The notes under the pieces: generated by a model
Database searches by the model: none
Seen by the model: only the letters and a program-made list of their open reading frames with translations
Told to the model about the DNA's origin: nothing
Made by a program: the position numbers and the translations under genes
Virus record (IMG/VR): IMGVR_UViG_3300037755_000886
Location: 1-64,000 of that record
Length of the DNA: 64,000 nt
DNA from: a virus
Lineage: Duplodnaviria > Caudoviricetes
Reading direction: 5' to 3' (one strand)
Shown: piece by piece, positions 1 to 64,000 of the stretch
Numbering within the stretch: position 1 is the first letter of the stretch
How the letters are laid out: each line of letters starts with the position of its first letter

Positions 1-56
1 ATCTACCGCCAACCCGGATCGGTGAACTTACGCGCGCCAGCGACCGCGTTTCGCGT

Positions 57-335
57 TCACCATTCGCGCGAGACGTTGAGTGCTCGCTGCTTGCGTCGTT
101 CGTTCTCTTTTCGGATGTTGCACGTCAAGTGTTCGGCTTGGAGGTTGGCCCGGTCGGTGGGATGGCCGCCGTCGATGAGGGCGATGATGTGCCCGGCGGT
201 CGAGGACTGGAGGGCTGGCCATCGCAGGTGCGGGCACAGGGGGCGCCGGCATTCGCCGCAGTGCGTGGACTCGGCGATGACCTGGGCTCGCAGCCTCTGC
301 CATGGGCGTCCGGCTCGGCCCTTGCTCCGAGGCAC
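57..335 (-). CDS. HNH endonuclease, terminase-associated type
   Basis: GRPWQRLRAQV..CGEC..TAGHII..GG..DRANLQAEHLTCNIRK; GTG start at 335 chosen inside the longer ORF. Confidence 0.85.
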   Translation of the reverse strand: MPRSKGRAGRPWQRLRAQVIAESTHCGECRRPLCPHLRWPALQSSTAGHIIALIDGGHPTDRANLQAEHLTCNIRKENERRKQRALNVSREW

Positions 336-351
336 CCGGCCACCTGCTCGC

Positions 352-774
352 TCAGCCAGTGAACCGGGGTTCGGCCACGACAGCTGTGGCGGCGACGTCG
401 ACGGCGTTAAGTACCTCGGTGCGCCCGTCGACCTCGACGGGAACGGGGACCGGCACGGTGACGGGAACAGGGACCTCGACGGGCACGAGGATCGTGACGG
501 GCGGCGCCACCGTGGTGGTCGTGGCCTCGGTTGTGGTGGTCGTCGGCGCGACCGTCGTCGTGGTGGGCGCAGCGGTCGTGGTGGTGGTGCACGTGGTCGG
601 CGGGGCGCACTGGATGCAGCGCCTGGGCACGGCGAGCCGGCCGGGTGTGTCGTCGTCGACGACGGCGGGCGTGGTGCCGGGTGTGGCGTCAGCCGAGGTG
701 GCGAGGGCAGCGAGTCCGGTGAGTGCGAGGAGGGCGATGCCGGCGGCGGTGGCGGCACGGGCGTAGAGCTTCAC
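352..774 (-). CDS. Secreted Thr/Pro-rich protein ending AEPRFTG
   Basis: Signal peptide, poly-Thr tract, VPV repeats, C-terminal FTG; RBS upstream. Confidence 0.75.
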   Translation of the reverse strand: MKLYARAATAAGIALLALTGLAALATSADATPGTTPAVVDDDTPGRLAVPRRCIQCAPPTTCTTTTTAAPTTTTVAPTTTTTEATTTTVAPPVTILVPVEVPVPVTVPVPVPVEVDGRTEVLNAVDVAATAVVAEPRFTG

Positions 775-794
775 GGTGATCCTTCGGTGATGGG

Positions 795-863
795 TTAGCG
801 CAGGGCGCCGATGAGGATGAGAACGATGACGACGACGAGGACGATCACGATGAGGGAGCGCAC
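795..863 (-). CDS. 22-aa single-TM micropeptide MRSLIVIVLVVVIVLILIGALR
   Basis: GTG start with GGAGG RBS, TAA stop; read manually, below ORF-track cutoff. Confidence 0.6.
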   Translation of the reverse strand: MRSLIVIVLVVVIVLILIGALR

Positions 864-883
864 GGTGGCCTCCAGTGGAAGGT

Positions 884-935
884 GGGCGGGCCGCGCCTCT
901 GGCCCCTGTGACGATCCCGTTGGCGCGGCCCGCCC
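884..935. repeat. 14-bp perfect inverted repeat (hairpin or terminator-like)
   Basis: GGGCGGGCCGCGCC 884-897 / GGCGCGGCCCGCCC 922-935, intergenic. Confidence 0.7.
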
Positions 936-984
936 GTTGCTGTGACGGCGACCAGGGAGACGTGGCGTCCGTCGGCAGCGATGG

Positions 985-1146
985 TCAGGGGCGCCGTTCG
1001 TACCGCGGGACCGTCGGGTAGAAGCCGCCGCCGAACGCGAGGTGCGCGGCGACGAGGGCGAGGCCGAGGGTCACGAGGTCGATCGATCCGAGCGCCACCT
1101 TGAACAACGCCAGGATGAACACCACGAGCGCGACGAGGGCGAACAT
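985..1146 (-). CDS. 53-aa two-TM membrane protein
   Basis: MFALVALVVFILALFKVALGSIDLVTLGLALVAAHLAFGGGFYPTVPRYERRP; TGATG coupling to upstream gene. Confidence 0.7.
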   Translation of the reverse strand: MFALVALVVFILALFKVALGSIDLVTLGLALVAAHLAFGGGFYPTVPRYERRP

Positions 1147-1541
1147 CAGACGGGCTCGGGTTCGACCGGGGGCTCGGGCGCGGCGGGCGTGTTGGCGAGG
1201 ACGAGGGCGGCGAGGCGGTCCTTCTCGGCGGTGAGTGTCGAGGCGATAGCCAGGATCTCGGCGGGGTCGTCCGAGGCGTCGACGAGCTGCGCGGCCAGGC
1301 CCTCGACGAGGGCGGTCACCGAGTCGATGGCGTCGGAGAGGGGCTCGACCTCGTCGTAGATGGGCTGGAAGTTCGCCATGATGGCCTCCGTTGAGATGAT
1401 GTCGTTGACGGTGTTGAGGTCGATGGCCCGTTCGATGGCGGTGAGGCGGCGACCGAGGTGGAACAGGCTGCGGTTGATACGGGCAAGCGCGCTGTCGATG
1501 CCGTCGAGGGTGACGTACGCCGAGATGTTGGCGGTGGCCAT
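1146..1541 (-). CDS. Coiled-coil protein ending ..LAALVLANTP; internal start at 1379
   Basis: TGATG-coupled start at 1541; strong GGAGG before ATG 1379. Confidence 0.7.
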   Translation of the reverse strand: MATANISAYVTLDGIDSALARINRSLFHLGRRLTAIERAIDLNTVNDIISTEAIMANFQPIYDEVEPLSDAIDSVTALVEGLAAQLVDASDDPAEILAIASTLTAEKDRLAALVLANTPAAPEPPVEPEPV

Positions 1542-1780
1542 CAGCCGCCGCCCTGCGCCCGGGCGATGGCAGCCTTGGCCCACATGCTGGCCTGCTCGAG
1601 GTTGGTGATGGCGAGCGAGGCTTCGCGGCCGGATGGGAGGAGGCCGGCCAGTTCGGTGGCGGTGCCGATCATCAGCTCGGTGACGGAGTCGAGCGCCTCG
1701 GCGACGCCCGGGCCGATGGGCGGGTGGTTGGTGAACCGGTGCTCGATGTCCTCGGGGCTGATGGGCTGCGGCGCGGGCAT
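1541..1780 (-). CDS. Acb2/Tad1-like helical hairpin protein (candidate anti-defence nucleotide sponge)
   Basis: IEHRFTNHPP...SGREASLAITNLEQASMWAKAAIAR resembles the Tad1-type RExxxAxTxxEEAxMW motif. Confidence 0.65.
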   Translation of the reverse strand: MPAPQPISPEDIEHRFTNHPPIGPGVAEALDSVTELMIGTATELAGLLPSGREASLAITNLEQASMWAKAAIARAQGGG

Positions 1781-1789
1781 GCGTTCTCC

Positions 1790-2110
1790 TCAGGTCCCGA
1801 CTGTTGGGCCGGTGGATCCGTCGGTTTCGATCCACTCGAACTCGCCGACCGGCCGGTGCATCTGGCAGCTGCAGCAGTAGGTGGCGCCGTAGAAGGTGGG
1901 TTGCCGGGCGTAGGTCTCGGCGATGGCCGTGCCCATGGTGGTGCGCGCTCCGCAGGTCCGATGCCGGTAGGTGGCGCGCAGCGGGCGTACGAAGCCCTTG
2001 GACCGTTCGTCGTCGCTGAGCACGAGGTAGGCGTCGTTCTGCGGCACGGGCTCGTCGTCGGGCCCGTGGCCGAGACGCGGGTCGTTGCGGTCGCTCGTCA
2101 CGCCGGTCAT
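1790..2110 (-). CDS. Conserved phage Cys/His-rich hypothetical protein
   Basis: YLVLSDDERSKGFVRP..HRTCG..YGATYCCSCQMH. Confidence 0.75.
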   Translation of the reverse strand: MTGVTSDRNDPRLGHGPDDEPVPQNDAYLVLSDDERSKGFVRPLRATYRHRTCGARTTMGTAIAETYARQPTFYGATYCCSCQMHRPVGEFEWIETDGSTGPTVGT

Positions 2111-2787
2111 GGCAGGGCCTCCGTGGTGAGGTTCCGGTAGGCGAGCACGTGCCCGGGCTGGACATGTCCGGCGAACCAGCCGGGTTTCCCGGCGGCGGTG
2201 AGGGGCACGATGACGGCACCGGTGCAGCACGGGTCCACCCACGTCGGTTCGGCTTCGCCGGTGGGCCACACCTTGAAGTCGACGATGCTCCCGGTGGCGC
2301 GGGCGCACATGCGCCACGGCAACGGGACCACCGTGCCGTCAGGCTGGGTGATGGCGGGCACGGGGAAGCCGGTGCCGACCATCGTGAATGGGGCTTCGGG
2401 GTGGGCGAGGTCCCATACGTGGACGTTCACGACGGTGAAGACCGAGGCGTACACGTTCTTCGTGACCGTGATCCCCCGCTGGCCGTCCCAGCGCAGCAGG
2501 ATGCCCTCTTGGGCGAACCCGTGGGAGCTGGCATCCCACGTCGCGCACGCCGTCTGGTTGACGGTGGCCGGCGCGCCCGTGACCGTCCATGCGGCCCGGG
2601 AGTTGCCGCCGGTGTTGGTCGGTGGGGCGTGCACGACGGTTGAGCCCTGGTCGCCGTAGACGGTCAGGGTGTCGCCGCCGTCGGGTGTGAGGGCGATCAG
2701 GTCGTACGGCGTGCTGGCCGGCGCGGTGACCGGTTCGCAGGCGACGGCACCGAGCAGGAGCGCGGCGAAGGCGAGGAGGATGCGCAC
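2107..2787 (-). CDS. Lipoprotein, beta-rich
   Basis: GTG start with AGGAGG; VRILLAFAALLLGAVAC lipobox-like signal. Confidence 0.75.
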   Translation of the reverse strand: MRILLAFAALLLGAVACEPVTAPASTPYDLIALTPDGGDTLTVYGDQGSTVVHAPPTNTGGNSRAAWTVTGAPATVNQTACATWDASSHGFAQEGILLRWDGQRGITVTKNVYASVFTVVNVHVWDLAHPEAPFTMVGTGFPVPAITQPDGTVVPLPWRMCARATGSIVDFKVWPTGEAEPTWVDPCCTGAVIVPLTAAGKPGWFAGHVQPGHVLAYRNLTTEALP

Positions 2788-2902
2788 GGCAGTTCCTCCT
2801 GGCTCATCGGCCCGGAACGGCGAACGCCCACCGAGAGATCGGTGGGCGGAGGCGGTGACCAGCGAGTGGACAGACTCCACAGACTGATCGCGTGTAGCAG
2901 AG

Positions 2903-2931
2903 AGTTACACCGACGCGTGGTCGGCTGTCAA
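2903..2931 (-). promoter_or_regulatory. Candidate sigma70-type promoter with operator in spacer
   Basis: TTGACA-N17-GTAACT; spacer holds CCGAC-N5-GTCGG palindrome. Confidence 0.45.
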
Positions 2932-2948
2932 GTACCCATGTCCCTTTC

Positions 2949-3488
2949 TCAGAGGGTGCCCACCGTCCATGTGATCGGGTCGGGCAGGTGGAGGGTGTCG
3001 TTGCGCATGACCTTCACCGCCGGTCCCCTGTGACCGTCGGCGCTCAACATGTCACCGAACAGGGGCTGGCCGTCGAGGACGACCGAGAAGAACACGGTCG
3101 TGAGCCGGCCCTCGGGAACGTCGAGCCTGGCCCAGGTCGCCGGTGGCTCGATCACGATCCGGCCACTGGTCGGGCTCTCGGCGATCAGGAGTGCGCCGCG
3201 TTCGGATCGGGGGATCACGTTGCGGTCGAGGTCCGGTCCGGGGTTGCTGTGGTGGAGTTGGATGGTGCAGCGGACCTCGTGCGGGTACGACACGATGCGT
3301 TCGCCGAGCAGGTTGCCCAGCAGGATGTTCGAGAACGCCCGACTGAATCCGGTGGTCATGGGTTCGCTCCGTGTCGGGGCTTGCGATACCAGGGTGATGA
3401 ACTCGCGGGCGGCCGCCTCGTTCGAGAACACGCCCGTCACCTCGTCCTGCCACTTCTGCACGATCCACGCGAGTCGGTCCCTGGCCAT
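2949..3488 (-). CDS. Hypothetical protein; C-terminal part resembles small tail-associated proteins
   Basis: FSNILLGNLL..QLHHSNPG..; TGATG coupling; alternative start 3359. Confidence 0.55.
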   Translation of the reverse strand: MARDRLAWIVQKWQDEVTGVFSNEAAAREFITLVSQAPTRSEPMTTGFSRAFSNILLGNLLGERIVSYPHEVRCTIQLHHSNPGPDLDRNVIPRSERGALLIAESPTSGRIVIEPPATWARLDVPEGRLTTVFFSVVLDGQPLFGDMLSADGHRGPAVKVMRNDTLHLPDPITWTVGTL

Positions 3489-3964
3489 CAGTCGCGCCCC
3501 TCGATCTCGTCGACGGGACGCACGCCACGGATGTGGCACACGAGGTCGTAGACCATCTGGTCGTAGCCGGGCGCGTCCGTGTCGATCACCACGTAGTCGC
3601 CCCACGGGAAGGCGCGCAGTTTGGCGGCGAGATCGTTGTGACGGCCCGGTTTCGGTGATGGCCGCAGGTCGCTGACCGGGCGGACCGGCGACACGGGACC
3701 CCTCGGTCCGTGGTCGAATTCGTCGAGGGCCGATAGGAGCGCGGCAGCCTCGGCCGACCCCACCGGATGAACCACGACCCGGGGGACGACCGGCCGGCTG
3801 AGTTCGACACCGAGCCCGACAACACCGGTCAGGCCGGCGAGGAACGCCGGCAGGAGCCACCAATGCGACGACCATCGAGCCAGGGCCAGCATGGCGAGCG
3901 AGGCCACCGTGAACACGATGGCGATGGCGATTCCGGCGGGCTTGCTGGGTTCGGTCGGGGTCAA
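3488..3964 (-). CDS. Two-TM membrane protein
   Basis: Two N-terminal hydrophobic segments; coupled stop/start. Confidence 0.65.
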   Translation of the reverse strand: MTPTEPSKPAGIAIAIVFTVASLAMLALARWSSHWWLLPAFLAGLTGVVGLGVELSRPVVPRVVVHPVGSAEAAALLSALDEFDHGPRGPVSPVRPVSDLRPSPKPGRHNDLAAKLRAFPWGDYVVIDTDAPGYDQMVYDLVCHIRGVRPVDEIEGRD

Positions 3965-4533
3965 GGGATCTCCTCGGTTGGCGGCACCGTCGGCAACGGG
4001 AACGTCGGCAACGGCGCCTGTGTCGTGGGCGCGGCGGTCGGCGCCGGGGGCAACGTCGGGGCAGGCGTCAGCCGGGCGGCCGGGACGGTCGTCAGCGGTG
4101 GGGCCGGAGGCCGGGTGGGGCGAGGCGCACGGGTCGGTGGCACGGTCGGCCGGGCGGTCGGCCTCGGTGCCGGCCGCGGCCTCGTGGTGACGACCGCGGG
4201 CACGGTGGTAGCCACGGCCACGGTCGATGTCGGGGGCACGGGCACGGTCACGGCAGCGAGCGCGGTCGTTGCCGTCGTCACGGTCGACGGGCTCGGCTGG
4301 CCTGCGCCCCCTGACCTGGAGGCCAGCAGCACGACCGCGCCGACGGCGAGCACGGTGACGACCAGGATCGCGGCGAGGGCCGGGCCCACGAACGGCGGGA
4401 CACCGGAGCGCTTCGGCTCGGGTGGGACGGGCGGCCGGGGCATCTGCGGGTCGGTCGGGTCATCGGCCGACGGCCGGGGCATGTCGAGGGTCGGGTCGTC
4501 GTCGCCGATGACCGCTGGTGGGTGGCAGGTCAT
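3961..4533 (-). CDS. Single-pass Pro/Thr-rich membrane protein
   Basis: TM ALAAILVVTVLAVGAVVLLA then P/T-rich tail; ATGA overlap. Confidence 0.7.
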   Translation of the reverse strand: MTCHPPAVIGDDDPTLDMPRPSADDPTDPQMPRPPVPPEPKRSGVPPFVGPALAAILVVTVLAVGAVVLLASRSGGAGQPSPSTVTTATTALAAVTVPVPPTSTVAVATTVPAVVTTRPRPAPRPTARPTVPPTRAPRPTRPPAPPLTTVPAARLTPAPTLPPAPTAAPTTQAPLPTFPLPTVPPTEEIP

Positions 4534-5330
4534 GACGCCTCCCGATGTGGTGGCGCGTCCGGGTGCGGGGTGGCCGGCACCCATTCGCCGTCGACGTAGC
4601 GGCCGGCCGGGAACGGGCTGGCGGCCCGGTCCTCGCCGCGTTCGACCCGCCGCACCTTCGCCTCCCGCGCATCCGAGTACCGGCGGGGCACCCGGTGCCG
4701 CCTCTTCCGCAGCCACATCTGGGCGCACGCCCCGCACTTCTTGCCCCCGGGCCGGGGCGGCATGTCACACCCCAAGGGGTTGTCGCAGCGTCGGCTCGCT
4801 GGCAGCTCCCCCGTCCCGTCGAAGTCGGCCAGGACACCCTGAAGGGCGGCGTGGGCCAGCAGCAACTGGACGGCGGCCGCGTGTGCGGTCTTGCGCACCT
4901 CGAGATCGTCGACGTCGGTGATGCCGTCATCGAGGAGCCACTGCAGCCGTCGGGCCGTGCTGTAGACGGTCTCGCTGAACCCGAACCGGCGGGGCAGCCG
5001 AACCCGGCGCGGGGTGCGGCCACGGATCTCGTGCATGGCCTTCACCGCGACCGTGGCCAACCGGTGGGCGTCCGGGGCTTTCATCTCGGCGACCTCGCAC
5101 GCGGCCCTCGCCTGGTCGTTGCCGATCCCCGGGTCGAAGCGGCGGCCCGGGATGTAGTCCGGGTTGTCGCTGTCGGCGGGCCGGTGCAGGCGGGTGGGCC
5201 GGTCCGGGTCGCGACCCGGCGGCAGGTCGACCTCGGCCCGGATCCACCCGTGGTCGTCGACGAGCGGGTCGGCGGCGTGGATGGCCGAGATGAGCGTCTC
5301 GGCGAGCTGCTCGTCGGTCGGGGCGTTCAA
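4530..5330 (-). CDS. Basic Zn-finger protein, possible late transcription regulator
   Basis: C-x4-C...C-x2-C near C-terminus; position upstream of the terminal gene block. Confidence 0.5.
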   Translation of the reverse strand: MNAPTDEQLAETLISAIHAADPLVDDHGWIRAEVDLPPGRDPDRPTRLHRPADSDNPDYIPGRRFDPGIGNDQARAACEVAEMKAPDAHRLATVAVKAMHEIRGRTPRRVRLPRRFGFSETVYSTARRLQWLLDDGITDVDDLEVRKTAHAAAVQLLLAHAALQGVLADFDGTGELPASRRCDNPLGCDMPPRPGGKKCGACAQMWLRKRRHRVPRRYSDAREAKVRRVERGEDRAASPFPAGRYVDGEWVPATPHPDAPPHREAS

Positions 5331-5536
5331 CGGGCACCGCCGGTGGTGACGGTCGGGTCAGTGGTGCGATGGGGGAGCTTCTCGGGCAACGGGGAGGTCT
5401 TGTTCTGTGTCACGTCAAAGCTCCTGGGACGATACGATCGGGCCGGGTTGCCGGGTTCGTCACAGTTCTCGGCGAAGCGGTGAAGCAATGGGGATTGCGG
5501 GCCGCCGCCGGGTCAGGTCGGCGGCCCGCTCGGGTC

Positions 5537-5760
5537 TCAGGCGATCAGCCCGTGCTGTCGCGCCTCGCGCACCCACGTCGGATACCCGGCGAGCAGCGAC
5601 GTGAACATCTCCTCGTCGGTGAACGACCGGGGGTCGGCGACAGCGAAGAAGTTGGCGTTGTCGATCAGCCGACCGGCGAGCGTCGATGGACACACCAGCC
5701 TGCTTGGTCAGGTTTGACGAGGCTCGGGGCGTGCTGTTGGACCTTCGCGAGGTCGATCAT
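5537..5760 (-). pseudogene. Internally deleted, frameshifted vWA (TerF-associated type) remnant
   Basis: MIDLAKVQQHAPSLV, then (after one extra A) NLTKQAGVSI, joined to TLAGRLIDNANFFAVADP..LLAGYPTWVREARQHGLIA. Confidence 0.6.
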
Positions 5761-6052
5761 CGGGGGTTCCTCTCGGGTTGGGGGTCGGTTTCGATGGCAT
5801 GGCACGGACATCGGCACGCCGCGGCGCACGTCTTGCAGTGCCGACGGCAGGGACCGCGCACGCCGGGCAGATCGCACAGGCCGTGAATGCAGTAGGTCGA
5901 CGTGTAGCGGTGGGCGCCGCCTTGCTCGGTGTCGCGCTGGTGAGCGAGCTGCTCAGCTCGGGCTGTCGTCCGCCCCCACAGCCACGCCATCACCGCGGCG
6001 GCAATCACGCCCGTGGCACCACAAGCGATGATGGCAGCCCACAACGGCACCA

Positions 6053-6316
6053 TCACCAATGCCTCGTGAGCTTGCCCGGGTTCGGACCTGCCGGCGGTGG
6101 CGGTGGCGCGTCCTCGGCGGCCGGCAACGTGGCGTCCCCCTCGATGCTCACACCGTCGACTGTGAGTGTGGCCGTCACCCGGCCGCGAGCTCCACGGATC
6201 GCCGCCTCCCACTCGATCCGGCGCACACCCGGGACTGGGAGCCCGTTGACCGTGACCACCGTGCCCTCGGGCGTGCCATCCGAGGCGATGTGGACCACTG
6301 ACCGGACCGTCATCAC
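6053..6316 (-). CDS. Small beta-rich hypothetical protein
   Basis: Coupled to DivIVA-domain gene by ATGA overlap. Confidence 0.6.
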   Translation of the reverse strand: MMTVRSVVHIASDGTPEGTVVTVNGLPVPGVRRIEWEAAIRGARGRVTATLTVDGVSIEGDATLPAAEDAPPPPPAGPNPGKLTRHW

Positions 6317-7059
6317 GCCACCACCGCGGGCGTCTCAACCTCGGGTGCCCCGTCGGTGTCACCTTCAGTCGGTTCGACAGCGGCGAGCGCGGCCCGCACG
6401 TCCGGCACAGCGGCCTCGATGCCGTCGAGGACCGCGACGAACTCGGCGCGCTGGTCATCCCACGCGCCACGGGACTCGACGAGCCGGGCCATGCGGTCCT
6501 CGACGTACCCGCGCATCGCCCGCTCCCATGCGTCGAGGAGCGCCTTGCATTCCTGCAGGTGGGCGGTCCGGGCCTCCAGGTTGGCGACCAGATCGTCGGT
6601 TGCCCGTGGCGGGTCGGGCAGCTCAGGTTCGGTGGGCACCCCGGTGGCCTCGTTGGCGTGGGCGAGCGCCGCTTCGGCCTGATCCCACATGGCCCGGGTG
6701 CGCTGGCGGACCTGACGGAGTTCCTCGCGGGCGGCAGCCAGGTCGTGTTCGGCCTGGGCGGTCGCCCGCACCATGGCGTCGACGGCCATCACGGAAGGGC
6801 CGGCGGGCCCGCGCGGGTCGTCCCGGGCCGCTTTCGCCTCGCGCAACGCCCGGGCCTCGGTGACCAGCAGGTCCCGTTCCTGCTCCCACTTCGTGGCCTC
6901 GGTCACCATCCGGTCGATGAACGGGTCAACCTCGGCGGGGTCGTAGCCGCCCCTGCCGCCCCTGCCGAGGCGGGAGAAGTGCGTAGAGCGAATCGTGGCG
7001 GCGGTCCACGGGAGCCGCCCGGTCTGGTCGGCGTCTGCGGGTTCGACGGGCGCGGTCAT
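6313..7059 (-). CDS. DivIVA-domain protein
   Basis: WTAATIRSTHFSRLGRGGRGGYDPAEVDPFIDRM followed by coiled coil. Confidence 0.8.
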   Translation of the reverse strand: MTAPVEPADADQTGRLPWTAATIRSTHFSRLGRGGRGGYDPAEVDPFIDRMVTEATKWEQERDLLVTEARALREAKAARDDPRGPAGPSVMAVDAMVRATAQAEHDLAAAREELRQVRQRTRAMWDQAEAALAHANEATGVPTEPELPDPPRATDDLVANLEARTAHLQECKALLDAWERAMRGYVEDRMARLVESRGAWDDQRAEFVAVLDGIEAAVPDVRAALAAVEPTEGDTDGAPEVETPAVVA

Positions 7060-7772
7060 GCTTCTCCTCCAAAGTGGTCAACGGGCTGGCCGAGCCGGAG
7101 CAGGTCACCGGGGCGGGCTTGGGCGAGCGCGAGGGTGAGCGGGTCGTCGTCGACGTCGACGTAGATCGCCCAATGGCCGCCGTCGACGTCGAAGGGCTGC
7201 ACGGGCATCCAGCCGCCGGGTGTGCCGTTGAGGCTGACGGGCACGGTCAGGCCGGGTGTCGCGGTCAGCTCGGCGGGCGGTTGGAACACGATGTAGGCCC
7301 GGTCGTGCTGGCGGGACAGCTCGACGAACAGGATCCGGCTGTCCCACCACTTCGGTTCGGCCAGTCGCTCGGCTTCCCGCGCGGCGGCGATCATGACTTG
7401 GGCGACGGTGGCGTACGCGTCGGTCCAGGTCTTCTCGACGTCGGGCGTCCAGGCGTCGCCGAGGAAATGCTCGAGGGTGGCGAGCAGGGCCTGGCCGACC
7501 GCCGGGTAGTGCCCCTCGATGGCCCCGAACCGGCGGTGGCTGCGTCCTAGACGCTCGAGTTCGGGGACTACGACGGCGAGGTCGGCGGCGTGCGACACGA
7601 CCCGGCCAAGGACGTCGACGAGTTTGGCCCGCTGGTGGGACATGTCGGCGACCGGGAACAGCTGGCGGGTCCCGGGGTACTCCAGGAACAGCCACGAGTA
7701 GAACCAGCTGACGAGGCGGTCACCGTGCCGGGAGGCGTCAGCCCACGTGCCCTTGAGGAGGTCAGGATCCAC
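7056..7772 (-). CDS. Globin (flavohaemoglobin-like) with truncated or degenerate FAD-binding barrel
   Basis: FY..LF..YP.TRQLFP..HQRAKL..LG..H(F8)RRFG..HYPAVGQALL..W..AY; no NAD-binding domain. Confidence 0.9.
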   Translation of the reverse strand: MDPDLLKGTWADASRHGDRLVSWFYSWLFLEYPGTRQLFPVADMSHQRAKLVDVLGRVVSHAADLAVVVPELERLGRSHRRFGAIEGHYPAVGQALLATLEHFLGDAWTPDVEKTWTDAYATVAQVMIAAAREAERLAEPKWWDSRILFVELSRQHDRAYIVFQPPAELTATPGLTVPVSLNGTPGGWMPVQPFDVDGGHWAIYVDVDDDPLTLALAQARPGDLLRLGQPVDHFGGEA

Positions 7773-8682
7773 TGGCGGTCCCCGCTTTCGCCGCCCGTTT
7801 GCCGGCCGTCAGCTCCGGTGGCCGTCCGAGTTCGACGGGCTCGACGCCGTGCAGGGCGACCGCGACCCGGGGTGGCCCGTCGCCTCCCAACAGGGCGAGC
7901 GCGGCCGTGGCCGCTGTCTGCTGTGCCAGGGCTTTGGTGCGCACCCGCTCGTCCTGCTCCAACACCCACCCGGCTTCGGCCTCGATGCCGCCGTCGGGGA
8001 TCGGGTTGATGTCGACCGCCTGGGCTTTCGCCCCCTCAATCATCTCGTCGGCGACCGCTCGCGCGGCTCGGACCACGTCCGCGGCACGCCGTTGCGCGTC
8101 GGCTTCGATCATGGCGGCCCGACGCTTTGCGTCGGCGACCGTCTGCTCGGCGACCGTACGGGCCCGGGTGACCATCCCGTCGGCCGCGGCCTGGCCCTGA
8201 GCCATCACGTCCGCGCGGCGGCGCTCCAAGCCGAGGATCTGGGCGTCGAGGGCACGCTCCCGCTCGTCGAGCGTGCCGCTGTCGCCGGCCAGCTTCGTGT
8301 TGGCCTCGGTCAGCTGGGCGACCTCGGCGGCCAGCTCGCCGAGCCGTTCGTCGACCTCAACGGTCCGGTAGACCGGGCCCCACCGCAAGGATCGGCGCAC
8401 GGTCAACCGGTCATCCGGTTCGGCGGTGTCAGGGTCCCAGTCGGGGCCCAGCCAGTCGGCGGAGGGTGAGGTTGTCGGGATGTCGATGGTCACGGGCATG
8501 GGGTTCTCCTCTGGGGTCGGGCTCTCGTTCTCCATGTCCAGGAACAGGCCGGCCAAGGGGTGGGTCTCGGGGTGTTTGCCGAGGTCCGACTTGAACGAGC
8601 CGAGGGCGTTCGCGAGGTCGCCGCTGTCGAGGTACTCGACGGCCCGTTGCTTGCACCAGGCGAGGTGGTCGTCGCGGGTCAT
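7762..8682 (-). CDS. DivIVA-like coiled-coil protein (probable start 8499) fused in frame to a small phage-type N-terminal ORF
   Basis: GPVYRTVEVDERLGELAAEV + A/Q/R coiled coil; GAGGAG RBS before ATG 8499; upstream MTRDDHLAWCKQRAVEY. Confidence 0.65.
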   Translation of the reverse strand: MTRDDHLAWCKQRAVEYLDSGDLANALGSFKSDLGKHPETHPLAGLFLDMENESPTPEENPMPVTIDIPTTSPSADWLGPDWDPDTAEPDDRLTVRRSLRWGPVYRTVEVDERLGELAAEVAQLTEANTKLAGDSGTLDERERALDAQILGLERRRADVMAQGQAAADGMVTRARTVAEQTVADAKRRAAMIEADAQRRAADVVRAARAVADEMIEGAKAQAVDINPIPDGGIEAEAGWVLEQDERVRTKALAQQTAATAALALLGGDGPPRVAVALHGVEPVELGRPPELTAGKRAAKAGTASGS

Positions 8683-8996
8683 GTCGTCTCCTCGGTTGGT
8701 CGTGTGTGCTCGGCGAGCCGGGCTGTGCCCTCGGCAGCGAGACGACCGACCCGTGCCGCCCGGGCCTCTTCGCCTCTTCGCATGCCTGCGTCCCCCGCGG
8801 TGAGCAGAGCGCACAGTCCCATCGGAACGGCCGACCAGTGCTGGATCGACGCTGCGTCGAGGGCCAGCACACCCCAGGCAATGGCGCCGACGGTGCAGCA
8901 CGTCGAGCTGAGCGGCTTGCGTCCGCCCACGAGCCACCACAGCGCCAACCAGGCCAGCGTGAGCAGGGCAAGACCGCCAACGGCGTCAGGGATCAC
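8679..8996 (-). CDS. Small membrane protein
   Basis: Two to three hydrophobic segments; coupled overlaps. Confidence 0.55.
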   Translation of the reverse strand: MIPDAVGGLALLTLAWLALWWLVGGRKPLSSTCCTVGAIAWGVLALDAASIQHWSAVPMGLCALLTAGDAGMRRGEEARAARVGRLAAEGTARLAEHTRPTEETT

Positions 8997-9268
8997 GGGC
9001 ACTCCTCGGTGATGGCGTCGAACAGGGCGGCCTCGGCGGGCGTGAGGTCGACGTCGTACGGCACCGTCAGCTCGGGCGGCAACGTCGGCCACCGGCTCAC
9101 CCGGGCGCAGCCGTCGCCCTTGAGCTTCCGGAGGATCGATCGCATCAGCCCGTTGTCGGCGGCCAGCCCGCGGTTCTCGGCGGCGAGGTGGCGGATGCGC
9201 TCCGCTTGCGTATCGCTACACAGTTCAGCGACCCGCAGGCGGGTGCGGGTGTGGGGCAGGCGGATCAC
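8993..9268 (-). CDS. Hypothetical protein
   Basis: GTGA coupling at both ends. Confidence 0.5.
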   Translation of the reverse strand: MIRLPHTRTRLRVAELCSDTQAERIRHLAAENRGLAADNGLMRSILRKLKGDGCARVSRWPTLPPELTVPYDVDLTPAEAALFDAITEECP

Positions 9269-9393
9269 GGCCGCCCCCACGTGATGACGAGTCCGAGGCA
9301 CGGCAGCGGGAAGACGTAGACCCGGCGCTTCGGGCGGTCGATGAACACGCCGACCCAGATGTCGAACCAGGCGAAGATCGGGCGGACGCTCAT
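9265..9393 (-). CDS. 42-aa small phage protein
   Basis: MSVRPIFAWFDIWVGVFIDRPKRRVYVFPLPCLGLVITWGAAV; GAGGAGG RBS; read manually. Confidence 0.65.
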   Translation of the reverse strand: MSVRPIFAWFDIWVGVFIDRPKRRVYVFPLPCLGLVITWGRP

Positions 9394-9620
9394 GGCCGAC
9401 CTCCTCTCGGCAGGTGCTCAGCGTGCACGTAACTGTCATCGTCCATGAGTGCGATCTCCTCGCCGGGTTCGATCGGGTCGCGGCACCGGTCACAGGTGCC
9501 GCGGTACATGGCCTCGAACACGCGCAGGGCCTTAGGCGCTGGCCGCTCCGGTGGTTTGCCGTCGAGACAGTCGAGGCACGCCGCCGCTATGTCGCCGTGG
9601 GGGCAGAGGTCGGCGGTCAT
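9390..9620 (-). CDS. Zn-binding hypothetical protein
   Basis: CPH..CLDC and CDRC..H motifs. Confidence 0.6.
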   Translation of the reverse strand: MTADLCPHGDIAAACLDCLDGKPPERPAPKALRVFEAMYRGTCDRCRDPIEPGEEIALMDDDSYVHAEHLPRGGRP

Positions 9621-9841
9621 GACCGCACCCCGCAGACGACCAGCCCGTCGTCCGGGTCGGGCATCTCGAAGACCTCTGCGATCCGCTCCAGCAGGGCGTC
9701 ACTCGGTGTGTCCCGGCCGGCTTCGATCTTCGAGATGTAGGGGTGGCCGACCCCGACCCGGGCGGCGAGACCCCGTTGCGACATACCTCGCTCGACGCGT
9801 TCACGCTTGAGTCGTTCACCGATGGACTCGCGGGCGCTCAT
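9617..9841 (-). CDS. XRE-family HTH regulator
   Basis: IGERLKRER..GMSQRGLAARVGVGHPYISKIEAG..PS. Confidence 0.9.
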   Translation of the reverse strand: MSARESIGERLKRERVERGMSQRGLAARVGVGHPYISKIEAGRDTPSDALLERIAEVFEMPDPDDGLVVCGVRS

Positions 9842-10083
9842 GGCCGCACCTCCGCGCAGACCAGCACCGAGGCGAGCCCGGCCGGCGTGACGACCACCTC
9901 AACGTCGAGGCCGGCGCCGCGCCATTCGACCTGCACGCCGCCGTCGGACATGGGCACGGCCGAGACGGACTCGACGAGGCGCCGTGCCACGGCGATAGCT
10001 GTGCTGGCCGGCGGACGACCGCCGTAGGAGTCCCAGTTCTCGGGCAGGGCCGCCAGCTCGTCCCACGTGTCGGGGGTGATCAC
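9838..10083 (-). CDS. Hypothetical protein
   Basis: LPENWDSYGG..PMSDGGVQVEW pattern; coupled. Confidence 0.6.
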   Translation of the reverse strand: MITPDTWDELAALPENWDSYGGRPPASTAIAVARRLVESVSAVPMSDGGVQVEWRGAGLDVEVVVTPAGLASVLVCAEVRP

Positions 10084-10253
10084 GCGTCCTCGCCTTCGCC
10101 GTAGACGGGGCAGATGCACGACGGGCCACGCCGGGGGTCGCCGCCGCAGCCACCGCACGTCTCAGGGTCGAAGCCGGCCTTGAGGGCATCGCAGACGGCG
10201 GGCAGGCGCTCGTAGTGCGGGCAGGACCTGAGGAGATCGGCGGGGGTGGTCAT
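10080..10253 (-). CDS. Small Cys-rich protein
   Basis: Coupled ATGA/GTGA overlaps. Confidence 0.5.
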   Translation of the reverse strand: MTTPADLLRSCPHYERLPAVCDALKAGFDPETCGGCGGDPRRGPSCICPVYGEGEDA

Positions 10254-10591
10254 GCCCCCGCCTCTCGCTCGGTCGCCCACGCGAGGAGGGCGGCCTTGTC
10301 GAGGAACACCGGGATGCCGTGCTCCTCGGCGTAACACACCTCGTTGTCGGCGCCCGTGCTCTTCCCCGGCAAACGCAACATGGCGTCGCAGTGGTCGACG
10401 AGGTCAAGGTCGAACGCATACCAGTCCTCGCACGGCATCGGGCACACGAGATCGGAGAGCAACGACAGATGTGGGATGAGGGGCGCGACGAGGCCGGTGC
10501 GCCACAGGGCCATGCCCTCCTCGATCACACGGCGCGTGTTGCCAACCGGATCCGACGAGTACGGGGCGGCGATGTACACGAGGGGCTTCAC
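10250..10591 (-). CDS. Nucleoside deoxyribosyltransferase-like (DUF4406-type) protein
   Basis: VYIAAPYS..PH..W...DL..VDHCDAMLRLPGKSTGADNEV.YA...GIPV. Confidence 0.75.
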   Translation of the reverse strand: MKPLVYIAAPYSSDPVGNTRRVIEEGMALWRTGLVAPLIPHLSLLSDLVCPMPCEDWYAFDLDLVDHCDAMLRLPGKSTGADNEVCYAEEHGIPVFLDKAALLAWATEREAGA

Positions 10592-10824
10592 GACGCCACC
10601 GCCGTGCGCTCGGGCATCTCGGTCGGGTTCGGTGGCGGGGTGATCCCGAGGATGCGCTCCAGGTCTTCGAGGTCGATCACGCCGTCACGGGCGGATGCGC
10701 AGTCGCTGCTGCCGAAGTCGGTGCACGAGACGTCACCGCACAGCGGGCAGATGCCCCTCTCGCAACTCACGGTCGCCACCCGGTCGATGCGCTCTTCCCA
10801 CCAGGCGTCCGACGGGGCGCTCAC
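10588..10824 (-). CDS. Cys-rich hypothetical protein
   Basis: Coupled overlaps; CPLC motif. Confidence 0.5.
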   Translation of the reverse strand: MSAPSDAWWEERIDRVATVSCERGICPLCGDVSCTDFGSSDCASARDGVIDLEDLERILGITPPPNPTEMPERTAVAS

Positions 10825-11261
10825 CGTCCCACCTCCCGCTCTACAAGTGCAGCTATGAGCTGCCCGTGGCACCTCACCGGCAGGTCGTCAGTGGTGAGCG
10901 GTGTGCCGATGTCAGCGCACCAGCAGCCGAGCCGCTGCCCGGCCAGCTGGGCGAGTGCCTCGGCGAACCAGGCGTCACCGAAGAACTCGCGAAGGTTGGG
11001 CAGGGTGATCAGTTCGTACCGGCGGAGCACCTCGGGAAGGTCGAGGGCGACGGGTTGTCCGTCGCTGCAGTCGGCCACGATCTGCCCGACCCGCCACGGG
11101 TTGGCCCACGGCGACCGGCGACGGACCCGCGGGTCGGCGTTGGTGCGCATGCCGCGGCCGATGTACTCGGTAAACCCCTCGGGGTCTCGCACGTGCACGA
11201 CGAGGGTGCGCCGGTCAGTTGACGGGACGGTGGGGCGCGGGAGGGTGACGGCAGCGGTCAT
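10821..11261 (-). CDS. DUF4326-domain protein
   Basis: VVH..YIGR..SPWANP..LAGQRLGCWC..CHG. Confidence 0.85.
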   Translation of the reverse strand: MTAAVTLPRPTVPSTDRRTLVVHVRDPEGFTEYIGRGMRTNADPRVRRRSPWANPWRVGQIVADCSDGQPVALDLPEVLRRYELITLPNLREFFGDAWFAEALAQLAGQRLGCWCADIGTPLTTDDLPVRCHGQLIAALVEREVGR

Positions 11262-11854
11262 GCGCTGACGCTCCGGTCATGCTCGATCGCCTTGGACGGG
11301 TCGGCCGTGCGCCAGTCCGGCCACGTGCGCGCTTCGTTGCGGGCCTGCTTGGCGATGATGGCATCGACGATCTCCTGGGGCTCGTGGCCCGCGCGCCAAG
11401 CGCCGTCGATGGCCAGGATGATCACGTCGACGTACTCGCCGAGGTCCGACGGGTCGGCCTCGATCTCGGCCAGCTCCTTGCGAAGGTGGTCGAGGAGACC
11501 GGCGACTCGTAGCCCCGGGCCGAAGGTGCGGGAGCTGAACTCGCGCTGGCGGGCGATGTGCGCGGCGTCGATGCACGGGATGTGCCGGAGCGCTGAGGCG
11601 GTTCGAGGGGGCGGGGCCGACACGCTTGCCGGCTCACCGACCCCGCCCCCTCTCGGTCCAGCCGGACCCGTAGGCGCCGACGGCTCGAAGTCTAGAGACG
11701 ACCGCAACCGGTCGGCGGCCGAGAGCAGCAGGCATGCCTCTCGGTTCGAGATGCCGGCGGCGTGGGCGGACAGGCGCTCCAACTCGTCGACGATGGCCGA
11801 GTCCGGCTCGGCGCCCCACGGGCTGGTCGGGTTGGCGGGGTCGACGACGGTCAT
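11258..11854 (-). CDS. dATP/dGTP pyrophosphohydrolase (DUF550, MazG-like)
   Basis: FS..TFGPG..LDHLRKEL.EI..EYVDVIILAIDGAWRAG..K...N..RTWPDWR. Confidence 0.85.
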   Translation of the reverse strand: MTVVDPANPTSPWGAEPDSAIVDELERLSAHAAGISNREACLLLSAADRLRSSLDFEPSAPTGPAGPRGGGVGEPASVSAPPPRTASALRHIPCIDAAHIARQREFSSRTFGPGLRVAGLLDHLRKELAEIEADPSDLGEYVDVIILAIDGAWRAGHEPQEIVDAIIAKQARNEARTWPDWRTADPSKAIEHDRSVSA

Positions 11855-12279
11855 GCCCCGCTCCCCTCAACGGCCTCAGGCTCGACCATGCCGGTGGTCA
11901 TGCCCCAGTCGAGGACACCGTCAACGATGCTGGCCCGGACGTACGTGACCGGGACCTTCTGCCCGTCGACCTCGATCAGGTCGCCGGTTGCGGGGAGGTC
12001 ATCGAGCCAGAACGTGCGGGGCTCATCACCGGTTCCGTGCAGCGAACCGAAACGCTGGCACGCGTAGCTGAGCACCCGGTTGCGGGCGTCGTCGTCGAGG
12101 TGGTCGAGGGCAAGGGCGACCGTGGTCATGGCGGCAATCTCGCGGTCGAGCTCGGCCTCATGGTCGGCGAGCAGTGCCGGCGGGATCGGCGGCATCGACT
12201 CCTTCGGCAGATCGGGTGCCGCCGTCGACGGGAACGTCTCGGCGTGCCGCTGGCCGAAGATGTCATCGGGGGCGCTCAT
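11851..12279 (-). CDS. Hypothetical protein
   Basis: Coupled overlaps. Confidence 0.55.
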   Translation of the reverse strand: MSAPDDIFGQRHAETFPSTAAPDLPKESMPPIPPALLADHEAELDREIAAMTTVALALDHLDDDARNRVLSYACQRFGSLHGTGDEPRTFWLDDLPATGDLIEVDGQKVPVTYVRASIVDGVLDWGMTTGMVEPEAVEGSGA

Positions 12280-12581
12280 GCCGCGCTCCCCTCACCCGGC
12301 GCGCCGGCCACGGCCTGCTCGATCAGGTACCGGAGGACGGGCAGCGTCTCGCGGTGCAGCTCCGAGGCGAGGAGTTCCTGCTCGTTCGACAGCTGGCCTT
12401 CGGGGCCGGCCTCCCATCCGAGGATCTCGGCGATGTCACCGGCAACGTCGCTGTTGCCGTAGGGGCGTTTGCAGTCGACGGCGGGGGCGCCGTACTCGCA
12501 GTTCTCCCAGCGAAGCTCCATGCGGTCGAGGAGCTTCAGGTGGTCGGCGGTCGGGGCGATGGCGTGGGGCTCAGTGGTCAC
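12276..12581 (-). CDS. Conserved phage hypothetical protein
   Basis: W..CEYGAPAVDCKRPYGNSDV..DIAEILG. Confidence 0.7.
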   Translation of the reverse strand: MTTEPHAIAPTADHLKLLDRMELRWENCEYGAPAVDCKRPYGNSDVAGDIAEILGWEAGPEGQLSNEQELLASELHRETLPVLRYLIEQAVAGAPGEGSAA

Positions 12582-13147
12582 TTCTTCACCCCCGGCTTGA
12601 TCGTCGGGTCGCCGGTCGGCTGGACCTTGCCGTCACGGAACTCGGCGGGGCCGCCGAGGGTCACCACGTCGGCCTCGATGTACACGAGATACGGCTTGCC
12701 GCCGGTGCCGGCGCACACGACGTAGGTGCCGTCGGTCGGGCCCGAGTAGACGCCGGTCGGTTCCATCTGCCCGATCGATGTCGCAGCCCCCTGACTGCCC
12801 CACGTGGCCTGCAGCGGGTTGGACAGCTGCGCCGAGGCGGGCACGGGGAACCCGAGCGACGGGCACGACCCGATCGGGGCGCCCTGGCCACCGGCGCCGC
12901 GCGAGAACCAGAACGACGTGGTCTGCGTACCGTCCATCTGGGCGGTCTCGGCGTCGATCAGGGTCTGGCGGTACTGGGACCACGCCCGCTGCGGGATCGG
13001 CTGCGCGGCCAGGAACCGGGAGGCGGCGTCGCCCTGGGCCTGGCCCTCCACCTGGTTGGCGGACTTGGACATGCTGTCGCATGCCGCGGCCAGGGTGACG
13101 ACTGCCGCGAGGACAGCGGCGGTGAGGAGTCGGTTGCGGGGGTTCAT
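12578..13147 (-). CDS. Phage lipoprotein
   Basis: LAAAC lipobox; CPSLGFPVPASAQLSNP..EPTGVYS..GTYVVC. Confidence 0.8.
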   Translation of the reverse strand: MNPRNRLLTAAVLAAVVTLAAACDSMSKSANQVEGQAQGDAASRFLAAQPIPQRAWSQYRQTLIDAETAQMDGTQTTSFWFSRGAGGQGAPIGSCPSLGFPVPASAQLSNPLQATWGSQGAATSIGQMEPTGVYSGPTDGTYVVCAGTGGKPYLVYIEADVVTLGGPAEFRDGKVQPTGDPTIKPGVKK

Positions 13148-13512
13148 CGGTTGGTGCACTCCTGTGCTTGGAACGTGGTCAGGTCGGATGGGATGGCGCC
13201 GTTGACTTCGCCGATGGACCGGCACGCCTGGCGGACGATGCCGGCGCGCTGGTTGCGGAGTCCCTCGGCGGTCTCGGGGGCAAGGTCGGGGGTGGTCAGC
13301 TGCACGTCGATGGCGCGCACGTCGGCGACCTGGTTCATGGCGCCGTCGACGCGTCCCTGCTGAAACTCGAACGTGTCCCGGCGGATCTCGCCTTGCCGGC
13401 GGGTCGAGTCAGCGAAGATCCACCACGAGCCGAGGTAGCAGGCGGCCAGCACGGCAGCGGCTATCGCGAGAGTGACGGCGAGAGCGGCAGCGGCCTTAAG
13501 TCCGTCGCTCAT
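13144..13512 (-). CDS. Membrane-anchored coiled-coil partner of the lipoprotein
   Basis: N-terminal TM, FEFQQG motif, ATGA coupling. Confidence 0.7.
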   Translation of the reverse strand: MSDGLKAAAALAVTLAIAAAVLAACYLGSWWIFADSTRRQGEIRRDTFEFQQGRVDGAMNQVADVRAIDVQLTTPDLAPETAEGLRNQRAGIVRQACRSIGEVNGAIPSDLTTFQAQECTNR

Positions 13513-13853
13513 GCCGCGTCCCCCTCGGTGGTGGCCATGCTCCCGCCCAGGTCACCGCCGAACCGCTGGCAGGCGAAGGCTGCGTCGGCCTCGTCGATGC
13601 TGCGGATGATCCGCATCGTCACGGCGGCGACCTGGAGCAGCTCTCCTCGGGTCTCGGGCCAGCCGTCGACCTTGCGCTCGGCACGCCACGCGTCGAGCGC
13701 TTCCTTGGTCTCATCCTCGACGGTGGCGATCCCGAAGCGCACCCCGTCACGGGTTGCCGGGTAGCCGGCGGGATGGATCAGGTCTTGGCGCTCGATCTCG
13801 TCGCCCAACTCGTTCAGCAGCTGCTCGTCGTAAATGCGGTCGGTGGTGGTCAT
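13509..13853 (-). CDS. MazG-like all-alpha NTP pyrophosphatase
   Basis: VEDETKEAL..RGELLQVAAVTMRII. Confidence 0.65.
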   Translation of the reverse strand: MTTTDRIYDEQLLNELGDEIERQDLIHPAGYPATRDGVRFGIATVEDETKEALDAWRAERKVDGWPETRGELLQVAAVTMRIIRSIDEADAAFACQRFGGDLGGSMATTEGDAA

Positions 13854-14000
13854 GCGGGTTCTCCAGGGGTCAGGGGGATCGGGTGGGGGTGGGCGATCGC
13901 CTGCACGTCGCGTCGTTGGGACGCGCAGACGATCGGCCCAGGCGCCGCTGCAGTCGGCGATGACGGGGCGGCGGCATCGGGCAGCGGGGAGGTCACGGCG

Positions 14001-14564
14001 TCACCTCGCCGTCATCGGCGACCAGGCCCAGCCGGACAGCGAGCGCCCGGGCGTCAGCGGCAACCCTCGCCTTGAACTCGGGTGACAGCGCCGCGATCTC
14101 CTCGGCCGTCGCCGGCCGGCACACGTTGCGGCGGGTCGACTCCGGGCACGGCTGCCCGTCCGGGCGGCCGTGCGGGCTGAGGCGCCAGAACTGGCCGCCC
14201 GCGTCCGTGACGGGCTCGGGGTCGAGGGCCCAGACGTGCGCGTGGCACGTGCAGAAGACCTTGAGGGGGAGAAGAGCGTGCAGCCGGGGGCGAGCTCAAG
14301 GCGGATGTCGGTGTCGACCGGGGCGTCGTTCAGCAGGCCGATCAGGTCCCGCACGACCTCCAGGCGGATGCCGACGTCGAGCAAGCGCTTGATGGTCTTG
14401 AGCACGAACAGGTCGCGCTGCGAATACCGACGCCGGGAACCGTTACCGCTGGCGGCTCGCACCGACGGGCGGACCAGGTCGGTGCGGGCCCAATAGTCAA
14501 GTTGTCTGTAGGTGATGCCGACGAGCTCGGCCGCGGCCGGCCCGGAGAACGTGGCCGCGGTCAT
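14001..14564 (-). CDS. MerR-family HTH regulator, probably frameshifted after residue ~100
   Basis: GITYRQLDYWARTDLVRPS...GSRRRYS.RDL.VLK.IKRLLD.GI; plausible protein continues in another frame to 13993. Confidence 0.8.
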   Translation of the reverse strand: MTAATFSGPAAAELVGITYRQLDYWARTDLVRPSVRAASGNGSRRRYSQRDLFVLKTIKRLLDVGIRLEVVRDLIGLLNDAPVDTDIRLELAPGCTLFSPSRSSARATRTSGPSTPSPSRTRAASSGASARTAARTGSRARSRPAATCAGRRRPRRSRRCHPSSRRGLPLTPGRSLSGWAWSPMTAR

Positions 14565-14947
14565 GACGCTGCCGCCTGCCACGCTCGGGCCCCGCTCAGC
14601 CGCTTGCGTTCGCGGGTTGCCATGGCGCCCCAGATTCCGAAACGCTCCGCGCGTGCGAGCGCGTCCTCCAAGCATTCGGCCTTGACCACGCACCCACGGC
14701 ACACAGCCTTGGGCGTGTCGGTGTCACCGCCGCGCTCCGGGTAGAACAGGGCCGGGTCGAGGCCGCGGCAGTTGGCGGACGCATGCCAGCGCGGCCTCGG
14801 TGGCAAGGTCGGCAGGCGGGGCTCGCGCCGGCGCGTCGGGGGCGCGCTCGGCGGGTGCGCGGTCAACGCCACCCACTCGCCGCGGGTCAGGCTGTCGACG
14901 TCAGGGCCGTCGGGGCCGACCGACTCGGAGGCGTCTCGGAGGTTCAC
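14561..14947 (-). CDS. whiB: WhiB-family Fe-S transcription factor
   Basis: Four Cys (ANC..VCRGC..EC), LFYP, FGIWG turn. Confidence 0.9.
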   Translation of the reverse strand: MNLRDASESVGPDGPDVDSLTRGEWVALTAHPPSAPPTRRREPRLPTLPPRPRWHASANCRGLDPALFYPERGGDTDTPKAVCRGCVVKAECLEDALARAERFGIWGAMATRERKRLSGARAWQAAAS

Positions 14948-17280
14948 CAGAGGTTCCCGTCGTCGTCCGGGTCAGTTTCAGCGTTCACCACGGGGGGTGG
15001 CGGCGAGGTGCGCAGTCCCTCAGGTTGCGCGCCATGCGCGCCAGAGGGGTCCGCTGGCGGCTCTCCGGGGAGTTGCGCGCCATGAGGCATGCGCGCAAGG
15101 GATGAATGTTCCGGAGGGGAGGTAGTGGTTGAGCCTAAAGATGTGTGTGTGTTTGAAACGCGCCTTTGCGCGCATGCCTCATGGCGCGCAACTCCCTCGT
15201 CTTCGACGGACGGTTGCGCGCCATGCGCGCTGGGCCTGTCCGTCCCGCTAGCAGGTTGCGCGCCATGCGCGCTTAGTGCCCTTGCTGCGGCCGGGTGTAC
15301 CAGCAGCGTCGCGGTCTTACCCCGTTGCCCAGGGAAGTCACCCTCGGCGCGCAGCCAGCCTAGTTCGATCAGCTGTTCCAGCACCTCGACGGCCTTGCTG
15401 ATCTTGACGCCATGGTCCTGGCTTCGCAGCTTGAGGTACGCCTCCCGTTGCGTAAACGAACGGAGCCGCTCCTCGACCGCCCACTTCACGAGCGTTCGAG
15501 CTGGGCCGGCCACCGCGTTGAGCGGGTCACCCCACGACGCGTGCACGCAGCGGGCATGCTCGATCCAATAGTCGGCGAGCACGAACGCCCGCTCGAGCGT
15601 CTCGACACTCACCGGCTCCCGGTGATCCAACCCCTCGGCGATGTGCAGGATCCCGGACATGCGCAGGACGGCGGCCCGGAGCTTCGAGAACCACTCGGCC
15701 ATGTCGGCCAGATCGGCGCCGGGGGCGAGCCGGTACTCGTGCTCCTGGTCCCAGTCGATGAACGCGTCGGCGGCAGCCTCAGCGAGATTGAGGCGGACAG
15801 GCATCACCCAGCTGGCCAGGCGGCGGCCGATGGCCAGCACCTGCTCTTCGTAACGCTGGCGGGCACCGGGGTTGGTGCGCCGGCGCACTGCTGTCCGGTC
15901 TCGACCGCCGACGTTGGAGAAGGGCACGGAGTAGAGGAAGCGGGCGGAGACGCCGCGGCCGGCGAGCTCCGGGTTTTCGCCGATGCGTTTGACGAGGATC
16001 GGCTGGGGGGTGACGCAGACGGACACGAGGGGATGGGCGAGCGATACGGCGTCGCGTCCCGCCCGGTCCTGGTTGATGGCGTCACCCGACCAGCCTTTGA
16101 GGTAGATGTCGAGGCTGGAGGTCTTGCCCGGGTTGGCGTACTGGCCGGCCATCATGTCGAACAGGCCACCCTCGGATGACTGGAGGGCGATGCGTTCGCC
16201 GGTGGTGGCCATCAGCATCACGAGCGCTTCGGGGGTGGCGTCGTCGGCCACCAGGCGGGGCAGGTTGGGCACGGTCACCGACTCGGCGTCGTACTGGAGT
16301 CGGGCAGCCTCCTTGGCGTCCTCAGCGGTCTTGCCGGGCAGGGCCGCGGCCTCGCGGGCAGCCTTGGCCTTCTTCGCGAGGATCTCGCGGGTGACCTCGG
16401 CCTCACGGATCAGTGGCGCACGTTCGGCCAAGAGTTCGGTCTCGAGCTGACGGACGCAGGCGAGCATCATCTTGAACGCCGGGCTCTTGGCCTCACCGGG
16501 TGGGAGGGCGACGACGAGGTACAGGTTGGTCGGTTCAACCCAGCCGTCGGACTCGGGGAGGTGAACCTCGATGTGTCCCATCGTGACCGTGGACAGGGCA
16601 CCGAGAGCGAGGATGGCGGGCAGGTCGACAGGCGCCTGCAGCGACTCGGCGCAGGAGACCGCGGCCTCGGCCATCCACGCCGGCAACACCTCGACGGGGA
16701 AAGGCGGGCCGTGGGTGAGCTCGGGCTCGAGTGGCTCTGGATCAGGCCACGTGTCGGCGTCAGGGGCGGTGGCACCGGCGGTCGGCGGGATCGGCAACGG
16801 CCCAGGGTTAAACCATGTGAGATCACGGGGCTGCCATGGCTCCCCGTAGCCTTGCTGGCCGAGCTCTCGACTGGCCGCCGTGAAGTCGCCGTTGTAGCTG
16901 GTCGCCGCATACAGCCCGAACGGGTCGTAGGGCCGACGAGTGTCGAGCGCCGGCCACATGGCCAGGCACGTGTCCGACCAGATGGTCGTGTGTCCGTCGG
17001 CGTAGACGGTGGCAGATGTGCCCTGGCGGCGCTCCTTGCCGGGGCGCGTGTAGTGCTCGTCGCCTGAACGGTCTTTGCGGGCCATCGTGAACCCGAGACG
17101 CACGAGGATCTCGCCGCCCGAGTGGCGAGCGTTGAACGCTTCGCCGGGCCGCTCGGGCCCGATGTAGGGGACGTTGCGCTTGACCGTGGGCTCGGGCGCA
17201 GCCGGTGCAGGGTCGAGGAACTGTTCGAGGTCGTCGAGGCCATACCTTCGAGACCAATCGGTGAGCGGCCCGTCGGTCAT
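14944..17280 (-). CDS. Replication protein: primase C-terminal region + DUF3987 (YfjI-like) helicase-type domain
   Basis: HYTRPGK..SAT; PTNLYLVVALPPGEAKSP; DDATPEAL; SSEGGLF; LKGWSGD..DR. Confidence 0.85.
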   Translation of the reverse strand: MTDGPLTDWSRRYGLDDLEQFLDPAPAAPEPTVKRNVPYIGPERPGEAFNARHSGGEILVRLGFTMARKDRSGDEHYTRPGKERRQGTSATVYADGHTTIWSDTCLAMWPALDTRRPYDPFGLYAATSYNGDFTAASRELGQQGYGEPWQPRDLTWFNPGPLPIPPTAGATAPDADTWPDPEPLEPELTHGPPFPVEVLPAWMAEAAVSCAESLQAPVDLPAILALGALSTVTMGHIEVHLPESDGWVEPTNLYLVVALPPGEAKSPAFKMMLACVRQLETELLAERAPLIREAEVTREILAKKAKAAREAAALPGKTAEDAKEAARLQYDAESVTVPNLPRLVADDATPEALVMLMATTGERIALQSSEGGLFDMMAGQYANPGKTSSLDIYLKGWSGDAINQDRAGRDAVSLAHPLVSVCVTPQPILVKRIGENPELAGRGVSARFLYSVPFSNVGGRDRTAVRRRTNPGARQRYEEQVLAIGRRLASWVMPVRLNLAEAAADAFIDWDQEHEYRLAPGADLADMAEWFSKLRAAVLRMSGILHIAEGLDHREPVSVETLERAFVLADYWIEHARCVHASWGDPLNAVAGPARTLVKWAVEERLRSFTQREAYLKLRSQDHGVKISKAVEVLEQLIELGWLRAEGDFPGQRGKTATLLVHPAAARALSAHGAQPASGTDRPSAHGAQPSVEDEGVARHEACAQRRVSNTHTSLGSTTTSPPEHSSLARMPHGAQLPGEPPADPSGAHGAQPEGLRTSPPPPVVNAETDPDDDGNLW
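15023..15272. repeat. Putative replication origin: iterons plus 31-bp inverted repeat
   Basis: GGTTGCGCGCCATGCGCGC at 15023, 15212, 15254; perfect 31-bp IR 15068-15098/15166-15196 around a 67-nt spacer. Confidence 0.7.
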
Positions 17281-17810
17281 GCTGCCGCGTCCTCTTGCCG
17301 ATGACGCCAGAACGCCCCTGTGCGTGTAACCCGGTGCCATTCGACGTGGCAGCCCTTGCACAGGTAGGAGGTCGGCCACCCGTCCGCGTCATCGAACAGG
17401 TGACGCGGTGCCCAATGGTGGAGCTCGTTGGCCCCCTCCGCCCCGCAGCGTTCGCACGGTGGTGTTTCGTAGAGGCGGTCGGGGCAGAGCCGGTTGTCGC
17501 GGATGACCGGATAGGTGTCCCGGTTTGGGTGATCGCGATGGGGGCGGGACCCCCGCTGACCGGTCGCCTGGCCGCAGTCCAAGCAGATCTGCAGGATGGC
17601 CTCGGTGCCGTTGATGGCGATCAGGCGCCCAAAGGCGGGCTTGCCGTGTCCGGTGGCGATGCAGCTGACGACCTGTGGCCACGTCACATGGGCGAAGTCC
17701 CCATGGTCGTCGCCATCCCAGCTGGCCGGCTTGCGTGCCCAGGTGTTGTCGGGACTGGAAAAGCGAGCGCGAGATGACCAGTCAGGGGAGGCGAATCGGG
17801 TGGCGGTCAT
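17277..17810 (-). CDS. HNH-like Zn-binding endonuclease
   Basis: CLDC; CERC..ELHHWAP..LCKGCHVEWH; ATGA-coupled on both sides. Confidence 0.7.
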   Translation of the reverse strand: MTATRFASPDWSSRARFSSPDNTWARKPASWDGDDHGDFAHVTWPQVVSCIATGHGKPAFGRLIAINGTEAILQICLDCGQATGQRGSRPHRDHPNRDTYPVIRDNRLCPDRLYETPPCERCGAEGANELHHWAPRHLFDDADGWPTSYLCKGCHVEWHRVTRTGAFWRHRQEDAAA

Positions 17811-18442
17811 CGCAACCACCTCTCCAAGACACGGACCGGTGTCGGCTCATTCTTGCGATTCCATGTCCCCGGCAACCGGAGGATGCGTGCGGGATCCCAG
17901 ACATTGTCGAGGTACCAGCCTTTGACATCAGCCAGACGCCGCCACGTCGCGCCCCACCGGGGCAGCACGTCGCCGAGGTCGGCGACAGCGCGCATCTCGC
18001 CGAACAGCCAGTAGGCGTGCAACCCCCCGCCGGTGTGGACGATCGCGGTGGCCGGCAGGTTGAACGACCAGATGAGCTCGAGCGCGGCCTCTTCACTCGG
18101 CGGCAGCGCGTTGGCGGTCTTGTGGTTAGGTCCGGCGATGTCGATGTCGACCCAGAGGCCGGGCACCTCAAAACAATCTTTGTCACCACCGCGCTGTCCC
18201 CGAGCTAGGCGCTGCCGGCGGGTCGCGACCCCAAACCAGACGTCGCAGGTTGCCGAGTGCTTGGCAGCGGCCGCCGCAAGGGCGACAGGTTCGGTGGCCG
18301 GCGCCCACTCGACGTTGGGGCTACCGGTGACAGGGTTGACGGTGAACAACGTCAACCACCCGGTCTCGGCCGCCCCGTAGAGCTCGGTGAGGAACTCGGC
18401 GGACGCGTTCACGGGCCCCGGGACAGCGTGGGTCACGCTCAC
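17807..18442 (-). CDS. AEP (RepB-like) primase domain
   Basis: LWVDID, HTGGGLHAYW, DPARILRLPGTWNRK. Confidence 0.85.
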   Translation of the reverse strand: MSVTHAVPGPVNASAEFLTELYGAAETGWLTLFTVNPVTGSPNVEWAPATEPVALAAAAAKHSATCDVWFGVATRRQRLARGQRGGDKDCFEVPGLWVDIDIAGPNHKTANALPPSEEAALELIWSFNLPATAIVHTGGGLHAYWLFGEMRAVADLGDVLPRWGATWRRLADVKGWYLDNVWDPARILRLPGTWNRKNEPTPVRVLERWLR

Positions 18443-18470
18443 GTCACTTCCTTGGGATCGGTGGCGGTGA

Positions 18471-18833
18471 TCATGCGGCGGCCTTGCGCTCAAGTTGCTG
18501 GGCCTGCCGTCGGACACAGGCGCCGATCTCAGCGCACAGCCACGCTTGGCCCCACACGAGCAGCGGGTGCAGGCCGACGTGGCAGGCGAGGCGGTCGGCC
18601 ATGCGGGGAGTGATCCCGTGGCGTCGGTATCGGGGGATGTCGTCGCGTCGGACGCCGAGTTGGATGGCGGCCTGTCGGTCGCAGAAGAGCCCGTGGTTGC
18701 CGTGGTCGGCTTTCCCGCGGCCTTCGACGGCGGGCGCGTCCCACCGCAGGCGCAGCTGCCACTCAAGCGGCGCGTACGGGAGCCTGCCGGCGGGGATCGT
18801 CGGGCCCGGAGCGGTGAGCGACCGACCGGTCAT
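18471..18833 (-). CDS. HTH DNA-binding protein
   Basis: AAIQLGV..YRRHGI..ADRLACHVGLHPLLVWG. Confidence 0.55.
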   Translation of the reverse strand: MTGRSLTAPGPTIPAGRLPYAPLEWQLRLRWDAPAVEGRGKADHGNHGLFCDRQAAIQLGVRRDDIPRYRRHGITPRMADRLACHVGLHPLLVWGQAWLCAEIGACVRRQAQQLERKAAA

Positions 18834-20326
18834 GCGGCACCGATCGCTTCGACGACACGCCCAGCGAGGACGCTGATCGACGGGGGCGTGCAGGCGTTGC
18901 CGTACATCCGCTGGCGGACCTTCTTGGTGCCCTCGACGATGTAGGTGTCGGGGAACGCCATCGCCCGACCGGACTCGTGCGGCTGCAGCATCCGGTACAT
19001 GCAGTCGTCGACGTCGATGCCCTGCTCGACGACGGCGTGCCGGTCCAGGCACGTGACCGTTGTCGTCGGTTCGGAGACAGGGGCGGCGCGGCCGGTGCGC
19101 GTGTAGGTGACGAGCAGCGGCGCTGCCTTGGTTGCCAACGTCGGCAGGGGATCCTCGGTCGGGCGCAAGGCACCGCCTGACTGCGGGGCCATGACGAGGC
19201 CACGGTGACTCCCACCGGGGGCGACGAGCATGAGGCGGTCGTCGCCGGCGCACACCGTCGGGTGCGGCCGGGCGAGATCGCGGACACGGCACTGGTCGTC
19301 GCCGGTGTGCGCTGGCTGCACGAGGAACGAGCTGCCGGGCGGCCAGGCGATGGAGTGCTGCGAGTCGCAGGTCTGGGTCGGGGCCGGCTGCGTGAGGGGC
19401 CAGGCGCGGGCGTAGCCGGAGCCGGGTCGCTCGTAGGTCTGCCCTGACGAGGCGTACAGGGTGGTGCCGTAGAGGTCGATGCCGATCTCAATCCTGCGCC
19501 GTGTCGAGGCGGCGAGGGGTCGGCGGCGGTCGCCGATGCGTTCGCCGGTGAGGGACCAGTCGATGATCTCCGCGGCGGGCGGGGCTGGCGGTTCGGCGAT
19601 GCCCTGGCAGTCGGGGCATCGGTAGTTGTACTGGCGCCGCCACAGCCCGGCGACAGTTCCCCACCGCTTGAACACCTGGCGGCCTTCGACGACCTTCTCG
19701 CAGGTCGGACACCAGCACGCCGGGCGCATCTCGAGGTCGATCGCGATCCCGCGCCGGACGGCGACGACGTAGACGCGGTCGCGCCATTGCGCGACCCGTC
19801 CGGTGTGCGCCGAGTTGAGGCTGACGACGTGCACGTCGTAGCCGAGGTCGGTCAGGGCTTGCCGCCACGCCGGCCACAGCACCCAGGACACGACGTCGAT
19901 GACATTCTCGACGATCACCGCCGTGTTGCGGTGGTACTCGACGTGGCGGATGACGTCCCACATCGTCGCCCGGGACCGCTCCGCGCCTGGGTCCGGGCCC
20001 TCGAACAGCGATGGGTTCTGCCGCTTCCGCGACACGCCCTTGGCGCCCGAGTGATTGGTGCACTCGGCACCGGACATGAGGATGTCGGTCGTCGGGTAGC
20101 GCCGGGGGTCGACCTGGGAGATGTCGGCGCAATCGACCCGGGCGTCCTGGTGGTTGCGGGCGTAGATGTCGCACGCCGACCGCCAATGGTTCGCCGCGGA
20201 CACGAGCTCGATGCCGTTCTCCTCGGCACCGATCGATGCCCCGCCGGCCCCACAGAACTGGTCGTGCCACGTGAGACCCGTGCGGCTCCGGCAGTACGAC
20301 GGGAGCACCGAGGTGAGGGCGCTCAC
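18830..20326 (-). CDS. C5-cytosine DNA methyltransferase
   Basis: DQFCGAGG (motif I), SGAECTNHS (IV), ENV (VI), QWRDRVY (VIII), YGNACTP (X). Confidence 0.9.
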   Translation of the reverse strand: MSALTSVLPSYCRSRTGLTWHDQFCGAGGASIGAEENGIELVSAANHWRSACDIYARNHQDARVDCADISQVDPRRYPTTDILMSGAECTNHSGAKGVSRKRQNPSLFEGPDPGAERSRATMWDVIRHVEYHRNTAVIVENVIDVVSWVLWPAWRQALTDLGYDVHVVSLNSAHTGRVAQWRDRVYVVAVRRGIAIDLEMRPACWCPTCEKVVEGRQVFKRWGTVAGLWRRQYNYRCPDCQGIAEPPAPPAAEIIDWSLTGERIGDRRRPLAASTRRRIEIGIDLYGTTLYASSGQTYERPGSGYARAWPLTQPAPTQTCDSQHSIAWPPGSSFLVQPAHTGDDQCRVRDLARPHPTVCAGDDRLMLVAPGGSHRGLVMAPQSGGALRPTEDPLPTLATKAAPLLVTYTRTGRAAPVSEPTTTVTCLDRHAVVEQGIDVDDCMYRMLQPHESGRAMAFPDTYIVEGTKKVRQRMYGNACTPPSISVLAGRVVEAIGAA

Positions 20327-21915
20327 GCTGCGCTCCCGTCGACGTCCAGGTCGAACAGGGTGGGCATGGCGACGCGCCGCTCCTCGGCCTGCAGGTACTT
20401 GACGGAGTCAGCCCAGTACCCGGGGTTGAGCTCGACGCCTCTCCCCCGTCGTCCGAGGCGCAGGGCGCGCACGGGCACGGTCCCGAGCCCGGAGAACGGG
20501 TCGAAGACGAGCTCGCCGGGGTTGCTGTAGCGCTCGATGAGCCGGTCGACGATGTCGAACTGCAACGGGCAGTTCTTCACCACGCAGCCCTCGGCGGTGT
20601 AGCTCTCGTCCTCGGCCACCCGCAGGTTCCACGTCTCGACCTCGCCGGCGGGCTCGACGCTGCGCACCTTCTTCCAGGCGCCATCGTCGAGGACGAACGG
20701 CTTCACCCGCTGGTTGGATCGGGGCATGTCGAAGCTGAGGATCCACTCCTGCCGGGTGTTGACCGTGCGGCCCTGGATCACGGTGGTGCCCGCCGGCCGG
20801 CCCACATGAAGGCTGGCGACAGCGCCGTAGACCCGCTGGACGATGACGACCATTCCGAGGAGCAGCTCGCGGGAAACGCTGGTAGCCATCCACCGCATGC
20901 GCTCGGGAACGAGATGGCCGTCGCCGGAGAGGTAGCCGTCGAGCAGCGCCCGGGCCAGATCGGTCGGCAACGTGAAGGCCTCGGGCGGGAGGTGCTTGCC
21001 ACCGGCGCCGTGGCCGCAAGCCTTGAACCGCCGGCGCAGCTCGCCGTTGGCGTCGCGCAGCGGCACCTGGTGGGCGGTGCCGGTGTGGCGCGGGTTGCCG
21101 GCGTGCTGGCCGAGCCGCTCCAGCAGGTGCTCGAGCTTGTCGTCCCCGCACGAGATGTGGGCGACGTTGCGCTTGTCGATGTGCCCGTCGGCCAGCCAGC
21201 GGCCGACGATCCACCAATACGGGGCGTCCCCTTCGGCGTGATCGTCGACGGGTGGGAGCTTGAGGTTGAGGTAGCTGCCGAGGGTGTCCCCGGCCGGCAC
21301 CCACCCCGGCGTGGCCGCCCGGGCGTCGCGACGGGCCGTCATGGCCCGGGGAGCCAGGCGAGTCCACAGCTTGTGGTCCGGAGTCAGGGTCAGCCCGGGG
21401 ACGCCCTGGGCCTTCACCGTGACCACGGGGCGCACGCCGGTGTTCTGTACGGCGAGCACGGGCCGCCAGCGACCGAGGTGGGTCAGGACGTGCTCGCCGA
21501 CGGCCACCTCCTGGATCGGCTTGTAGCCGGCCCGGGTGAGGACCTGGGAGCCGCGTGCGAGGCAGACGTGGGCCTCCAAGCCCCGCTTGGACTGCTCGGC
21601 ATTCAGGCACGCCATCCGGTTGATGTCGTGCCAGACGTCGGGGTGCCACGATGCCGGCGCCAGGAGCATGAACGTGGACGGGAGCCGGCCCTTGCCGTCG
21701 AGGTTCTCGCCGATGCGGACGTGGGCCTCGTAGTCGTAGACCTCGGAGAGGCTGGCGGCCTCGGCGGCCTTGTACAGCTGGCCGGGCGGGAGGGCGGCGA
21801 GCTCGTCGGGGGTGAGGTGCCGGTCGATGCTGGCGGCAGCGCCTTCAGTGCCGAAGATGGCGGAGTCGTCGAGGCCGCGGCCGATGACCTCGCGGGCGGT
21901 CGGTCGAGCGCTCAT
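20323..21915 (-). CDS. N-terminally truncated amino-(N4/N6) DNA methyltransferase containing an intein
   Basis: Exteins ..EAHV|CPLQ..VFDPFSGLGT..GVELNP; no catalytic motif IV seen. Confidence 0.8.
   Translation of the reverse strand: MSARPTAREVIGRGLDDSAIFGTEGAAASIDRHLTPDELAALPPGQLYKAAEAASLSEVYDYEAHVRIGENLDGKGRLPSTFMLLAPASWHPDVWHDINRMACLNAEQSKRGLEAHVCLARGSQVLTRAGYKPIQEVAVGEHVLTHLGRWRPVLAVQNTGVRPVVTVKAQGVPGLTLTPDHKLWTRLAPRAMTARRDARAATPGWVPAGDTLGSYLNLKLPPVDDHAEGDAPYWWIVGRWLADGHIDKRNVAHISCGDDKLEHLLERLGQHAGNPRHTGTAHQVPLRDANGELRRRFKACGHGAGGKHLPPEAFTLPTDLARALLDGYLSGDGHLVPERMRWMATSVSRELLLGMVVIVQRVYGAVASLHVGRPAGTTVIQGRTVNTRQEWILSFDMPRSNQRVKPFVLDDGAWKKVRSVEPAGEVETWNLRVAEDESYTAEGCVVKNCPLQFDIVDRLIERYSNPGELVFDPFSGLGTVPVRALRLGRRGRGVELNPGYWADSVKYLQAEERRVAMPTLFDLDVDGSAA
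20572..21564 (-). mobile_element. Intein (331 aa) with LAGLIDADG homing endonuclease
   Basis: Starts CLARGSQV, block B TPDH, LAGLIDADG-like GRWLADGH and DGYLSGDGH, ends VVKN before Cys. Confidence 0.92.
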
Positions 21916-22121
21916 GTCCCCTCGCCTTCGGGCGGGAGCGGTTCGCCCCAGTCGCCGTCACCGGGAGGTTGTGGCGCCCGGCCGGGCCGCGGCGCAGTGG
22001 GTTCGTCGGAGACGATCAGGGCGCAGATGCCCACGAACACCGCCACCGCGGCGCAGATGACGAAGACCACTATGGCGGCCGTGAAGATGATCTCGCTCAG
22101 GTCACCGACGAGGAGGCTCAC
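21912..22121 (-). CDS. Small single-TM protein
   Basis: Long hydrophobic segment; coupled. Confidence 0.6.
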   Translation of the reverse strand: MSLLVGDLSEIIFTAAIVVFVICAAVAVFVGICALIVSDEPTAPRPGRAPQPPGDGDWGEPLPPEGEGT

Positions 22122-22260
22122 GTCCCCCTCCGCTCGTCGTCGGCCCGGACAATCCCGGGCGTCCAGTCCGAGGCAGGGCCGGGGTAGGCGGCGGGCTGCG
22201 GCGTGTTGGCCTGCGGGTGCCGGCGGGCCTCAGCCAGCTGGCGGCGCACCTCCATGCGGG

Positions 22261-22491
22261 TCATGACGCCTCTCCGTCGAGCGTGGCGGTCAGGTTCTGG
22301 AGGTTCTCGAACCGCAGGTCCTCGCAGACCTTGGTGAGCCGCTCGTGTTCGGCCCTGAGCTGAGCGAGCGATCGGCGGGCGAGGTCGAGGTTGGCCACCA
22401 GGTCGAACACCTCCTGCTCGTAGGCAATGCGGGCGCGGACGCGGGAGGCCAGGTAGTGGGGGAAGGAGGCGAGGCGGCGGAGGGGGTTCAT
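22261..22491 (-). CDS. Small coiled-coil protein
   Basis: ATGA coupling to resolvase gene. Confidence 0.5.
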   Translation of the reverse strand: MNPLRRLASFPHYLASRVRARIAYEQEVFDLVANLDLARRSLAQLRAEHERLTKVCEDLRFENLQNLTATLDGEAS

Positions 22492-23069
22492 GCGGCACCC
22501 CGGAGGGCGGGCATGACGAGCTTGGCGAGCGGCGCCCGGTGCGCGGCCGGCATCTTCACGAGCGGGTGGCCGAGGAGGTCGAGGCCGATGGCGCGCAGCA
22601 CGAAGGCGTCCGCCTCGTTGTCGTCCCGGATGTCGACGTCGAACCGCTTGATCAGTTCGTGGCCGATGTCGGTCTTGCTCGCGTTGCCCTTGCCGGCGGC
22701 GTAGGACTTGAGGCTGCCGGGCGGGACGAACAGGGCCGGTGTGCCCCACTCGTAGATGGCGGTGCGCACGACGCCGTGCACCATTCCGAGGTCGACGCCG
22801 CCGAACCGAACGTTCTTGGGGAGGTCCTCGATGACGAGCAGATCGGCACCGCGGAAGGTCTTGATGGTCCGGCGGATGTGGGTGAGGCGCTCGCCGTAGG
22901 TCTGGCTGGCCAACGTGGTGATGCGCGACGTGGTGCCGTCGGGGTGGGCGACGCCCGTCTTCTCCAGCGCCAGGTCGAGGCCGGCGACGACGGGCAGGCG
23001 CGTGACGTCCGTGGCCACCGTGTCCGGCAACTCGGTGACCACGGGCGCGGTCTCGGTGAAGAGGCTCAC
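22488..23069 (-). CDS. RuvC-like Holliday junction resolvase
   Basis: GLDLA..TG, VIED, LKSYAAGKGNASK, DDNEADA. Confidence 0.85.
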   Translation of the reverse strand: MSLFTETAPVVTELPDTVATDVTRLPVVAGLDLALEKTGVAHPDGTTSRITTLASQTYGERLTHIRRTIKTFRGADLLVIEDLPKNVRFGGVDLGMVHGVVRTAIYEWGTPALFVPPGSLKSYAAGKGNASKTDIGHELIKRFDVDIRDDNEADAFVLRAIGLDLLGHPLVKMPAAHRAPLAKLVMPALRGAA

Positions 23070-23920
23070 GGCGCCGTTGGGGCGGGTGCGGGCCCGTGCA
23101 GGAAGCGGACAGCCTGCATCTCCTTGGCGCCCTTGACCGTCTTGACGATGTCGGCGAAGGCGTCCCGCTCGATGGCCTCGGGCCGGTCGAGGAGGTAGCC
23201 GATCTGCAGGTCGCCACCACGGGGCGGCTTGAACCGCAGGCGGGCCTTCACCTCGTAGGGCTCGGTGCCAAGGAACGGGGCGACCCCGAGCGTGAACTCG
23301 TTGGGGATCGACAGGGCGCCGGTCTTGCCGGCAGTCGCCTGCACGTCCTCCTCGTAGACGAACTGCGTCTCACCGTTGGCCAGGCGATGCCCGGCCTTAC
23401 ATTTGACGCCGACGTTGACCTGCAGGGACTGCGCGATCTCCAACATCTCGGCGCCGGACGGGTCGACGATCTCGCGGAGGCCGTCCTCGATACGTTCGGC
23501 GAACCGCTGCTGTGCACCAAGGCCTTGGCCTTTCACCCAGGCGGTCCACTCTTCGGTGCGGGTGAGCTTGAGGCTGGCCCGGTAGTCACGCCAGCCGGGC
23601 TGGTCGGGCTGGTCGTCGTTGAGGACGGCAACGAGCGCGCAGGTGGAGGCGTCGGCGTAGACGACCACGTCGGCCAGGCTGTTGCTCTCGGCGCTGGCGC
23701 GGTGGACGATGGCCTCAATGAACGACTCGGCGTCATGCACGTCGACGGTCCCGGCGGACCGGCGGGGGGCGTCGGTCGGGTAGGTGTCGTGCAGCTTCCA
23801 GATCTCGCCCTCGCGCTGGCGGACGAGGATCCGCTTGTTCTCGAGGTCGATGGTGTCGGCGAGGGTGTGCGTCTCGGCGTAGTCGAGCGCGGCGGCGATG
23901 TCGGTGGGGTTCTCGGGCAT
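23066..23920 (-). CDS. DUF2303-family protein
   Basis: VAVLNDD..PGW.DYRA.L..T.EW..W; Q..FAE.IED; F.YEED; IP..F. Confidence 0.85.
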   Translation of the reverse strand: MPENPTDIAAALDYAETHTLADTIDLENKRILVRQREGEIWKLHDTYPTDAPRRSAGTVDVHDAESFIEAIVHRASAESNSLADVVVYADASTCALVAVLNDDQPDQPGWRDYRASLKLTRTEEWTAWVKGQGLGAQQRFAERIEDGLREIVDPSGAEMLEIAQSLQVNVGVKCKAGHRLANGETQFVYEEDVQATAGKTGALSIPNEFTLGVAPFLGTEPYEVKARLRFKPPRGGDLQIGYLLDRPEAIERDAFADIVKTVKGAKEMQAVRFLHGPAPAPTAP

Positions 23921-23923
23921 GGG

Positions 23924-24283
23924 TCAGTCCTCGGTGTTGGGGAGGCGGGGTTCGCCGACGCGCTTGAGCGGCAGGCGCTTGTGGTACGGGTCGTCGCGCT
24001 CCATCGACCCGCGCTCGCCGACGAAGAAGATCGACTTCTCGGGGTCGGGCTGTGGGGCCTTGGCCTCGACGAGGCAGGAGGTCTCGACGGTGCGGCCACC
24101 GCTGCCGGCGGGCTCCACGGTGACCTTGAGGGTCACGGTGCCCTTCTTGCCGTGGGCGGCGACGGCCTGCACCAGGTCGGCCAGGGCGAGGGTCATCTCG
24201 TCGTCGACGGCACCCTGGGCGTGATCCGTCACCCACTCCGAGAACGGTCGGAGGGGCTCGGCGATGGGTGAGGTGTCGGTCAT
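23924..24283 (-). CDS. Conserved partner of DUF2303
   Basis: LV.AV..HGKKGTVTLKVTVEP..SIFFV..G...DP. Confidence 0.8.
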   Translation of the reverse strand: MTDTSPIAEPLRPFSEWVTDHAQGAVDDEMTLALADLVQAVAAHGKKGTVTLKVTVEPAGSGGRTVETSCLVEAKAPQPDPEKSIFFVGERGSMERDDPYHKRLPLKRVGEPRLPNTED

Positions 24284-24843
24284 CAGCCGAGGGCCTTCAC
24301 GAGTACGGAGCCGAGCTGCTCCGTGGCCACCACCTGGATCTTGGCCTTGACCGTCTCGCGGGCCTTGGCCATGACGTCGGCCAGGTCACCCTTGACGGCC
24401 TTCTCGATCTCTTCCTCCAGCATCCGCCGGAAGGGCGAGAGCTGGTCGCGGCGGGAACCAGTGGTGGGACGGGCCTCGTTGAGCCAGGCGGCCACGTCCT
24501 TGAGGATCACCTCTCGTAGGGTTGTCGGCTCGCCTCGGGCCTCGCCCCACTGGTTGGTGGGCTGGACGGCGCCGGCCAGGGCCTCAGCCACGAGCTTGTC
24601 CAGCTCGCCGCGGATGGACGCCTTCATCTCGGCCGTCACCTGGTCGCGCAGGGAGCGGTAGGCGGCCTGGTCAGCCTGCGCCACGAGGAGGTGGGCGGCG
24701 CGCTCGACCACAAGGTCGACCAGGCGCACGGGCCCGTTGCGGTCGGCACCCACCACGAGCTGGGCCGGGGTCAGAGTGAAGGTGATGCCGTCGGCAGCGA
24801 CGTCGGGCGGCTCGGGTTCATCGGTGGGGTCATAGTCGGTCAT
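24283..24843 (-). CDS. Helical hypothetical protein
   Basis: Coupled; PTNQWGE..GEPTTL motif. Confidence 0.65.
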   Translation of the reverse strand: MTDYDPTDEPEPPDVAADGITFTLTPAQLVVGADRNGPVRLVDLVVERAAHLLVAQADQAAYRSLRDQVTAEMKASIRGELDKLVAEALAGAVQPTNQWGEARGEPTTLREVILKDVAAWLNEARPTTGSRRDQLSPFRRMLEEEIEKAVKGDLADVMAKARETVKAKIQVVATEQLGSVLVKALG

Positions 24844-25091
24844 GGGGCTGCTTCTCCGAGGCGGTGTGTGTCGATCGGGGCTGTGATGTCGAGGGCGCCC
24901 TGCAGGTCTGCGATGACACCGAGGACGCCGGCCGGTCCGAGTTCGACGCCAGCGTCGAGGGCGTTGGCGACCAGATGCAGGACCGGGATGGCGTGACGGA
25001 TGGCGTGGATGAGGGTCTGGTTGTGGGCCCGGAGGACCTCCACCGACGCTTGGTCGGTGGAGGCATCCGGGGCGGCGATGGCCAGGGACAT
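24840..25091 (-). CDS. Hypothetical protein
   Basis: Coupled overlap. Confidence 0.5.
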   Translation of the reverse strand: MSLAIAAPDASTDQASVEVLRAHNQTLIHAIRHAIPVLHLVANALDAGVELGPAGVLGVIADLQGALDITAPIDTHRLGEAAP

Positions 25092-25101
25092 GACTGGCAG
25101 G

Positions 25102-25674
25102 TCAGATGTCGTTGGGGTTGACGGGGGACTGGTAGGTGGCGGCCGGTGCCTGGTAGGCGGGTTGGGCGGGCTGGGCTGCCACCGGCGGCGCCTGCTGGTA
25201 GGCGGTAGCCGGGGCTACGGGAGCGGCAACGGGCGCTGCGACGGGGGGAGGCTGATAGGCGGGAACGGGGGCAGCTGCGGTCGGCTGGTTGAACGTGGGA
25301 CGGGCCGGATCAAATGTCGGGTTCTGGGCAAGCCACGCCTGTGCGGTCAGGACCGCGTTCGGGTCCTCCGCACAGTCAGCCAAGACCCATGGCGGGTCCT
25401 GGCCGGGCTTGGCCTGACCCTGGGTCATGGCCGCGAGGACCATCTGGCCGATGCGGGACTGAAGGGCAGAGACGAGGCCTTTCGGGAACCACAGGACGCC
25501 CTCGTGGAGCAGGCCGGTGGTGAGGTCGGCGACATCGCAGCGGATGGCGTCGGACGGCCCGTAGGTGGTGACGATGTCGTGCTCGACGGAGTGGGGCTTG
25601 ATGATGAGCAGGTGGTTGAGGACTTCCGCAGCGGGCAGTTGGGCGTTGGAGACGGGACTGGCGAATTGGGACAT
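25102..25674 (-). CDS. Putative ssDNA-binding protein of actinophage type
   Basis: HLLIIKP..T.YGPSDAIRCDV..GQAKPGQDPPW.L; P/A/Q-rich tail; next to exonuclease. Confidence 0.55.
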   Translation of the reverse strand: MSQFASPVSNAQLPAAEVLNHLLIIKPHSVEHDIVTTYGPSDAIRCDVADLTTGLLHEGVLWFPKGLVSALQSRIGQMVLAAMTQGQAKPGQDPPWVLADCAEDPNAVLTAQAWLAQNPTFDPARPTFNQPTAAAPVPAYQPPPVAAPVAAPVAPATAYQQAPPVAAQPAQPAYQAPAATYQSPVNPNDI

Positions 25675-25722
25675 GACGTTCCTTGGTTTGTCTGGTTGGT
25701 TTGTCTGGTTGGTTTGCTGATG

Positions 25723-27693
25723 TCACACCACGGCCAGGGCCGCGGCGAGAAGGGGGTGATTGAGCACGGCGTCCGAGTCCTTCGGTGATTCGATGCCCAG
25801 CCGCTTGGCCGCCTCACGGCCAGCTGCCCAGACCCGCCGGCGGTCATCGCCATAGGCCGCGAGCACGGCTGCTGGCTGGTCAACGACAAGGACGCCGTCA
25901 CGGTCAACGAGAATCCGATCGGGAAGACAGATGGTGTCGGCGACCATGTCCAGTAGACCGAGCAGGTCACCGTGCAGGTTGAGCGGGGAGGGGACGCCGA
26001 GCGCCTTGCAGAGGGCCTGCTCGCTGATGTCGTACGAGGCGGCCAGACCGAACGCGTTGGTGATGCGCTCCTGCCGGGGTGCCCATTCAGCCTCAGCGGC
26101 AGAGACCAGGCCCTCAATGATCGCGATGTGAGCCTCGGTGATACGCCCGATCGACAGGCGTGGCACCTTCTCGTGGCGGGCGGCGGCGAACACCGACTGC
26201 TCAAGATCTGGCGGCAACGCTCGACCTCGTGCCACGAGAGCTAACACCCGAGGGTCATCGTTAGGTACAACGATGTTCGCGGGGTCAGTCGGATCGTCAC
26301 GCTCAGGCCAGGGGGCGCGCACGGCGTTCTCGGCGTCGGTGATGGCCCGCTGGATGAGCTTGAGTTGGGTGAGCGTCTGCTCGGAGGACTGAGTGAACGT
26401 GGGCACGGGAGCCCCATCGATCACCGGCCAACGGGCCGCTAGCTGATCCCTGCCACCGGCGATGGTGACCAGGGCGTCGCGCCGTTCCACCAACCATGCC
26501 CGCTTGGCGGCCCGGTCTGGTTGCGGCCTGCCGTTAGTGTCCGGGAGGCCTGCGAAGGGGTCTGCTGGTTGTAGGGCTGCGATGACCTTGGCGAGCGGCT
26601 GAAAGATGGGTGCGGGGGCGGTGTTCTCGCCAGCGACCTCGATGCGGGCGTCGTCCGGGTCGAAAGGATGGGGTTCGGTGGGAGGTGAGCCAGGCCCCTT
26701 ACTGTCCGGTCCGTGGGGTTGCACCGGTGTATGTGCCGGCACGGCCATGTCCTCCGGGCTGCGCTTGACCGACTCCACGGGGGCCCCTCCCCCATCGCCG
26801 GTCAGCGGCACTGGGTCATCACCCCCCACCGAGAACTTGCCGAGAGCGGGACGCAACGGCTTGGTGTTGCCATAATGCTTGAGGGTCACAAGCGCAAGGA
26901 ACGCGTCGGCTGCACCAGTCAAGTCGACGGGGGTCAATCCCTTGTCCGGGTTGAAGACAAACCCAATGTCGGTGCGCAGATCAGCAGGTAGCGGGGTGTG
27001 CGTGTTCGCTTGCGCGTCGTAGATCGTTTCGGCGATCGTGACCGCGGCAAGTTGCATGGCAACTGTGTTGTGAACGGTGCCGAACTTGTTATCGAAAGCG
27101 AAGCAGCCACGCCCCAGGTCGTACTGGTCGAACGCTGCCCGCCAAGCGTCAAGAGGCTGAAATCGGATGATGCGATCTGACGTGCCCGCAAACCCGTGGG
27201 CGAACGAGCAAACAGTGAACTCGGAGCGGACGATCGTGACATTGGCCATGCTCACCACATACTTGGTGGCGATGTCCCGCATCGGCTTGGGGAGATCCAG
27301 CCCGTTGACTTTCGACACCTGACCAGCCGGTACAAGCTCGTCGAGGCGTTCCGTGAGCGCGTGATACGCACTCCCCCGGTCGTTGGTCAGGTGTCCCTTC
27401 TCGATGATCTGCCCGGCAGTGGTGGCCAACTCGGCGACCCGGCGCAGCTCACCGTTGCGTGGCGGCCCGGTCGGGAGCAGATTGCCAGCAGCGACCTGCA
27501 CGGCGATGTCCTCGCGCAAAGCGGCGCCGAGCATCGCCATCTTGAGCTTCCAGTCACAGATGTGCTTCGGGTCGAGCAACCCGATGATCCCCGTGATGTT
27601 CGGCAACTCGATGACCTCGCCGGTGTCTCGGTGAGGGATCGGGTAAACCCGGGTGCCGTCGGGCCGATCGAGAGCAGCGAAGGGCGTGGTCAT
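25723..27693 (-). CDS. PD-(D/E)XK (Cas4/RecB-like) exonuclease with long C-terminal extension
   Basis: FAGTSDRI..DNKFG..MQLAA. Confidence 0.7.
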   Translation of the reverse strand: MTTPFAALDRPDGTRVYPIPHRDTGEVIELPNITGIIGLLDPKHICDWKLKMAMLGAALREDIAVQVAAGNLLPTGPPRNGELRRVAELATTAGQIIEKGHLTNDRGSAYHALTERLDELVPAGQVSKVNGLDLPKPMRDIATKYVVSMANVTIVRSEFTVCSFAHGFAGTSDRIIRFQPLDAWRAAFDQYDLGRGCFAFDNKFGTVHNTVAMQLAAVTIAETIYDAQANTHTPLPADLRTDIGFVFNPDKGLTPVDLTGAADAFLALVTLKHYGNTKPLRPALGKFSVGGDDPVPLTGDGGGAPVESVKRSPEDMAVPAHTPVQPHGPDSKGPGSPPTEPHPFDPDDARIEVAGENTAPAPIFQPLAKVIAALQPADPFAGLPDTNGRPQPDRAAKRAWLVERRDALVTIAGGRDQLAARWPVIDGAPVPTFTQSSEQTLTQLKLIQRAITDAENAVRAPWPERDDPTDPANIVVPNDDPRVLALVARGRALPPDLEQSVFAAARHEKVPRLSIGRITEAHIAIIEGLVSAAEAEWAPRQERITNAFGLAASYDISEQALCKALGVPSPLNLHGDLLGLLDMVADTICLPDRILVDRDGVLVVDQPAAVLAAYGDDRRRVWAAGREAAKRLGIESPKDSDAVLNHPLLAAALAVV

Positions 27694-28070
27694 GTGACAC
27701 CACCACCGGCGGGACGTTCAAGCGCGGCCAGTGCGGCAAGGCGAGCGTCCTCGGCTACCTGACCGGGCCAGTGCCCAGGTGTGACCGGGATGGGCTCTAG
27801 CCAGTGGTTGCAGTCGCAGGCGTTGGGATGCGAGATGTAGTGGCTGCCCGACTCGTACGCTCCACGGCCAGGGCAGTCGGTGGCTGTACGCAGCTTCACG
27901 ACACCGAGGTCGATGTCGCCCAGGTGCTCGGCGTCCCACCACTGGCACGAGCCCGTGCAGTTCTCGACGGGAGTTAGTGCGACGGTGCTCTCGAGGATCT
28001 CGAATCGCCACGTGTGGTTGGCGAAACCGACCGGACATTCTTCGATGTCGGCGTCGGGGATGCGGCTCAT
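27690..28070 (-). CDS. Cys/His-rich hypothetical protein
   Basis: ATGA coupling. Confidence 0.5.
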   Translation of the reverse strand: MSRIPDADIEECPVGFANHTWRFEILESTVALTPVENCTGSCQWWDAEHLGDIDLGVVKLRTATDCPGRGAYESGSHYISHPNACDCNHWLEPIPVTPGHWPGQVAEDARLAALAALERPAGGGVT

Positions 28071-28212
28071 GCGGCACCGCCAAAGTCGTCGGGGGCATCG
28101 TCATGCCAACGGTCGTCGTCAACCTCGACGGGCTCGTCGTCCCACGGATCGCTGTCGACTGGTGGCGGCAGGACGCGCAGGTGCCGGCGACGGTGGACGA
28201 GTGGCGGGGTGC

Positions 28213-28710
28213 TCACGCGACTCCCCTCTCGTCAGCGTCGCCGTCGACGAACTCGACGGCGTGCGGGGTCAGCGGCACGAGTGGACTGACCCACGGCCCG
28301 ACGGCCTCAGCGGGGCGTGCCCGGTTCCACTCTTCGGCGGCGGACACGGAGTCGGCGACGAGGATGGTGCGGACCTCGTCGAGGTCGAACGGCATGACCA
28401 GGTCGCCCTGGCAGAACAGGTGGAGTCGGCGCCCGGTCTGTTGGGTGGCGTCGACGCGATGAAACCAACGGTCCTCGTCGCTCCACACGAGGTCGCCGTT
28501 CTCGATGGCCGTGAGGGCTTTCTCGTGGCAGAGCGGCCGGTCGGCGCCCGACTCGCGTTCGACGCAGGCGGTCTCGCGCTCGTAGACGTAGGTGTCGGAG
28601 GCGTCGAGCACGGCACGCACAACCGACAGCAGCAGCGAGGGCTGGACCACGGGGGCCGCCTGGTTCGCGGCGGCGAGGGCGCGGGCGAGACGAATATCGT
28701 TGGCCATCAC
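28213..28710 (-). CDS. Hypothetical protein
   Basis: Coupled; typical codon usage. Confidence 0.55.
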   Translation of the reverse strand: MMANDIRLARALAAANQAAPVVQPSLLLSVVRAVLDASDTYVYERETACVERESGADRPLCHEKALTAIENGDLVWSDEDRWFHRVDATQQTGRRLHLFCQGDLVMPFDLDEVRTILVADSVSAAEEWNRARPAEAVGPWVSPLVPLTPHAVEFVDGDADERGVA

Positions 28711-29525
28711 GCGCCGCCCTCGATCGGGAACCCGCCGCTAACGAGCGCGGCGATCACGACGTCCCGGTTGAGGGGGTCGAGGATGATGGCGAGCGCCACC
28801 GACCCGGCGGTGCGGTCGTCCTGGGCGAGGCAAGAGGCGACGTACTCGCCGTCGATCAGGTCGATGAGGGCCTGGCGGCGTTCGCGGTCCTCGGCCTCGA
28901 TCTCGTCGAGGGCGCGCATGGCGATCTCGCGCATCTCGGGATCAACGGTCGGGGCGAAGGCGCCACACCTGTCCGCCTGGCGCTGCTCTTCTTCGACAGC
29001 GGCGAGGAACTCTGTCCGGTGCTGGTCGGCCTGGTCCTTGCGGCCCTCGGCGAACGCCGCGGTCTGGGCTTTGTCGAGCATCAGGCGGATGGCATCGATC
29101 AGGTAGACGCCCCCGGGTAGCTCACCGAGGCGTTCGGCAAGCAGGGCGTGCAGGTCGAGGTCGAAGGCGCCCCAGTCGGCCAGCGCAGCGTTCGCCTCGG
29201 CCAGCTCGTCACTGGCGCACGCCCGGCCGGCGAGCGCTCCCTGGGTCAGGTCGAAGAGGACGTCGAGGGCATGCTGCGTTCGGGCATGGCTGGCCCGCTC
29301 GCCGTCGAGGTCGGCGGTCAGTCGGACGAATCGTCGAGCGACTGTCTCGTCGCGTCGGGCGTCGGGGGGATCGATGGGCGTGCTGGCGCCCTGGACGGTG
29401 AAGGCCTCGCAGGCGCACTGGAGGCCCGCTGGGAACCCGACGGCGCCACCGGAGCATCGGCGTCCGTCCGTCGGATGCTCGGCGAGGAGGTGCCCGCAGG
29501 TGCAGAGGTCGAGGGGATCGGTCAC
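28707..29525 (-). CDS. Hypothetical protein with N-terminal Cys/His knuckle and coiled coil
   Basis: CTCGH..EH..C..C.C.AF. Confidence 0.55.
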   Translation of the reverse strand: MTDPLDLCTCGHLLAEHPTDGRRCSGGAVGFPAGLQCACEAFTVQGASTPIDPPDARRDETVARRFVRLTADLDGERASHARTQHALDVLFDLTQGALAGRACASDELAEANAALADWGAFDLDLHALLAERLGELPGGVYLIDAIRLMLDKAQTAAFAEGRKDQADQHRTEFLAAVEEEQRQADRCGAFAPTVDPEMREIAMRALDEIEAEDRERRQALIDLIDGEYVASCLAQDDRTAGSVALAIILDPLNRDVVIAALVSGGFPIEGGA

Positions 29526-29788
29526 GTCGTCGCCTCCGCGTCCGGGGCGTCGTCGACATCAGCGACGTACGTGTAGCGGTCGAAGGTGGCGACGCCGTAC
29601 AGCCGGTAGACCAGTGCGACGATGGCGGCGTCGTGCCGTACGCGGGCCTCGTACTCCAGTGACACCCCGCCCATCTCCGGGTTGGTGGCGTCGAGGGCCT
29701 CGACGAGTTTCTGCAGGTATCCCTGTGCGATCTCGCCGTCGAAGCGCGGCGGGGCGTCCGCGTTGGTGAGCACGTAGTGGCCGCTCAT
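29522..29788 (-). CDS. Hypothetical protein
   Basis: TGATG coupling. Confidence 0.5.
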   Translation of the reverse strand: MSGHYVLTNADAPPRFDGEIAQGYLQKLVEALDATNPEMGGVSLEYEARVRHDAAIVALVYRLYGVATFDRYTYVADVDDAPDAEATT

Positions 29789-30126
29789 CAGGCGCCGGCC
29801 TTCGGGATGTGCCCGCCGGAGCGCAGGCGTCGGATGGCCCGGGCCAGGGTGGTGGCGAGGAGCGTGTGGTCGGGGTGGTCGTTGGGGAGGTGGGCGACGA
29901 CGACGGTCCAGCGGCGGCCGTCGAGGCGCTCCATGCCGATCCACGAGCCGTCGAGGCGGTAGCCCGCCCCGAAGGGCACGAGGCGCACACCGTCGACCGT
30001 GCGGGTCTTGTGGCGCCGCCCGGTCTTGGGGGCCGGCTCGCGGGGCCCGGCGGGCAGGCGCCGGGGCGGGTAGCCCGGGTCGCTGTAGCCCGGCGTCGGC
30101 CTGACGAGCGTGAAGGCGGTCGGCAT
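29788..30126 (-). CDS. Hypothetical protein
   Basis: Coupled. Confidence 0.45.
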   Translation of the reverse strand: MPTAFTLVRPTPGYSDPGYPPRRLPAGPREPAPKTGRRHKTRTVDGVRLVPFGAGYRLDGSWIGMERLDGRRWTVVVAHLPNDHPDHTLLATTLARAIRRLRSGGHIPKAGA

Positions 30127-30316
30127 CGTCACGGCGTCACCGCCCGACGGACAGCGGCCCACACGCGGACAATGACCGGGCGGGCGTCGACGTGCCAGCG
30201 CCCGCAGGAGCTGCACAGCGACCAGTCACACGGGACGGCGCGGGTGCGAGCGTCGGCCGCGGCGTGCAACTGCGTGGCGTACGAGACGCGCCCGGCACAG
30301 GCGTGGAGGAGGAGGC

Positions 30317-30550
30317 TCATGACGGGCCACCTCGGCGGCGCCTCTGCGCATCGATCTTGCGCGCCGCCTTGATGACGCCGGGCCAGCGGGGGTGGCCGCC
30401 GTCGGCCGGTGGGAACTCGCGCATGTCGAGGGCGAGGGCTTCCAGGAAGCCGGAGAGGCTCACGCCCTCCTCGGCGGACACGTTGTGCCACACCTCGTGC
30501 TGGAGGGGCTCCAAGTAGCAGTGGAGGGCGAGGCGGTTCTTGGCGCCCAT
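30317..30550 (-). CDS. Small DNA-binding-like protein (RHH-like)
   Basis: Beta-helix-helix pattern ..SAEEGVSLSGFLEALA. Confidence 0.45.
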   Translation of the reverse strand: MGAKNRLALHCYLEPLQHEVWHNVSAEEGVSLSGFLEALALDMREFPPADGGHPRWPGVIKAARKIDAQRRRRGGPS

Positions 30551-30551
30551 G

Positions 30552-30899
30552 TCACGCCACCGCCTTTGCCGCTGCCCGCAGGACGGCCAGCCGGGCGCGC
30601 CACTCGGCGTTGAGCAGATCGATCTCGGCCTCGTCGCAGGTGTCGAACCCGCGGGCGACGACGCTCCTCGCGTCGAGGTCGAGGGCCGCCATGCCGACGC
30701 CGAAGTCGCCGTAGACGTGGCCGAGGACGCAGTTGTCGGCGCGGCAGATGTCGAGCCGGTCGACGGCAATCCGGTTCAGCCAGTCGGCGGGGGCCTGGCG
30801 GCTGTTGAGGAGCGCGATGCCGGACTCGACGCGCTGGTCGATCGGCGGGAACGTGGGGGTGGGGGACGGGTTTTCGGGCGCGGTTAAGCCGGGCATCAT
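30552..30899 (-). CDS. Conserved actinophage hypothetical protein
   Basis: RV..G.ALL..W...I..D.LD....NCVLGHVYG. Confidence 0.6.
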   Translation of the reverse strand: MMPGLTAPENPSPTPTFPPIDQRVESGIALLNSRQAPADWLNRIAVDRLDICRADNCVLGHVYGDFGVGMAALDLDARSVVARGFDTCDEAEIDLLNAEWRARLAVLRAAAKAVA

Positions 30900-30929
30900 C
30901 GGGGGTTGCTCCAAGGAGGTCGGGGCGGG

Positions 30930-31319
30930 TCAGGTTTTCGGAAGGGCGGAGGCCCGCTCCTGTGCCTGCACCGGCGGATGAAGTGCGGCAGCGAGGAGCG
31001 GGCCTCCGGGTGGCGGCCCGTCGAGGGGGGATGACGGGTCCGCCGCACGTCCGGCGGGAGAATGCCGGGCGGTCGTAGGAGGGTTGGATAGGACGTCGGC
31101 GAGGTCGGCGACGTCGAGGTGTTCGATGTCGACGTTCGCGGACCAGAGTTCGATGAGGTGGCGGCTGTAGCGGCGGCACCGCCCCTGGCCGAATGTCGAC
31201 TTGTGCTGGATGCACGCGGGGACGCGGCCCTGGTCGACCATGCGCCGCCATGTCGCGGCCGTGACGCCGATCATGGCGCCGGCCTGTTCGGCGGTCAGCA
31301 GCACCGGCCGGACGGTCAT
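30930..31319 (-). CDS. Excisionase-like HTH protein
   Basis: LLTAEQAGAMIGVTAATWRRMVDQGRVP. Confidence 0.65.
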   Translation of the reverse strand: MTVRPVLLTAEQAGAMIGVTAATWRRMVDQGRVPACIQHKSTFGQGRCRRYSRHLIELWSANVDIEHLDVADLADVLSNPPTTARHSPAGRAADPSSPLDGPPPGGPLLAAALHPPVQAQERASALPKT

Positions 31320-31461
31320 GAGACGGCCCTTCGTGCGGCTGGCGGGCGCATGATCGTGGCGATGCGCTCGATCGCGGCCGGGTCGGTGACCCTGGCCGTG
31401 AGGCCCTGCGCGACCGCGGACGCCTCGGCCCACTCGTGGCATGCGACCAGCTGGGCGTCCG

Positions 31462-31833
31462 TCATGACGCGGCCTGCAGAGGCTGGCGGCGGCGGGGCTT
31501 GCTCGCGGCGATCAGGGGGGCGGTGGTCTGCGCCTGACCGATCTCGACCCGGCGACCGGCGGGGCGGGCCGATGCTGGCGACTCGCTGTCGGTCTCGAAG
31601 TAGGGCTCGAGGATCGTCGTCCAGTCGCAGCCGACGATCTCGCAGTAGAGGGCGATCGTGGCGAGCAGGGCCGGGAGGGTTGGGACCTTGCCGAGCTCGA
31701 AGCGGGACACCTTGGTCTGGTCGGCGTTCATGAGCTGCGCCATCTGGACCTGGGTGAGTTCGGCGGCTTCCCTTGCCTCGACCATCCGTCTGCCGCTGGT
31801 CTCTTCTGGGCGAGGGGCGGGGTCGCTGTTCAC
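31462..31833 (-). CDS. Cro-like XRE regulator
   Basis: REAAELTQVQMAQLMNADQTKVSRFELG; divergent from repressor; likely leaderless GTG. Confidence 0.8.
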   Translation of the reverse strand: MNSDPAPRPEETSGRRMVEAREAAELTQVQMAQLMNADQTKVSRFELGKVPTLPALLATIALYCEIVGCDWTTILEPYFETDSESPASARPAGRRVEIGQAQTTAPLIAASKPRRRQPLQAAS

Positions 31834-31915
31834 ACCTACCATCTAAGTGTGCCACGCCTAGGTGTGTCAAGCGGAAGTTCTAGGTGTAGCCCGAATCCTC
31901 AAGCTCCCTTACAAT
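31831..31915. promoter_or_regulatory. Lysis/lysogeny switch: divergent promoters and operators
   Basis: Minus-strand TTGACA at 31865-31870; TACAAT at 31910; near-palindrome CACGCCTAGGTGTG and repeated CTA(G/A)GTGT half-sites. Confidence 0.6.
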
Positions 31916-31985
31916 CAGCCCAGGTACCCCGCTGACGAGTAGGCGCGATATGCTTAGCCGTGTCCTGGAGCCCGGTCCAACAAGC

Positions 31986-32375
31986 ATGACGGCGAGCGGC
32001 GACCCTCTGCCCTCGGCGATACGAGAGGCGTACGAGGGGAAGGGGCTCAGTCAGGTTCAGGTCGCCCGACGCATGGGCGTCGACCAGACGCGGATCAGTC
32101 GGCTCGCCCTGGGGAAGTGGAAGCCGGAGAACGGCCCAGACCCGGACGTCCTCGCACGCATCGAGGAGGCCTGCGGGCGGCCACGAGGCTGGATCTTGAT
32201 CGCGGCCGGCTATGTCGCTGACGTCGGCGTACTGACGGTCGAGGACGCCATCAATGCCGACCGGGCCCTAACCGAGCCCCTTCGCCAGGCGCTACTTGGC
32301 CACTACCGGGGAGCCGTCGAGAGCCTCAAGCAGAGCCTCGGCACCAGAGGCGAGGCTCGCAACGAAGGCGCGTAG
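31986..32375 (+). CDS. CI-like XRE repressor
   Basis: KGLSQVQVARRMGVDQTRISRL..W.P..L..IE. Confidence 0.8.
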   Translation: MTASGDPLPSAIREAYEGKGLSQVQVARRMGVDQTRISRLALGKWKPENGPDPDVLARIEEACGRPRGWILIAAGYVADVGVLTVEDAINADRALTEPLRQALLGHYRGAVESLKQSLGTRGEARNEGA

Positions 32376-32722
32376 GTCAGAGCCCATCGCGGCTCTTGCC
32401 GTGAGATCGGCCCGCTCGCGCCGTAGGGCGTCAAGCTCCCTGCGAATCGCGTCCCACTCCGCCTGAGTGTGCACCACGTTCGGTCTTTCGGCGTCCCCGC
32501 CAGTCGTGTCCGCCACGCTGCCCGCCTCTCTCAAATCAATGCCTGTGAGGGTACCGTTTCTGACGGTCCCGTGACGCCTAGTGCTAAACGTATGGTCAAC
32601 CTCGTCCCGCATGGCCGACCTCGACGCTATCGGAGTCAACAAGATCCCTGAGGGTATCGTTGACCACTCAAGGGCAGTTGATGCATGCCCCGTGGTGCAT
32701 GCCTTGGTCACTGCGGGGACCC

Positions 32723-32986
32723 TCACAGGCCGTTGCCGATCAGTCCCCGCAGGCCGTTGAGCGCGGCCCCCAACTCGACGAGGCCATCAGCGCACTCGAA
32801 CCGCGTCAGCGCCTCGTAGAACTCGCGGTCGTCGGCGGGCAGCGCATCGGCGACCGCCCACGCTTCCCGGTAGACCGCGACCGCCCGGTCGATGGCCGGC
32901 GCCAGGGCCGCCACCTCGGCGGTGGCCTCGGCCAGACGCGAGCGAAGCTCGGGGCTGAGGTCGGGGGGATCCTTCAACAGGGTCAT
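32723..32986 (-). CDS. Small helical hypothetical protein
   Basis: AGGAG RBS; divergent from the GntR gene. Confidence 0.55.
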   Translation of the reverse strand: MTLLKDPPDLSPELRSRLAEATAEVAALAPAIDRAVAVYREAWAVADALPADDREFYEALTRFECADGLVELGAALNGLRGLIGNGL

Positions 32987-33067
32987 GGCGCGTCTCCTGG
33001 CGCTGGGGGGTGCCACATTCCTGGTTCACGGTTATAGCTCCAACCCTGGACGAATGCCAGAGATTCA

Positions 33068-33095
33068 TTGCAATAACTGCTGTTCTGCGTATAGT
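33068..33095 (+). promoter_or_regulatory. Promoter for leaderless GntR mRNA
   Basis: TTGCAA-N16-TATAGT, ATG 7 nt downstream. Confidence 0.65.
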
Positions 33096-33102
33096 GATTG
33101 CT

Positions 33103-33921
33103 ATGACTCCAGTCCTCGCGGAACACCGCCCGAACTCACCGCATCGACGAGGTGCGATCTACCAGCAGATTGCCGATGACCTGCTCGAACGCATCACAGG
33201 CGGCGAGTTCCCGCCAGGGTCCCGCCTGCCAACCGAGCACCAGCTGATGGACCACTACCGGGCGTCGAGTACGACCGTCCGGGGCGCCGTGAAGGCGATC
33301 GCCGCTGCGGGAGTCGTCGAGACCCGCCACGGCGCCGGCAGTTTCGTGGTCGACCGGCTGCTCCTGTCGATCTACGCCACACACACCGAGGACCTCGACC
33401 GACGCGAGGGCATCACCGCACAGGACTCGTGGTCAACGGACGTACTCGACGCTGGCCGTGCACCACACCAGCGGTTCGAGTGCCTGAACGTCCCGGCCAC
33501 CGCCAGCGCGGCCGCGGTCCTCGGCGTCGAGGTCGACGATGCGCTCGTGAAGCGCCGGTGCTGGCGATCGGTCGACGGCGCGCCCGCGTCCATCGAGACC
33601 AGCCTGTTCCCCCGGTGGCTGGTCGAGGCCCTGCCCGAACTCGCCTCCCCCCACGACATCCGCCAGGGCACGACGTCCTACGTGGCCAAGCACGGGCACC
33701 CGATGACCCTCCACCAGGATCACCTCTCCGCCCGCCCCTTCACCCGGGAGGAAGCCCTGTTCTTCGAGGCGCCGCCGGGCGTTGTCGGTCTCATCCGAGA
33801 CCGGGTCTCCTTCGATGAGCCCGGTGGCCGCGTCCTGCGCTACATGGAGACGGTCTACCGATCGGACATGCACGAGGTCGTCTACGACGTGGCCGGCCGA
33901 GGGAATCGCCAGCTCCCATGA
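33103..33921 (+). CDS. GntR/HutC-family regulator with UTRA domain (KorSA-like)
   Basis: YQQIADDL..GSRLPTE..L..Y..S..TVR.A..G.GSFV; UTRA C-terminus. Confidence 0.92.
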   Translation: MTPVLAEHRPNSPHRRGAIYQQIADDLLERITGGEFPPGSRLPTEHQLMDHYRASSTTVRGAVKAIAAAGVVETRHGAGSFVVDRLLLSIYATHTEDLDRREGITAQDSWSTDVLDAGRAPHQRFECLNVPATASAAAVLGVEVDDALVKRRCWRSVDGAPASIETSLFPRWLVEALPELASPHDIRQGTTSYVAKHGHPMTLHQDHLSARPFTREEALFFEAPPGVVGLIRDRVSFDEPGGRVLRYMETVYRSDMHEVVYDVAGRGNRQLP

Positions 33922-34469
33922 CGGCGCCCACGCTGTATCTCCGGCGGGCCGTGTGCAGCGACATTGACACGATCTACGAGTGGCGCCACGAAACGTCCGC
34001 CTGGTTGGCCCGCACCCACGACACCGACCAGTGGTCGACGCCGTACCCGCGGGCCAACCTGGAGCGCTGGGTCGATCGAGGCGAGACCTTCATGGCCGCT
34101 CTCGAATCGGCCGGCCGGCCGATCGCCACCATCACGTCGTCGTCGGAGGGGGACCCAGATCTGTGGACGCCCGGCGAGTTGGCCACGCCGGCGCGCTACG
34201 TCTCGAAGGCGAACGTCGTGCGCCAGCAGGCAGGCCGGGGCATCGGCACCACGCTCATCGCGTGGACACGCAGCAAGGCCGCGGAGGCCGGCGCCGAGCA
34301 CGTGCGCATCGACGTGTGGTCGACGAACGAGAAGCTCCACGACTTCTACCGCCGACTCGGGTTCCGGCACCTGCGGACCGTCCCCGGCACGAACTCGGGC
34401 GCCTTGTTCGAGGCTCCGGCGGCCAGGGTTCCGGGGCTGCCGATCGTCGAGCGGACTGGCGGCCGATGA
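33918..34469 (+). CDS. GNAT acetyltransferase
   Basis: QQAGRGIGTTLI; RIDVWSTNEKLHDFYRRLGF. Confidence 0.9.
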   Translation: MTAPTLYLRRAVCSDIDTIYEWRHETSAWLARTHDTDQWSTPYPRANLERWVDRGETFMAALESAGRPIATITSSSEGDPDLWTPGELATPARYVSKANVVRQQAGRGIGTTLIAWTRSKAAEAGAEHVRIDVWSTNEKLHDFYRRLGFRHLRTVPGTNSGALFEAPAARVPGLPIVERTGGR

Positions 34470-34702
34470 GGTTCGTCGCGACGACCGTTGTCCGAACGCT
34501 GATCGTCGTAGCCACCCTCGGGCTGCTGTTCGCCGGCTACCTCGTCCTCTATCGCCTTCCCCGCGAACGCGCCGCCGACGAGTGGACCCGCTGCGCGAAA
34601 CCGCACATCGTCGCCGCCGAGCGCGCCCAGCGGAACTACGACTTTCATGCCACCGAGGCGGCACTGAAGGCGGCCCAAGCTTGCGGACCACCGCCGTCGT
34701 GA
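34466..34702 (+). CDS. Small single-TM protein
   Basis: Coupled; hydrophobic N-terminus. Confidence 0.55.
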   Translation: MRFVATTVVRTLIVVATLGLLFAGYLVLYRLPRERAADEWTRCAKPHIVAAERAQRNYDFHATEAALKAAQACGPPPS

Positions 34703-35130
34703 CCCCCTGGCACCGCGGCAACGCCGAGGCGGACGCGCACGAAAACCGGTCGTGGCTCGTCGGCCATTTCAAAGCCAGCGACGACATCCGCTACGACGAG
34801 GACGTCGAGGTGAAGGTCAGCTCGCACCCCGCGGGGGACGAGCGGGCCGAGTGGTCGACCGGCGAGTGGAGGCGCACGTTCTTCATGGTGATGACCGGCA
34901 AGTGGCGCCTCGACCTCAAGCTCGAGGACGGCGACAACACCGAGACGGTCATCGCCGGGCCCGGGGACTACGTCGTCTGGGGGCCGGGCGTCGCGCACAC
35001 CTACCGGGCTGAGGCGGACTCGACGGTGATCACCGTGCGGTGGCCGTCGGTGCGGCCGACGCCGCGGCGGCCACCCTCGCGCGCAAATCTCCGGTCCAGC
35101 GGGTCCCTTCTGCCGCCTGACCTGCGGTGA
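34699..35130 (+). CDS. Cupin-fold protein
   Basis: WLVGHF..VEVK..HPAGDER..GDYVVWGPGVAH..TVRWPS. Confidence 0.8.
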   Translation: MTPWHRGNAEADAHENRSWLVGHFKASDDIRYDEDVEVKVSSHPAGDERAEWSTGEWRRTFFMVMTGKWRLDLKLEDGDNTETVIAGPGDYVVWGPGVAHTYRAEADSTVITVRWPSVRPTPRRPPSRANLRSSGSLLPPDLR

Positions 35131-35159
35131 CTGTCCCGCGCTGCGATGGCTGCTGCCGG

Positions 35160-35636
35160 TTAGGTGATGGTCGGGTCGTACCCGAGCGTCAGGTAGTAGC
35201 GGACCATCCCGCCGATCGGAGGGTCAGGTTCGGCGTTGAGCGCCCGGCTGACCGAGTGCGCCCGGGCGTTCTTCACGCCGCACATCCAGTACGCGTAGCC
35301 ACCCGGCGACCGGGAGGCCAGTTCGTTGAGAACAGCGTCGAGTAGATCGCGGCCGAGGTGACCGCCTTGGCGATCGACGCGGACGCCGAGCACGATCACG
35401 TACCAGACCTCGCAGTTGAGGTCCTCGTCGTCGTCGTCCTGCTCGAAGGCGCAGGCGGCTACAATCTCGCCGTCATCGTCGACGACCCATGCGTCAGCGC
35501 CGGCATCACGAGCCCGAAGGAACAGCTCCGTCCGGATGAAGCGCTCGGCTTCGTGCGCGTAGGAGCCTGTCGTGGTGGCGCACTTGAACGCTCCGAGGGC
35601 TGGTAGGTCGGCTCCTTCGAGGGGCCGGATCTTCAC
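35160..35636 (-). CDS. GNAT acetyltransferase, candidate TA toxin
   Basis: VLGVRVDRQGGHLGRDLLD acetyl-CoA loop; GTGA-coupled to a small basic gene. Confidence 0.7.
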   Translation of the reverse strand: MKIRPLEGADLPALGAFKCATTTGSYAHEAERFIRTELFLRARDAGADAWVVDDDGEIVAACAFEQDDDDEDLNCEVWYVIVLGVRVDRQGGHLGRDLLDAVLNELASRSPGGYAYWMCGVKNARAHSVSRALNAEPDPPIGGMVRYYLTLGYDPTIT

Positions 35637-35872
35637 CGGGCGGTGATCGTCTTGTCCCTCTGGTGTCGTTCGGTGGGTGCCTGAGTGAACCGGCCGGTGC
35701 CAGGCGTGTACTTCGGCGCGGTGCCTGCCCGGATCCTGGCCTTGGCGTGGTCGGAGAGACCGTGGCGCGCCAGCATGATGTCGGGCCGCCCGGTCATGCG
35801 TCGGACCCTATGGCGAAGTCGCGCCCGTGCGCGGGCGAGGTGCATCGCCACCGCGTGCTGTTTCGTCCTCAT
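35633..35872 (-). CDS. Small basic protein, candidate antitoxin
   Basis: 79 aa, RBS present, upstream palindrome. Confidence 0.5.
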   Translation of the reverse strand: MRTKQHAVAMHLARARARLRHRVRRMTGRPDIMLARHGLSDHAKARIRAGTAPKYTPGTGRFTQAPTERHQRDKTITAR

Positions 35873-36433
35873 GGTCTCCGCCCTTCCCTCTTGCGTCCGA
35901 CGTTACCGCCCAGCGCAAGCCTTGTCCTGCAACAAGCGTGCGTTACTATGGTAACGGTCGCCTGAGCGGCGTGTCCCTACCCCGTGCGCCATCCCCGGCC
36001 AGACCATGTGACATTCGGCTCATGAGCCGCCGACACGGAGGCGTGCCGCACGTCCCATGGACCGATACCCCTCCCCGGGTTACCGTCGAACCATGGCGTG
36101 GGGGCAACAACGAACTTTCATTCATGAGCTGCTTGTGACGGTGGGGGCCGCGACGGGCCTGCTCGTGATCGGCATCGCGGCGCTGTGGACCACCTTCCAG
36201 ATCCGGCCGCCGTGGCCCGACCCGGCATCGGCCCGCGGGACCGTCCCGGCCGGCACCAGGCCACCGGCGGCGCTAAGCGCCCGCCCCGCGCCCGGCACCC
36301 TCCCGCCGGGGAGCTGGCGCCCGGACCCGCGATCGGCGGACAGCGGGGGGACGCGCCCCGAGAGGTGAACGCTCCCCGGTGCGCTCGCCATCCTGGCCCG
36401 GGGGCCACCGCGACCGGGCCCGGGGGTCGACGG

Positions 36434-37054
36434 CTACTTCGGGAGCGTGGCGACGACGTCCTCGATCTTCTTGGCGTTGGCCGGCGTGACCTTGCCCGTG
36501 ACCCGGACCAGCACCGGCCCGGCGAGATAGTCGTACTCGGTGCCGAGGATCGGCGAAGACGCCCGCATCGACGTCAGGTACTCGGAGCGCGTCTTGGCCA
36601 GTGCGGCGGTTGGGTGGATCTCGACCGACCCGCCGCGCTCGACGGATCCCGCCGGGGCGCCCGTGTTACCGCCCGGTAGGTCGAAGGCAGCCCGGGCCTT
36701 GTACCCACCGGGCCGCCCGAGGAGTTCGTTCGGGTCGTCCTCCGGGGTGTTGATGACGACGTTGGTGGCGCCGGCCCCGGCGACCTTCGCGAGCACGGCA
36801 TCGAGGCTCGGGGCGGGCACCGTGGGGAGTGTGGTCGGCTTGGGCGGGTTGGCGATGTCGGCCTCGATGCTGGCGATGGTCTTGTCGGCGGTCTTCCTGC
36901 CTTCTTCGCCTGCGGTCGCGAAGCCGTAGATGATCCAGCCGATGGCACCGATGGCCACGGCGAGGACCGCCACGCGGACCCTGCTGACGGGCTTCTTCGG
37001 CGGAGGCTCGGACGGGTGTAGCGGAGGGTCTTCTGGGGGTGGAGGGTTCGTCAC
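36434..37054 (-). CDS. Single-TM exported protein (superinfection-exclusion-like position)
   Basis: TM, then EDDPNELLGRPGGY..GGSVE..R..Y..EYDY..VLVRV. Confidence 0.75.
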   Translation of the reverse strand: MTNPPPPEDPPLHPSEPPPKKPVSRVRVAVLAVAIGAIGWIIYGFATAGEEGRKTADKTIASIEADIANPPKPTTLPTVPAPSLDAVLAKVAGAGATNVVINTPEDDPNELLGRPGGYKARAAFDLPGGNTGAPAGSVERGGSVEIHPTAALAKTRSEYLTSMRASSPILGTEYDYLAGPVLVRVTGKVTPANAKKIEDVVATLPK

Positions 37055-37104
37055 ACCGCTGACCGTACGCCCGCATGTCGCTGCGTGCGTCGGGGCCGTG
37101 CCGG

Positions 37105-37851
37105 TCAGATGAGCCCCATCTCCTTCAGCACGTCCATGGCGGCCTCCGGGTCACGGCGGACGGCGGCCTTGAGCTGCAGCTGATACCACCGCTCCCGTGA
37201 CGCGTTGAGCGGCACCTGCCAGCCTGATCGGTGCTCAACCAAGCGCTCGACGATGAGCATCTCGATCAGGTCCTCCAGGCAGGGGCGGTACCGACGCCCT
37301 CCGACGGGCAGATGCAGCTTGAAGAACTCGGCATTCGACGGCCGACGCCCGGCCATCCACCCGTGCAGAGCGTGGTTGCTGCCGTATGCGTGGAGGTGGG
37401 CCGGCGGGTAGCGGTAGTCATCGCTGGGGGTGCGGTCGTAGTCATAGCGCAGGACCTGCTGGCTGCGATCGGAGGCGAGGTGCAGCCCGACCTCGGACGT
37501 TGCAACGGTGAGGTAGTGGCCTTCGGGGTCCATCTGGAGTCGGACGGACAGACTCAGCCAACAGCTAGGCGTGCCGCCGAGCGTGACCGGGATGAGCGAC
37601 GGGATGACGCCGCTGCTGCGACTGACGCCGTAGCCGACGTACGCGGCCAGTTCTTCGGGGCGCAGGATGGCGCCGACCCGAAGGCCGGTGGTGATGGTGC
37701 CGTTGAGGAGATCGGCCAGCTCACCGGCGAAGCGGCGGGCCTCAACATCCAGGCGGTCGTTTGCCTGCGAGGGGCTTGAGGGCGAACCAGACGAGCCGCG
37801 CTTGTTCCGACTGGAACGCCTCTTCTCTCGCTTGTGCTTCGAGTTCCCCAT
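37105..37851 (-). CDS. Putative toxin or defence effector
   Basis: RYDYDR..YPPAHLH..LHLPVGGRRYRPCLEDLIEML; His/Arg-rich. Confidence 0.6.
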   Translation of the reverse strand: MGNSKHKREKRRSSRNKRGSSGSPSSPSQANDRLDVEARRFAGELADLLNGTITTGLRVGAILRPEELAAYVGYGVSRSSGVIPSLIPVTLGGTPSCWLSLSVRLQMDPEGHYLTVATSEVGLHLASDRSQQVLRYDYDRTPSDDYRYPPAHLHAYGSNHALHGWMAGRRPSNAEFFKLHLPVGGRRYRPCLEDLIEMLIVERLVEHRSGWQVPLNASRERWYQLQLKAAVRRDPEAAMDVLKEMGLI

Positions 37852-37951
37852 AGGTGAGGCCGATCTCGTCGAGCATCCGCTGGGCCACCTGGGCCATGTC
37901 GGCGTCGGTGACGACCTCGACGGGCACCTGGGCAAGCTCCGTTCGAGTCAT
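37742..37951 (-). CDS. Small acidic protein, putative antitoxin
   Basis: MLDEIGLTYGELEAQAR..FQSEQARLVW; GGGAGAG RBS; overlaps the toxin start. Confidence 0.6.
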   Translation of the reverse strand: MTRTELAQVPVEVVTDADMAQVAQRMLDEIGLTYGELEAQAREEAFQSEQARLVWFALKPLAGKRPPGC

Positions 37952-38182
37952 GGTTCGCTCTCCCTTGGATGTCCGGGCACATGCAAAGTTGTCCACAGCA
38001 CTAACAACCATCTTCGCGTAGATGATGCCGCGCTGCCATGCACAACGCGCGGTTGTAACAATGCTGATCGTCGGCTGAGACCGTCGGGACCTGAGGCTTT
38101 CCGCCATACGTGCAGTATGCGCGGGGGGTGCGACATCCCGGACGGCGAGCCCCGAAGCAACCCCGGGCCCAGGGTCGGCGGG

Positions 38183-38782
38183 CTACTGGATGGCCAGGAA
38201 GCGCTGGTCCTCGGTCTTGTCGAGCGTGAAGAACGGCTCGACCAGCATCACGAGCTGCGGGACGTCCGCCGGCGGCGCCTCGTAGATGAGCTGGCCGGTC
38301 AGGGTCCCGCCGGGCTGCAGCTGGGCCGTGATGTCGAACATCGTCGGCGTCGAGGCGAACGTCTGGGTGAGCTTGACGCCGGCGGGTGAGAGCAGCCCGA
38401 CGTTGATGTTCGTCATCGCCGCGCCGGGCTTCGTGTCGCCGTTGTGGACCGTGATGGTCACGGCGACGAACTGGTTGCCGGGCGTCTGCGGCTTATTGAA
38501 CTGGTTGGCCTTCGCCAGCGCGGCGTTGGCGTTCAGGTCGGCGGACACGACCTTGATCATCCAGCCCTGCGCCGCGGCGACCTCGGTGCCGATCGGCGCC
38601 GGGTTGTCCTTCGTGGAGCCGGGCTCGAGCGGGGCCTCGGTGGTCGGCGCTGCTGCAGCAGCGCCGTCGGTTGAAGCCGTGGTCTCGGTCGCCGGCGTCG
38701 TCCCGCAGGACGAGAGGGCGACCAGGGCCACGACGGCAAGAAGGCCGCCGAGAAAGCGGTTGGGGTGGGGAGGGTTCGTCAC
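38183..38782 (-). CDS. Lipoprotein with DUF4352-like Ig domain
   Basis: ALSSC lipobox; NPAPIG; NQFN.P..GNQFV.V.ITV.N; LQPGG..G.L.YE. Confidence 0.8.
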   Translation of the reverse strand: MTNPPHPNRFLGGLLAVVALVALSSCGTTPATETTASTDGAAAAAPTTEAPLEPGSTKDNPAPIGTEVAAAQGWMIKVVSADLNANAALAKANQFNKPQTPGNQFVAVTITVHNGDTKPGAAMTNINVGLLSPAGVKLTQTFASTPTMFDITAQLQPGGTLTGQLIYEAPPADVPQLVMLVEPFFTLDKTEDQRFLAIQ

Positions 38783-38866
38783 ACCGCCGACGGTAGACCG
38801 TCCGTGCCCATGCGTGCTGGTGCCGCTACAGGCCTGACATGTACAGCGCTGCCCGAACGGGCCGGG

Positions 38867-39107
38867 CATCCCACGTTCCATCCCACGTTCTCCGCGCGGA
38901 GGCGCGCGAACACGCGCGTTGCGCCTCGCCCTCGCGCGCTACCGTCTGCGTACGCGCGCTGGTGCGCGGTTGTGCTCTTGACTCTTAATCCGCAGGTTCT
39001 GGGTTCGAATCCCAGGGGGCGTACCACCAGAAAGCGCAGGTCAAGGGCACTTTCTGAAGGTGGGAACGAACGAGGGACTAGGATCCATCCCACGTTCATC
39101 CCACATC
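38867..39107. repeat. Integrase arm-type sites of attP
   Basis: CATCCCACGTTC at 38867, 38879, 39086 and CATCCCACATC at 39097, flanking the core. Confidence 0.8.
38980..39026 (+). mobile_element. attP core = 3' half of tRNA-Lys(CTT)
   Basis: GACTCTTAATCCGCAGGTTCTGGGTTCGAATCCCAGGGGGCGTACCA: anticodon loop, T-arm, CCA; no D-arm or 5' anticodon stem. Confidence 0.88.
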
Positions 39108-39122
39108 GGAAGGCGGGGCGCC

Positions 39123-40394
39123 ATGGCGGCGAGCAAGAAGAAGGGCCCGCGCGAGAAGGGCTCTGGCTCGAAACGCGAGACACGCAAGAACGTCTGGGAG
39201 CTGCGGGTCAACCTGGCGCCCGACCCCGTTACCGGCAAACGACGCCAGCTCTCCGACACGTTCCGGGGCGGCGAGAAGGCCGCCAACGTCGCCCTGGCCA
39301 CGCTCATCTCCAAGACCCAGGCCGACCGGGCGCCGGCCACCGAGGCCACGTTCGGCTACCTGCTCACGACGTGGCTCGAGCGCTGCGAACGGAACCTCGC
39401 GGAGTCCACGGTCGTCGGATACCGGCGCATCGTCGATGACCTGTGGATGCCGAAGCTCGGCCACGTCCCCCTCGCCAGGCTCGAGTCCCGCCACCTGCAG
39501 GCCGTCCTCGACTGGGACCACCAGCGCAAGGTCACCCGCGGCAAGAAGGTCACGCCGATCAAGGCCGACACCGTGCTGCGCCACTGGGCCGCCGCCCGCA
39601 AGGCGTTGAACGACGCCGTGCAGATGGGGTGGATCCCGAGCTCGCCCGGCGACCGGGTGCTGCTGCCGTCGAAACGCAAGGGCCGCGACCGGGACCTGTC
39701 CAAGGACGAGCTCCTCAAGATCCTGCTGTGCGCCGACGAGATGGACCCCGCGCTCGGGCTGATCCTGCGCGCCGCGAGCCTGTCGGGCGCCCGCCGCTCG
39801 GAGATGGCCGGCCTGCGCTGGCCCGACGTCGACTGGGAACGCAACCGGCTGAGCTTCGAGCAGGGCGTGGTCGTGCTGGCCAACCCGAAACGCAAGCCGG
39901 GCGACCCGAAGCGGCGGCCCCGCAAAGTGGTCATCAGCGACACGAAATCCCACCAGTCGCGCCCGGTCACGCTCGACCCCGACTCGATGGAACTGCTGCG
40001 TCTCCTGCGCCTGTACGTCGAGGCCGTCGCCGAGCAGGTCGGCACGGAGCTCCTCCGCGATGCGTTCGTGTTCTCCCGCGAGCCTGACGGCTCCAAGCCG
40101 CTGCGTCCCGACTGGCTGTCGACGGCGTTCAAGAAGGCGGCGAAGAAGGCGGGGTTCCCCGAGGCGCACCTGCATCAGCTGCGACACCTGTCGGCGTCGG
40201 TGATGCTGTCGCACGGGATCCCGACGGCGGTCGCCTCGAAGCGGCTCGGTCACGCCGAGGAGACGACGACCATCCAGTTCTACTCCCGGGCGATCCAGTC
40301 GGACGAGGCCGCCGCCGAGGTGTTGGCCTCGGTGCTGTTCCCGCCGGCGAAGGCGCCGACCGTGCTCGAGGTGCCGGAAGCCGAAGCCAGCTGA
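39123..40394 (+). CDS. int: Tyrosine integrase
   Basis: GARRSE (R), HQLRH, LGH, FYS (Y); N-terminal arm-binding strand. Confidence 0.95.
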   Translation: MAASKKKGPREKGSGSKRETRKNVWELRVNLAPDPVTGKRRQLSDTFRGGEKAANVALATLISKTQADRAPATEATFGYLLTTWLERCERNLAESTVVGYRRIVDDLWMPKLGHVPLARLESRHLQAVLDWDHQRKVTRGKKVTPIKADTVLRHWAAARKALNDAVQMGWIPSSPGDRVLLPSKRKGRDRDLSKDELLKILLCADEMDPALGLILRAASLSGARRSEMAGLRWPDVDWERNRLSFEQGVVVLANPKRKPGDPKRRPRKVVISDTKSHQSRPVTLDPDSMELLRLLRLYVEAVAEQVGTELLRDAFVFSREPDGSKPLRPDWLSTAFKKAAKKAGFPEAHLHQLRHLSASVMLSHGIPTAVASKRLGHAEETTTIQFYSRAIQSDEAAAEVLASVLFPPAKAPTVLEVPEAEAS

Positions 40395-40474
40395 CCACCC
40401 CCCGGGTTAGCCTGTTCTCACCACCTGCCCGGTCCGCCGCCGGGCCCGGCCTCACCAGCCGGACCACACGTGTG

Positions 40475-40499
40475 CCGCCCCGCCTGTCGCGCGGGGCGG
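40475..40499. terminator. GC hairpin between convergent int and the leftward operon
   Basis: CCGCCCCGC-N7-GCGGGGCGG. Confidence 0.55.
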
Positions 40500-40507
40500 T
40501 GCCGCGC

Positions 40508-40843
40508 TCAGGGGTCGGGCGGGTAGTGGTCGAGGTCGAAGCACGAGACGGCTACGGCTCGCTCGGCGGGCGTCATCGGCCGCAGCATGGCCAAGATCTC
40601 GGCTGAGACCCGGCGCACGGTCGACGAGTAGTCCTCGTCGGTCGATTTGGCCAGCCAGTCGGCGCAGAAGTCGAGGTGGGTGTCCTCGACGTTGTAGTCG
40701 TCGGTCACGATATGGAGCGGGCCGCCGACGGCATGGTGCTCGTAAAGCTCGGCGACCAGGGTGCCGGCGGCCCGGATCTGGTCCGTGATGGGCGGCCAGC
40801 CACCTGCGGCTTCGACCTCCCGCCGGACGCAGTTGTCGCACAT
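40508..40843 (-). CDS. Hypothetical protein
   Basis: GGPLHIVTDDYNV motif; typical codon usage. Confidence 0.6.
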   Translation of the reverse strand: MCDNCVRREVEAAGGWPPITDQIRAAGTLVAELYEHHAVGGPLHIVTDDYNVEDTHLDFCADWLAKSTDEDYSSTVRRVSAEILAMLRPMTPAERAVAVSCFDLDHYPPDP

Positions 40844-40983
40844 CGACCCAGCCTCTCACGCCATGCCCGGTGACGAATGTCATTGAGGGAGTGCGCGACG
40901 AACGCGGCCTACGACTCCATAGGAGGCGTCGCCGGGTACAGCCGGCCCGCGCCCGTTCTGATGTCGACGGGCGCCGGCGGGAT

Positions 40984-41415
40984 TCAACCCCCGCGGCTGC
41001 AGGTCCTGCAGAACCCGCCCGGCTGGCCACCGTGGCGTGGACAGGTGAACGGCCGATGCTTCCGGGCGAGCGCCCGGGCCATTGGGTCCGGCTCAGCCTT
41101 ACCCGGGGCGCCTTCTATGGCGGCGAGCGTCTCGGCGAGGTGCGGTCCGATGGCACGCAGCGCAGCGGCCAGCGCAGCGGCCAGCGCCTCGAAGGCGTGC
41201 GCGAGCGCTGGCATGGCCGCGGCGGCCGCCTGAATCTGTTCGGGCGTCGGCGGGCCGGGCCGGCACCGGTCGCACCAGGCCGACCCCTCGGCCGGCGCTC
41301 GCATGCCGCAGCGCAGGCAGGCGCCGGTGTCCCAGTCGTAGGCCACATCGCCAGCGTGCTGGGGACCGACGTCGATCACCTCGAGGATCCTGTCGACGCC
41401 GCTCGCTCGGGTCAT
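40984..41415 (-). CDS. Zn-finger hypothetical protein
   Basis: CLRC..CDRC; CPRH..CRTC. Confidence 0.55.
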   Translation of the reverse strand: MTRASGVDRILEVIDVGPQHAGDVAYDWDTGACLRCGMRAPAEGSAWCDRCRPGPPTPEQIQAAAAAMPALAHAFEALAAALAAALRAIGPHLAETLAAIEGAPGKAEPDPMARALARKHRPFTCPRHGGQPGGFCRTCSRGG

Positions 41416-41726
41416 GACGGTGAGCCTTCCACGTCGTGTTCGATCACGAGCCACCGGTCGTGGCTGGTCTCACGGGTGTGCGCGCCAGCCCAGCGGCCGC
41501 GGTCGGCGGCCGACAGGAACGGCATCGGCGTCTCGAGGTCCGGGTCGCACCGGCGACAGAACAGCACGAACCAGCGGACACCCGGGTCGGAGCCGCTCAC
41601 GGCCTCGACGACACGTCGGCGGATCTGCTCGGCCTGTCTCTTCCGGCGGTCCTCGGCGACCTTCGACTCGAAGGCCAGCCGTGCGAGCTCGACCATCAGA
41701 TCCTCGGTGGTGTCGTCGCCGGTCAC
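41412..41726 (-). CDS. Hypothetical protein (CRRC..H..H)
   Basis: Coupled. Confidence 0.55.
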   Translation of the reverse strand: MTGDDTTEDLMVELARLAFESKVAEDRRKRQAEQIRRRVVEAVSGSDPGVRWFVLFCRRCDPDLETPMPFLSAADRGRWAGAHTRETSHDRWLVIEHDVEGSPS

Positions 41727-41738
41727 CGCTCCCCCACG

Positions 41739-41981
41739 TCACCGAGGATGGCCCGCAGCCGGAGGATCTCGTCCCGCCGGGGCCGCATGCTCGGCCTCGA
41801 ACTGGTCGAGGCGGGCGAGCACGTGGGTGGCACCGAGCGCGGTGGCCCGGGCCCGCAGGCATCGGGTGGCGGCGCCCAGTGTCCCTGGTCCGTGGCCGTC
41901 GTGGCCGGTGCCGCAGTCGTCGCAGGTGCCGGTCCACTGGCCGTGCCCGTTGAAGTCGGACAGGCGGGGTGGGTCCGTCAC
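41739..41981 (-). CDS. Small Zn-ribbon-like protein
   Basis: CDDC..C..H; coupled. Confidence 0.45.
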   Translation of the reverse strand: MTDPPRLSDFNGHGQWTGTCDDCGTGHDGHGPGTLGAATRCLRARATALGATHVLARLDQFEAEHAAPAGRDPPAAGHPR

Positions 41982-42466
41982 CAGCCGACCCCGAAACCGA
42001 TGACGTGCCGAGTGGCCCGCTCCTCGTCCCAGCCTTCCGACACGAGCCGGCGGACCTCGGCCAGGCCTGCGTCGTCGAGGGCGTCAGCACCCCCACCCGT
42101 CTCGTCGTCGACCAGGCGCACGGCGTCGGTCGGCAATGCCGCAAGCATGATCTCGTTCGCGTCCGCCCACACCCGTGCCCGCCGGCGTATCTCCCGAAGG
42201 TGAACCACGCCGTCGGCCGAGACGAGGTCGCGCACGATCACCGCGGCCTCCCGGTCGGGGCGCGGTGACTGGTAGGACGCGCAGATCGGGCAGCCGGCCT
42301 GGTCGAATGGCCAGTCCGGATCCCGGTCGGGAGCCTCCCAATCGCCGCCGAAGACGACGCAGGTGACACCACGGGGCCGGCCGCAGCCGGCGCAGTGCAC
42401 CATGGTGCCGATCAGCACCCCGTCGCCGACCAACGGCCAACCGTGCAGCCAGGGGCGGTCGGTCAT
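41978..42466 (-). CDS. Hypothetical protein
   Basis: AGAAGAAGGA RBS; CAGC and CPIC. Confidence 0.5.
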   Translation of the reverse strand: MTDRPWLHGWPLVGDGVLIGTMVHCAGCGRPRGVTCVVFGGDWEAPDRDPDWPFDQAGCPICASYQSPRPDREAAVIVRDLVSADGVVHLREIRRRARVWADANEIMLAALPTDAVRLVDDETGGGADALDDAGLAEVRRLVSEGWDEERATRHVIGFGVGW

Positions 42467-42678
42467 GTGTCCTTCTTCTCTCGGCTCTCGACCCGGACCA
42501 GGGCCTCGGTCCGGGAAGGCGTCGAGGATGAGCGCACGGTACGGGCCGTCCCCGCCCCACCTGCGGTCGAGATCGAACGACAGCGCGGACAGGCCGAGCC
42601 GGCAGCCGGCGCCACCGACCCTGTCCAGCACCGCGCACGTGCGCTCCAAGACGACGACGATCACCGTCTGCCACCAGG

Positions 42679-42909
42679 TCACCGGCTCCCCTTCCGCTCG
42701 GCCTCGATCGCGGCGACTTGGGCGTGGACGGGTCGCCAGGGGCTGTAGGTGACGGTCCGGGTGACCCAGCGCATCGGATGGCCGCTGCATGGCGGCGGCG
42801 GCTTCGACAGGGTCGGCAGGCCACGGGTCTCGGTGTCCCACGGGATGACCTCGTCGGGCCACTTCGGGGCGAGGAACTCGCGGGCGAACTCCTGGCGTTC
42901 GGTCGTCAT
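42679..42909 (-). CDS. Hypothetical protein
   Basis: ATGA coupling. Confidence 0.45.
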   Translation of the reverse strand: MTTERQEFAREFLAPKWPDEVIPWDTETRGLPTLSKPPPPCSGHPMRWVTRTVTYSPWRPVHAQVAAIEAERKGSR

Positions 42910-43295
42910 CGGTCGCTCCCAGGGCCAAGGGCCAGCAGCGGCGCCACCTGGCCGGTCTCGTAGGCTGCGGCGATCGCCGGGCGGACGCTCTCCCCCACCG
43001 TCAAGCCGTCAGGCAGGGCCGTCCACGCGAGGAACACGTCCTCGAAGGCCATGATCGCCACGCCAGCGTCCGGCCGCGCCTTGCCGGTCGGCGTGCGCGT
43101 GAACCGGCGCTCCGAACGCGCCGGCAGCGGCAGCTCGAAGCGGACCTGACGGTCCTGGGCCGTGAACTGGATCACCGCGCGGTCGCCCTGCCAGCCATAA
43201 GCGAACGACGTCGCGCCCCACCGGGACAGGATGCGCTCGATCTCAACCTTCGAGCGCTCGACGCTCACGTTCGTGTCAGCGGCGTACCGGGCCAT
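42906..43295 (-). CDS. Conserved phage protein, apparently with an internal deletion
   Basis: RYA..T.VSVERSK.EIE..L.RWGA..F..G; FE..FLA...LPDG.TVGE. Confidence 0.65.
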   Translation of the reverse strand: MARYAADTNVSVERSKVEIERILSRWGATSFAYGWQGDRAVIQFTAQDRQVRFELPLPARSERRFTRTPTGKARPDAGVAIMAFEDVFLAWTALPDGLTVGESVRPAIAAAYETGQVAPLLALGPGSDR

Positions 43296-43513
43296 CAGGC
43301 ACCGTCCCGGATCTGGCGAAGCAGAGCGGCCTCGTCGGCGGTCAGCTCGAACTGCACTCCCTCGCCGTACTCCTGCTCGTCGAGGGACAGGGTGTCGGGG
43401 CTGACCTCGGCCCACGGGCGCCCGGCCCGGCCGGTCTCGAACATCTTGGCGAAGATGGCCCGCAGCAACGCGTTCTCGCGTTCCACGTCGGCGGTGTGCT
43501 GGTCGTAGGCCAT
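43295..43513 (-). CDS. Hypothetical protein
   Basis: TGATG coupling. Confidence 0.55.
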   Translation of the reverse strand: MAYDQHTADVERENALLRAIFAKMFETGRAGRPWAEVSPDTLSLDEQEYGEGVQFELTADEAALLRQIRDGA

Positions 43514-44004
43514 CAGGACTCCTCTCGACCCGGCTGCGGGTGCTTCGGTGGCGGGACTCCCCCACCCTTCGGCGGTGTCGGCCGGCGCGGCGGGGCTGCC
43601 TGGCCCTTGCCCGGCTGCGGGTGCCGGCCCCGGGCCTCCTTCGCCGCGGCCACCGACCGTTCCAGCTCGGCCATCAGGTCGACGACCTTGTCTCTGGGCG
43701 CGGGCCCGGGCTCGGGCCCGGGCACGACTGCCGGCCGGCGGAGGTGTTCCTGCGCAGTGTGCATCTTGTCCCACACCCGGAACAGGTGGTCGGCGTTGAC
43801 TACGAGGGCGCCGTGAACGCGGGCCACCTCCCGGTTCGGGCCGTCCCACGCCGGTTCGTGGCCGTCGAGCTCGACCCGGATGTACTCGGCGAGTGGCCCG
43901 CCGATGAAGGTGGCCAGCCGGGACAGCACCTCGCGCACGGGCACCTCGTCGCCCGGGCCGCAGTCGAGGACGTTGCGCGGATTGGGCATCGTCGGTTCGG
44001 TCAT
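43513..44004 (-). CDS. Hypothetical protein with a Ku-like C-terminal helix
   Basis: KVVDLMAELERSVAAAKEAR followed by a basic Pro-rich tail. Confidence 0.55.
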   Translation of the reverse strand: MTEPTMPNPRNVLDCGPGDEVPVREVLSRLATFIGGPLAEYIRVELDGHEPAWDGPNREVARVHGALVVNADHLFRVWDKMHTAQEHLRRPAVVPGPEPGPAPRDKVVDLMAELERSVAAAKEARGRHPQPGKGQAAPPRRPTPPKGGGVPPPKHPQPGREES

Positions 44005-44315
44005 CGGTCGGTCTCCCGGTTCGCGAGGGCTTCGGCCACACGCTGCCCGTCGCCGGTGATCACGAACTGTGCGGCTCCCCGCGGGCCGGACCCGGCGGCC
44101 GTGACGTACCGCCGGTTGGTGAGGCTGAGGACGAGTTCGGCGATGAGGATCCGCGCCGGCGCGCTCCCATAGAACGCGCCCAGCTTCTCCCGCAGTCCCC
44201 GGTAGGTCAGCGGCCCATCGACGGCGGCGAGCACCCGCAGGATGTCGACCTCGAGAGCCTCAGCGGCGACGATCGCGTGAGCGATGTTGTTTCGGCGCGT
44301 GCGTTGGTCAGCCAT
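44001..44315 (-). CDS. Winged-helix protein
   Basis: ILRVLAAVDGPLTYRGLREKL..L.SL....YV....FVITGDG. Confidence 0.6.
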   Translation of the reverse strand: MADQRTRRNNIAHAIVAAEALEVDILRVLAAVDGPLTYRGLREKLGAFYGSAPARILIAELVLSLTNRRYVTAAGSGPRGAAQFVITGDGQRVAEALANRETDR

Positions 44316-44329
44316 CGGTCTCCTTCGGG

Positions 44330-44851
44330 TCAGCCATCGGTCTCCTTCGGGTCGGGCTTCGGTTCGGGCGCGACGTGCTGCGGCACCGCCGCGACGAGGA
44401 AGTGCTGAACCCGGCGCAGTTCCTGGCCCATGTGATCGATGGCGTCATCCCATCCGGCGAGTTGTTCGGGGTCACCCTCGGCGAGGCAGCCGGCGAACGC
44501 CTGGCGGCGCACCTCCAGCGGGTAGAGCGACTTGGCCGCGTCCGTGATCGTCGCCCGCAGCCGGGTGATCTCATCGAGGAGCCCGACCACGACGTCGGGG
44601 CTGACCGCGGCGACGTAGCGGACGTCGGAGTACCGCCACGCCCGGCTGTCGGCGGCCGTCACCAGCTGCATGGCGTGGCAGTTGTCGGGCTGTCCCCAGT
44701 CGGCCTCGTCGATCAGGATCTCTCCGGCTGTCGTGATGAACCGGGGAAAGGGTTCGTTGCAGGTCCACGGGCCCGTCGTGGCCGCTTCGGCGAGGACGCG
44801 CAGGTCGGTCAGGGTCTGTCGCTGGTCGTCAGCCACGGTTGCCTCCAGCAC
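44330..44851 (-). CDS. Ead/Ea22-like protein
   Basis: LAEAATTGPW..YVAAVSPDVVVGLLDEITRLR. Confidence 0.7.
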   Translation of the reverse strand: MLEATVADDQRQTLTDLRVLAEAATTGPWTCNEPFPRFITTAGEILIDEADWGQPDNCHAMQLVTAADSRAWRYSDVRYVAAVSPDVVVGLLDEITRLRATITDAAKSLYPLEVRRQAFAGCLAEGDPEQLAGWDDAIDHMGQELRRVQHFLVAAVPQHVAPEPKPDPKETDG

Positions 44852-44905
44852 GGTAGAGCGGCTCGTACATTTCGGCCTGCTCGGGCGTCAGCTCCTCGGC
44901 GCCGC

Positions 44906-45172
44906 TCACGTCGGGTCTCCCCTGCCGGTACGCCACTCCTCGACGTCGGCCATGAGCGCCTGCCAGCCCTCAGCCGCGGGGGCACCGATCGAGTCCGCCC
45001 AACGGCAGTGGACGTGCGCGGTCAGGTCGGCGAGCACCAGGGCCAGCACGAGCGGGTCGGCGTAGCCCTCGGCGATCTCGGCGGCGAGCGCCCGATCCTT
45101 GTGGAGCAACGCGGTCACGACCTGCTGGGCGGTGTCACGTGCCCCGTCGATGGCCTGGTCGACGTGGCTCAC
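44906..45172 (-). CDS. Hypothetical protein
   Basis: GTGA coupling. Confidence 0.5.
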   Translation of the reverse strand: MSHVDQAIDGARDTAQQVVTALLHKDRALAAEIAEGYADPLVLALVLADLTAHVHCRWADSIGAPAAEGWQALMADVEEWRTGRGDPT

Positions 45173-45558
45173 CACGTCACCTCGTCCCACAGCTCGCTAG
45201 CACGGTGGTCCCCGACGTGGTCCGGGTGCAGGACGCACGGCGGCTGGCCAGTGGCGGGCCCGTACTCCGTCTCGATCGTGATCGTCGGGCTGAGGTCGCC
45301 GCACGTCGGCAAGTCCTCGTCGTCGTTGGGCTCGATCTCACCCCACTCCGATGCGACGAAGCCTCGCAGGCCGTTGTCGTCGCAGTGCGCCGCGAGCATG
45401 ACGGCGAGGTCGGCGCAGTCCCGGCCCGGGTTGATGCGGACCATGCCCTCGGGACTGGTCACGCAGATCTTGCCGGTATCGTTCTCGATGAAGATGGCGA
45501 AAGCCAGGCCGTGCTCGGTCAGGCGGTCGCAGACGGCGGGCAGCTCGACGGTGGTCAT
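45169..45558 (-). CDS. Hypothetical protein
   Basis: RBS, acidic. Confidence 0.5.
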   Translation of the reverse strand: MTTVELPAVCDRLTEHGLAFAIFIENDTGKICVTSPEGMVRINPGRDCADLAVMLAAHCDDNGLRGFVASEWGEIEPNDDEDLPTCGDLSPTITIETEYGPATGQPPCVLHPDHVGDHRASELWDEVTW

Positions 45559-45561
45559 GGG

Positions 45562-45780
45562 TCAGACCTCTACCGGCTCGGCGCCGTCGAGGTACTCGTC
45601 GAGGCAACGCTGGCACTCGGGCGGATTGTCGACGGGCTCCATGGCCAGGATCTCGGCGGTCTCGGCCGGCTGCAGGGCGTCGCAGTGGTCCTCGCACAGT
45701 GGCCGCGAGATGGCGTAGGCGCCGGAGCGGAGGGCGTAGACGTACTGGTGGGTCGCGGGGAAGGTGTCGTCATCGGGCAC
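45562..45780 (-). CDS. Small Zn-binding protein
   Basis: CEDHC..CQRC. Confidence 0.5.
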   Translation of the reverse strand: MPDDDTFPATHQYVYALRSGAYAISRPLCEDHCDALQPAETAEILAMEPVDNPPECQRCLDEYLDGAEPVEV

Positions 45781-45950
45781 GGTCAGTTCTCCTGTCGGGT
45801 TCGGGTGGCGGCGACCAGGCGGTCGCGGTCAAGCAGATAGCGGGGCCCGGGCGTGCGGGTTGTCCATCGCCTCGGGCGGGCCGAGGGCGGCGCGCATCGT
45901 GTCGAGCACCCCGACCAGCTCGGGCGCGGTGGTGGGTTCGGTGGGGCGGG

Positions 45951-46412
45951 TCACCGCTCTGGCTCCCGCACGCGGCCGAAGAACGTCATCGGCGCATCAC
46001 CGACGATTGCACCGAGCGAGTCGACGTCGAGGGTGCCGCCCGTGATCATCTGGTACCACTCGGCGTACGTCGCCTTCATGCTGGCGAACACGGTGGCGTT
46101 GTCCGTCGCCCAGCGGGCCAGCGCTTCTGGCGTCTCGAACACGGGCGATGTCGGCGAGCCCTCGGACGTGGTCTCCCACAGCTGCCAGCCGGGGCCCTCG
46201 GGCGGCCCTACGTACCGGTCCTGCCGCCCGGACCCGTCGCACCACCAACAGACCCCGTCCTCGGTCTGCAGCTTCACCGGATGCTCCTTGCGGCCGGTGC
46301 CGTCGCAGTTCTCGCACGGCTTGGTACCGGACGGGACGAGGTACCCGTCCCAGACCTTGTTGAGCGGCCAGTCGAAGTCGAGCGACACACGCTTGATGTC
46401 GCGGTGTCCCAT
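45951..46412 (-). CDS. Conserved phage protein with CxxCxGxG repeats
   Basis: CENCDGTG, CWWCDGSG, GWQLWETTSEGSPTSPVF. Confidence 0.7.
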   Translation of the reverse strand: MGHRDIKRVSLDFDWPLNKVWDGYLVPSGTKPCENCDGTGRKEHPVKLQTEDGVCWWCDGSGRQDRYVGPPEGPGWQLWETTSEGSPTSPVFETPEALARWATDNATVFASMKATYAEWYQMITGGTLDVDSLGAIVGDAPMTFFGRVREPER

Positions 46413-46581
46413 GGTCAGTTCTCCTCGGTCTTGCGGGTGATCACGTAGCCGGCGACGTCGAGGACCCTCAGTGCCACGTCGGCGAGGTCGTCGCCTTCGA
46501 AGTCGGCGTACTCGTCCGGGTCCCACGCGCAGAACCCGCGGGCGATGACGCCGTGCGCGGTCTGGTCGGAGTGCTTGTGCG

Positions 46582-46791
46582 TCATGGGGTCAACCTTCGG
46601 ATCGTGTCGGCGCGCCGGGCGATGGCCGCGCCGCAGTCCCGGGCGACGCCGATCAGGAGCCGGCGGTCGGCGGGATCGAACCCGTTGGCCGGGTCGTTCG
46701 CCAACAGCCAGTACTCGGCGATCGCGTCGTGGCCCTGGGCGTCGGCGCGGTCCTGCTCTTCCAGGAACGTGAGGTTGCGGGCGGCCGTCAC
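46582..46791 (-). CDS. Hypothetical protein
   Basis: Coupled. Confidence 0.5.
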   Translation of the reverse strand: MTAARNLTFLEEQDRADAQGHDAIAEYWLLANDPANGFDPADRRLLIGVARDCGAAIARRADTIRRLTP

Positions 46792-47207
46792 TGGTGGGAC
46801 CCGCCTTCGGCGAGAAGATGGTCCCGCAGCGCCCGCAGGGTCACGCCAGCGCGGTGCCCGTTGCGGTACGCCGAGCGGCCGGTCAGCTCTCCGGGTTCCC
46901 CGACAAGCCCGGCGATCAGGGCTGCACCGAAGTCGGCGCGCTCCTCCACCGCGACCGAGATCTGCGAGCCGTCGGCGCTCTTCGGTCGCCCGCGCTCAAG
47001 GAAGTCGACGAGCTCGTCGAGCCGCTGACTGACGATGTCGCTGATGCGGTGCAGGGAGATCTGGCGGGCGAGGTCGTCGCGGGTGACGACCGTGGGCCCG
47101 TCGCCCCCGAACCGGGCGATGGTGACCTCGGCGACCAGGACGTCGTTGACGAACACCTGCCCGTTGGGGCACACCTCCACACGGATGGCGTGTCGGGGGG
47201 TGGTCAC
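46788..47207 (-). CDS. Hypothetical protein
   Basis: GTGA coupling. Confidence 0.5.
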   Translation of the reverse strand: MTTPRHAIRVEVCPNGQVFVNDVLVAEVTIARFGGDGPTVVTRDDLARQISLHRISDIVSQRLDELVDFLERGRPKSADGSQISVAVEERADFGAALIAGLVGEPGELTGRSAYRNGHRAGVTLRALRDHLLAEGGSHQ

Positions 47208-47539
47208 CGCCCCCGCCCGCCCTGGTCGAGCGCGGCGAGCACGGTCGCCACGTCGCACGGCCACTCGTGCCGGCAGCCGGTGCAGATCGGGCGGCGGTTC
47301 CATGCCTCGTCGCTGGTCGACCGGTAGCCCTTGACGTGGGACTCCCGGACGGACGCGAGACCGTCGGCCGCCGGGGCCAGGTAGTCGGGGCGCCGCTGCC
47401 ACACGATCTCGTGGCCGCAGTCGGGCAGCGGGCACGAGTCCATCCACTCGTCGGGCAGCTCGGGTCCGAACACCTCGCCCTTGACCACGTGGCCCTTCTC
47501 GCACTGGCCACGGATCTCGGTGCGCGTGACGTCGCTCAT
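47204..47539 (-). CDS. Cys/His-rich hypothetical protein
   Basis: C..GH, CPLPDCGH, CTGCRHEWPC. Confidence 0.55.
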   Translation of the reverse strand: MSDVTRTEIRGQCEKGHVVKGEVFGPELPDEWMDSCPLPDCGHEIVWQRRPDYLAPAADGLASVRESHVKGYRSTSDEAWNRRPICTGCRHEWPCDVATVLAALDQGGRGR

Positions 47540-47542
47540 GGG

Positions 47543-48268
47543 TCAGCCCTCCTCGGGGTCGGTGTGCTCGGCGCAGGCCAGCTCGGCGACGATGCGCTTG
47601 GCCGCGGCCTCGGTCAGGTAGGTGGCCCGGATGATCTTGACGGCGTCGTAGCGGAGCCAGTCGTTGGCCGGGTCGGCCAGTGCGGCGAGGTCGATGCCCT
47701 CGGCCGGGAGCTGCCGACGCCAGTACTCGACCTCGCCGCGCCGGTGCGCCTTGAGCCTGTCGCGCTCGGGCCCGTCGGTGCGGACGTGCCCGTAGGGGAT
47801 GTGGTGCCAGAAGTCGTCGCCGTGCTCGACGTGCGCGGCGACGTCGTCCTTGCACTCCCGCATGGTGTCGGCGTGGCGGACGATGATCCGGCCGAACCCG
47901 GCCTGCTTCCCGTTCGGGTCACAGCGGACGATCCACGGGCCGCACTCGCAGCCCACGAACCGCTCGATGAAGTAGCGCCCGCAGTCCGAGAAGTAGCCGC
48001 CCGCGTGCTCGCGGATCCAGCGCGTGGGAGCCGGCGCCGGTTCCGACTGCGGCTGACGGGCGCGGAGCAGTTCGACAGGAGCGGCGCAGGTGGCCAGGGA
48101 CGGTGTCCGCCGCTCCCCCGCCAGATCGGCGATGCGCTTCCAGTCGATCGCATCCAGCTCGGCGACGACATCCGGGTTCGGCGTGACGTTCTCGCTGAGG
48201 AACCGGGCGAGCCGGATCGCCTTCGCCGTCATGTTCGCGGCGTGGGACGGGTGGATGGTCGTGGTCAT
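47543..48268 (-). CDS. Hypothetical protein
   Basis: Long ORF with normal codon bias. Confidence 0.55.
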   Translation of the reverse strand: MTTTIHPSHAANMTAKAIRLARFLSENVTPNPDVVAELDAIDWKRIADLAGERRTPSLATCAAPVELLRARQPQSEPAPAPTRWIREHAGGYFSDCGRYFIERFVGCECGPWIVRCDPNGKQAGFGRIIVRHADTMRECKDDVAAHVEHGDDFWHHIPYGHVRTDGPERDRLKAHRRGEVEYWRRQLPAEGIDLAALADPANDWLRYDAVKIIRATYLTEAAAKRIVAELACAEHTDPEEG

Positions 48269-48495
48269 CGGGCTGCGACCTCCAGGGTGAAGTTGGCGGC
48301 GAGCGCTCGCCGCGTCAGGCAGCGGCTCCAGCCGTAGCGGTCGAACCCGCCGAGATGGTCAACCACCACGCCGCACTCGCGGCTGAGACCGTCGTGGACC
48401 TCGGCGACCTCCACCTGGTGGGTGGCATCCCAGATGCTCGTCCAGATCTGGCCGACGGAAGCGGAGACCGTGGCGGCGGGGGAGGTTGCTGGCAT
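48265..48495 (-). CDS. First gene of the leftward operon, hypothetical
   Basis: GGAGG RBS right after the promoter. Confidence 0.55.
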   Translation of the reverse strand: MPATSPAATVSASVGQIWTSIWDATHQVEVAEVHDGLSRECGVVVDHLGGFDRYGWSRCLTRRALAANFTLEVAAR

Positions 48496-48501
48496 GCCTC
48501 C

Positions 48502-48530
48502 ATTGTCCGCCCATACCACTGGGGTGTCAA
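48502..48530 (-). promoter_or_regulatory. Strong leftward promoter
   Basis: TTGACA-N17-GACAAT; spacer starts CCCCAG like the 49479 promoter. Confidence 0.75.
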
Positions 48531-48647
48531 GTAGATCTGGGGACCAATCAATCCTTGTGCACAAGGTCATCCTGTGAGATGATCGATGGCATGGAGTCTT
48601 CACTCACAGCGGCAGGGTTGGCGCCGCCGACCACTAACCTCCCGGCC

Positions 48648-48938
48648 ATGACCCCCAAGATCTATGAGGGCCCCAGCGCCTATGGACCGTCCAACGACAG
48701 CGCCCGCTCCGAGGCCGCTGAACGCGGCCTGACCCCGATCGGTGTCAACGGCATCGCCGCCTGGTTCGGCGTGGAACCCAACACCGTGAGCCGGTCATGG
48801 ATCGCCGAGCGCGACGCCAAGAAGGATCCGGCGAAGAAGTTCCCGGAGCCGACGTGGCCCGAGCTCAACCTCTACGCCACCCGCGTCATCGAGGAGTGGG
48901 GCATCGCCACGGGTCGCCTGGCGGAAGGTGGGCGATGA
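48648..48938 (+). CDS. AlpA/MerR-like HTH regulator
   Basis: IGVNGIAAWFGVEPNTVSRSW..FPEP..LY....IEEW. Confidence 0.7.
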   Translation: MTPKIYEGPSAYGPSNDSARSEAAERGLTPIGVNGIAAWFGVEPNTVSRSWIAERDAKKDPAKKFPEPTWPELNLYATRVIEEWGIATGRLAEGGR

Positions 48939-49459
48939 GTGCGGCCACGGACGCGGATGACTACACGGCCGTGTACCGCTGTTTCGACCGCGATGGACGT
49001 CTGGTTTACGTCGGCGCCTCATGTCTCGGCCTCGTCCGCTTCCACCAGCACCAGGCCGAGAAGGGATGGTGGCCCTGCGTCGCCCGGGTCGAGGTCGAGC
49101 ACTACGCCAACCGTGCCGAGGCGCTGGCTGCGGAGCGGGCCGCCATCGAGGCCGAGGCTCCGCGCTTCAACATCCACCACGGCCTCAGGCGGAGCGTGAC
49201 GGTACGTCGGCGGCAGGAATGGGCTTCCGATCAGCGGGTCGGAATCCCGGACAGCATCGCCAAGGGACTGCATCTCCTTCGGCGTCGTCAGCACGCGATC
49301 GCCAGGGCCAGACGGGACATCGTGCTCGCCGCCTGGAGCGAGGGCGTGTCGATCGAACGGATCGCCGATCTGGCCGGCCTGCACCGTGTCGACGTCGAGC
49401 GAGTGATCTGGTTCGCCAGGCACAGCAAGGACGGGATGGCCGCACTGCCCTACAGGTAA
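48935..49459 (+). CDS. GIY-YIG-like domain + C-terminal HTH
   Basis: AVYRCFD..LVYVG..RF.QH..WW..E..AI..E.PRFN; VSIERIADLAGLHRVDV. Confidence 0.8.
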   Translation: MSAATDADDYTAVYRCFDRDGRLVYVGASCLGLVRFHQHQAEKGWWPCVARVEVEHYANRAEALAAERAAIEAEAPRFNIHHGLRRSVTVRRRQEWASDQRVGIPDSIAKGLHLLRRRQHAIARARRDIVLAAWSEGVSIERIADLAGLHRVDVERVIWFARHSKDGMAALPYR

Positions 49460-49478
49460 GATTGCTCCCCAGGGTCTC

Positions 49479-49507
49479 TTGACACCCCAGACCATCTGGG
49501 GTACATT
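49479..49507 (+). promoter_or_regulatory. Rightward promoter whose spacer is a perfect operator
   Basis: TTGACA-CCCCAGA CCA TCTGGGG-TACATT; ATG 6 nt downstream (leaderless). Confidence 0.8.
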
Positions 49508-49513
49508 AGGTAC

Positions 49514-49768
49514 ATGAAGGAAACCACCACCGCCCCCCTCCCCGCCAGCCTCACCAACCAGCTCGAAGAGGACGAGATCACCCTCGCCGAGTGGGAAGCG
49601 ATGACCGACGAGGAGCGCCAGTACCGGGGCCTCACGGTCGAGGAGCACGAGGACGTCTACGCCGACTACAGCGCTGAGGAAATGGCGGCCGTGGAGGCAT
49701 GGCTCCTGGACCCCGGGCCCCGCTACCACGCGGCCGTCGCCCGGATCCGGGCCCACCCAGGCTGGTGA
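49514..49768 (+). CDS. Small acidic protein
   Basis: Leaderless start; E/D-rich. Confidence 0.65.
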   Translation: MKETTTAPLPASLTNQLEEDEITLAEWEAMTDEERQYRGLTVEEHEDVYADYSAEEMAAVEAWLLDPGPRYHAAVARIRAHPGW

Positions 49769-49804
49769 CCCCGGCGGGGCCCCGGCCCCGCCCACCCCCG
49801 GCGT

Positions 49805-49892
49805 GGGGTGTGTCCGGTTCGTCGGCGAGGCAAACCCCCAGCGCACACGCCTCGTGCGCAGGACAAGGGTGCCGGCGAGTCGGACAGACCCC
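49805..49892 (+). ncRNA. Candidate structured RNA
   Basis: 12-bp stem (one mismatch) + 8-bp stem closing an inner GAGG/CCTC hairpin. Confidence 0.4.
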
Positions 49893-49940
49893 ATGACCGC
49901 TAGTTCACATGATCACAAGCTGACCGCTGGAGACCCCACC

Positions 49941-50225
49941 ATGAGCACCGAGACCATCGCCCCCGAGACGCTCACCCCTCGCCTGACCATCGTCCCCCCT
50001 GCCGCCGGACCCGCCTCGGTGCGCATCATCCCCGCCGAGGATGCCATCTGGTGGACGTCCGCTGACGGCATCCGGTGGGATGCGTACAGCGAGGACGGGG
50101 GCGCTACCTACGTGGTCTACGCCCCCAACGGCGAGCACGGCTCCGAGGAGGAGGACTACGCCCTCGTGCCGGCGGCGGACCTGCTCGACGTCATCGCCCA
50201 CGGCCTCGGCGACGCCCGCCGGTAG
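49941..50225 (+). CDS. Hypothetical protein
   Basis: GGAGACC RBS. Confidence 0.6.
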   Translation: MSTETIAPETLTPRLTIVPPAAGPASVRIIPAEDAIWWTSADGIRWDAYSEDGGATYVVYAPNGEHGSEEEDYALVPAADLLDVIAHGLGDARR

Positions 50226-50331
50226 CCCCCGTTCGCCCGAAACCCCCGCCCGCCCGTGCGCAGGGGTTGAGGACAGCCCGGCCCCCGGCGTCAGCTGCGG
50301 GCCGGGCAACGACCGCCGACAGGAGACCACC

Positions 50332-50508
50332 GTGCCCGAGATCACCGACCTCATTGCCCAGGCCATCAACCAGCGCGTCACCCGCGAGCATCTGCAGGAT
50401 TGCCCCGCCGGCGAGCTCGACATCGCGGCCCTGGCCGACGAGATCGAGTCCGCAATCAGCGACCGGATCGCCGACGACCCCAACGACTACCGGTACTTCC
50501 AGCCATGA
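50332..50508 (+). CDS. Small acidic protein
   Basis: AGGAGACC RBS. Confidence 0.55.
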   Translation: MPEITDLIAQAINQRVTREHLQDCPAGELDIAALADEIESAISDRIADDPNDYRYFQP

Positions 50509-50573
50509 CCCAGCCGACACCGTGGCGGTCAACCCACGGCAGCGGGCGCCCAGCGCACCGATCGGAGACCACC

Positions 50574-50834
50574 GTGAACCCCTTCGCCCACGAGATCGGC
50601 ATCGGCCAGTACATCACCGTCGACGGCGTCGGGCCCGCGCTGGTCACCCGCAAGACGGTGTACGCCACCGCTGCCGTCGTCGACCTGTACGTCGCTGTCA
50701 GCGCGACCGGCGAGATCCCGGCGGGCATCGCCCTCGGTGAGCACCTCGCCGTCGCCATCGACGTCACCGGCGCCACAGTCGAACCCACGGCCTTCCCCGG
50801 CTGGGGGCCCGGCTGGCGCATCACCACCCTGTAG
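50574..50834 (+). CDS. Hypothetical protein
   Basis: GGAGACC RBS. Confidence 0.55.
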   Translation: MNPFAHEIGIGQYITVDGVGPALVTRKTVYATAAVVDLYVAVSATGEIPAGIALGEHLAVAIDVTGATVEPTAFPGWGPGWRITTL

Positions 50835-50852
50835 CGGCCGCCGCCGGAGCGA

Positions 50853-50993
50853 GGTCGGTCAGATGGCGGCACCAGGACGAGCCTGGCCGCGTGGTGGCAC
50901 GGAGCACACCGTCCCGGACAGCCGGGCGGAGGTACCGGGTTCGAGTCCCGGTCCGGTCGCAAGGGCCGCTCTGGTGCCGCCATCTGACCGACC
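50853..50993 (+). ncRNA. tRNA-like structured RNA enclosed by a perfect 23-bp inverted repeat
   Basis: IR 50853-50875/50971-50993; T-arm CCGGG-TTCGAGT-CCCGG 50935-50951; CCGTC/GGCGG stem with 11-nt loop. Confidence 0.65.
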
Positions 50994-51007
50994 AGAGGAG
51001 ACCCGCC

Positions 51008-51265
51008 ATGACCGTCGAGAACCTTCACCTTCGCCTCGCAGGCGCCGACAACCCCGAAGAGCTGGTCGAGGGCGTGCGCGACGCCATGCGTCGGGGCTAC
51101 ACCGACGACGAGATCGCCTCCATCGTCGGACCCGAGATGCTGGCCGTCGTCAAGGGCTTGATCGTCGAGGGTGGCTGCAACGGCCTGTGCCTGACCGGCT
51201 CCGACGTGGGAGTGCCGTCTGCCTGCATCGCCTACGCCCATCCCTCCTGCCCCGAGCACGGCTGA
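51008..51265 (+). CDS. Hypothetical protein
   Basis: GAGGAG RBS right after the IR. Confidence 0.6.
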   Translation: MTVENLHLRLAGADNPEELVEGVRDAMRRGYTDDEIASIVGPEMLAVVKGLIVEGGCNGLCLTGSDVGVPSACIAYAHPSCPEHG

Positions 51266-51275
51266 GGACTGACCG

Positions 51276-51539
51276 ATGCGAGAGATGATCGTCCGAGCCA
51301 ACGGCGACAAGCCGTGGCGCTGCCCGGCCTGCCACCAGATCCCCGATGACGCCCGGGTGTGGCCGTCCACCCGCATCACCCGGCTCTACCGGTGCCCCGA
51401 CTGCCGGGTCGTCTGGTGGGTGGGCTGGTCAGACTGGCCGCTGCGCCAGCGCCTCCCGACCCTCGCCCGCCGGCGTGCTGTCTGGCTCGCCCACACCGTT
51501 GCCCGGAGACTGCCGACCAGCTGGAGGACTTACCGATGA
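51276..51539 (+). CDS. Zn-ribbon protein
   Basis: CPAC..CPDC. Confidence 0.55.
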   Translation: MREMIVRANGDKPWRCPACHQIPDDARVWPSTRITRLYRCPDCRVVWWVGWSDWPLRQRLPTLARRRAVWLAHTVARRLPTSWRTYR

Positions 51540-51823
51540 TCGAGCCCACCGACACCTCAACCTCGCCCCTCGTCACCGCGGCGCTCGCGGTGGGCCTCGC
51601 CGCCTACGTCGTTGCTGTGGTCTGGCTGCTCGCCGTCCTCATCCCGGCCATCCTCGTCCTCGTCGACGCCCATCTCCTCCCGGCCATCGTCGACGTCGCC
51701 GAGCAGCTCCCCGGCCAGCTGGCCGCGGCGCCGGTCTGGGTGCAACTCCTCGTCGGCGTGGTCGCCGTGACGGGCCTCGGCGCGCTCGTCTGGGGCGGCC
51801 GGGCGAGCGCACCCGTCGACTGA
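51536..51823 (+). CDS. Two-TM membrane protein
   Basis: GGAGG RBS, hydrophobic. Confidence 0.6.
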   Translation: MIEPTDTSTSPLVTAALAVGLAAYVVAVVWLLAVLIPAILVLVDAHLLPAIVDVAEQLPGQLAAAPVWVQLLVGVVAVTGLGALVWGGRASAPVD

Positions 51824-51902
51824 CCGCCGGGAGCGGGCCGCATCCCCATGCGACCCGCCCCCTCGACCCTCTAGCCCCCCGGCTGAGGGTCGGATCTTGC
51901 CG

Positions 51903-52274
51903 TCAGGCGGTCAGGCGTGACCGCATCGGCTCGACGCTCAGCCCCTTGTGGGGCGTGTGCCGGTCGGGGCTGCAGGCAGCGAACGGGCCGAAGGTCGACT
52001 GCATGGCGGCAAGGTGCCGGTCGAGGTGGTCGAGCATCCAGGACGAGTAGGCGAGCGCGTCGCCGTGGGTCGTGACCTGCAGCCACGAGGCGTACAGGAC
52101 CCGCATCCGGGTGACGACCTCGGGGTGGCGGTCCCACTGCTGGCACCACCGGAGCGTGTTGCTGGCCCGGCGCTCGAGCACGTCGACGAACCAGAGCTGC
52201 ACCCAGGCGGCCAGCTCGTCCATGGTCGGCTCGGCGGTAGCGGGCGCGGATGGGTGGAGGTTGGTGACGGTCAC
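51903..52274 (-). CDS. DUF4913-domain protein (conjugative-element associated)
   Basis: WCQQWDRHPEVVTRMRVLYASW..SSW..DHLDRH..FGPFAAC..H. Confidence 0.85.
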   Translation of the reverse strand: MTVTNLHPSAPATAEPTMDELAAWVQLWFVDVLERRASNTLRWCQQWDRHPEVVTRMRVLYASWLQVTTHGDALAYSSWMLDHLDRHLAAMQSTFGPFAACSPDRHTPHKGLSVEPMRSRLTA

Positions 52275-53686
52275 GGCTTCCTCCTGAGCGTCTTGCCGAC
52301 CACCTGGGCCGGAGCGGGCGCAGGCTTCGACGTCCGGGGCTGCGGGGCCTGGTTGGCGGCGGCGGCCAGGCCGGGCGTGGCCGCGATCGCGGCCTGCATC
52401 GCTCCCCGGTGGGGCTGATGTGCGTACGACAGGCACGTGACCAACAGATTCGTGGTGCCCCGCGGTGCGCCGGTGGTGGAGTGGAGCGCAGCGGACGCGC
52501 TGGTCCGGGCATCGATGCCCCAACCGTCGGCGATCGCCTTCATCGAGTGGCCCTGCGAGACCAGCAAGGCCTGCGCCTTGGCCAGCGACTCGCCGGTGAC
52601 ACCCGCCGCCGCCAGACGCTCGGGCGACGCGACACCCTCACCCAACCTGGTCATCAGTTCCGCCTCGGCAGCCCCACCGAGCGGCTCGGGATCGGGGACC
52701 GCCTGGGGCTCATCGAAGACCGGCGCGGCCGCCATCATGGCGTCCGTCGGGGCGGCGCCGGCCGCCCGATGGCTGTCGTAGTGGGCCATTGCCGCCGGGT
52801 GCGTCGCCCGCAGGTTTTCCTCGGTGCGCGCCATCGCCTCGGCCGCGTACGCATCGGTTTCAGTGTGCGGCAGCGCGGACGCCCACACCCGCACGTTCGC
52901 TACCGGGTCCGATTGGCCCAGAGGATCCGTGGTCGACTGCGAGGACGCCGGGCGGCCCGCGGCCGCGCCCAAACCCGGCACGGCCCGACCGGCGGTGGCC
53001 TGCGGCTCGGGCGTCGACGGGGCCAACGTGACGTCCAACTCGGCGGCACAGGACGGCGTCGACGTCGCGGTCAGCTCCGGGTCCCGGCCGAGGATCGCCG
53101 TCAACTCCCCGACCGTGATCACGTCGGCGTCCTTGATGGCCATGTGGGTCCCGTAGTCGAGGACCCCGCACGCCTCGACGACGGAGACCCGGTAGATCTC
53201 CCAGTCGCCGGGCTCGGTGCCCTTGACGTACCCGGCCTCGCCGGGGAGGGGCAGGCGCTCGGCGACGAACGAGTGGCCCCGAGCGTTGCGCCAGGTGGCG
53301 GAGGTCTCGGTGAGGCTGAGGCTGTCGGGGGCGGGGCGGAGGTGGCTCGGTGCCGCCGTGTTGGTGTCAGTCCGCGTGCGCGGTGTCGTGGCATCGGGCG
53401 CAAGCTCGACCGCGGACGGCATGGCTGCCGCAGCCTCGACGATCCCGTCCCGCCACCTGCCCATCGCCTCAAAGTCCAGGCGGTCACCCACCCTGACATC
53501 GACGATCCGCCGCTGGAGCTTCGCGATCGTGTTCTGCCGGTAGTCGGTGGACACGTCGATCTGACTGGCGAGCTGACCGAGCTCGGCCTTGCGGAGCCCC
53601 AACCCGGCCACGTACGCAGCGGCCTCCTCGCGGGACTGCATCGCGTCGAGACGCCCACGCACCTCGACCGGATCGAAAGCGCTCAC
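52271..53686 (-). CDS. Ala/Pro-rich protein of ICE/plasmid type
   Basis: YD.HRA.GA.P..AM..AAPVF; low-complexity linkers. Confidence 0.55.
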   Translation of the reverse strand: MSAFDPVEVRGRLDAMQSREEAAAYVAGLGLRKAELGQLASQIDVSTDYRQNTIAKLQRRIVDVRVGDRLDFEAMGRWRDGIVEAAAAMPSAVELAPDATTPRTRTDTNTAAPSHLRPAPDSLSLTETSATWRNARGHSFVAERLPLPGEAGYVKGTEPGDWEIYRVSVVEACGVLDYGTHMAIKDADVITVGELTAILGRDPELTATSTPSCAAELDVTLAPSTPEPQATAGRAVPGLGAAAGRPASSQSTTDPLGQSDPVANVRVWASALPHTETDAYAAEAMARTEENLRATHPAAMAHYDSHRAAGAAPTDAMMAAAPVFDEPQAVPDPEPLGGAAEAELMTRLGEGVASPERLAAAGVTGESLAKAQALLVSQGHSMKAIADGWGIDARTSASAALHSTTGAPRGTTNLLVTCLSYAHQPHRGAMQAAIAATPGLAAAANQAPQPRTSKPAPAPAQVVGKTLRRKP

Positions 53687-53991
53687 GACGAACCGCCGAT
53701 CCCGACGTCGGCCAACCAGGCCAACACCATCGGGCGAATCGCCGGGTCGGCGAGCGTGTCACGCACCACGCGGCCCTCACAGCGCGGGTCCGCCGAGGAC
53801 TGCCACTCGTCGAGCGCCTCCTCGATGAGCACGTCGAGCGGGTGCGGGGCCGGCAGCTCCGGCTTGGCGTCGACCACCACGACGTCGACGTCACCGGCGG
53901 CGATCGCGTCGACGACATCGGGGGGCAGACGACGGTAGGCCTTGCTAGAGCGGGGGTGGGAGTGGGTGAGTGGGGCGTTGATGTCGATCAT
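53683..53991 (-). CDS. Hypothetical protein
   Basis: GGAGG RBS; coupled. Confidence 0.55.
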   Translation of the reverse strand: MIDINAPLTHSHPRSSKAYRRLPPDVVDAIAAGDVDVVVVDAKPELPAPHPLDVLIEEALDEWQSSADPRCEGRVVRDTLADPAIRPMVLAWLADVGIGGSS

Positions 53992-54059
53992 GGGGGCCTC
54001 CGGGGGCGGTGACGGGGAGTGACGGTCAGGTCGGTGGGCGGGGGAAACGGTGGATGGTT

Positions 54060-54221
54060 GGGATCGGGGGGTTTCGGGGGATCGGGGGGTGGGGGTCCCA
54101 TCCGATGTGAACTATGTGAAATGTGCAGGTCAGGGCTGGTTTCTGCGATGTGAAGTGGCATGTGAGGCGCGGTGTGAACTCACATCACCTCACAGCGCGA
54201 CTTCACATCGCCGGTTCACGT
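54060..54221. repeat. clt/oriT-like short-repeat array directly downstream of the translocase gene
   Basis: Six (A/G)TGTG(A/C)(A/G) copies 54105-54178 facing four inverted copies 54179-54221; GGATCGGGGG repeats upstream. Confidence 0.6.
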
Positions 54222-56288
54222 CCGGTCGACGACGTCACGGCGACGCACCGCGCGACGGTTGCCGTGCTGACGGGACGGCTCGATCGGGACCTTGGCGTCC
54301 CGGAGCTGCTCAACGAGCGCCTCAACGTCGACACCGAGGCGGACCGTGAGGTCATCGACCGGGACCACGTTCTCGTCGCCCATCGCATCGAGCACCCGGG
54401 CCAGCAGGTCGCCGGTCTCCTTGGCCAGCTGCACCTTCGGTGGTGCCGGCGCCCGTCGGACCAGATCGACGCCGAGGGCCCCGATGCGCTCGTGGTCCTG
54501 CTGGCTGAACAGGTAGGTCTTGACCTGCTGGATGCCCTTGTGTGCCTGGAAGCCCGACGGGTTGACGAGGCAAACGCCCTGGTAGTCGTCGGGCCAGCGG
54601 CTCGTGTCGTAGCCGTCACCCACCCGGCCGGTGCCGAGGACCAGGTTCGAGTCGGCGGCGTTCATCGTGCGGAACGCCACCCGGATCCCGAGCGATGCCT
54701 GTGCGCCACCGAGGGTGTCGGAGTCGAAGCGCTGGCCGGCGATGATCGGGACGATGCCGCCGGAACGCACCATCTGTGACAGGCCCATGACCCGCTCCTG
54801 GATCAGGGACCCGTGCTTGCGGTGGGCGACCAGGAAGTTGAGCTCGTCGATGATGACCGGAACCAGGGGCAGCCCGAACTCGGGGTTGCCGGTCACGGCC
54901 GGGGTGATCTGGCCGTGCGGCATGAGTCTGGGGTCTTCGCGGCGCAGGCTCGAGATCAGCTTGGCCCGGTCCTCGCGCATCCCGTAGACGACGTCCAGCA
55001 TCTCCAGGCACCGCTTGGCGCCGTCGTCACCGCACCCCTCGCCGGACCACAGGACCGCTTTCTCGTACATCGAGAACCCGCCCTCGCCCTTGCCGTCGTG
55101 GTACAGCGGCGTGGCCCGCGGGTCCAGGACCCCGGCGGCGAGAAGAGCCAGGACCAGCGTGGACTTCCCGTAGCCGGGAGCCGAGCAGATCCATGCACCG
55201 GAGGTCCCCGGGAGGACCAGGCCGTAGAGGTCCCCGAGGACCGTGGTCCCGACCGGGACCGGGTCCCACATGCTGAAGGTCCCGAGGTCCGCGAGTGGGG
55301 ACCGCACGGGGTCCGCGGTCATGGGGTCCTCGTTGAAGATCGTGAGGAGGACCTGCCCGGCGTGTCCGGCCCTGGACAGGAGAAGGCGCTGCTCAGCGAC
55401 CCGAAACGCCGAGGCCAACTCCTCCCGCTTGGCGAGGACCTTGGAGGCCGTGGTCCCCTCGGGGAGGTCGATGAGGCCCTCCCAGCCCTCGGGTCCCCGG
55501 TCCCGGAGATACATGCCGCCAACGGTCATGGTGCCGGGGAAACTGGCGGCCGTGAAGCTGGCGACGACGCGGTCCGAGCGGACCAGGGTGCGGGCCGGGT
55601 CCTCCGATCCTGCGGTCCTCACGGGACCCGCGTCCGGGTCCGGGTCCCCGTTGGGCCGGCCGTTGTGGATGAGGACCGCGAGGACCCCGGCGGCGAGGAC
55701 CGCACGGAGGACCGGGGAGACCTCGGGGGACACGATCAGGAGGACCGCGGCGAGGACCGCGGCGAGGACCGCGCAGGTCTTCCACGTTCGCTCGTTGCGG
55801 GTCCGGTGGCGCTCCTTGCGCTCGTACTGCCGGGCCCGCCCGTTCTTGTTCTCGGCGGCGTGGCGCTCCATCGCCAGGGTCTCGGCGTCGATCGCGTAGC
55901 GGACCAGGTGAAGGGAGAGCCGCCACCCGCCCCGAACCGCCCACCCGACTGGGCGGACCGCGTACCCGCGCTTGATCCCGTGGTAGGCGGCCTGGTTGAC
56001 CCCGTACCGCCCGGCGTGCGTCACGTTGCGCCGGACCCCGCTCGCGGTCTTCGCCCACGGCGGCAGGATGGGGAGCATCGCCGGGGCGACCCGGCCCGAG
56101 TCCTCGGCGTTGACATCCGGCTCGGCGACCACCGACACAGGCGGAGGGGGCAGGGTGTCGAGCTCGACCGTGTCCTCCGGATACGGGTCCCGCGGGTACG
56201 CCTGCCCCAGATAGATCTCCTGGTCGTCACCGCGTTTGAGGAGGTTCAGGGCGCGGCGGCCGTTCTGGTGGTCCGTGGTCGCGGTCAC
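54216..56288 (-). CDS. FtsK/SpoIIIE-family conjugal DNA translocase (TraB-like)
   Basis: TM segments, Walker A APGYGKST, Walker B IIDE, RSGGI..AGQR, C-terminal wHTH-like domain. Confidence 0.88.
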   Translation of the reverse strand: MTATTDHQNGRRALNLLKRGDDQEIYLGQAYPRDPYPEDTVELDTLPPPPVSVVAEPDVNAEDSGRVAPAMLPILPPWAKTASGVRRNVTHAGRYGVNQAAYHGIKRGYAVRPVGWAVRGGWRLSLHLVRYAIDAETLAMERHAAENKNGRARQYERKERHRTRNERTWKTCAVLAAVLAAVLLIVSPEVSPVLRAVLAAGVLAVLIHNGRPNGDPDPDAGPVRTAGSEDPARTLVRSDRVVASFTAASFPGTMTVGGMYLRDRGPEGWEGLIDLPEGTTASKVLAKREELASAFRVAEQRLLLSRAGHAGQVLLTIFNEDPMTADPVRSPLADLGTFSMWDPVPVGTTVLGDLYGLVLPGTSGAWICSAPGYGKSTLVLALLAAGVLDPRATPLYHDGKGEGGFSMYEKAVLWSGEGCGDDGAKRCLEMLDVVYGMREDRAKLISSLRREDPRLMPHGQITPAVTGNPEFGLPLVPVIIDELNFLVAHRKHGSLIQERVMGLSQMVRSGGIVPIIAGQRFDSDTLGGAQASLGIRVAFRTMNAADSNLVLGTGRVGDGYDTSRWPDDYQGVCLVNPSGFQAHKGIQQVKTYLFSQQDHERIGALGVDLVRRAPAPPKVQLAKETGDLLARVLDAMGDENVVPVDDLTVRLGVDVEALVEQLRDAKVPIEPSRQHGNRRAVRRRDVVDRT

Positions 56289-56431
56289 GGCGCGCTCACC
56301 GCGGTGATGCAGCAGCTGGCGCCGGGCCGGACGATCGGCGCCGGCGGGTTGGTGATCAGCAACACGAGGCCGATGGCCCACGTGATCAGCCACACGGTGG
56401 CCAGCAGGAGCGGGGGCGGACGGTTACGCAT
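56285..56431 (-). CDS. Small single-TM protein
   Basis: MRNRPPPLLLATVWLITWAIGLVLLI; GGAGGAG RBS. Confidence 0.5.
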   Translation of the reverse strand: MRNRPPPLLLATVWLITWAIGLVLLITNPPAPIVRPGASCCITAVSAP

Positions 56432-57377
56432 CGGGGGTCTCCTCCATGCGGGCACGGGCGAGGGGCAGGATCTGGAGGCGGACCCGGTCGTTGTTGACCC
56501 GGTGCCCCTTCTTGCGCAGGGCCTCGGCCAAGGGCTTCCAGCTGGACAGCACGCCTGGATCGGCGGCGGCCAGTCGGCAGGCGACTGCGGCAAGCTCGTC
56601 GTCGGTCAGCGCCGCCTTGGTGGCCGGCCGGCGCGCCGGGGGCCGTTTGGCCGGGGCCGGCCGGGTGACCCGCGGGCGTTCAGGAGCCTCCGTCACCTCG
56701 ACCGGTGCCGGGCCGGTGGGCTCCTCCTCCTGCTCGTCGACGTCGATCCCGGCGGCCGCGGCGATGATCCGGTACAGCTCCCGCTTGCGCGCCGGCGCGG
56801 CAGCGAGCGATCCGTGCCGGTCGGTCAACCGGGCCAGGAACCGGCGGCGCTCCAAGTCGAGGGCCTCGGCGTACGAGGTGATGCCCCACACCCGCATGCG
56901 GCGCCACAGGCGGAGCGTCGGCCACGGCGCGCACACCCAGCGGGCCAGCGGGATCCGGTCGGCGACCTCAACGAGGCGGGCCGTCATCGTGGCCTTGGCG
57001 GCCTCAACAGCGGCGGCGAACAGGGCGGGCAGGGCGGCGTGGCCGAGGATCCCGAACAGCCCGGTCTTGCCGGCGACGTTCAACGCGATCGTGACGCCGA
57101 TGAGCGCCCACGCGAACCAGCGGAGCCAGGCGACCTTGCGCTCCCCGCGGGTGAGAGCGAAGTCGAGGCCGGTGAAGAAGGCGATGGCGCCGTCAACGCT
57201 CGCGGGCAGCAGCCACGGCCGGTCCCATCCGTCGGCCGCGGCGACGGCGGCGACGTTCGTGAACGAGCCGATGGCGCCGAACGCTCCGAGGGCGGCGACA
57301 CCCGTCAGCATGACGGGGAGCAGCAGGTCCCGGGAGACGCCCGAGGGGCGGACGCGGTCGAGAAGCGCGGCGGTCAT
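56424..57377 (-). CDS. DUF2637 membrane protein (spread/transfer associated)
   Basis: GSF..V..A..W..PWLLPASVDG..LNV..HA.LP; RW...PW.T.RLWRRM..W.I.SY. Confidence 0.88.
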   Translation of the reverse strand: MTAALLDRVRPSGVSRDLLLPVMLTGVAALGAFGAIGSFTNVAAVAAADGWDRPWLLPASVDGAIAFFTGLDFALTRGERKVAWLRWFAWALIGVTIALNVAGKTGLFGILGHAALPALFAAAVEAAKATMTARLVEVADRIPLARWVCAPWPTLRLWRRMRVWGITSYAEALDLERRRFLARLTDRHGSLAAAPARKRELYRIIAAAAGIDVDEQEEEPTGPAPVEVTEAPERPRVTRPAPAKRPPARRPATKAALTDDELAAVACRLAAADPGVLSSWKPLAEALRKKGHRVNNDRVRLQILPLARARMEETPDA

Positions 57378-57961
57378 CGGAACACCCCGGCGCGTCGCTG
57401 CCCGTTGGTGCGCTGCTGATGGCACGACCGACCGCCACCCCCGCAGAGGGTGCGCAGGTTGGCGAGGTGATGGATGCAACCCGGCTCCCGATGGCGGCCG
57501 AGTGCAGCGTCGATGTGGTCGACCTCGAGATGCTCGGCGCTCCCGCACTGGGTGCACCGGTAGCCGTCCATGCGGCGACGGGCTGAGCGGGCCCGGTCGA
57601 ACACATGGTTCTCGTTGGCCTCGTCAGCGCACCGTGGGCCGCAGAAGTTGTAGCGGTTCCGGGGGATCAGCCCGTTGCACCACCGGCACGCCCACGGCCC
57701 ACCCTGCCAAGCGGACAGGACGCACGCCCGGTAGATGTCGTCGCCCTGGAGCACCGGCGGACGGGGACGGGACTGCTCCCGGTGCAACCACTTCCCGAGC
57801 ACGACGTAGGCCAGCCCGGCAAGGGCCGCGTCGATGGCGCGCCGCTCGATGTGGTGCGCCCACCGGTGCATGGCCCGGCGCAGGGATCGGCCGGCGACCC
57901 GCAGGACGAGGAACCCGAGCGCGACGAACACGACGAAGAGGAGGGTGAGGTCGGCGGTCAC
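57374..57961 (-). CDS. Membrane-anchored HNH endonuclease
   Basis: Two N-terminal TM segments; CRWC..FCGPRC; CTQCG..LEVDHI..NLRTLC..CH. Confidence 0.85.
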   Translation of the reverse strand: MTADLTLLFVVFVALGFLVLRVAGRSLRRAMHRWAHHIERRAIDAALAGLAYVVLGKWLHREQSRPRPPVLQGDDIYRACVLSAWQGGPWACRWCNGLIPRNRYNFCGPRCADEANENHVFDRARSARRRMDGYRCTQCGSAEHLEVDHIDAALGRHREPGCIHHLANLRTLCGGGGRSCHQQRTNGQRRAGVFR

Positions 57962-59037
57962 GGCCGGTCCCCGTTGCCGTTGCTGCCGTTGCCCGCGTGG
58001 GCGGGCGCCGGGGGTGGCACGTAGCCGGCCCAGTCGTTGCGGGCGTGCTGGTCGAGGGCGAGTCCGGCCAGGAACTCGCGGGTGTCCGCATGGACCTCAC
58101 CGGCTCGGGTGCGCCACGCCTCGGCTTCCGGGCTCGGGCTAGCGTTCGGCGCGGGCGGGCCCGGCTCGGCGAACGGACGCGGCACGTACCCGGCGGGGAC
58201 CAGTGGCTCGGCGAGTTCGTCGTGCGGGTAGTCGGCGGGACCCGCTTTGCGCTCGGCCCGCTTCGCCTTCCGGTCGGCCTTGCGCTGCGCCCGGGTCTTC
58301 TTCGGCGGCCGGGTCTGGCGCATCAACCACCGGTCGATGCGGCCGGGGCTCGACAGCTCCTCGTCGGGCACGCCGGCCTCGCGCTCGGCAGCCCACTGCC
58401 GCCCCCACGCGTCGCGGCGCCACATGCCGAAGCGCCGTACCTGGCGGGCGTCGCGGTGCCCTGCCCGCCAGTCGGATGCGACCCCGCGTGCCGCGCCCCG
58501 GATGCCCCGGCGCTTCACACGGCGGACCGTGAGGCGGCACAGGCTCATCACGGCCAGGAACATGCAGCCGATCGACGAGACGATGGCGCCGATGTGGAAG
58601 CCGTCGGCGAGCAGCCCCGCGGTGCGGGCCGGCCGGCCGGTAGGCGTCAACGTGAGCAGCGGCTGCGGCCCGTCCTTCGACGGGATGAACCCGCCGCTGC
58701 CGTCGGATGTCGGCATGCACTTGGGCGGCCAGTCCTCACATCGAATGCCCATTGACCGCTCAACCTGCGGTGTGACCGCGATCGTGTCGGCCACCGTCGC
58801 CATGGCGGCGTACAGCGGCCAGCAGATCAGTGCCGTGAGGACCGGCGAGAAGACCAGGAACCGGAGTCCCCACCGGACACCCCGGGTCGCGACCCGCGCG
58901 CCGACGAGCGCGTGGCTGAGGTCGAGGTGCAGGGGTGCGCCCTGCACTACCGCGTGTGCCGCGCTCGCACCATTTGCGGCGGCCTGGCTGGCGGTCTGGC
59001 GCAGCACCGTCCCAGTCGACTGAGGCGACAGGCCCAT
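57958..59037 (-). CDS. Two-TM membrane protein with basic cytoplasmic tail
   Basis: Hydrophobic segments; Cys pair in the outer loop. Confidence 0.65.
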   Translation of the reverse strand: MGLSPQSTGTVLRQTASQAAANGASAAHAVVQGAPLHLDLSHALVGARVATRGVRWGLRFLVFSPVLTALICWPLYAAMATVADTIAVTPQVERSMGIRCEDWPPKCMPTSDGSGGFIPSKDGPQPLLTLTPTGRPARTAGLLADGFHIGAIVSSIGCMFLAVMSLCRLTVRRVKRRGIRGAARGVASDWRAGHRDARQVRRFGMWRRDAWGRQWAAEREAGVPDEELSSPGRIDRWLMRQTRPPKKTRAQRKADRKAKRAERKAGPADYPHDELAEPLVPAGYVPRPFAEPGPPAPNASPSPEAEAWRTRAGEVHADTREFLAGLALDQHARNDWAGYVPPPAPAHAGNGSNGNGDRP

Positions 59038-59040
59038 CGG

Positions 59041-59346
59041 TCAGGCCCCGATCCCGAGGAGCCCGAGGTGGTAGCGGAGGATCACGCCGGCGGGCACGGA
59101 CGTGACCGACGGTCCGTCGACTCCGCCGCCCTTGGCGCCACCGATCTTCTGGGCGATGGTCGTCAGAATGTCGATGCCGAGGGCGAACGCCGCGTCGTTT
59201 ACCTGGGCCAGGACGTTGTGGATCATCCCAACCCCGCCCAGCGACACCCCGAACATGGCGCCCAAGAGCATGCCGTCCCACTGGGCGCCCCGGCGCGCCT
59301 TGGCGTAGACGAGCAGGACCAAGAAGAACAGCGGTGGGGTGAGCAC
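59041..59346 (-). CDS. Small membrane protein (pilin/Spd-like)
   Basis: Two hydrophobic segments; GGAGG RBS; first gene of the transfer operon. Confidence 0.55.
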   Translation of the reverse strand: MLTPPLFFLVLLVYAKARRGAQWDGMLLGAMFGVSLGGVGMIHNVLAQVNDAAFALGIDILTTIAQKIGGAKGGGVDGPSVTSVPAGVILRYHLGLLGIGA

Positions 59347-59391
59347 GGGGCCTCCGGGAGCGAGGGGGGTGCGGCATCAGACGTGGCCATA

Positions 59392-59448
59392 CATGCAGTG
59401 TCAACACTACATAGCTGCTACCGTACCATGCAGTGGACTCACTACATA
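59392..59448. promoter_or_regulatory. Twin operators overlapping the transfer-operon promoter
   Basis: CATGCAGTG-N4-CACTACATA at 59392-59413 and 59427-59448; minus-strand TTGACA at 59399-59404. Confidence 0.7.
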
Positions 59449-59500
59449 CGGGCCCACGAGATCCGTTAGCGGGTGACTACCGTCAGGAGGTCAGCGGGCC

Positions 59501-59815
59501 GTGACAGCGAGGGGCCGGATACGGTCCTGTGCCGTGGCCCCCACGCGACCGCTCCTCAGTGACCTGATCAGTGCGCGGGAAGTGGCCCAACTACTTGGAC
59601 TCTCGGGACCAACGACGGTCAGCGTTTACCGGACCGCCAGGCGACCCGACGGCACGCTCCGCTACCCCGACTTCCCCCCTCCCGTGCTCCCCCGCCACGA
59701 CGACCCGACGAGCGGTCAGTACTGGTGGCGGCCAGACATCCTGAAATGGCGCGCCAAGCACCCAGCGATCGGGCGCCACCGATCCGACGGCGACGATGTC
59801 ACACCCCCCTCGTAG
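59501..59815 (+). CDS. AlpA-like HTH regulator (Kor-like repressor candidate)
   Basis: DLISAREVAQLLGLS..TVSVYR..DFPPP..YW...DI.KW. Confidence 0.8.
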   Translation: MTARGRIRSCAVAPTRPLLSDLISAREVAQLLGLSGPTTVSVYRTARRPDGTLRYPDFPPPVLPRHDDPTSGQYWWRPDILKWRAKHPAIGRHRSDGDDVTPPS

Positions 59816-59881
59816 TCTGAGGCCAGGCGCGCCACCGCCCGTCCCGTCCCGCCGCGAGGCCAGGGCGGAACGCGACAAAGT

Positions 59882-59919
59882 CCGCCGGCCGTGACCCCCG
59901 TGAGGGTCGCGGCCGGCGG
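59882..59919 (-). terminator. Terminator of the late/lysis operon
   Basis: 16-bp stem CCGCCGGCCG(T/C)GACCC, then ACTTT on the minus strand. Confidence 0.65.
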
Positions 59920-59947
59920 CAGCAAAGGTAGCGATCAGGGGTCGGGG

Positions 59948-60154
59948 TCAGGTCGTGTAGGTCACCCAGAAGTGCCAGGCCAACCACACGATGAACGCCG
60001 CGGTGATGGCGGCGGGGATGAACCGGTGGACGGTCTGGGTCAACGTGGGGTAGCGGTCGTGGCGGCGGCGCAGGGCCACGGCCTCGAGGGCGAGGAACGC
60101 CAGGAACCAGGCGGGCCACGCCAAGGTGAACAGGACAGACCAGGTGTCGTTCAC
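59948..60154 (-). CDS. Small two-TM protein of the lysis cassette
   Basis: Hydrophobic; follows the holin. Confidence 0.65.
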   Translation of the reverse strand: MNDTWSVLFTLAWPAWFLAFLALEAVALRRRHDRYPTLTQTVHRFIPAAITAAFIVWLAWHFWVTYTT

Positions 60155-60161
60155 GGCCGGG

Positions 60162-60446
60162 TCAGGGCCGCCCGTTGGGCCGTTCGGGTACGGCGACGTC
60201 GACCCGATTGGCGAGGTCGTTCACGGCGCCAGCAGCCGAGCGCGACTCGGTGATGGCGTCCCGGACGGTCGCAGTCGGGATCACGTTGTAGCGGGTGAGG
60301 ATCCCGGCGAGCAGCGGCAGGCCGACCAGGATCGCGGACCAGGCGTTGAAGCCTCCGCCGGCGTCCTGTCCGGCGCGGATGATCTCGGTGACTGCGGCGA
60401 GCACAGCAGCGGCGAGCGCGGCGATCACTGCGGGTTCCTTCTTCAT
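60162..60446 (-). CDS. Holin-like protein
   Basis: EPAV start, two TM segments, R..V.P motif, lysis position. Confidence 0.7.
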   Translation of the reverse strand: MKKEPAVIAALAAAVLAAVTEIIRAGQDAGGGFNAWSAILVGLPLLAGILTRYNVIPTATVRDAITESRSAAGAVNDLANRVDVAVPERPNGRP

Positions 60447-60490
60447 GGGGTGTGTCCTCCTCGGACGGTTTGGTCGGTGGGAGAACGGGG

Positions 60491-61114
60491 TCAGCGGGCG
60501 AGCGCGAACGTGGCGACCGCGACGAGGACACCGACCATGACAACGGCGAGGCCCATCACGGCGAGCATGTTGGCGTTCGACGCCGACTTTCCCGCGTGCG
60601 CGCCGCCGGCCGTGTCGATGCGATGCCGGACGTCGGCCAGCTGGGATTGCAGGTCGGCGATCTGGTTGACGAGACCGGCGATGAGCGCGGACACTTCGCC
60701 CTTCAACGCGAACGTGGCCTGCTGGTCGGTCAGGGTCTGGCGGAACTCGTTGACCGCGGCCAAGCGCTCGGTCAGGGCCTTCTCGGCCTTCAGCGTCGCT
60801 TCCTTGGCCGCGGCGAAAGCGGCGTCCGTAGCGGTCTGGGCGGCCGCCAACGCCTTCTCCCTGGCCTGCTCCTCGCCCTCGAAGCGCTGCTGGTAGCGCT
60901 GGTCCTTCTCGGTCGCGAGGTCACGTTGACGGGCGTCGTCCGCGGCCCGCAACGCGAGGTGGCGTTGGTCGAGGGCTTCGATGGCCGTGTTGATCGCGGC
61001 GAGAGCGACCAGTTCAGTTTGGGCCTGGGCGGCCATCTGGAGCGTGAAATGCTCGAAGACGGTCCCCAACGTCCACTCGCCGGATATGGCTGGCATCGGG
61101 GCAACCGCCGTCAC
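60491..61114 (-). CDS. Coiled-coil protein with C-terminal TM (lysis-associated)
   Basis: RF..EQA..A..AA.EA..KAE....RL..VNEFR; coupled to the endolysin. Confidence 0.7.
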   Translation of the reverse strand: MTAVAPMPAISGEWTLGTVFEHFTLQMAAQAQTELVALAAINTAIEALDQRHLALRAADDARQRDLATEKDQRYQQRFEGEEQAREKALAAAQTATDAAFAAAKEATLKAEKALTERLAAVNEFRQTLTDQQATFALKGEVSALIAGLVNQIADLQSQLADVRHRIDTAGGAHAGKSASNANMLAVMGLAVVMVGVLVAVATFALAR

Positions 61115-62145
61115 GCCTCAAGCCGGCGGCGCAGCTCCTCGGCGACCGCCCACCCGGCCATCTCGGCGAGCTCGGCGAGCTGTTCGGGGGTGAGGGCCAC
61201 GGTTGCCTCAACGACGGTCGTGTCACCCGCGGGCCACGCACGGGGCAGCAAGGTCCTGTCGTAGAACATCCAGTCGGGCACCTCACCGGGCTCACGGAGT
61301 CCCGACTTGGCGCCGGTGGCCACGATCCAGTCGCGGATGCCCTGGTGGCCGGCGACCTCCTCGGGGGTCATGGGCCGCACGAACTGGTCGGACGACAGCG
61401 CCTTGTACACGCCCTGGTGGCCGGGCGGTCCGCCGACCTCGACGAACCACTTCGAGCCGGGCTCGGTGATCAGCAGGTACGTCTCGATCATGTCGTCGTC
61501 CTCCTCGGGTTCGGGGGTCGTGGTCTCGGTCATGCGTGCCCAGAAGGCGTCGGTGACGACGTTCTGGTCGACGGTGTTCCCGGGGATCCCGGGGACGCGG
61601 GTGACGGAGTTGTATTGCCAGGCGTCCCAGTCGGACCACGCCGGCGGGAGCGCGGGCCGGAAGTTGGGGGGCACCGTGCCGGGCCGGTTGGTTCCGTAGT
61701 TGGCGATCCACAGCGCGCAATGCGACGGGGCGTGCCGGGAGAATCCGACGGTGGCCATCCCGCAGTAGATGGTCGACTCGCGGCCGACCTGGCGGGCGAC
61801 CTCATCGCAGAACGCCCCGGCCCACAGGTCGATCTCGTCACGGCCGAGGCCGTGCGGGTTGACCTCGATGTCCGCGGCGGGGAGCATCCGGCCGCGTCCG
61901 TGCCCGCAGATGACGGCGTGCTGCGCCTGGCGGCGAGGGTCGGCGTCCGGGACGCAGAAGTAGTAGGTGCCGTGCGGGAGGCCGACCGCTTCGGCTCCGG
62001 CGAGGTTCTCGTTCGCCCGCGAGTCCCGGTAGAGGCCGCCGTCGGCGCCACCGACCTTGATCCACGCGCCTTGCACCCCGGAGTCCTTGACGGCCTGCCA
62101 GTCGATGCGGCCCTGGTGGACGGAGACGTCGATCACTCGGACCAT
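61111..62145 (-). CDS. Endolysin, GH25 muramidase
   Basis: IDVSVHQG.IDW..V..IK..GTYYF..ADIE..YC..LWIANY..WQY. Confidence 0.92.
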   Translation of the reverse strand: MVRVIDVSVHQGRIDWQAVKDSGVQGAWIKVGGADGGLYRDSRANENLAGAEAVGLPHGTYYFCVPDADPRRQAQHAVICGHGRGRMLPAADIEVNPHGLGRDEIDLWAGAFCDEVARQVGRESTIYCGMATVGFSRHAPSHCALWIANYGTNRPGTVPPNFRPALPPAWSDWDAWQYNSVTRVPGIPGNTVDQNVVTDAFWARMTETTTPEPEEDDDMIETYLLITEPGSKWFVEVGGPPGHQGVYKALSSDQFVRPMTPEEVAGHQGIRDWIVATGAKSGLREPGEVPDWMFYDRTLLPRAWPAGDTTVVEATVALTPEQLAELAEMAGWAVAEELRRRLEA

Positions 62146-62154
62146 GGCGGCCTC

Positions 62155-63816
62155 CTACGGTGAGATCACTTCGAGCGCTGCGATTTCGATGGCCTGCCAT
62201 GCGACGCCGACGCTGCGATCGACGTCGGCGACCGTGACCGCCGGCGCGCCCGAGGGGATGTCTCCGCCGAGGACCGGCGCCCAGCTGGCGACTTCGATCT
62301 CGCGGTCGATGACATCGACGGTGAGTCCGTCGTCGGTGATCGTGACGTTCACGGCCTCGTTCACGGCCTCGGAGAGGCTGGTGGTGGCGGCGGCCACGGT
62401 GACCGGCACAGGCCCGGGTGCCGCAGCGGTGACAGCCACGGTGCCAGGCACAGCGAGCTCGACCGTGGCGGCGGTGATGGCGAGGGTGACGTGGGTGCCG
62501 GCCGGCCCGACGACGTCGGCGGTCCCGGCCAGGGTGGCTGTGACGGAGAGGGTCCCGCTGGCGGCCGTCGTCGTCTGCGCGGTCCCGGTCAGGGTGACCG
62601 TCGCGTCAAGCGTGCCGGCGGCCGGTCGGGTGACCGTCGCCGTCCCGGTGAGGTTGGCAGCGAGGGCCAGGGTGCCGTCAGCGCCAATCGCGGCGGGGAT
62701 GACCGCCGCCGTGGCGACCAGGCCAGCGGTGACAGCAAGTGAACCGGTAGCAGGCCGGTCGACAGCCGCGGTCCCGGCCAGGCTGGCGGTCACGGGGAGC
62801 GTGCCAGCAGCGGCCCGGTCCACCGTGGCGGTCCCGGCCGTGACCGCGGTGACCGTCTGCGTGCCGGTGACCGGTCTCTCGACGGTGTCCGTGCCGGTCA
62901 AGGTGGCGGTGACGGCAAGGCTGCCGTCACCGGGACGGTCGACGGCAGCTGTGGCAGCCAGCGCGGCGACGGCGGTGAGAAGTCCGTCGACGGGGTGAAC
63001 GGTGAGCCCGGTCCCGGTGGCCGTGGCCGCAACGGCCAGCGTCCCGTCGGCCGGCCGGACGGCTGTTGCTGTGCCGGTCGTGGCCGCGGTGACTGCGAGA
63101 GTGCCGTCGACGTTGACGACGCCGGCGGTGACCACCGTCGCGTCACCCGTGAGCGCCGCCGTGACAGCGAGAGCCCCGTCAACGGGTCGGGCCACAGCCG
63201 CCGTGCCGGCCAGTGCCGCGGTGACGGCGAGCGTTCCGCTGGTTGAGCGGTCCACCGCGGCGGCACCGGCCAGGTCGACGATCGCCGCGAGCGTTCCGGC
63301 GGCCGGGCGGGTGACGAGCCCGGTTCCGGTGGGCGTAGCGGTGACCGCGAGGGAGCCCGAGGCCGGCTTGTCCGCGGTAGCGATGCCGGTCGCGGTGGCC
63401 GTCGAGGTGAGCGCGCCAGCGGCCGGGATCGTCGAGGCCGCCGCGCCCGTCGCTGTCGCTGTGATTGCGAGCGAACCCGACGTGGGCCGGGTGACGGTGG
63501 CTGTCCCGGTGAGGGTCGCTGTGACCGCCAAGGTCCCGGCGCCGGGCACATCCCGGGTGGTCGTCGCGGTCAGCGTTGCGGTGGCAGTCAGGGTGCCCGC
63601 TGTGGGCACATCCCTGGTAGCCGTGGCAGTCAGCGTGGCGGCAGTGGTCAGGGTCCCGGTGGCCGGGCGGGTGACGGTGGCCGCGGCGGTCAACGCCGCC
63701 GTGACCGGGAGGGTGCCGTCGGCGGACTGCTCAACGCCAGCGACCGCGGCGGGGATGATCCGGGAACGGGGCGTGACCGGGGTCGGCCGCCGCTCGACGG
63801 GCAGACGGGGGCTCAC
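62155..63816 (-). CDS. Thr/Ala/Val-rich repeat minor tail protein
   Basis: About 20-residue repeats GTLAVTATLTGTATVxRP; late-gene position. Confidence 0.7.
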   Translation of the reverse strand: MSPRLPVERRPTPVTPRSRIIPAAVAGVEQSADGTLPVTAALTAAATVTRPATGTLTTAATLTATATRDVPTAGTLTATATLTATTTRDVPGAGTLAVTATLTGTATVTRPTSGSLAITATATGAAASTIPAAGALTSTATATGIATADKPASGSLAVTATPTGTGLVTRPAAGTLAAIVDLAGAAAVDRSTSGTLAVTAALAGTAAVARPVDGALAVTAALTGDATVVTAGVVNVDGTLAVTAATTGTATAVRPADGTLAVAATATGTGLTVHPVDGLLTAVAALAATAAVDRPGDGSLAVTATLTGTDTVERPVTGTQTVTAVTAGTATVDRAAAGTLPVTASLAGTAAVDRPATGSLAVTAGLVATAAVIPAAIGADGTLALAANLTGTATVTRPAAGTLDATVTLTGTAQTTTAASGTLSVTATLAGTADVVGPAGTHVTLAITAATVELAVPGTVAVTAAAPGPVPVTVAAATTSLSEAVNEAVNVTITDDGLTVDVIDREIEVASWAPVLGGDIPSGAPAVTVADVDRSVGVAWQAIEIAALEVISP

Positions 63817-64000
63817 CCGACGTACCGGGCGACCGTCACGTCAGGTGGAGCGGCCGGGGGTGTGGTGCCAAGGACCTCGACGGCCACAAGGGCGTAGTCC
63901 TGTCCGGCGGGTGCGCCCATCCCGAACGTCTTCGACCCGGCGGCACCAGTGTCCGCATACTCGTTGGCGTAGAACACGTAGACGACACCGGCGTCGCGCT
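63813..64000 (-). CDS. C-terminal fragment of a minor tail protein (5' end outside window)
   Basis: ..GSKTFGMGAPAGQDYALVAVEVLG..; GTGA-coupled. Confidence 0.55.
   Translation of the reverse strand, partial: RDAGVVYVFYANEYADTGAAGSKTFGMGAPAGQDYALVAVEVLGTTPPAAPPDVTVARYVG

Follow-up and report, generated by a model that had tools for sequence, protein, structure and literature searches.

A phage copy of an actinobacterial flavohaemoglobin–DivIVA operon in which the reductase has been discarded

Described globins, DivIVA proteins and the phage pair

The type II flavohaemoglobins of mycobacteria are reported to be restricted to actinomycetes and associated with the membrane (PMC8883573). A virus whose 83.8-kb record begins with the 64,000 nucleotides studied here (the window) encodes a 238-aa globin. 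Its nearest cellular relatives, actinomycete globin-FNR proteins of 370-390 aa that share 40-46% identity with it across 97% of its length, probably belong to the type II class (that of Rv0385 / MSMEG_0719). Unlike the type II proteins (PMC8883573), the phage globin has neither the NAD domain nor the FAD motifs, and a coupling to DivIVA paralogues goes unmentioned in that source. For the cellular globin-FNR family "type II" is a likely name. With Hmp (1gvh from E. coli and 1cqx from C. necator) the phage protein shares the globin fold and the haem pocket, and its globin and barrel together superpose on these structures and on 3ozu and 4g1v (TMq 0.71-0.76), but it lacks both the NAD domain and the RxYS motif, and it reaches 69.7 bits with the Hmp equivalog NF009805, below the cut-off of 432. 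Single-domain globins, such as Vitreoscilla Hb and Hell's Gate globin I (3s1i), have the same fold and pocket residues, although they have no barrel, whereas the phage protein keeps a cofactor-less one. A further parallel is offered by the globin-coupled sensors and the Roadblock-fused HGbRL (3wfw), in the sense that a haem globin is joined there to a non-enzymatic partner. Unlike them, the phage globin is of the F type, its connection with the partner consists of an operon and a presumed complex instead of a fusion, and the partner is a scaffold of the cytoskeletal type and not a signalling domain.

That partner resembles DivIVA, Wag31 and GpsB in its N-terminal domain (FxxxGxxGYxxxEVDxF), in its long coiled coils and in profile matches that extend along most of its length. 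It differs from them in being a distinct paralogue with a genetic tie to a globin, in its LP.EP and HLQxC motifs, which are the phage's own, and in its diverged C-terminus. Phage products tied to the actinobacterial DivIVA system have a precedent in gp52 of the mycobacteriophage Fruitloop, a small protein that binds the host Wag31 (as cited in PMC7474061), but the phage studied here encodes its own DivIVA homologue together with a haem protein. No paper joining DivIVA with globins was found in the searched literature, which agrees with the statement of the original prediction that no characterised system of this kind was known. No report of a haemoglobin-family gene in cultured phages was found in that literature or in a collection of 50,697 phage records, and the present locus is an example of a phage carrying one.

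The gene chain and its products

The pair is part of a run of genes on the minus strand, of which the junction and the two outermost members were taken straight from the sequence. Its features are the following:

8679-9092, minus strand: predicted membrane protein of 137 aa; its stop codon shares nucleotides with the ATG at 8682 (ATGA)
7762-8682, minus strand: Ala/Arg/Glu-rich coiled-coil protein, of 306 aa from the ATG at 8682 or 245 aa from the ATG at 8499
7056-7772, minus strand: truncated flavohaemoglobin-type protein, 238 aa (PF00042, AF2 model, Foldseek)
7056-7070, minus strand: translational-coupling junction, GGAGGAGAAGCATGA
6313-7059, minus strand: DivIVA-family paralogue, 248 aa, with an N-terminal DivIVA/GpsB-type domain encoded at 6910-7005 and then long helices
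6053-6316, minus strand: 87-aa protein, whose start overlaps the stop of the partner gene (ORF, GC3 0.82)
5757-6053, minus strand: probable protein of 98 aa, which has a hydrophobic helix at the N-terminus and a tail rich in Cys (GC3 0.79)

Stops and starts overlap throughout the first five genes (from 9092-8679 to 6316-6053), which confirms the close linkage of four genes noticed originally; the last gene (6053-5757) probably belongs to the chain as well, its start sharing 1 nt with the stop of the 87-aa gene.

The globin domain of the 238-aa protein is matched by PF00042 (E 1.7e-14). Its pocket residues Y25 (B10), F39 (CD1), Q47 (E7), H79 (F8) and Y89 (G5) vary little or not at all among 120 relatives, and they align with their counterparts in Hell's Gate globin I, which is also its best PDB sequence match (E 1e-21), the globin of HGbRL being the third best (E 1.1e-18). 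The proximal His, the B10-type Tyr and the E7-type Gln, as well as the degenerate FAD barrel without an NAD domain, had all been noticed at the outset and hold. In the AlphaFold2 model (pLDDT 93.5) the globin occupies residues 3-136 and a beta-barrel residues 143-227, and the best Foldseek matches are the flavohaemoglobins 1cqx, 3ozu, 4g1v and 1gvh; Pfam FAD_binding_6 is undetected in the protein, though the barrel fold is present. Its nearest cellular relatives are composed of a globin, a FAD_binding_6 and a NAD_binding_1 domain. The globin residues conserved among them are all kept in the phage form, and the barrel carries fixed replacements: the Arg of the RxYS motif (R189), conserved in 98% of the cellular relatives, has become L or M, the Tyr and Ser of that motif are also replaced, and the GxxS/T motif is altered (G209 to D, S213 to T). 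Further positions of the barrel are replaced as well, and its remodelled face comprises F194, D197, W201, Y204 and D209. The phage protein stops where the GGTG motif starts in its relatives, and the NAD domain (PF00175) is absent from it and from the whole 83.8-kb record, and a split gene with this domain encoded elsewhere was accordingly rejected. A reading of the gene as a phage copy of a truncated haemoglobin was tried and rejected. Nor does the protein look like a globin-coupled sensor, since its best matches in sequence and in fold are of the flavohaemoglobin type and its C-terminal domain is a flavohaemoglobin barrel and no signalling domain.

At the junction between this gene and the next, the Shine-Dalgarno sequence GGAGGAG is followed by the ATG of the partner (7059-7057), which overlaps the TGA of the globin (7058-7056) in 4 nt (ATGA), an arrangement that indicates translational coupling of the globin to the DivIVA paralogue. 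The downstream gene had been called DivIVA-type and, going by its profile matches, its 248-aa product can be regarded as a genuine member of that family. TIGR03544 matches at 23.3 bits, above its cut-off of 22 (the sole such hit in the record, at 6910-7005), the profile of the partner family has the Wag31 N-domain 6lfa as its best PDB match (E 6.9e-5), with GpsB and DivIVA next, and hhalign gives 98.5% with the globin-linked cellular paralogues (E 3.6e-15, over 160 columns) and a probability of 98.1% with Wag31-like proteins. With PF05103 the partner itself stays at 21.1 bits against a gathering threshold of 28, and in the alignment of 25 sequences (family members and outliers) 8 are matched by PF05103 (best E 6e-17). 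Its AF2 model (pLDDT 83.8) consists largely of helices (41-80, 90-139 and 157-227), which carry the motifs AVDAxVRA..QAE, LP.EP and HLQxC, and the loop after F28 bears hydrophobic and basic residues, the one hint of a possible attachment to negatively curved membrane with a polar or septal position. All of the top ten Foldseek matches of this model are GpsB N-domains, with weak E-values none of which is significant, and the nearest atlas clusters are those of DivIVA and Wag31.

The original prediction placed the globin between two proteins of the DivIVA type, which is not borne out on the upstream side. The product of the upstream coiled-coil gene, which runs 11 nt into the globin gene, lacks the DivIVA N-domain, of which the whole record has only one (6910-7005). 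Its scores are sub-threshold, with 20.4 bits against 28 for PF05103 and 23 against 260 for the Wag31 equivalog, and MutS2, FliH and V-ATPase E are matched at a comparable sub-threshold level. An atlas score of 0.82 for the DivIVA family is a lead only, and these profiles do not show the protein to be a DivIVA. A Shine-Dalgarno sequence, the ATGA overlap and a GC3 of 0.95 over 8500-8682 support the start at 8682; that at 8499 is backed by the single relative of the protein, in locus L021 (67% identity), where the start is equivalent to it.

The pair in phages and in bacterial genomes

A neighbourhood survey supported in part the co-conservation expected for the three genes: the globin and the DivIVA paralogue are found together, in this order, on all related phage contigs that extend over the region (about 18 phage-like loci), whereas the coiled-coil gene upstream is confined to this phage and its near relative L021, so that a conserved trio including it was rejected. 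Each locus with a homologue of the partner has the globin directly upstream, the adjacency persists down to identities of 43% (globin) and 32% (partner), and the same 4-nt overlap is present in all related phage loci. Moreover, four other phage contigs of IMG/VR encode an intact globin-FNR protein and a DivIVA paralogue, adjoining portal and tail-fibre genes. In its C-terminal half the phage form of the partner has diverged from the cellular ones, and hmmsearch with the phage-partner profile misses the partners of loci L121-L124. Regarding the coverage of these searches, a scan of IMG/VR with truncated-globin patterns returned nothing and a second one used the full-length alignment, a scan of JGI metagenomes yielded one true relative (L005), and tblastn of globin and partner against 50,697 cultured phage records gave no match.

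An operon composed of a truncated haemoglobin, a full-length globin-FNR protein and a DivIVA paralogue, in this order, is present in 16 of the 301 sampled Actinomycetes genomes, and in 14 of these 16 operons the last two genes overlap by 4 nt. The cellular link spans bacteria of several families, with Microtetraspora, Nonomuraea and Amycolatopsis among the genera that have the trio. The genes flanking it are unrelated between genomes, and the linked paralogue shares only some 30% identity with the housekeeping Wag31-like gene of the same genomes. A description of this operon was not found in the searched literature, and when 185,579 species genomes were scanned with patterns from the partner, nothing was retrieved beyond generic DivIVA genes from Dyadobacter and Bacillota. 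The phage pair is a remodelled copy of this three-gene host operon and no phage invention. The pairing can be explained without the hijacking of the host DivIVA proposed originally, since a dedicated globin-linked host paralogue is the ancestor of the partner or its nearest kin; the phage profile fits Wag31-like proteins about as well as these paralogues, and therefore the descent rests mainly on synteny. The accompanying idea of a joint action of the globin with a protein of the DivIVA type gains strong support from their co-conservation in the phage loci, in cellular genomes and in the other phages.

Might the adjacency be nothing but inherited synteny, the truncated globin being in decay or independent of the DivIVA paralogue? 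The large difference between the C-terminal halves of phage and cellular partners would fit this. Nevertheless, the adjacency and the 4-nt overlap have been kept in cells and in at least two kinds of phage while the flanking genes all change, and within the phage clade the barrel is about as conserved as the globin domain (0.69 versus 0.71). dN/dS was taken from close pairs only, distant ones being left out because saturated GC3 makes their values unreliable. In the close pair L004/L010 it is 0.19 for the globin, 0.15 for the barrel and 0.13 for the partner, and the globins of the window and L021 give 0.17. Such values (0.13-0.19 for all parts) indicate purifying selection on the globin domain, the barrel and the partner alike, and a pair without any functional link appears very unlikely.

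In the trees, the 13 short phage globins form one clade (support 100/100), which is nested among the linked cellular forms at the end of a long stem of 1.2 changes per site. An AU test of a single acquisition shared by the short and the full-length phage globins gave a p of 0.108; the link has been carried from bacteria into phages, possibly more than once. To our knowledge, the physiology of the actinomycete-specific flavohaemoglobins is still debated and little is understood of DivIVA paralogues other than Wag31, and the coupled flavohaemoglobin/DivIVA link constitutes a concrete, testable hypothesis for both fields.

Possible roles of the captured module

Protection against stress is one function that the phage pair might serve. 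The globin would turn over NO, O2 or peroxide through host reductases, the DivIVA paralogue would do no more than anchor it at the membrane, and respiration, lipids or Fe-S proteins (e.g., the WhiB of the phage) would be shielded during infection or lysogeny. This is consistent with the conservation of the full flavohaemoglobin-type pocket (B10 Tyr, E7 Gln, G5 Tyr), with the fact that the phage also encodes WhiB (14597-14788) and an integrase, and with the report of type II flavohaemoglobins as membrane-associated antioxidants (PMC8883573). In addition, the other phages retain an intact reductase with the same partner, which argues that an enzymatic function is useful to phages. However, no reductase gene was found in the phage record, and the NAD domain has been lost and the FAD-contact residues have all been replaced in a barrel that is nonetheless under purifying selection, which a new role for the barrel explains better than plain catalytic retention; the long stem branch also suggests a change of function. 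We consider stress protection possible, if on the unlikely side.

A second alternative is that the reductase-dead globin and the divergent DivIVA act as dominant-negative decoys, which would enter or block the flavohaemoglobin-DivIVA complex of the host or its Wag31 assemblies and lead to polar growth arrest or to the exclusion of superinfecting phages. The module lies within a long leftward operon of early-type genes, as would suit such an action, and the globin has lost its catalytic self-sufficiency. The N-domain and the coiled coil mediate oligomerisation in the DivIVA/GpsB family, and both are present in the partner. Fruitloop gp52 would be a precedent, as a phage protein acting on Wag31 (as cited in PMC7474061). 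A decoy, nonetheless, could do without full conservation of the haem pocket, its target would be missing from many potential hosts, given that the cellular operon is present in so few of the sampled genomes, and no similarity to proteins of the cultured phage records was found. Altogether, a decoy seems distinctly improbable.

Tentatively, we favour the reading that a module of the host was captured, whose DivIVA paralogue would bring the haem protein to membrane or pole and whose globin is most likely the subunit that binds O2, NO or a redox signal. A temperate actinophage lineage would have taken the two genes from an operon of a truncated haemoglobin, a type-II-like flavohaemoglobin (globin-FAD-NAD) and a DivIVA paralogue. 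Globin and partner would be produced at a constant ratio and associate with each other. Through its DivIVA-type N-terminal domain and its coiled coil, the partner would direct the haem protein to the membrane or pole sites marked by DivIVA proteins, and the remodelled, FAD-less barrel may provide the docking surface. The globin would then act as a sensor altering the behaviour of the scaffold, or as a local buffer, and not as a self-sufficient NO dioxygenase, and the polar or membrane organisation of the infected cell would thereby be tied to its gas or redox state; the original prediction had likewise supposed a tethering at the pole and a coupling of redox or gas status, with growth arrest or lysis timing as putative outcomes. 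A ligand-binding sensor or buffer is the more likely because the electron supply of the protein's own, the reductase, is missing. Single-domain globins can detoxify NO with electrons from other reductases, and the loss of the reductase is for that reason no proof of sensing. In this respect the phage lineage amounts to a natural deletion experiment: the reductase has been discarded, haem pocket, barrel and partner have been kept, and the retained parts point to the core of the module's function.

A bolder proposal, which we find hard to credit as yet, would make globin and DivIVA paralogue a two-protein haem sensor of gas or redox state, the haem state shifting the assembly of the scaffold or its partner binding and controlling polar growth or division in actinobacteria; phages would have captured it repeatedly and, in the present case, stripped it to its sensing core. 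If this were true, host growth arrest or the timing of infection would follow oxygen or nitric oxide.

As for the setting of the module, the host belongs to the Actinomycetota, the phage being a virus of soil actinobacteria from a temperate actinophage lineage, and a close cultured phage was not found for its replicative helicase. A promoter and terminator scan of 4300-10500 gave no signal above chance, and PHROGs and Pfam searches on the neighbours of the partner gene returned nothing informative. The 137-aa protein has no homologue in the related loci, and the 87-aa protein has neither family matches nor a conserved copy there; in the relatives, the position immediately 3' of the partner gene is occupied by a gene for a 61-aa hydrophobic protein.

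Minus-strand gene chain and a globin without its reductase

The genes of the globin cluster are all on the minus strand and chained by overlapping stops and starts (listed here in window positions, together with a WhiB-family gene).

Features of the globin cluster and the WhiB-family gene
9092-8679, minus: hydrophobic protein, 137 aa (sequence reading)
8682-7762, other possible start 8499, minus: upstream coiled-coil protein (sequence reading)
7772-7056, minus: globin, 238 aa (Pfam Globin)
7059-6313, minus: DivIVA-type partner, 248 aa (TIGR03544)
6316-6053, minus: 87-aa protein (sequence reading)
6053-5757, minus: probable 98-aa protein whose N-terminal helix is hydrophobic and whose tail is rich in Cys, with several CxxC-like spacings
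14597-14788, minus: WhiB-family gene (PF02467, 72 bits)

The globin/partner junction, GGAGGAGAAGCATGA, contains a strong Shine-Dalgarno sequence, and the partner ATG overlaps the globin TGA. The overlap between the upstream gene and the globin is 11 nt (7762-7772, and likewise in the related contigs L002, L004, L006, L010 and L021), whichever upstream gene is present; the first codons of the globin (M-D-P/S-D), which are conserved, include a TGA when read in the other frame, and therefore every upstream gene, although these are unrelated, terminates in ..G-x-stop. As for the 98-aa ORF (5757-6053), it was uncalled, its ATG shares 1 nt with the stop of the 87-aa gene, and in related phages the same slot after the partner gene is taken by a hydrophobic protein of 61 aa.

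The 238-aa protein matches Pfam Globin (E 1.7e-14), and its best matches of solved structure are Hell's Gate globin I, the HGbRL globin, Vitreoscilla haemoglobin and flavohaemoglobins. Residues Y25 (B10), F39 (CD1), Q47 (E7), H79 (F8) and Y89 (G5) show little or no variation among 120 relatives, and the AlphaFold2 model based on their alignment (pLDDT 93.5, pTM 0.87) joins a globin domain (3-136) to a beta-barrel (143-227), with flavohaemoglobins 1cqx, 3ozu, 4g1v and 1gvh ranked top by Foldseek with both domains aligned (TMq 0.71-0.76). The nearest cellular relatives are actinomycete proteins of 370-390 aa (40-46% identity), made up of globin, FAD_binding_6 and NAD_binding_1; the phage protein ends exactly where their GGTG motif starts, and the rest of the 83.8-kb record encodes no NAD-binding domain and no truncated haemoglobin (trHb). 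When 11 short phage forms were compared column by column with 99 full-length cellular forms, all the globin residues conserved in the latter were found in the former. In the barrel, the short phage forms have L/M in place of the RxYS Arg (98% in cellular forms), and further flavin contacts show fixed replacements (H204 to Y, G209 to D, S213 to T, A194 to F, P197 to D). Because these residues are replaced, FAD binding has very probably been lost. Conservation within the phage clade is 0.69 for the barrel versus 0.71 for the globin domain, and two closely related loci give dN/dS values of 0.19 (globin domain), 0.15 (barrel) and 0.13 (partner). The original prediction had described this globin correctly, with its haem residues, a degenerate FAD barrel and no NAD domain.

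The DivIVA-family partner and the upstream coiled coil

The globin had also been placed between two DivIVA-type proteins, which holds for the downstream one but not for the upstream one. The downstream partner passes TIGR03544, the model of the DivIVA N-terminal domain (23.3 bits, cut-off 22), and its family profile best matches the Wag31 N-domain 6lfa (E 6.9e-5), followed by GpsB and DivIVA N-domains. In an exhaustive profile search, around 20 full-length relatives came first, with hundreds of tandem DivIVA N-domain proteins behind them, and the AF2 model (pLDDT 83.8) has an N-domain of a short helix and a hairpin followed by three long helices. Profile-profile comparison gave 98% probability with Wag31-like proteins and 98.5%, over 160 columns, with globin-linked cellular DivIVA paralogues, whose AYLRTF segment is, within that match, the counterpart of the partner's HLQxC segment. 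The partner genuinely belongs to the DivIVA family, as a divergent member.

The upstream protein has no DivIVA N-domain according to TIGR03544, and its Ala/Arg/Glu-rich helix gives sub-threshold matches to the coiled-coil part of DivIVA, with MutS2, FliH and V-ATPase E matched equally well. It has one relative among 5.8 billion proteins, on a contig (L021) whose globin is 94% identical to that of the window. In L021 the coiled-coil gene begins at the position matching 8499 and is preceded by a distinct, unrelated gene of 64 aa; in the window, the 61 codons of 8500-8682 (minus) show a very strong coding signature (GC3 0.95) in frame with the coiled-coil gene, and this stretch may have been joined to the gene by fusion, or else translation may start internally.

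Cellular operon and co-inheritance in phages

The pair has its origin in cells. Among named cellular relatives of the globin, the closest is a 373-aa globin-FNR from Microtetraspora sp. NBRC 16547, whose gene lies behind one for a truncated haemoglobin (PF01152) and overlaps by 4 nt the next gene, which encodes a 213-aa DivIVA-domain protein. By hhalign (97%, E 5e-11) the 213-aa protein is a homologue of the phage partner, and it is distinct from the Wag31-like gene of the same genome. Among 301 sampled genomes of the same class (Actinomycetes), 73 have the globin-FNR family and 16 the arrangement trHb, globin-FNR, DivIVA paralogue (including L038:4620-6760, L069-L083 and L094), with a 4-nt overlap of the globin-FNR and DivIVA-paralogue genes in 14 of these 16. 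Three unpublished genomes (G015, G024, G007) are inside the tallies 28/301 and 73/301, contribute 0/16 linked loci and have no sequences in trees or alignments. The genes around the trio are unrelated from one genome to the next, and in cells the trio is therefore the conserved unit; no description of it was found in the searched literature. In the tree of the globin-plus-barrel region, the linked forms (adjoining a DivIVA paralogue) are a grade, the unlinked paralogues one derived clade (100/97) and the 13 short phage forms one clade (100/100) with a long stem.

These short globins (~235-245 aa, 42-64% identical to that of the window) come from metagenomic contigs and have phage-type neighbours: terminase, Prim-Pol primase, WhiB, methyltransferases, DUF5131 and integrase. 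Each is followed by a partner homologue with a 4-nt overlap, and every locus found via the partner has a globin directly upstream, wherever the contig extends that far. The predicted trio thus stood in part: globin and partner are adjacent in every locus that extends far enough, whereas the upstream coiled-coil gene is not conserved across loci. Since the gene upstream varies (66-74-aa proteins, a DHHA1 protein, or the coiled coil of the window) and the 87-aa gene has no counterpart in related phage loci, the conserved unit in phages is the pair. The adjacency persists down to 43% globin and 32% partner identity (L013). Mere inherited synteny is quite improbable as an explanation.

An IMG/VR scan with full-length alignment found four further viral contigs, of 13-151 kb, carrying globin-FNR.

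Globin-FNR with DivIVA paralogue in viral contigs (IMG/VR scan; strand not given)
L121:4001-5712
L122:4001-5793
L123:712-2528
L124:4001-5809

All keep the RxYS, GGxLS, GSTG and CGS/CGP motifs, and a DivIVA paralogue immediately follows in 4/4 (E 1e-19 to 1e-25 against the cellular-partner profile); truncated haemoglobin is absent from the four contigs. An AU test of a single capture of short and full-length phage globins gave p 0.108. The pairs adjoin portal or tail-fibre-like genes, a setting that resembles a moron.

Proposed function and the carrier phage

The proposal starts from four points: the globin is equipped to bind haem but lacks a reductase of its own, its partner belongs to the DivIVA family, the two genes are translationally coupled, and cells and phages alike inherit them strictly together, with purifying selection acting on them. 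Globin and partner would probably form a complex, put at the membrane or pole by the DivIVA-type N-domain and coiled coil of the partner, with the remodelled barrel as a docking surface; the phage globin may then act as a ligand-binding subunit, sensor or buffer. Mycobacterial type II flavohaemoglobins are reported to be membrane-associated and to limit lipid peroxidation (PMC8883573), which fits a membrane-directed module, 'type II' being a likely label for the cellular relatives of the phage globin. A stress-protection enzyme, with the globin reduced in trans, is a possible though less favoured reading. A dominant-negative or decoy module directed at host DivIVA systems appears unlikely; its precedent is Fruitloop gp52 with Wag31, as cited in PMC7474061. 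In the searched literature, no paper treats DivIVA together with flavohaemoglobin, truncated haemoglobin or globin, in agreement with the earlier view that no such system had been characterised, and no reports on phage globins were found. Both proteins are members of known families; what seems new is their coupling in an operon, their uptake by phages and the form that lacks a reductase, and this would be relevant to globin and actinobacterial cell-biology specialists, the function being a proposal.

The 83.8-kb IMG/VR virus record, whose first 64 kb are the window, is linear and ~90% complete (CheckV), and encodes an integrase, an endolysin, helicases, methyltransferases and an FtsK-like gene. 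The WhiB gene, the G+C content (~70% in the window) and the affinities of the globin and partner proteins point to a phage of Actinomycetota, apparently temperate; sequence searches of cultured phage records found no close relative. The related contigs L002, L003 and L016 likewise have a WhiB gene, separated by a few genes from the globin that lies downstream of it. A 266-aa protein (4530-5330, minus), with a Cys cluster near its C-terminus and no family match, has counterparts (36-47% identity) in the same place downstream of the globin module in L004, L010, L014, L016 and L017, and its gene apparently forms part of the backbone shared by these phages. In L013, the most divergent short-globin contig, the pair is followed by glycosyltransferase, UDP-glucose dehydrogenase and GH26-like genes (L013:11465-16943), which looks like a phage-carried polysaccharide module.

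What the first reader, a model, noticed from the sequence alone, without database searches (positions are those of the whole stretch)
50853..50993. tRNA-mimic RNA locked inside a perfect 23-bp terminal helix
Seen: a canonical T-arm, D-loop-like TGGCA..GAGCA, an anticodon-like stem with an 11-nt loop, a 3' half resembling tRNA-Asp, an imperfect acceptor and no CCA, all enclosed by a 23-bp IR whose right arm abuts the next RBS. Established: bacterial and phage Y RNAs pair a long terminal stem with a tRNA-like domain, and tRNA mimics can decoy anticodon nucleases or tRNA-modifying toxins. Inference: a novel phage ncRNA (decoy, Y-like RNA or T-box-like translational switch). The arm order is ordinary tRNA order, so YrlA membership is doubtful.
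Basis: partly seen in the sequence, partly recalled or inferred. Interest (0 to 1): 0.75.

Follow-up and report, generated by a model that had tools for sequence, protein, structure and literature searches.

The report
Clamped tRNA-Asp relic in phage operon
A 141-base non-coding insert between two small genes of an uncultured high-GC temperate phage is a remodelled copy of a tRNA-Asp gene that can no longer decode, shut inside a perfect 23-bp hairpin; it is real and odd, but nothing yet shows it does more than act as a stable RNA structure in the operon.

Summary
A perfect 23-bp inverted repeat (50853-50875 / 50971-50993) encloses a tRNA-shaped core on the + strand. Simulated sequences reach only 12-16 bp. 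The T-arm motif occurs twice in the window against 0.16 expected.

New here: the whole core (50885-50959) is collinear with actinobacterial tRNA-Asp(GTC).
- It matches 28/35 bases in the 3' half; the next isotype matches 22/35.
- It matches up to 49/71 bases overall.

It is not a working tRNA.
- The D loop is shortened and A14 is lost.
- The anticodon loop is replaced by an 11-nt loop with no U33 or GUC.
- Base 48 is changed, and CCA is CAA.
- Both ends are buried in the helix.
- ARAGORN at default settings and Rfam tRNA do not find it. Only mascRNA hits, at 25 bits, below threshold.

It lies in a non-coding gap, 18 nt after one stop codon and 14 nt before the next ATG, in a + strand operon. 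It was found only in about 98%-identical environmental relatives, where it is identical. More distant relatives lack it, so no covariation test is possible. No other copy was found in IMG/VR or in GTDB genomes.

Best reading (0.4): a tRNA-Asp-derived intercistronic RNA hairpin acting in cis on processing or stability. A neutral relic, a trans-acting mimic and a DNA-level cassette remain open. Transcription could not be tested.

The parts
50853..50875 (+). Left arm of the perfect 23-bp inverted repeat (5' strand of the terminal helix)
   Evidence: A relative (L009) has a 43-nt insertion that ends exactly at the outer edge of this arm.
50876..50884 (+). Leader segment that can pair imperfectly with the trailer (G76.U70, C78-G68, G79-C67, C82-G64, C83-G63, U84-A62). 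This extends the helix up to the acceptor stem.
   Evidence: Read from the sequence. The inverted repeat extends to 35 nt at 86%. The pairs were included in the evaluated structure of -89.2 kcal/mol.
50885..50959 (+). tRNA-Asp-derived cloverleaf-like core. Acceptor 50885-91 / 50952-58; U8 G9 50892-93; D arm 50894-50907; A26 50908; anticodon-arm analogue 50909-50929 (11-nt loop or ACAG tetraloop); variable loop 50930-34; T arm 50935-51; discriminator G 50959.
   Evidence: mascRNA RF01684 scored 25.1 bits, E=3e-4 per genome. Collinear with actinobacterial tRNA-Asp: 28/35 in the 3' half and up to 49/71 overall. Not found by ARAGORN at default settings or by RF00005 at E<=10.
50960..50970 (+). CAA (where CCA would be) plus the trailer that pairs imperfectly with the leader
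50971..50993 (+). Right arm of the perfect 23-bp inverted repeat (3' strand of the terminal helix)
   Evidence: Identical in relative L179. Homology with the element-free relative L006 starts at 50996.
50574..50834 (+). Upstream gene (86 aa, no family). Its stop codon lies 18 nt before the helix.
   Evidence: GC3 frame plot, translation, Pfam and PHROGs both empty. Only three relatives in 5.8 billion proteins.
50995..51265 (+). RBS GAGGAG (50995-51000) and downstream gene 51008-51265 (85 aa, Cys-rich C-terminus, phrog_37860)
49479..49507 (+). Promoter-like site TTGACA-17-TACATT at the head of the + strand gene run that contains the element
   Evidence: Consensus scan: 2 sites found against 0.1 expected. 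Strand assignment from the frame plot.

Best explanation
The element is a remodelled copy of a tRNA-Asp gene that once sat, as phage tRNA genes often do, between small genes of an early + strand operon. It has lost decoding ability: there is no anticodon loop, the D loop is shortened, and the 3' end reads CAA. Its ends are held in a perfect 23-bp helix.

It is most likely co-transcribed with its neighbours. In the mRNA it would fold into a very stable rod of the terminal helix and acceptor stem, about 36 bp, capped by T-arm and anticodon-arm hairpins.

Inferred mechanism: it acts in cis as an intercistronic structure.
- It would be a substrate for host double-strand-specific RNase III, and possibly for RNase P at the acceptor.
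- It could also act as a barrier to exonucleases.
- Either way it would uncouple the stability or expression of the genes on its two sides.

Shown: the anatomy, the tRNA-Asp ancestry, the non-coding status, the loss of tRNA function, and the narrow distribution. Inferred: transcription, folding in vivo, cleavage, and any effect on expression.
For: - tRNA-Asp ancestry: 28/35 identical in the 3' half against 22/35 for the next isotype and a mean of 13.4. All arms are in register, with up to 49/71 identity to 16 distinct actinobacterial tRNA-Asp sequences.
- Loss of function: ARAGORN at default settings and RF00005 at E<=10 do not find it. The loop is 11 nt without U33. A14 and Y48 are lost and CCA reads CAA.
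- Strand: the T loop and four G.U pairs (2:71, 7:66, 30:40, G76.U70) work only on the + strand, which is the strand of the flanking genes.
- Non-coding and fitted between genes: GC3 periodicity vanishes over 50840-50990. There are 18 nt from the stop codon to the helix and 1 nt from the helix to the RBS.
- Stability: -100 kcal/mol, z = -7.4. The T arm and the extended anticodon hairpin have pairing probability above 0.9.
- Related phage operons carry real tRNA genes in such gaps: tRNA-Leu(TAA) in L111.
- The record has no RNase III, CCA-adding enzyme, TGT or Ro60 gene, so any processing would be by host enzymes.
Against:
- There is no sequence variation among the copies, so selection on the helices cannot be shown.
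- A helix with 23 perfect Watson-Crick pairs and no G.U pair looks more like a DNA-level palindrome or a recent event than an RNA helix shaped by long selection.
- The nearest-neighbour model prefers a fold without the acceptor stem: MFE -98.7 against -89.2 kcal/mol, with acceptor pairing probability about 0.19 and D arm below 0.01.
- Relatives at 62-85% protein identity do without the element.
Confidence: 0.4

Rival explanations
1. It is a neutral relic. A phage tRNA-Asp gene decayed, and a DNA-level event such as template switching or quasi-palindrome correction during replication made its flanks and anticodon stem into perfect palindromes. It has no function and has simply not yet been deleted in this young lineage.
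For: - tRNA detectors fail on a body that is tRNA-Asp by homology.
- Tertiary-core positions A14 and Y48 and pairs 13:22 and 6:67 are damaged.
- The clamp is perfectly Watson-Crick. The inner anticodon hairpin CCCGG-ACAG-CCGGG is also a perfect palindrome.
- The element was found only in a cluster of about 98%-identical genomes.
- More distant relatives lack it.
Against: - The genome is tightly packed, with many 4-nt gene overlaps, so 141 nt of useless DNA should be lost quickly.
- All four stems and every junction length of the cloverleaf are still intact.
- The element fits exactly between a stop codon and an RBS.
Confidence: 0.3
2. It is a trans-acting tRNA mimic. The RNA is released from the operon transcript, for example by RNase III. 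It then titrates a host factor that recognises the tRNA-Asp body or the tRNA elbow. Candidates are a tRNA-targeting defence nuclease or toxin, a modification enzyme, or Ro60/Rsr as a Y-RNA-like scaffold.
For: - The architecture (a long terminal helix plus D, anticodon and T arms in tRNA order) is the one described for D. radiodurans Yrn1. M. smegmatis YrlA is cut by RNase P and receives CCA (PMC4201824).
- The T arm is fully canonical and the acceptor is 7 bp long.
- Phage tRNAs are known to counter anticodon nucleases (PMC10264068 and PMC11555353, titles and abstracts).
Against: - No Rfam Y RNA or YrlA hit at E<=10.
- No TROVE gene in the record.
- The bacterial Ro-binding motif GNCGAAN0-1G is not matched in the helix: GUCAGAUG has two mismatches, read.
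- The anticodon loop, which is the usual target of anticodon nucleases, has been destroyed rather than mimicked.
- There is no free 3' end for toxins that act on CCA.
- There is no conservation beyond near-identical genomes.
Confidence: 0.13
3. It is a DNA-level cassette or site: a MITE-like insertion with 23-bp terminal inverted repeats, an invertible segment, or a recombination or endonuclease target. On this reading the tRNA-like interior is passenger sequence.
For: - Both outer edges of the repeat coincide with rearrangement breakpoints in relatives. The 43-nt insertion in L009 ends at 50852/50853, and homology with L006 begins at 50996.
- The arms are perfect.
- A GIY-YIG endonuclease gene lies 1.4 kb upstream.
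- The JGI contigs of one sample (L108 and L179) break at the inner edge of the right arm.
Against: - There is a single copy in the record.
- The 19-nt arm core gave only 3 unrelated single hits in 185,579 species genomes and none in IMG/VR.
- No target-site duplication is visible at the flanks.
- There is no recombinase next to it. The only integrase is 11 kb away beside its own attP-like tRNA-Lys site.
- Contig breaks at inverted repeats are a common assembly effect.
Confidence: 0.13
4. It is a T-box-like or kissing-loop sensor of host tRNA-Asp. The loop GACAG, which contains the Asp codon GAC, would pair with C32-C36 of tRNA-Asp. UGGC in the D region would pair with the GCCA 3' end. Binding would modulate translation of the downstream gene.
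For: - The 11-nt loop contains GACAG, the exact reverse complement of CUGUC of the tRNA-Asp anticodon loop.
- GGUGGCAC (50893-50900) matches the T-box core GGUGGNAC, with N complementary to G73. This was read, and the T-box consensus is recalled from memory.
Against: - No Rfam T-box hit at E<=10.
- The order of the two motifs is the reverse of a T-box, and they are only about 20 nt apart.
- The stable fold buries G of GAC in a stem.
- The RBS is not sequestered by any strong alternative pairing.
- GUGGUG..CAC is simply the tRNA-Asp D stem, as in Asp2.
- Both matches were found post hoc, with chance of the order of 1% each.
Confidence: 0.03

Closest known systems
Phage-borne tRNA genes and tRNA pseudogenes (including attP-type partial tRNAs)
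   Same: It is homologous to tRNA-Asp over the whole body. It sits in an intergenic gap of an operon of small early genes, as the real tRNA-Leu does in relative L111. The same record holds a second partial tRNA, tRNA-Lys, at its attP-like site.
   Different: It cannot decode and fails the tRNA models. It is enclosed in a perfect 23-bp helix, for which I know no precedent around a phage tRNA gene. Two literature searches found none.
mascRNA / menRNA (Rfam RF01684), tRNA-like RNAs cut from long transcripts by RNase P and RNase Z
   Same: It is the only Rfam family that hits: 25.1 bits, covering the acceptor, a short D arm GUGGUGGCAC and the T arm. The principle is the same: a tRNA-like fold without a working anticodon arm, embedded in a longer transcript.
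   Different: The score is far below the gathering score of 42.5. mascRNA is a vertebrate nuclear RNA, so the match reflects shared tRNA shape and not kinship. mascRNA has free flanks, not a clamp.
Bacterial Y RNAs: YrlA (Salmonella, Mycobacterium, phages) and D. radiodurans Yrn1
   Same: A long helix formed by the two ends plus a tRNA-like module with a canonical T arm. Yrn1 has the arms in tRNA order with an anticodon-arm-like hairpin between the D and T arms (PMC4201824).
   Different: There is no Ro60 gene nearby or anywhere in the record. There is no Rfam hit. The helix lacks the GNCGAAN0-1G motif and any bulge. YrlA has the permuted arm order T-acceptor-D.
Hairpin-forming miniature repeats co-transcribed with genes (Correia/NEMIS elements of Neisseria; MIRU of mycobacteria). 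This comparison rests on my own knowledge.
   Same: The size is about 100-155 bp, the terminal inverted repeats are about 23-26 bp, and the location is intergenic within operons. The RNA hairpin would be a plausible RNase III substrate.
   Different: It is single-copy, with no copies in 185,579 species genomes or in IMG/VR. It has no target-site duplication and its interior is tRNA-derived.

Membership tests
Functional tRNA (tRNA-Asp) | Recognised by tRNA models (RF00005 gathering score 29 bits; ARAGORN at default settings) | tested here: not met
   RF00005 gave no match at E<=10 in the record except the attP tRNA-Lys piece. ARAGORN at default settings found none. With -ps it gave only a poor alternative 86-nt fold.
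Functional tRNA (tRNA-Asp) | A 7-nt anticodon loop with U33 and anticodon GUC | tested here: not met
   The loop is CCGGACAGCCG, 11 nt, with no U33 and no GUC.
Functional tRNA (tRNA-Asp) | Body homologous to tRNA-Asp (acceptor, D, anticodon and T stems, variable loop, G73) | tested here: met
   28/35 identical in the 3' half against 22/35 for the next isotype. Collinear alignment with up to 49/71 identity.
Functional tRNA (tRNA-Asp) | Free, processable 5' and 3' ends with CCA | tested here: not met
   CAA stands in place of CCA. The leader and trailer form a 23-bp perfect helix plus further pairs.
YrlA / bacterial Y RNA | Match to the Rfam Y RNA or YrlA covariance models | tested here: not met
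   cmscan of 50700-51150 at E<=10 listed only mascRNA and three unrelated weak hits.
YrlA / bacterial Y RNA | Encoded next to a Ro60/Rsr (TROVE) gene | tested here: not met
   PF05731 gave no match in the 83.8-kb record at E<=1. The host genome is unknown.
YrlA / bacterial Y RNA | Arm order T - acceptor-like hairpin - D, with the ends entering through the Ro-binding stem that carries GNCGAAN0-1G | tested here: not met
   The arms are in ordinary tRNA order. The best helix match, GUCAGAUG, has 2 mismatches. The features are as described in PMC4201824.
T-box riboswitch | Match to Rfam T-box; specifier loop 5' of the T-box bulge; terminator or sequestrator alternative | tested here: not met
   No hit at E<=10. 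The motif order is reversed. No alternative pairing with the RBS competes with the 23-bp helix.
MITE-like mobile element | Multiple copies in a genome or across genomes | tested here: not met
   There is one copy in the record. The 19-nt arm gave 3 chance single hits in GTDB species genomes and 0 in IMG/VR.
MITE-like mobile element | Terminal inverted repeats with a target-site duplication | tested here: inconclusive
   The terminal inverted repeats are perfect at 23 bp. No duplication is seen at the flanks (GCGA | ... | AGAG). The edges do coincide with breakpoints in relatives.
attP / integration-site tRNA remnant | Adjacent integrase; identity to the 3' part of a host tRNA | tested here: not met
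   The only integrase is at 39123-40394, beside its own tRNA-Lys piece. The 25-nt T-arm plus acceptor stretch has no exact match in 185,579 species genomes.

The most novel reading that the evidence does not exclude
The clamp is a purpose-built RNase III release site. The freed tRNA-Asp-shaped RNA, with no anticodon, would then be a trans-acting phage ncRNA. It could be a decoy or scaffold for a host tRNA-binding factor: a defence nuclease or toxin that reads the tRNA body, or Rsr/Ro60 in the manner of Yrn1. That would make it a previously undescribed class of phage tRNA mimic derived from tRNA-Asp.
Probability: 0.12. Interest if true: 0.7.

Novelty: new variant of a known kind. Interest (0 to 1): 0.35.

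Why it matters
If the element is only a relic, it is a clean snapshot of how a phage tRNA gene dies: a loop insertion, a D-loop deletion, and palindrome formation at DNA level. It also warns that tRNA-shaped hits in phage genomes need a homology check.

If it works in cis, it would be an example of a tRNA gene recycled into an intercistronic RNA processing or stability module in an actinobacterial phage, where RNA-level control is little studied.

If it works in trans, it would add a new kind of tRNA mimic to the phage-host conflict over tRNAs.

The present evidence does not lift it above the first two readings.

Tried and rejected
- GenBank phages, DNA near and distant modes: no match to the element or its surroundings.
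- An endolysin protein search meant to infer the host gave only distant Firmicutes phages, which is uninformative.
- Exact or gapped pattern scans:
  - The D arm to T loop pattern in IMG/VR and metagenomes returned 98 loci. All were unrelated true tRNAs or tRNA-derived repeats.
  - The altered anticodon arm plus T loop in IMG/VR: 0 hits.
  - The T arm plus acceptor 25-mer in GTDB genomes: 0 hits.
  - The arm 19-mer: chance single hits only.
- Relatives found through flanking proteins: distant ones (L004-L008, L109-L111) lack the element. Close ones (L009, L108, L179) carry it unchanged. Covariation analysis was therefore impossible and no covariance model was built.
- The idea that the arm GGCGGCACCA is the 3' end of a second tRNA: the best match was 13/22 among 94 tRNAs, so it was rejected.
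- The ARAGORN low-threshold fold 'tRNA-Val(cac)' at 50875-50960 was rejected. It has mismatched stems and is not supported by the tRNA-Asp alignment.
- Loci L165 and L171 come from genomes flagged unpublished (G020, G084).

Full report
**Where it lies.** The window is the first 64 kb of an 83.8-kb IMG/VR virus record with about 70% G+C, rated 90% complete by CheckV. A GC3 frame plot shows that most genes run on the - strand. A short + strand block runs from about 48.6 to 51.8 kb. A promoter-like TTGACA-17-TACATT site at 49479-49507 lies within this block, upstream of the element.

The element fills the only sizeable gap in that block. The upstream gene is 50574-50834 (86 aa, no family), and its stop codon is 18 nt before the helix. 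The RBS GAGGAG (50995-51000) starts two bases after the helix, with one base (A50994) between. The downstream gene is 51008-51265 (85 aa, phrog_37860). Codon-position G+C periodicity disappears over 50840-50990, so the stretch is non-coding.

- The arms 50853-50875 and 50971-50993 are perfect reverse complements over 23 nt.
- Markov-resampled windows never exceeded 16 nt.
- The interior carries a canonical T arm. It is one of only two in the window, against 0.16 expected. The other belongs to the attP-like tRNA-Lys piece.
- The whole element folds at about -100 kcal/mol, z = -7.4.

**What the core is.** The tRNA detectors reject it. ARAGORN at default settings finds nothing, and Rfam tRNA gives no match at E<=10. 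Only the vertebrate tRNA-like family mascRNA hits, at 25.1 bits against a gathering score of 42.5.

Homology settles the matter.
- Against 57 tRNAs of one Mycobacterium genome, the 3' half matches tRNA-Asp(GTC) at 28/35. The next isotype reaches 22/35 and the mean is 13.4.
- Against 16 distinct actinobacterial tRNA-Asp sequences, the whole body aligns collinearly with up to 49/71 identity.
- Shared features are the acceptor GGCC..G/..GGUC with the G2.U71 pair, U8 and G9, the D stem, the anticodon stem CCG(C/U)C/GGCGG, the AGGU variable loop, the T loop and discriminator G73.

The differences from tRNA-Asp are these:
- The D loop is 3-4 nt shorter and lacks A14.
- The anticodon loop CTGTCAC is replaced by CCGGACAGCCG, 4 nt longer, with no U33 and no GUC.
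- C48 is changed to A.
- G49.U65 is changed to C-G.
- There is a C x C mismatch at 6:67 and a G x G mismatch at 13:22.
- CCA is changed to CAA.

The new loop refolds into a perfect CCCGG-ACAG-CCGGG hairpin with pairing probability above 0.9. The element is therefore a tRNA-Asp derivative that cannot decode. Its tertiary core is partly damaged, but all four stems and all junction lengths survive.

**Structure as RNA.** The T loop and four G.U pairs exist only on the + strand, which is the strand of the flanking genes. Beyond the 23 bp, the leader and trailer can add G.U plus 2 plus 3 pairs that abut the acceptor stem. That gives a rod of about 36 bp capped by the elbow.

This cloverleaf-in-clamp fold evaluates at -89.2 kcal/mol. 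The MFE is -98.7 kcal/mol and keeps the clamp, the T arm and the anticodon hairpin but not the acceptor or D stems. Energy models often miss true cloverleaves, so this is not decisive either way.

**Distribution.**
- The two flanking proteins are very rare: six and three hits in 5.8 billion proteins.
- Contigs from two JGI samples, about 98% identical in the flanks, carry the element unchanged. L108 plus L179 together cover all 141 nt. L009 covers the first 44 nt.
- A Logan contig has the same gene spacing, but its DNA could not be read.
- Relatives whose downstream-gene product is 62-85% identical have no gap at all.
- No other copy or arm was found in the record, in IMG/VR or in 185,579 species genomes.
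- There is therefore no variation and no covariation test.
- Both outer edges of the repeat coincide with rearrangement breakpoints. A 43-nt insertion in L009 carries the motif CTAGTTCACATGATCACAAG and ends at 50852/50853. Homology with the element-free L006 begins at 50996.
- A related operon (L111) holds a genuine tRNA-Leu(TAA) in a similar gap. This makes a tRNA-gene origin natural.

**Mechanism.** The record encodes no RNase III, CCA-adding enzyme, TGT or Ro60, so any processing would be by host enzymes. I commit, at 0.4, to a cis-acting intercistronic RNA structure derived from a dead tRNA-Asp gene. A 23-bp perfect duplex is a textbook RNase III substrate, and a 7+5-bp acceptor/T stack is the RNase P determinant (established knowledge; see also PMC4201824). 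Cleavage or exonuclease blocking would uncouple the upstream and downstream cistrons.

The rivals are as follows.
- **Neutral relic with DNA-level palindrome formation (0.3).** The absence of any G.U pair in 23 pairs and the second perfect palindrome in the anticodon arm point this way.
- **Trans-acting mimic, Y-RNA-like (0.13).** The architecture resembles Yrn1, but every membership test for YrlA or Y RNA failed.
- **DNA-level cassette (0.13).**
- **T-box-like sensor (0.03).** GACAG in the loop is the reverse complement of the tRNA-Asp anticodon loop, and GGUGGCAC resembles the T-box core. Both matches are post hoc and are explained by tRNA ancestry.

**Verdict.** Its functional inference is untested and, on present evidence, less likely than a cis or neutral reading. 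The element is a new variant of a known kind, a phage tRNA-derived element, and is of moderate interest.

Earlier first-stage notes of this scan on the same genome, covering the promoters at 48.5-49.5 kb and the TraB-like module, gave context only. The scan had also noted this same stretch from an overlapping window.

Noticed in passing
window 38952-39026 and 39123-40394: ARAGORN calls a tRNA-Lys(CTT). Rfam tRNA scores it only 14.5 bits, because just the 3' half (from the anticodon loop to CCA) is tRNA-like. A tyrosine integrase gene follows directly. This looks like an attP core copied from a host tRNA-Lys. Actinomycetota genomes hold tRNA-Lys 3' halves with 2 mismatches.
   Followed up: partly
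window 15025-15275: There are five copies of a palindromic motif, GTTGCGCGCCATGCGCGC. Two of them form a 31-34-nt near-perfect inverted repeat around a low-G+C 61-nt core. This may be an operator array or an origin-like site. It is the strongest inverted repeat in the window.
   Followed up: partly
window 49900-49919; L009 about 1134-1153; L108 1199-1218: The 20-nt motif CTAGTTCACATGATCACAAG occurs once in the window, about 20 nt ahead of a gene start. In relatives it recurs in other contexts. In L009 it lies directly in front of the element, and in L108 it lies at a deletion junction. It could be a -10-type promoter (CATGAT), an operator or a recombination boundary.
   Followed up: partly
window 48935-49459 (+): A free-standing GIY-YIG endonuclease gene (phrog_3312 E=4e-18; Pfam GIY-YIG weak) lies at the head of the + strand block.
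   Followed up: no
window 51903-59037 (-): There is a run of genes typical of actinomycete conjugative elements inside a tailed-phage-like record. It includes DUF4913 (51903-52274), a 725-aa protein that other notes call TraB-like (Pfam gave only a weak DprA_WH hit), and DUF2637 (56424-57377).
   Followed up: partly
window 33103-35636: There is a cluster with a host-like flavour near the integrase: a GntR/UTRA regulator, two GNAT acetyltransferases on opposite strands, and a cupin.
   Followed up: no
L111 1389-1461: A distant relative of the downstream gene's operon carries a normal tRNA-Leu(TAA) between small genes. It is flanked by a weak 12-nt inverted repeat, GCCTAGC.../...GCTAGGC.
   Followed up: partly

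What the first reader, a model, noticed from the sequence alone, without database searches (positions are those of the whole stretch)
51903..59815. A conjugative DNA-transfer operon embedded in a tailed temperate phage
Seen: an 8-kb co-oriented operon (pilin/Spd-like, TM protein, TM-HNH, DUF2637, FtsK-type ATPase with wHTH, DUF4913) with its own divergent repressor and twin operators, inserted right after the lysis terminator, with no separate integrase, Rep or relaxase. Established: actinomycete ICEs and plasmids move dsDNA with one FtsK-like TraB plus Spd proteins acting on a clt site. Inference: the excised phage circle could spread cell-to-cell without virions, a phage-AICE hybrid life cycle.
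Basis: partly seen in the sequence, partly recalled or inferred. Interest (0 to 1): 0.85.

Follow-up and report, generated by a model that had tools for sequence, protein, structure and literature searches.

The report
Tailed phage carrying TraB conjugation module
A temperate tailed phage of high-GC Actinomycetota, probably of Acidimicrobiia, carries as a conserved part of its genome a complete plasmid-type DNA-pumping transfer system with its own DNA recognition site, which suggests, without yet showing, that the phage can also pass from cell to cell without making virus particles.

Summary
Window 51903-59815 holds a co-oriented minus-strand operon of membrane proteins, with a divergent small HTH gene and two 20-bp palindromic operators. 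The operon includes a TM-anchored HNH, a DUF2637 protein and a 690-aa FtsK-like ATPase. It sits between the lysis cassette and the immunity/integrase region of an 83.8-kb tailed phage.

The ATPase belongs with TraB of actinomycete conjugative plasmids, not with chromosomal FtsK. It is 28% identical to pSVH1 TraB over 444 aa. The family profile scores TraBs at 146-203 bits and chromosomal FtsK at 52-56 bits.

Directly after its stop codon lies a clt-type array of 7-8-bp repeats around a CTGACCTGC core. The same layout follows traB in pSVH1, pSG5 and other plasmids. In six related phage contigs the layout is kept but the repeat word changes with the lineage.

The block is not a recent insertion or an assembly chimera. 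It is syntenic in at least six independent phage contigs. A similar DUF2637-TraB-array set lies in pPaSha2, a closed 41.9-kb circular phage genome in cultured Pseudonocardia alni.

Transfer itself is untested. [quoted passage not shown] Earlier notes of this scan had flagged the repeats on this same DNA.

The parts
59501..59815 (+). Divergent 104-aa HTH-like putative regulator of the operon
   Evidence: It has a weak PHROG DNA-binding hit (E 0.002). Orthologues at 31-52% identity sit at the same divergent position in five related phage contigs. Its repressor role is inferred.
59393..59447 (.). Twin operators: two copies of the imperfect palindrome ATGYAGTG-N4-CACTRCAT (59393-59412 and 59428-59447) in the divergent promoter region
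   Evidence: There are only two matches in the 64-kb window, against 0.03 expected by chance. One copy overlaps a TTGACA hexamer.
59041..59346 (-). First operon gene, a 101-aa small hydrophobic protein preceded by GGAGG
   Evidence: High GC3 and sequence. No family hit. Relatives have two small ORFs of about 85 aa at this position.
57958..59037 (-). 359-aa membrane protein with 2 predicted TM segments, a Spd-like candidate
   Evidence: Hydropathy analysis. Orthologues at 29-46% identity occur in five related phage contigs. No family hit.
57374..57961 (-). 195-aa protein with an N-terminal TM anchor and a C-terminal HNH nuclease domain
   Evidence: PHROG HNH families, E 3e-7 to 4e-5. TM at residues 5-23. 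Conserved at 37-53% identity in the relatives. An 'endonuclease' gene sits at the matching place in a Kitasatospora plasmid operon.
56424..57377 (-). DUF2637 multi-TM protein (317 aa) with a conserved cytoplasmic C-terminal domain; positional analogue of SpdB2
   Evidence: Pfam PF10935, E 4e-17. 33-63% identity in the relatives. 36% identity to the DUF2637 protein of a Kitasatospora plasmid. Matches Streptomyces phage VWB gp24 and Gilgamesh gp79. Homology to pSVH1 SpdB2 was not shown.
56285..56431 (-). 48-aa single-TM protein whose reading frame overlaps both neighbouring genes
   Evidence: It resembles the 50-56-aa ORFs at the same place in L002, L003, L004 and L044. This parallels orf108 between spdB2 and traB in pSVH1.
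54216..56288 (-). TraB-type FtsK-like dsDNA translocase (690 aa): N-terminal TM region, motor domain, C-terminal winged helix
   Evidence: 28% identity over 444 aa to pSVH1 TraB, E 1e-25. The family HMM scores plasmid TraBs at 146-203 bits and chromosomal FtsK at 52-56 bits. Tree. Walker A and B residues are invariant. The model best matches the FtsK motor bound to dsDNA, E 1e-12. The C-terminal domain has H-E-H-H-E-E topology.
54100..54215 (-). clt-type array of about eight YTCACAY / RTGTGAR repeats in two orientations around a CTGACCTGC core (54125-54133), starting just after the traB stop codon
   Evidence: Seven of the 15 YTCACAY matches in the window fall within 104 bp. The same architecture, with lineage-specific repeat words, occurs in six related phage contigs. 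The same architecture and core follow traB in pSVH1, pSG5 and other plasmids.
53683..53991 (-). 102-aa protein of unknown function, specific to this phage
   Evidence: High GC3. No family hit. No orthologue in the relatives.
52271..53686 (-). 471-aa ORFan, specific to this phage
   Evidence: Only itself was found among 5.8 billion proteins. The Atlas gave no usable hit. No family hit.
51903..52274 (-). DUF4913 protein (about 123 aa from the GTG at 52274), last gene of the operon in this phage
   Evidence: Pfam PF16259, E 1e-21. Start and RBS. Absent from the relatives.
59840..59920 (.). Two GC-rich hairpins between the end of the lysis-side genes and the end of the regulator gene; likely a bidirectional terminator
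   Evidence: RNA fold -81.6 kcal/mol, z -2.46. No T-tail terminator was found by the simple scan.
38980..39026 (+). attP core, outside the finding: 47 nt identical to the 3' part of tRNA-Lys(CTT) of Acidimicrobiia, next to the phage tyrosine integrase (39060-40394)
   Evidence: ARAGORN call. The exact 32-mer occurs in only 17 species genomes, nearly all Acidimicrobiia; identity extends over 47 nt and the 5' half differs. Integrase Pfam hit.

Best explanation
The block is a complete TraB-type DNA-transfer system. This is the single-protein, double-stranded-DNA conjugation system of actinomycete plasmids and AICEs. Here it is an ancestral, conserved part of a lineage of temperate siphophages whose hosts are probably Acidimicrobiia.

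Proposed mechanism:
1. A small HTH protein bound to two palindromic operators controls a divergent promoter.
2. When that control is relieved, the operon makes a membrane complex. Its parts are a TM-anchored hexameric FtsK-like pump (TraB), a multi-TM DUF2637 protein, three further small or medium membrane proteins, and a membrane-anchored HNH nuclease.
3. The C-terminal winged helix of TraB binds the 7-8-bp repeats of the clt array that lies directly behind its own gene.
4. The motor then pumps the phage's own double-stranded genome (the excised or replicating form) into an adjacent cell.
5. There the genome can integrate at tRNA-Lys through the phage integrase, or enter the lytic cycle.

Shown here: gene content, the TraB-clade affinity, the clt-type array and its change of repeat word between lineages, conservation of the block in phages, and physical linkage.

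Inferred: binding of TraB to the array, assembly of the complex, the direction and form of the DNA that is moved, and any transfer at all. The idea that the TM-anchored HNH linearises the circle for threading is speculation.
For: IDENTITY OF THE ATPASE.
- tblastn against plasmids gives 44 hits, all in actinomycetes and 38 of them in Streptomyces. They include the model TraBs of pSVH1 and pSG5.
- BLASTP against pSVH1 TraB gives E 1e-25 over 444 aa, reaching beyond the Pfam motor core.
- The family HMM scores plasmid TraBs at 146-203 bits over positions about 38-620. It scores chromosomal FtsK of the likely host class at 52-56 bits, over the motor only.
- In the tree the phage clade (support 99) groups with the plasmid TraBs (support 83), apart from chromosomal FtsK (support 100).
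- Walker A and B are invariant, a TM segment is predicted, and the C-terminal domain has winged-helix topology.
- The model's best structural matches are FtsK motor domains bound to dsDNA.

CIS SITE.
- Seven of the window's 15 YTCACAY words lie in 104 bp directly after the traB stop codon.
- Six related phage contigs keep the same layout but use different repeat words: TCACAY, TCACC, CTTCACC and ACAGGGCA, and CTCCGCG in the distant one. The wing of the winged helix differs in step.
- The pSVH1 clt region (GACCCGGA four times plus one inverted copy) and the regions after traB in pSG5 and other plasmids share the layout and the CTGACCTGC core.
- Of 23 exact CTGACCTGC matches in 309.5 kb, 11 lie in the 2.3% of sequence just after traB.

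OPERON LOGIC.
- All six core products are predicted or hydrophobic membrane proteins with overlapping stop and start codons.
- pSVH1 has spdB3-spd79-spdB2-orf108-traB under a divergent regulator (PMC4447253).

INTEGRAL TO PHAGES.
- The same block sits after the lysis genes and before the integrase in L002, L003, L004, L044 and L045. A more distant version, with a GntR regulator, sits there in L043.
- A further distant TraB, with its own repeat array but without the other block genes, lies on L049, a contig with an integrase and lysin-like genes.
- pPaSha2 is a closed circle that carries terminase, portal, capsid, holin, integrase and the DUF2637-TraB-array set.

OTHER.
- No defence family matched.
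Against: - No experiment or expression data exist.
- The DUF2637 protein is not demonstrably SpdB2 (BLASTP not significant; HHalign 14%). The other membrane proteins have no known family.
- The regulator is a small HTH protein, not the GntR TraR/Kor of plasmids.
- The inferred host class, Acidimicrobiia, has no described TraB-type conjugation and is mostly non-mycelial.
- The region between the lysis genes and the integrase is also where lysogen-expressed accessory or defence genes of actinophages usually sit (my own knowledge).
- An 84-kb genome is larger than most AICEs.
- The match between repeat word and wing sequence rests on only six lineages.
Confidence: 0.55

Rival explanations
1. Same machine, different job. 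The TraB-clt system handles the phage genome inside one cell line or filament. It would clear or distribute replicating or excised phage DNA across closing septa into daughter cells or resting cells, as FtsK or SpoIIIE does with KOPS/SRS. It would not deliver DNA to a separate recipient.
For: The fold and motor are of FtsK type. The protein recognises a site on its own DNA. In Streptomyces, TraB and the Spd proteins also drive spread across septal cross-walls within a mycelium (PMC4447253). Some candidate host families, such as Microthrixaceae, include filamentous members (plus my own knowledge).
Against: The ATPase groups with conjugative TraBs, not with chromosomal FtsK. The repeats are clustered at one locus like a clt and are not spread and skewed along the genome like KOPS; the other 8 YTCACAY words in 64 kb are below the chance expectation. 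An integrating prophage needs no segregation aid.
Confidence: 0.2
2. A lysogen-expressed accessory cassette that acts on other DNA. It could work as entry exclusion or defence against incoming phages or plasmids, or it could mobilise host chromosome or other elements rather than the phage itself.
For: It lies in the lysis-to-integrase region with its own regulated promoter, where actinophage lysogeny-expressed genes cluster (my own knowledge). It includes a membrane-anchored HNH nuclease. In Streptomyces, TraB also mobilises chromosomal markers through clt-like sequences (PMC4170104).
Against: No PADLOC defence family matched. The cis array lies on the phage and changes its repeat word together with the protein's wing, which points to recognition of self DNA. 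Six conserved genes plus a site is far more than known exclusion systems need.
Confidence: 0.12
3. An artefact or a passenger: a chimeric assembly, or an independent AICE or its remnant that happens to sit in this phage and is decaying.
For: The block's relatives are plasmid and AICE genes. The record is a metagenomic contig without terminal repeats.
Against: The same junctions recur in at least six contigs from JGI, ENA and Logan samples and in a closed circular replicon. All reading frames are intact at 41-61% protein identity, which implies long purifying selection. There are no flanking direct repeats and no integrase or Rep of its own. GC content is uniform across the junctions.
Confidence: 0.03

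Closest known systems
TraB-clt-Spd transfer system of Streptomyces plasmids (pSVH1, pSG5, pIJ101) and AICEs (pSAM2, SLP1)
   Same: - A TM-anchored FtsK-like pump with a C-terminal winged helix.
- An array of 7-8-bp repeats around a CTGACCTGC core directly after traB.
- Upstream translationally coupled membrane-protein genes, with a small ORF between the large membrane protein and traB.
- A divergent regulator with repeated operators (PMC4447253).
   Different: - The carrier is a tailed phage with capsid, tail and lysis genes, not a plasmid or AICE.
- There is no Rep in the block.
- The regulator is a small HTH protein rather than a GntR (the distant phage relative L043 does have a GntR).
- There is a TM-HNH gene, and a DUF2637 protein in place of a recognisable SpdB2.
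- The ATPase is only about 28% identical and forms its own deep clade. The next cluster in 1.84 billion representatives scores 310 bits, against 899 bits within the family.
pPaSha2 of Pseudonocardia alni Shahu (CP052773.1), deposited as a plasmid
   Same: A 41.9-kb closed circle carrying terminase, portal, HK97 protease, capsid, tail genes, holin, integrase and Bet. It also has a DUF2637-TraB pair between the lysis and integrase regions, followed by a GCTAC-repeat array with the CTGACCTGC core. The family HMM scores its TraB at 198 bits.
   Different: It is a different phage lineage in a different host class, and only 29% identical in TraB. It has no HNH gene and no 359-aa gene. An extra small ORF lies between traB and the array. 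It has not been described as a phage or as conjugative in the paper on the strain (PMC8928166).
SpdB2-like or DUF2637 membrane proteins, and FtsK-like genes, of cultured actinophages (VWB gp24, Gilgamesh gp79 and gp10, phiC31)
   Same: The DUF2637 protein matches VWB gp24 (E 5e-6) and Gilgamesh gp79 (E 2e-16). The literature has already suggested that Spd homologues on actinophages help spread phage DNA (PMC4447253).
   Different: tblastn with this TraB found no match (E <= 1e-3) in any of 50,697 GenBank phage records. In VWB and Gilgamesh the DUF2637 gene is not paired with a TraB-clt unit.
Phage-plasmids (P1, N15, SSU5 and similar)
   Same: Elements that combine phage functions with functions typical of plasmids.
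   Different: Phage-plasmids combine virions with plasmid replication and partition, not with conjugation. [quoted passage not shown] This phage integrates through a tyrosine integrase and attP.

Membership tests
TraB-type conjugative dsDNA translocase (actinomycete plasmids and AICEs) | FtsK/SpoIIIE-type motor with intact Walker A and B | tested here: met
   phrog_1358, E 7e-17. G372, G374, K375, D481 and E482 are invariant in the family. Foldseek finds the FtsK motor bound to dsDNA, E 1e-12. Pfam PF01580 reaches its cut-off only in some relatives.
TraB-type conjugative dsDNA translocase (actinomycete plasmids and AICEs) | Closer to plasmid TraB than to chromosomal FtsK/SpoIIIE or EccC | tested here: met
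   The HMM scores TraBs at 146-203 bits, nearly full length, and chromosomal FtsK at 52-56 bits, motor only. Tree. BLASTP against pSVH1 TraB, E 1e-25. The sample of FtsK outgroups is small.
TraB-type conjugative dsDNA translocase (actinomycete plasmids and AICEs) | N-terminal membrane anchor | tested here: met
   Hydropathy peak at residues 172-190 and long helices at 150-210 in the model.
TraB-type conjugative dsDNA translocase (actinomycete plasmids and AICEs) | C-terminal winged-helix DNA-recognition domain | tested here: met
   H-E-H-H-E-E topology with pLDDT about 90. Weak Pfam DprA_WH hit. Foldseek hits are only to winged-helix regulators and are all weak (E 0.04-0.2).
TraB-type conjugative dsDNA translocase (actinomycete plasmids and AICEs) | A clt locus with about 8-bp repeats next to traB on the same replicon | tested here: met
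   a clustered repeat array directly after traB, with the same architecture and CTGACCTGC core as in pSVH1 and pSG5.
TraB-type conjugative dsDNA translocase (actinomycete plasmids and AICEs) | Specific binding of TraB to the repeats, hexameric pore, and traB-dependent transfer | not testable with these tools
   This needs EMSA, electron microscopy and mating assays.
TraB-type conjugative dsDNA translocase (actinomycete plasmids and AICEs) | Kil-Kor control by a divergent GntR-type TraR/KorA | tested here: not met
   The divergent gene encodes a 104-aa HTH-like protein, not a GntR. The distant phage relative L043 does have a divergent GntR. A GntR/UTRA gene lies 26 kb away at 33010-33921.
AICE (integrase + replication + Tra modules bounded by att; Ghinet 2011, PMC3218068) | Own integrase and Rep (RepSA, RepAM or Prim-Pol) next to tra, bounded by att repeats | tested here: not met
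   There is no Int or Rep family in 51903-59815. No flanking direct repeats. The only integrase and attP are the phage's, 12 kb away. The block is therefore not an AICE nested in a phage.
SpdB2 spread protein | Sequence or profile homology to pSVH1/pSG5 SpdB2 | tested here: inconclusive
   BLASTP not significant. HHalign probability 14%. The DUF2637 protein shares SpdB2's position upstream of traB and is multi-TM; the four TM helices of SpdB2 itself are taken from PMC4447253. It matches VWB gp24. I could not confirm that gp24 is the gene that paper cites.
Temperate tailed phage (Caudoviricetes) | Terminase, portal, capsid, tail and lysis genes, plus integrase and attP, on one molecule | tested here: met
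   CheckV estimates 90% completeness.

The most novel reading that the evidence does not exclude
These are the first self-transmissible (conjugative) tailed phages. They would form a lineage with two horizontal routes: virions, and TraB-driven contact transfer of the double-stranded phage genome from a clt site. The same design would have arisen or been kept in at least two actinobacterial classes, and the membrane-anchored HNH nuclease might open the circle for threading through the pump.
Probability: 0.4. Interest if true: 0.92.

Novelty: new variant of a known kind. Interest (0 to 1): 0.8.

Why it matters
Phages and conjugative elements are treated as separate transfer routes. [quoted passage not shown]

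A phage lineage that keeps a full TraB pump with its own clt for long evolutionary times would blur that boundary. Such a phage could spread without lysis, without a receptor and without exposure outside the cell. That would change how its host range, defence evasion and gene flow are modelled.

It also offers a tractable test case, pPaSha2 in a cultured and genetically accessible Pseudonocardia. The conserved CTGACCTGC core, and repeat words that change with the lineage, give a natural series for studying how TraB reads its clt.

Tried and rejected
- Nucleotide search of the block against phages found no match. Against plasmids it found only four short DUF2637 patches.
- tblastn of the ATPase against 50,697 phage records found no match.
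- Sequence search against the PDB found nothing.
- NCBIfam gave only a sub-threshold EccC hit.
- PADLOC gave only non-significant hits. I therefore did not file the block as a defence system.
- IMG/VR and GTDB scans for relatives of the ATPase found none. A broader alignment was too diverse to scan with.
- Five Acidimicrobiia genomes hold only chromosomal-type FtsK. Their integrases are only about 33% identical to the phage's.
- No support for DUF2637 as SpdB2.
- The 471-aa protein is an ORFan.
- I looked for att-like repeats around the block and found only low-identity GC-rich chance matches.
- The simple scan found no consensus promoter and no T-tail terminator.
- The tRNA-Lys called by ARAGORN is not a real tRNA gene. 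Only its 3' 47 nt match host tRNAs, so I read it as attP. No second copy occurs in the 83.8-kb record, so the record is the unintegrated form.
- One literature search was wasted because 'TraB' matched words beginning 'trab-'.
- The 57-aa ORF at 53988-54161 overlaps the array, is proline-rich and fails the GC3 test. I treat it as not a gene.

Full report
WHAT THE WINDOW IS.
The window is the first 64 kb of an 83,819-bp IMG/VR virus record (linear, CheckV 90% complete). GC content is a uniform 70% or so. Nearly all genes lie on the minus strand.

Reading that strand from the right end gives the following order:
- Large terminase, about 40% identical to terminases of Rhodococcus, Arthrobacter and Gordonia phages.
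- Portal, S78 prohead protease, HK97-type capsid and tape measure.
- Tail genes, a GH25 lysin at 61111-62145 and small lysis-side genes.
- The block under study.
- A short plus-strand cluster and an apparent immunity region.
- A tyrosine integrase at 39060-40394.
- Early genes: DUF2303, two methyltransferases (one with an intein) and a DUF3987 primase-helicase.

This is the usual map of a temperate actinobacterial siphophage in its unintegrated form.

HOST.
ARAGORN calls a tRNA-Lys(CTT) just before the integrase. Only its 3' 47 nt are tRNA-like, and the 5' half does not match real tRNAs. The 32-nt 3' end occurs exactly in only 17 of about 185,000 species genomes. Nearly all of these are Acidimicrobiia: Iamiaceae, Microthrixaceae, Acidimicrobiales and related groups. 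I read this as the attP core and take Acidimicrobiia as the likely host class. That is an inference. No second copy exists in the record.

THE BLOCK.
The genes, their coordinates and their evidence are listed under 'parts'. Five points matter here:
- The core operon has six translationally coupled genes. By hydropathy, or by visibly hydrophobic sequence for the first gene, all six encode membrane proteins.
Relatives carry the same small ORF.
- The divergent 104-aa HTH-like gene and the two 20-bp palindromes are real, and the palindromes are unique in the window.
- Three further genes (102 aa, a 471-aa ORFan and DUF4913) follow the repeat array only in this phage.
- No integrase, Rep, relaxase or defence family is present.

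THE ATPASE IS A TRAB.
- Its only close relatives are about a dozen metagenomic proteins at 41-61% identity.
- In 1.84 billion cluster representatives, the family collapses to two clusters. There is then a gap from 899 to 310 bits, followed by a broad superfamily of 650-800-aa proteins (372 clusters at E <= 1e-30).
- Against plasmids, all 44 tblastn hits are in actinomycetes. They include pSVH1 and pSG5, the plasmids on which TraB was characterised.
- BLASTP against pSVH1 TraB gives 28% identity over 444 aa, E 1e-25.
- An HMM of the phage family scores six plasmid or chromosomal TraB-like proteins at 146-203 bits along most of their length. It scores chromosomal FtsK of four Acidimicrobiia genomes at 52-56 bits, over the motor core only.
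- A likelihood tree separates chromosomal FtsK (support 100) from a group that holds the plasmid TraBs and the phage clade (support 83; phage clade 99). The outgroup sample is small, so the tree is supporting evidence rather than decisive.
- The AlphaFold model (pLDDT 70.5) has long N-terminal helices that include the TM segment, and a confident motor. The motor's best PDB matches are FtsK motors bound to dsDNA (E 1e-12), followed by the TcpA coupling protein and EssC/EccC.
- The model also has a confident C-terminal H-E-H-H-E-E domain. Folded alone, that domain finds only winged-helix regulators, and only weakly.

THE CIS SITE.
This is the strongest new evidence. Two earlier first-stage notes of this scan (e1-5912210 and e1-5912212) had pointed to repeats just behind the ATPase gene, and I tested them.
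- Seven of the 15 YTCACAY words in the whole window fall within 104 bp that begin eight bases after the stop codon. Degenerate copies raise the count.
- The region after traB in L002, L003, L004, L044 and L045 has the same plan. Two or three repeats run in one direction, three run in the other, a spacer ends in CTGACCTGC, and two more repeats follow.
- The repeat word differs between lineages: TCACAY, TCACC, CTTCACC or ACAGGGCA. The distant L043 uses CTCCGCG.
- The wing of the C-terminal domain varies in parallel: SRQHGNRR, SRGHGNRR, SSRHGGRL, or unalignable. This is suggestive, but it rests on only six lineages.
- As a control I read the same region in pSVH1. The known TraB recognition word GACCCGGA occurs four times plus once inverted, directly after traB, and the same CTGACCTGC follows.
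- pSG5 and a S. decoyicus plasmid show the same pattern. pXL100, pPaSha2, a Nonomuraea locus and three further metagenomic TraB loci show it with their own repeat words and with an exact or one- to two-mismatch core.
- Of 23 exact CTGACCTGC matches in 309.5 kb of these loci, 11 lie in the 450 nt after traB, which is 2.3% of the sequence.
- That clt regions hold direct 8-bp repeats read by the cognate TraB is established (PMC4447253, PMC4170104). The shared core is, as far as I know, not described; I mark that statement as coming from memory.

NOT AN INSERTION, NOT A CHIMERA.
- The core block sits after the tail and lysis genes and before a tyrosine or serine integrase in five contigs of 27-67 kb (L002, L003, L004, L044, L045). 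They come from JGI, ENA and Logan samples. Their lysins and integrases differ.
- A more distant version, under a divergent GntR regulator as in plasmids, sits behind the lysin in L043.
- The nearest outgroup TraB (P0014) also lies on a phage-like contig with an integrase and lysin-like genes, and it has its own array.
- No repeats flank the block.
- pPaSha2 is a 41.9-kb closed circle from cultured Pseudonocardia alni Shahu, deposited as a plasmid. It encodes terminase, portal, protease, capsid, tail genes, holin, integrase and Bet. It also has a DUF2637-TraB pair with an array between the lysis and integrase regions.
- The design therefore exists in at least two actinobacterial classes, and in one strain that can be grown and engineered (PMC8928166).

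RELATION TO THE SPD GENES.
- The operon order parallels pSVH1 (spdB3, spd79, spdB2, orf108, traB).
- It also parallels a Kitasatospora plasmid operon under a divergent GntR: a 340-aa protein, an endonuclease, a small ORF and a DUF2637 protein.
- The DUF2637 protein is 36% identical to that plasmid protein. It also matches gp24 of Streptomyces phage VWB and gp79 of phage Gilgamesh.
- I could not show that the DUF2637 protein is homologous to pSVH1 SpdB2. I therefore call it a positional and topological analogue only.

HOW IT MOST LIKELY WORKS.
My best reading, at 0.55, is that the phage uses this machine on its own DNA. TraB binds the array behind its gene and pumps the double-stranded genome into a neighbouring cell. 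The other membrane proteins form or stabilise the passage.

Rival readings:
- The same machine is used only within a cell line or filament (0.2).
- It is a lysogen-expressed cassette that acts on other DNA (0.12).
- It is an artefact or a decaying passenger (0.03).

The clustering of the repeats at one locus, and the change of repeat word in step with the protein's wing, argue for recognition of self DNA. This favours the first two readings.

Nothing here shows expression, binding or transfer.

NOVELTY.
FtsK-like genes and Spd-like genes on actinophages are known and have been commented on (PMC13587820, PMC4447253). However, tblastn with this TraB found no match (E <= 1e-3) in any of 50,697 GenBank phage records.

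I found no paper that describes a phage with a TraB-clt unit. [quoted passage not shown]

The parts are of known kinds, and their combination in a tailed phage is new. I class the finding as a new variant of a known kind, with high interest that depends on the transfer experiment.

Noticed in passing
window 54125-54133; L005 about 8288-8296 (pSVH1); L046 about 7595 (pSG5); L006, L008, L049 and others: A CTGACCTGC core, exact or with 1-2 mismatches, sits inside the repeat array after traB in nearly every TraB locus examined, on plasmids and phages alike. The flanking repeat word differs in each. I do not know of a description of this core. It may be a loading or start site shared by all TraBs.
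   Followed up: partly
L008 and L052 (CP052773.1, whole record): The 'plasmid' pPaSha2 of cultured Pseudonocardia alni Shahu is a complete tailed-phage genome. It has terminase, portal, protease, capsid, tail genes, holin, integrase and Bet, plus a DUF2637-TraB pair and a repeat array. It is a ready experimental system.
   Followed up: partly
window 38952-39026: The tRNA-Lys(CTT) called by ARAGORN is a pseudo-tRNA. Only the 3' 47 nt match real tRNAs, namely those of Acidimicrobiia MAGs. It is the attP core and gives a host clue. In loci L017 and L020 the sequence beside this tRNA resembles the phage side, as if related prophages sit there.
   Followed up: partly
window 20323-21915 (-): An N6/N4 DNA methyltransferase gene is interrupted by an intein (Hint plus LAGLIDADG domains). 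It lies next to a C5 methyltransferase gene at 18830-20326.
   Followed up: no
window 48519-48549 and 49460-49490: A 31-nt inverted pair contains TTGACACCCCAG-type promoter-like words with CCCCAG/CTGGGG palindromes. It brackets a roughly 900-bp plus-strand stretch and looks like the phage's immunity switch.
   Followed up: no
window 33010-33921 (+): A GntR/UTRA regulator gene lies in the early region, 26 kb from the block. This is the family of TraR/KorA, which controls traB on plasmids. In the distant phage relative L043 a GntR gene sits right beside the TraB operon.
   Followed up: no
L054 (Streptomyces phage Gilgamesh, NC_073461.1): This 129-kb cultured phage has a DUF2637-like membrane protein (gp79) flanked by AAA-ATPases and a ParB-like gene. 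It also has a separate FtsK-like translocase (gp10) far away. This may be a different arrangement of related parts.
   Followed up: no
window 53988-54161 (-): A 57-aa proline-rich ORF overlaps the repeat array and the GGGGG/CCCCC-rich stretch behind it. It fails the GC3 test and is probably not a gene. In the relatives this spot holds a GC-rich terminator hairpin, which this phage lacks, so transcription may run on into its three extra genes.
   Followed up: partly
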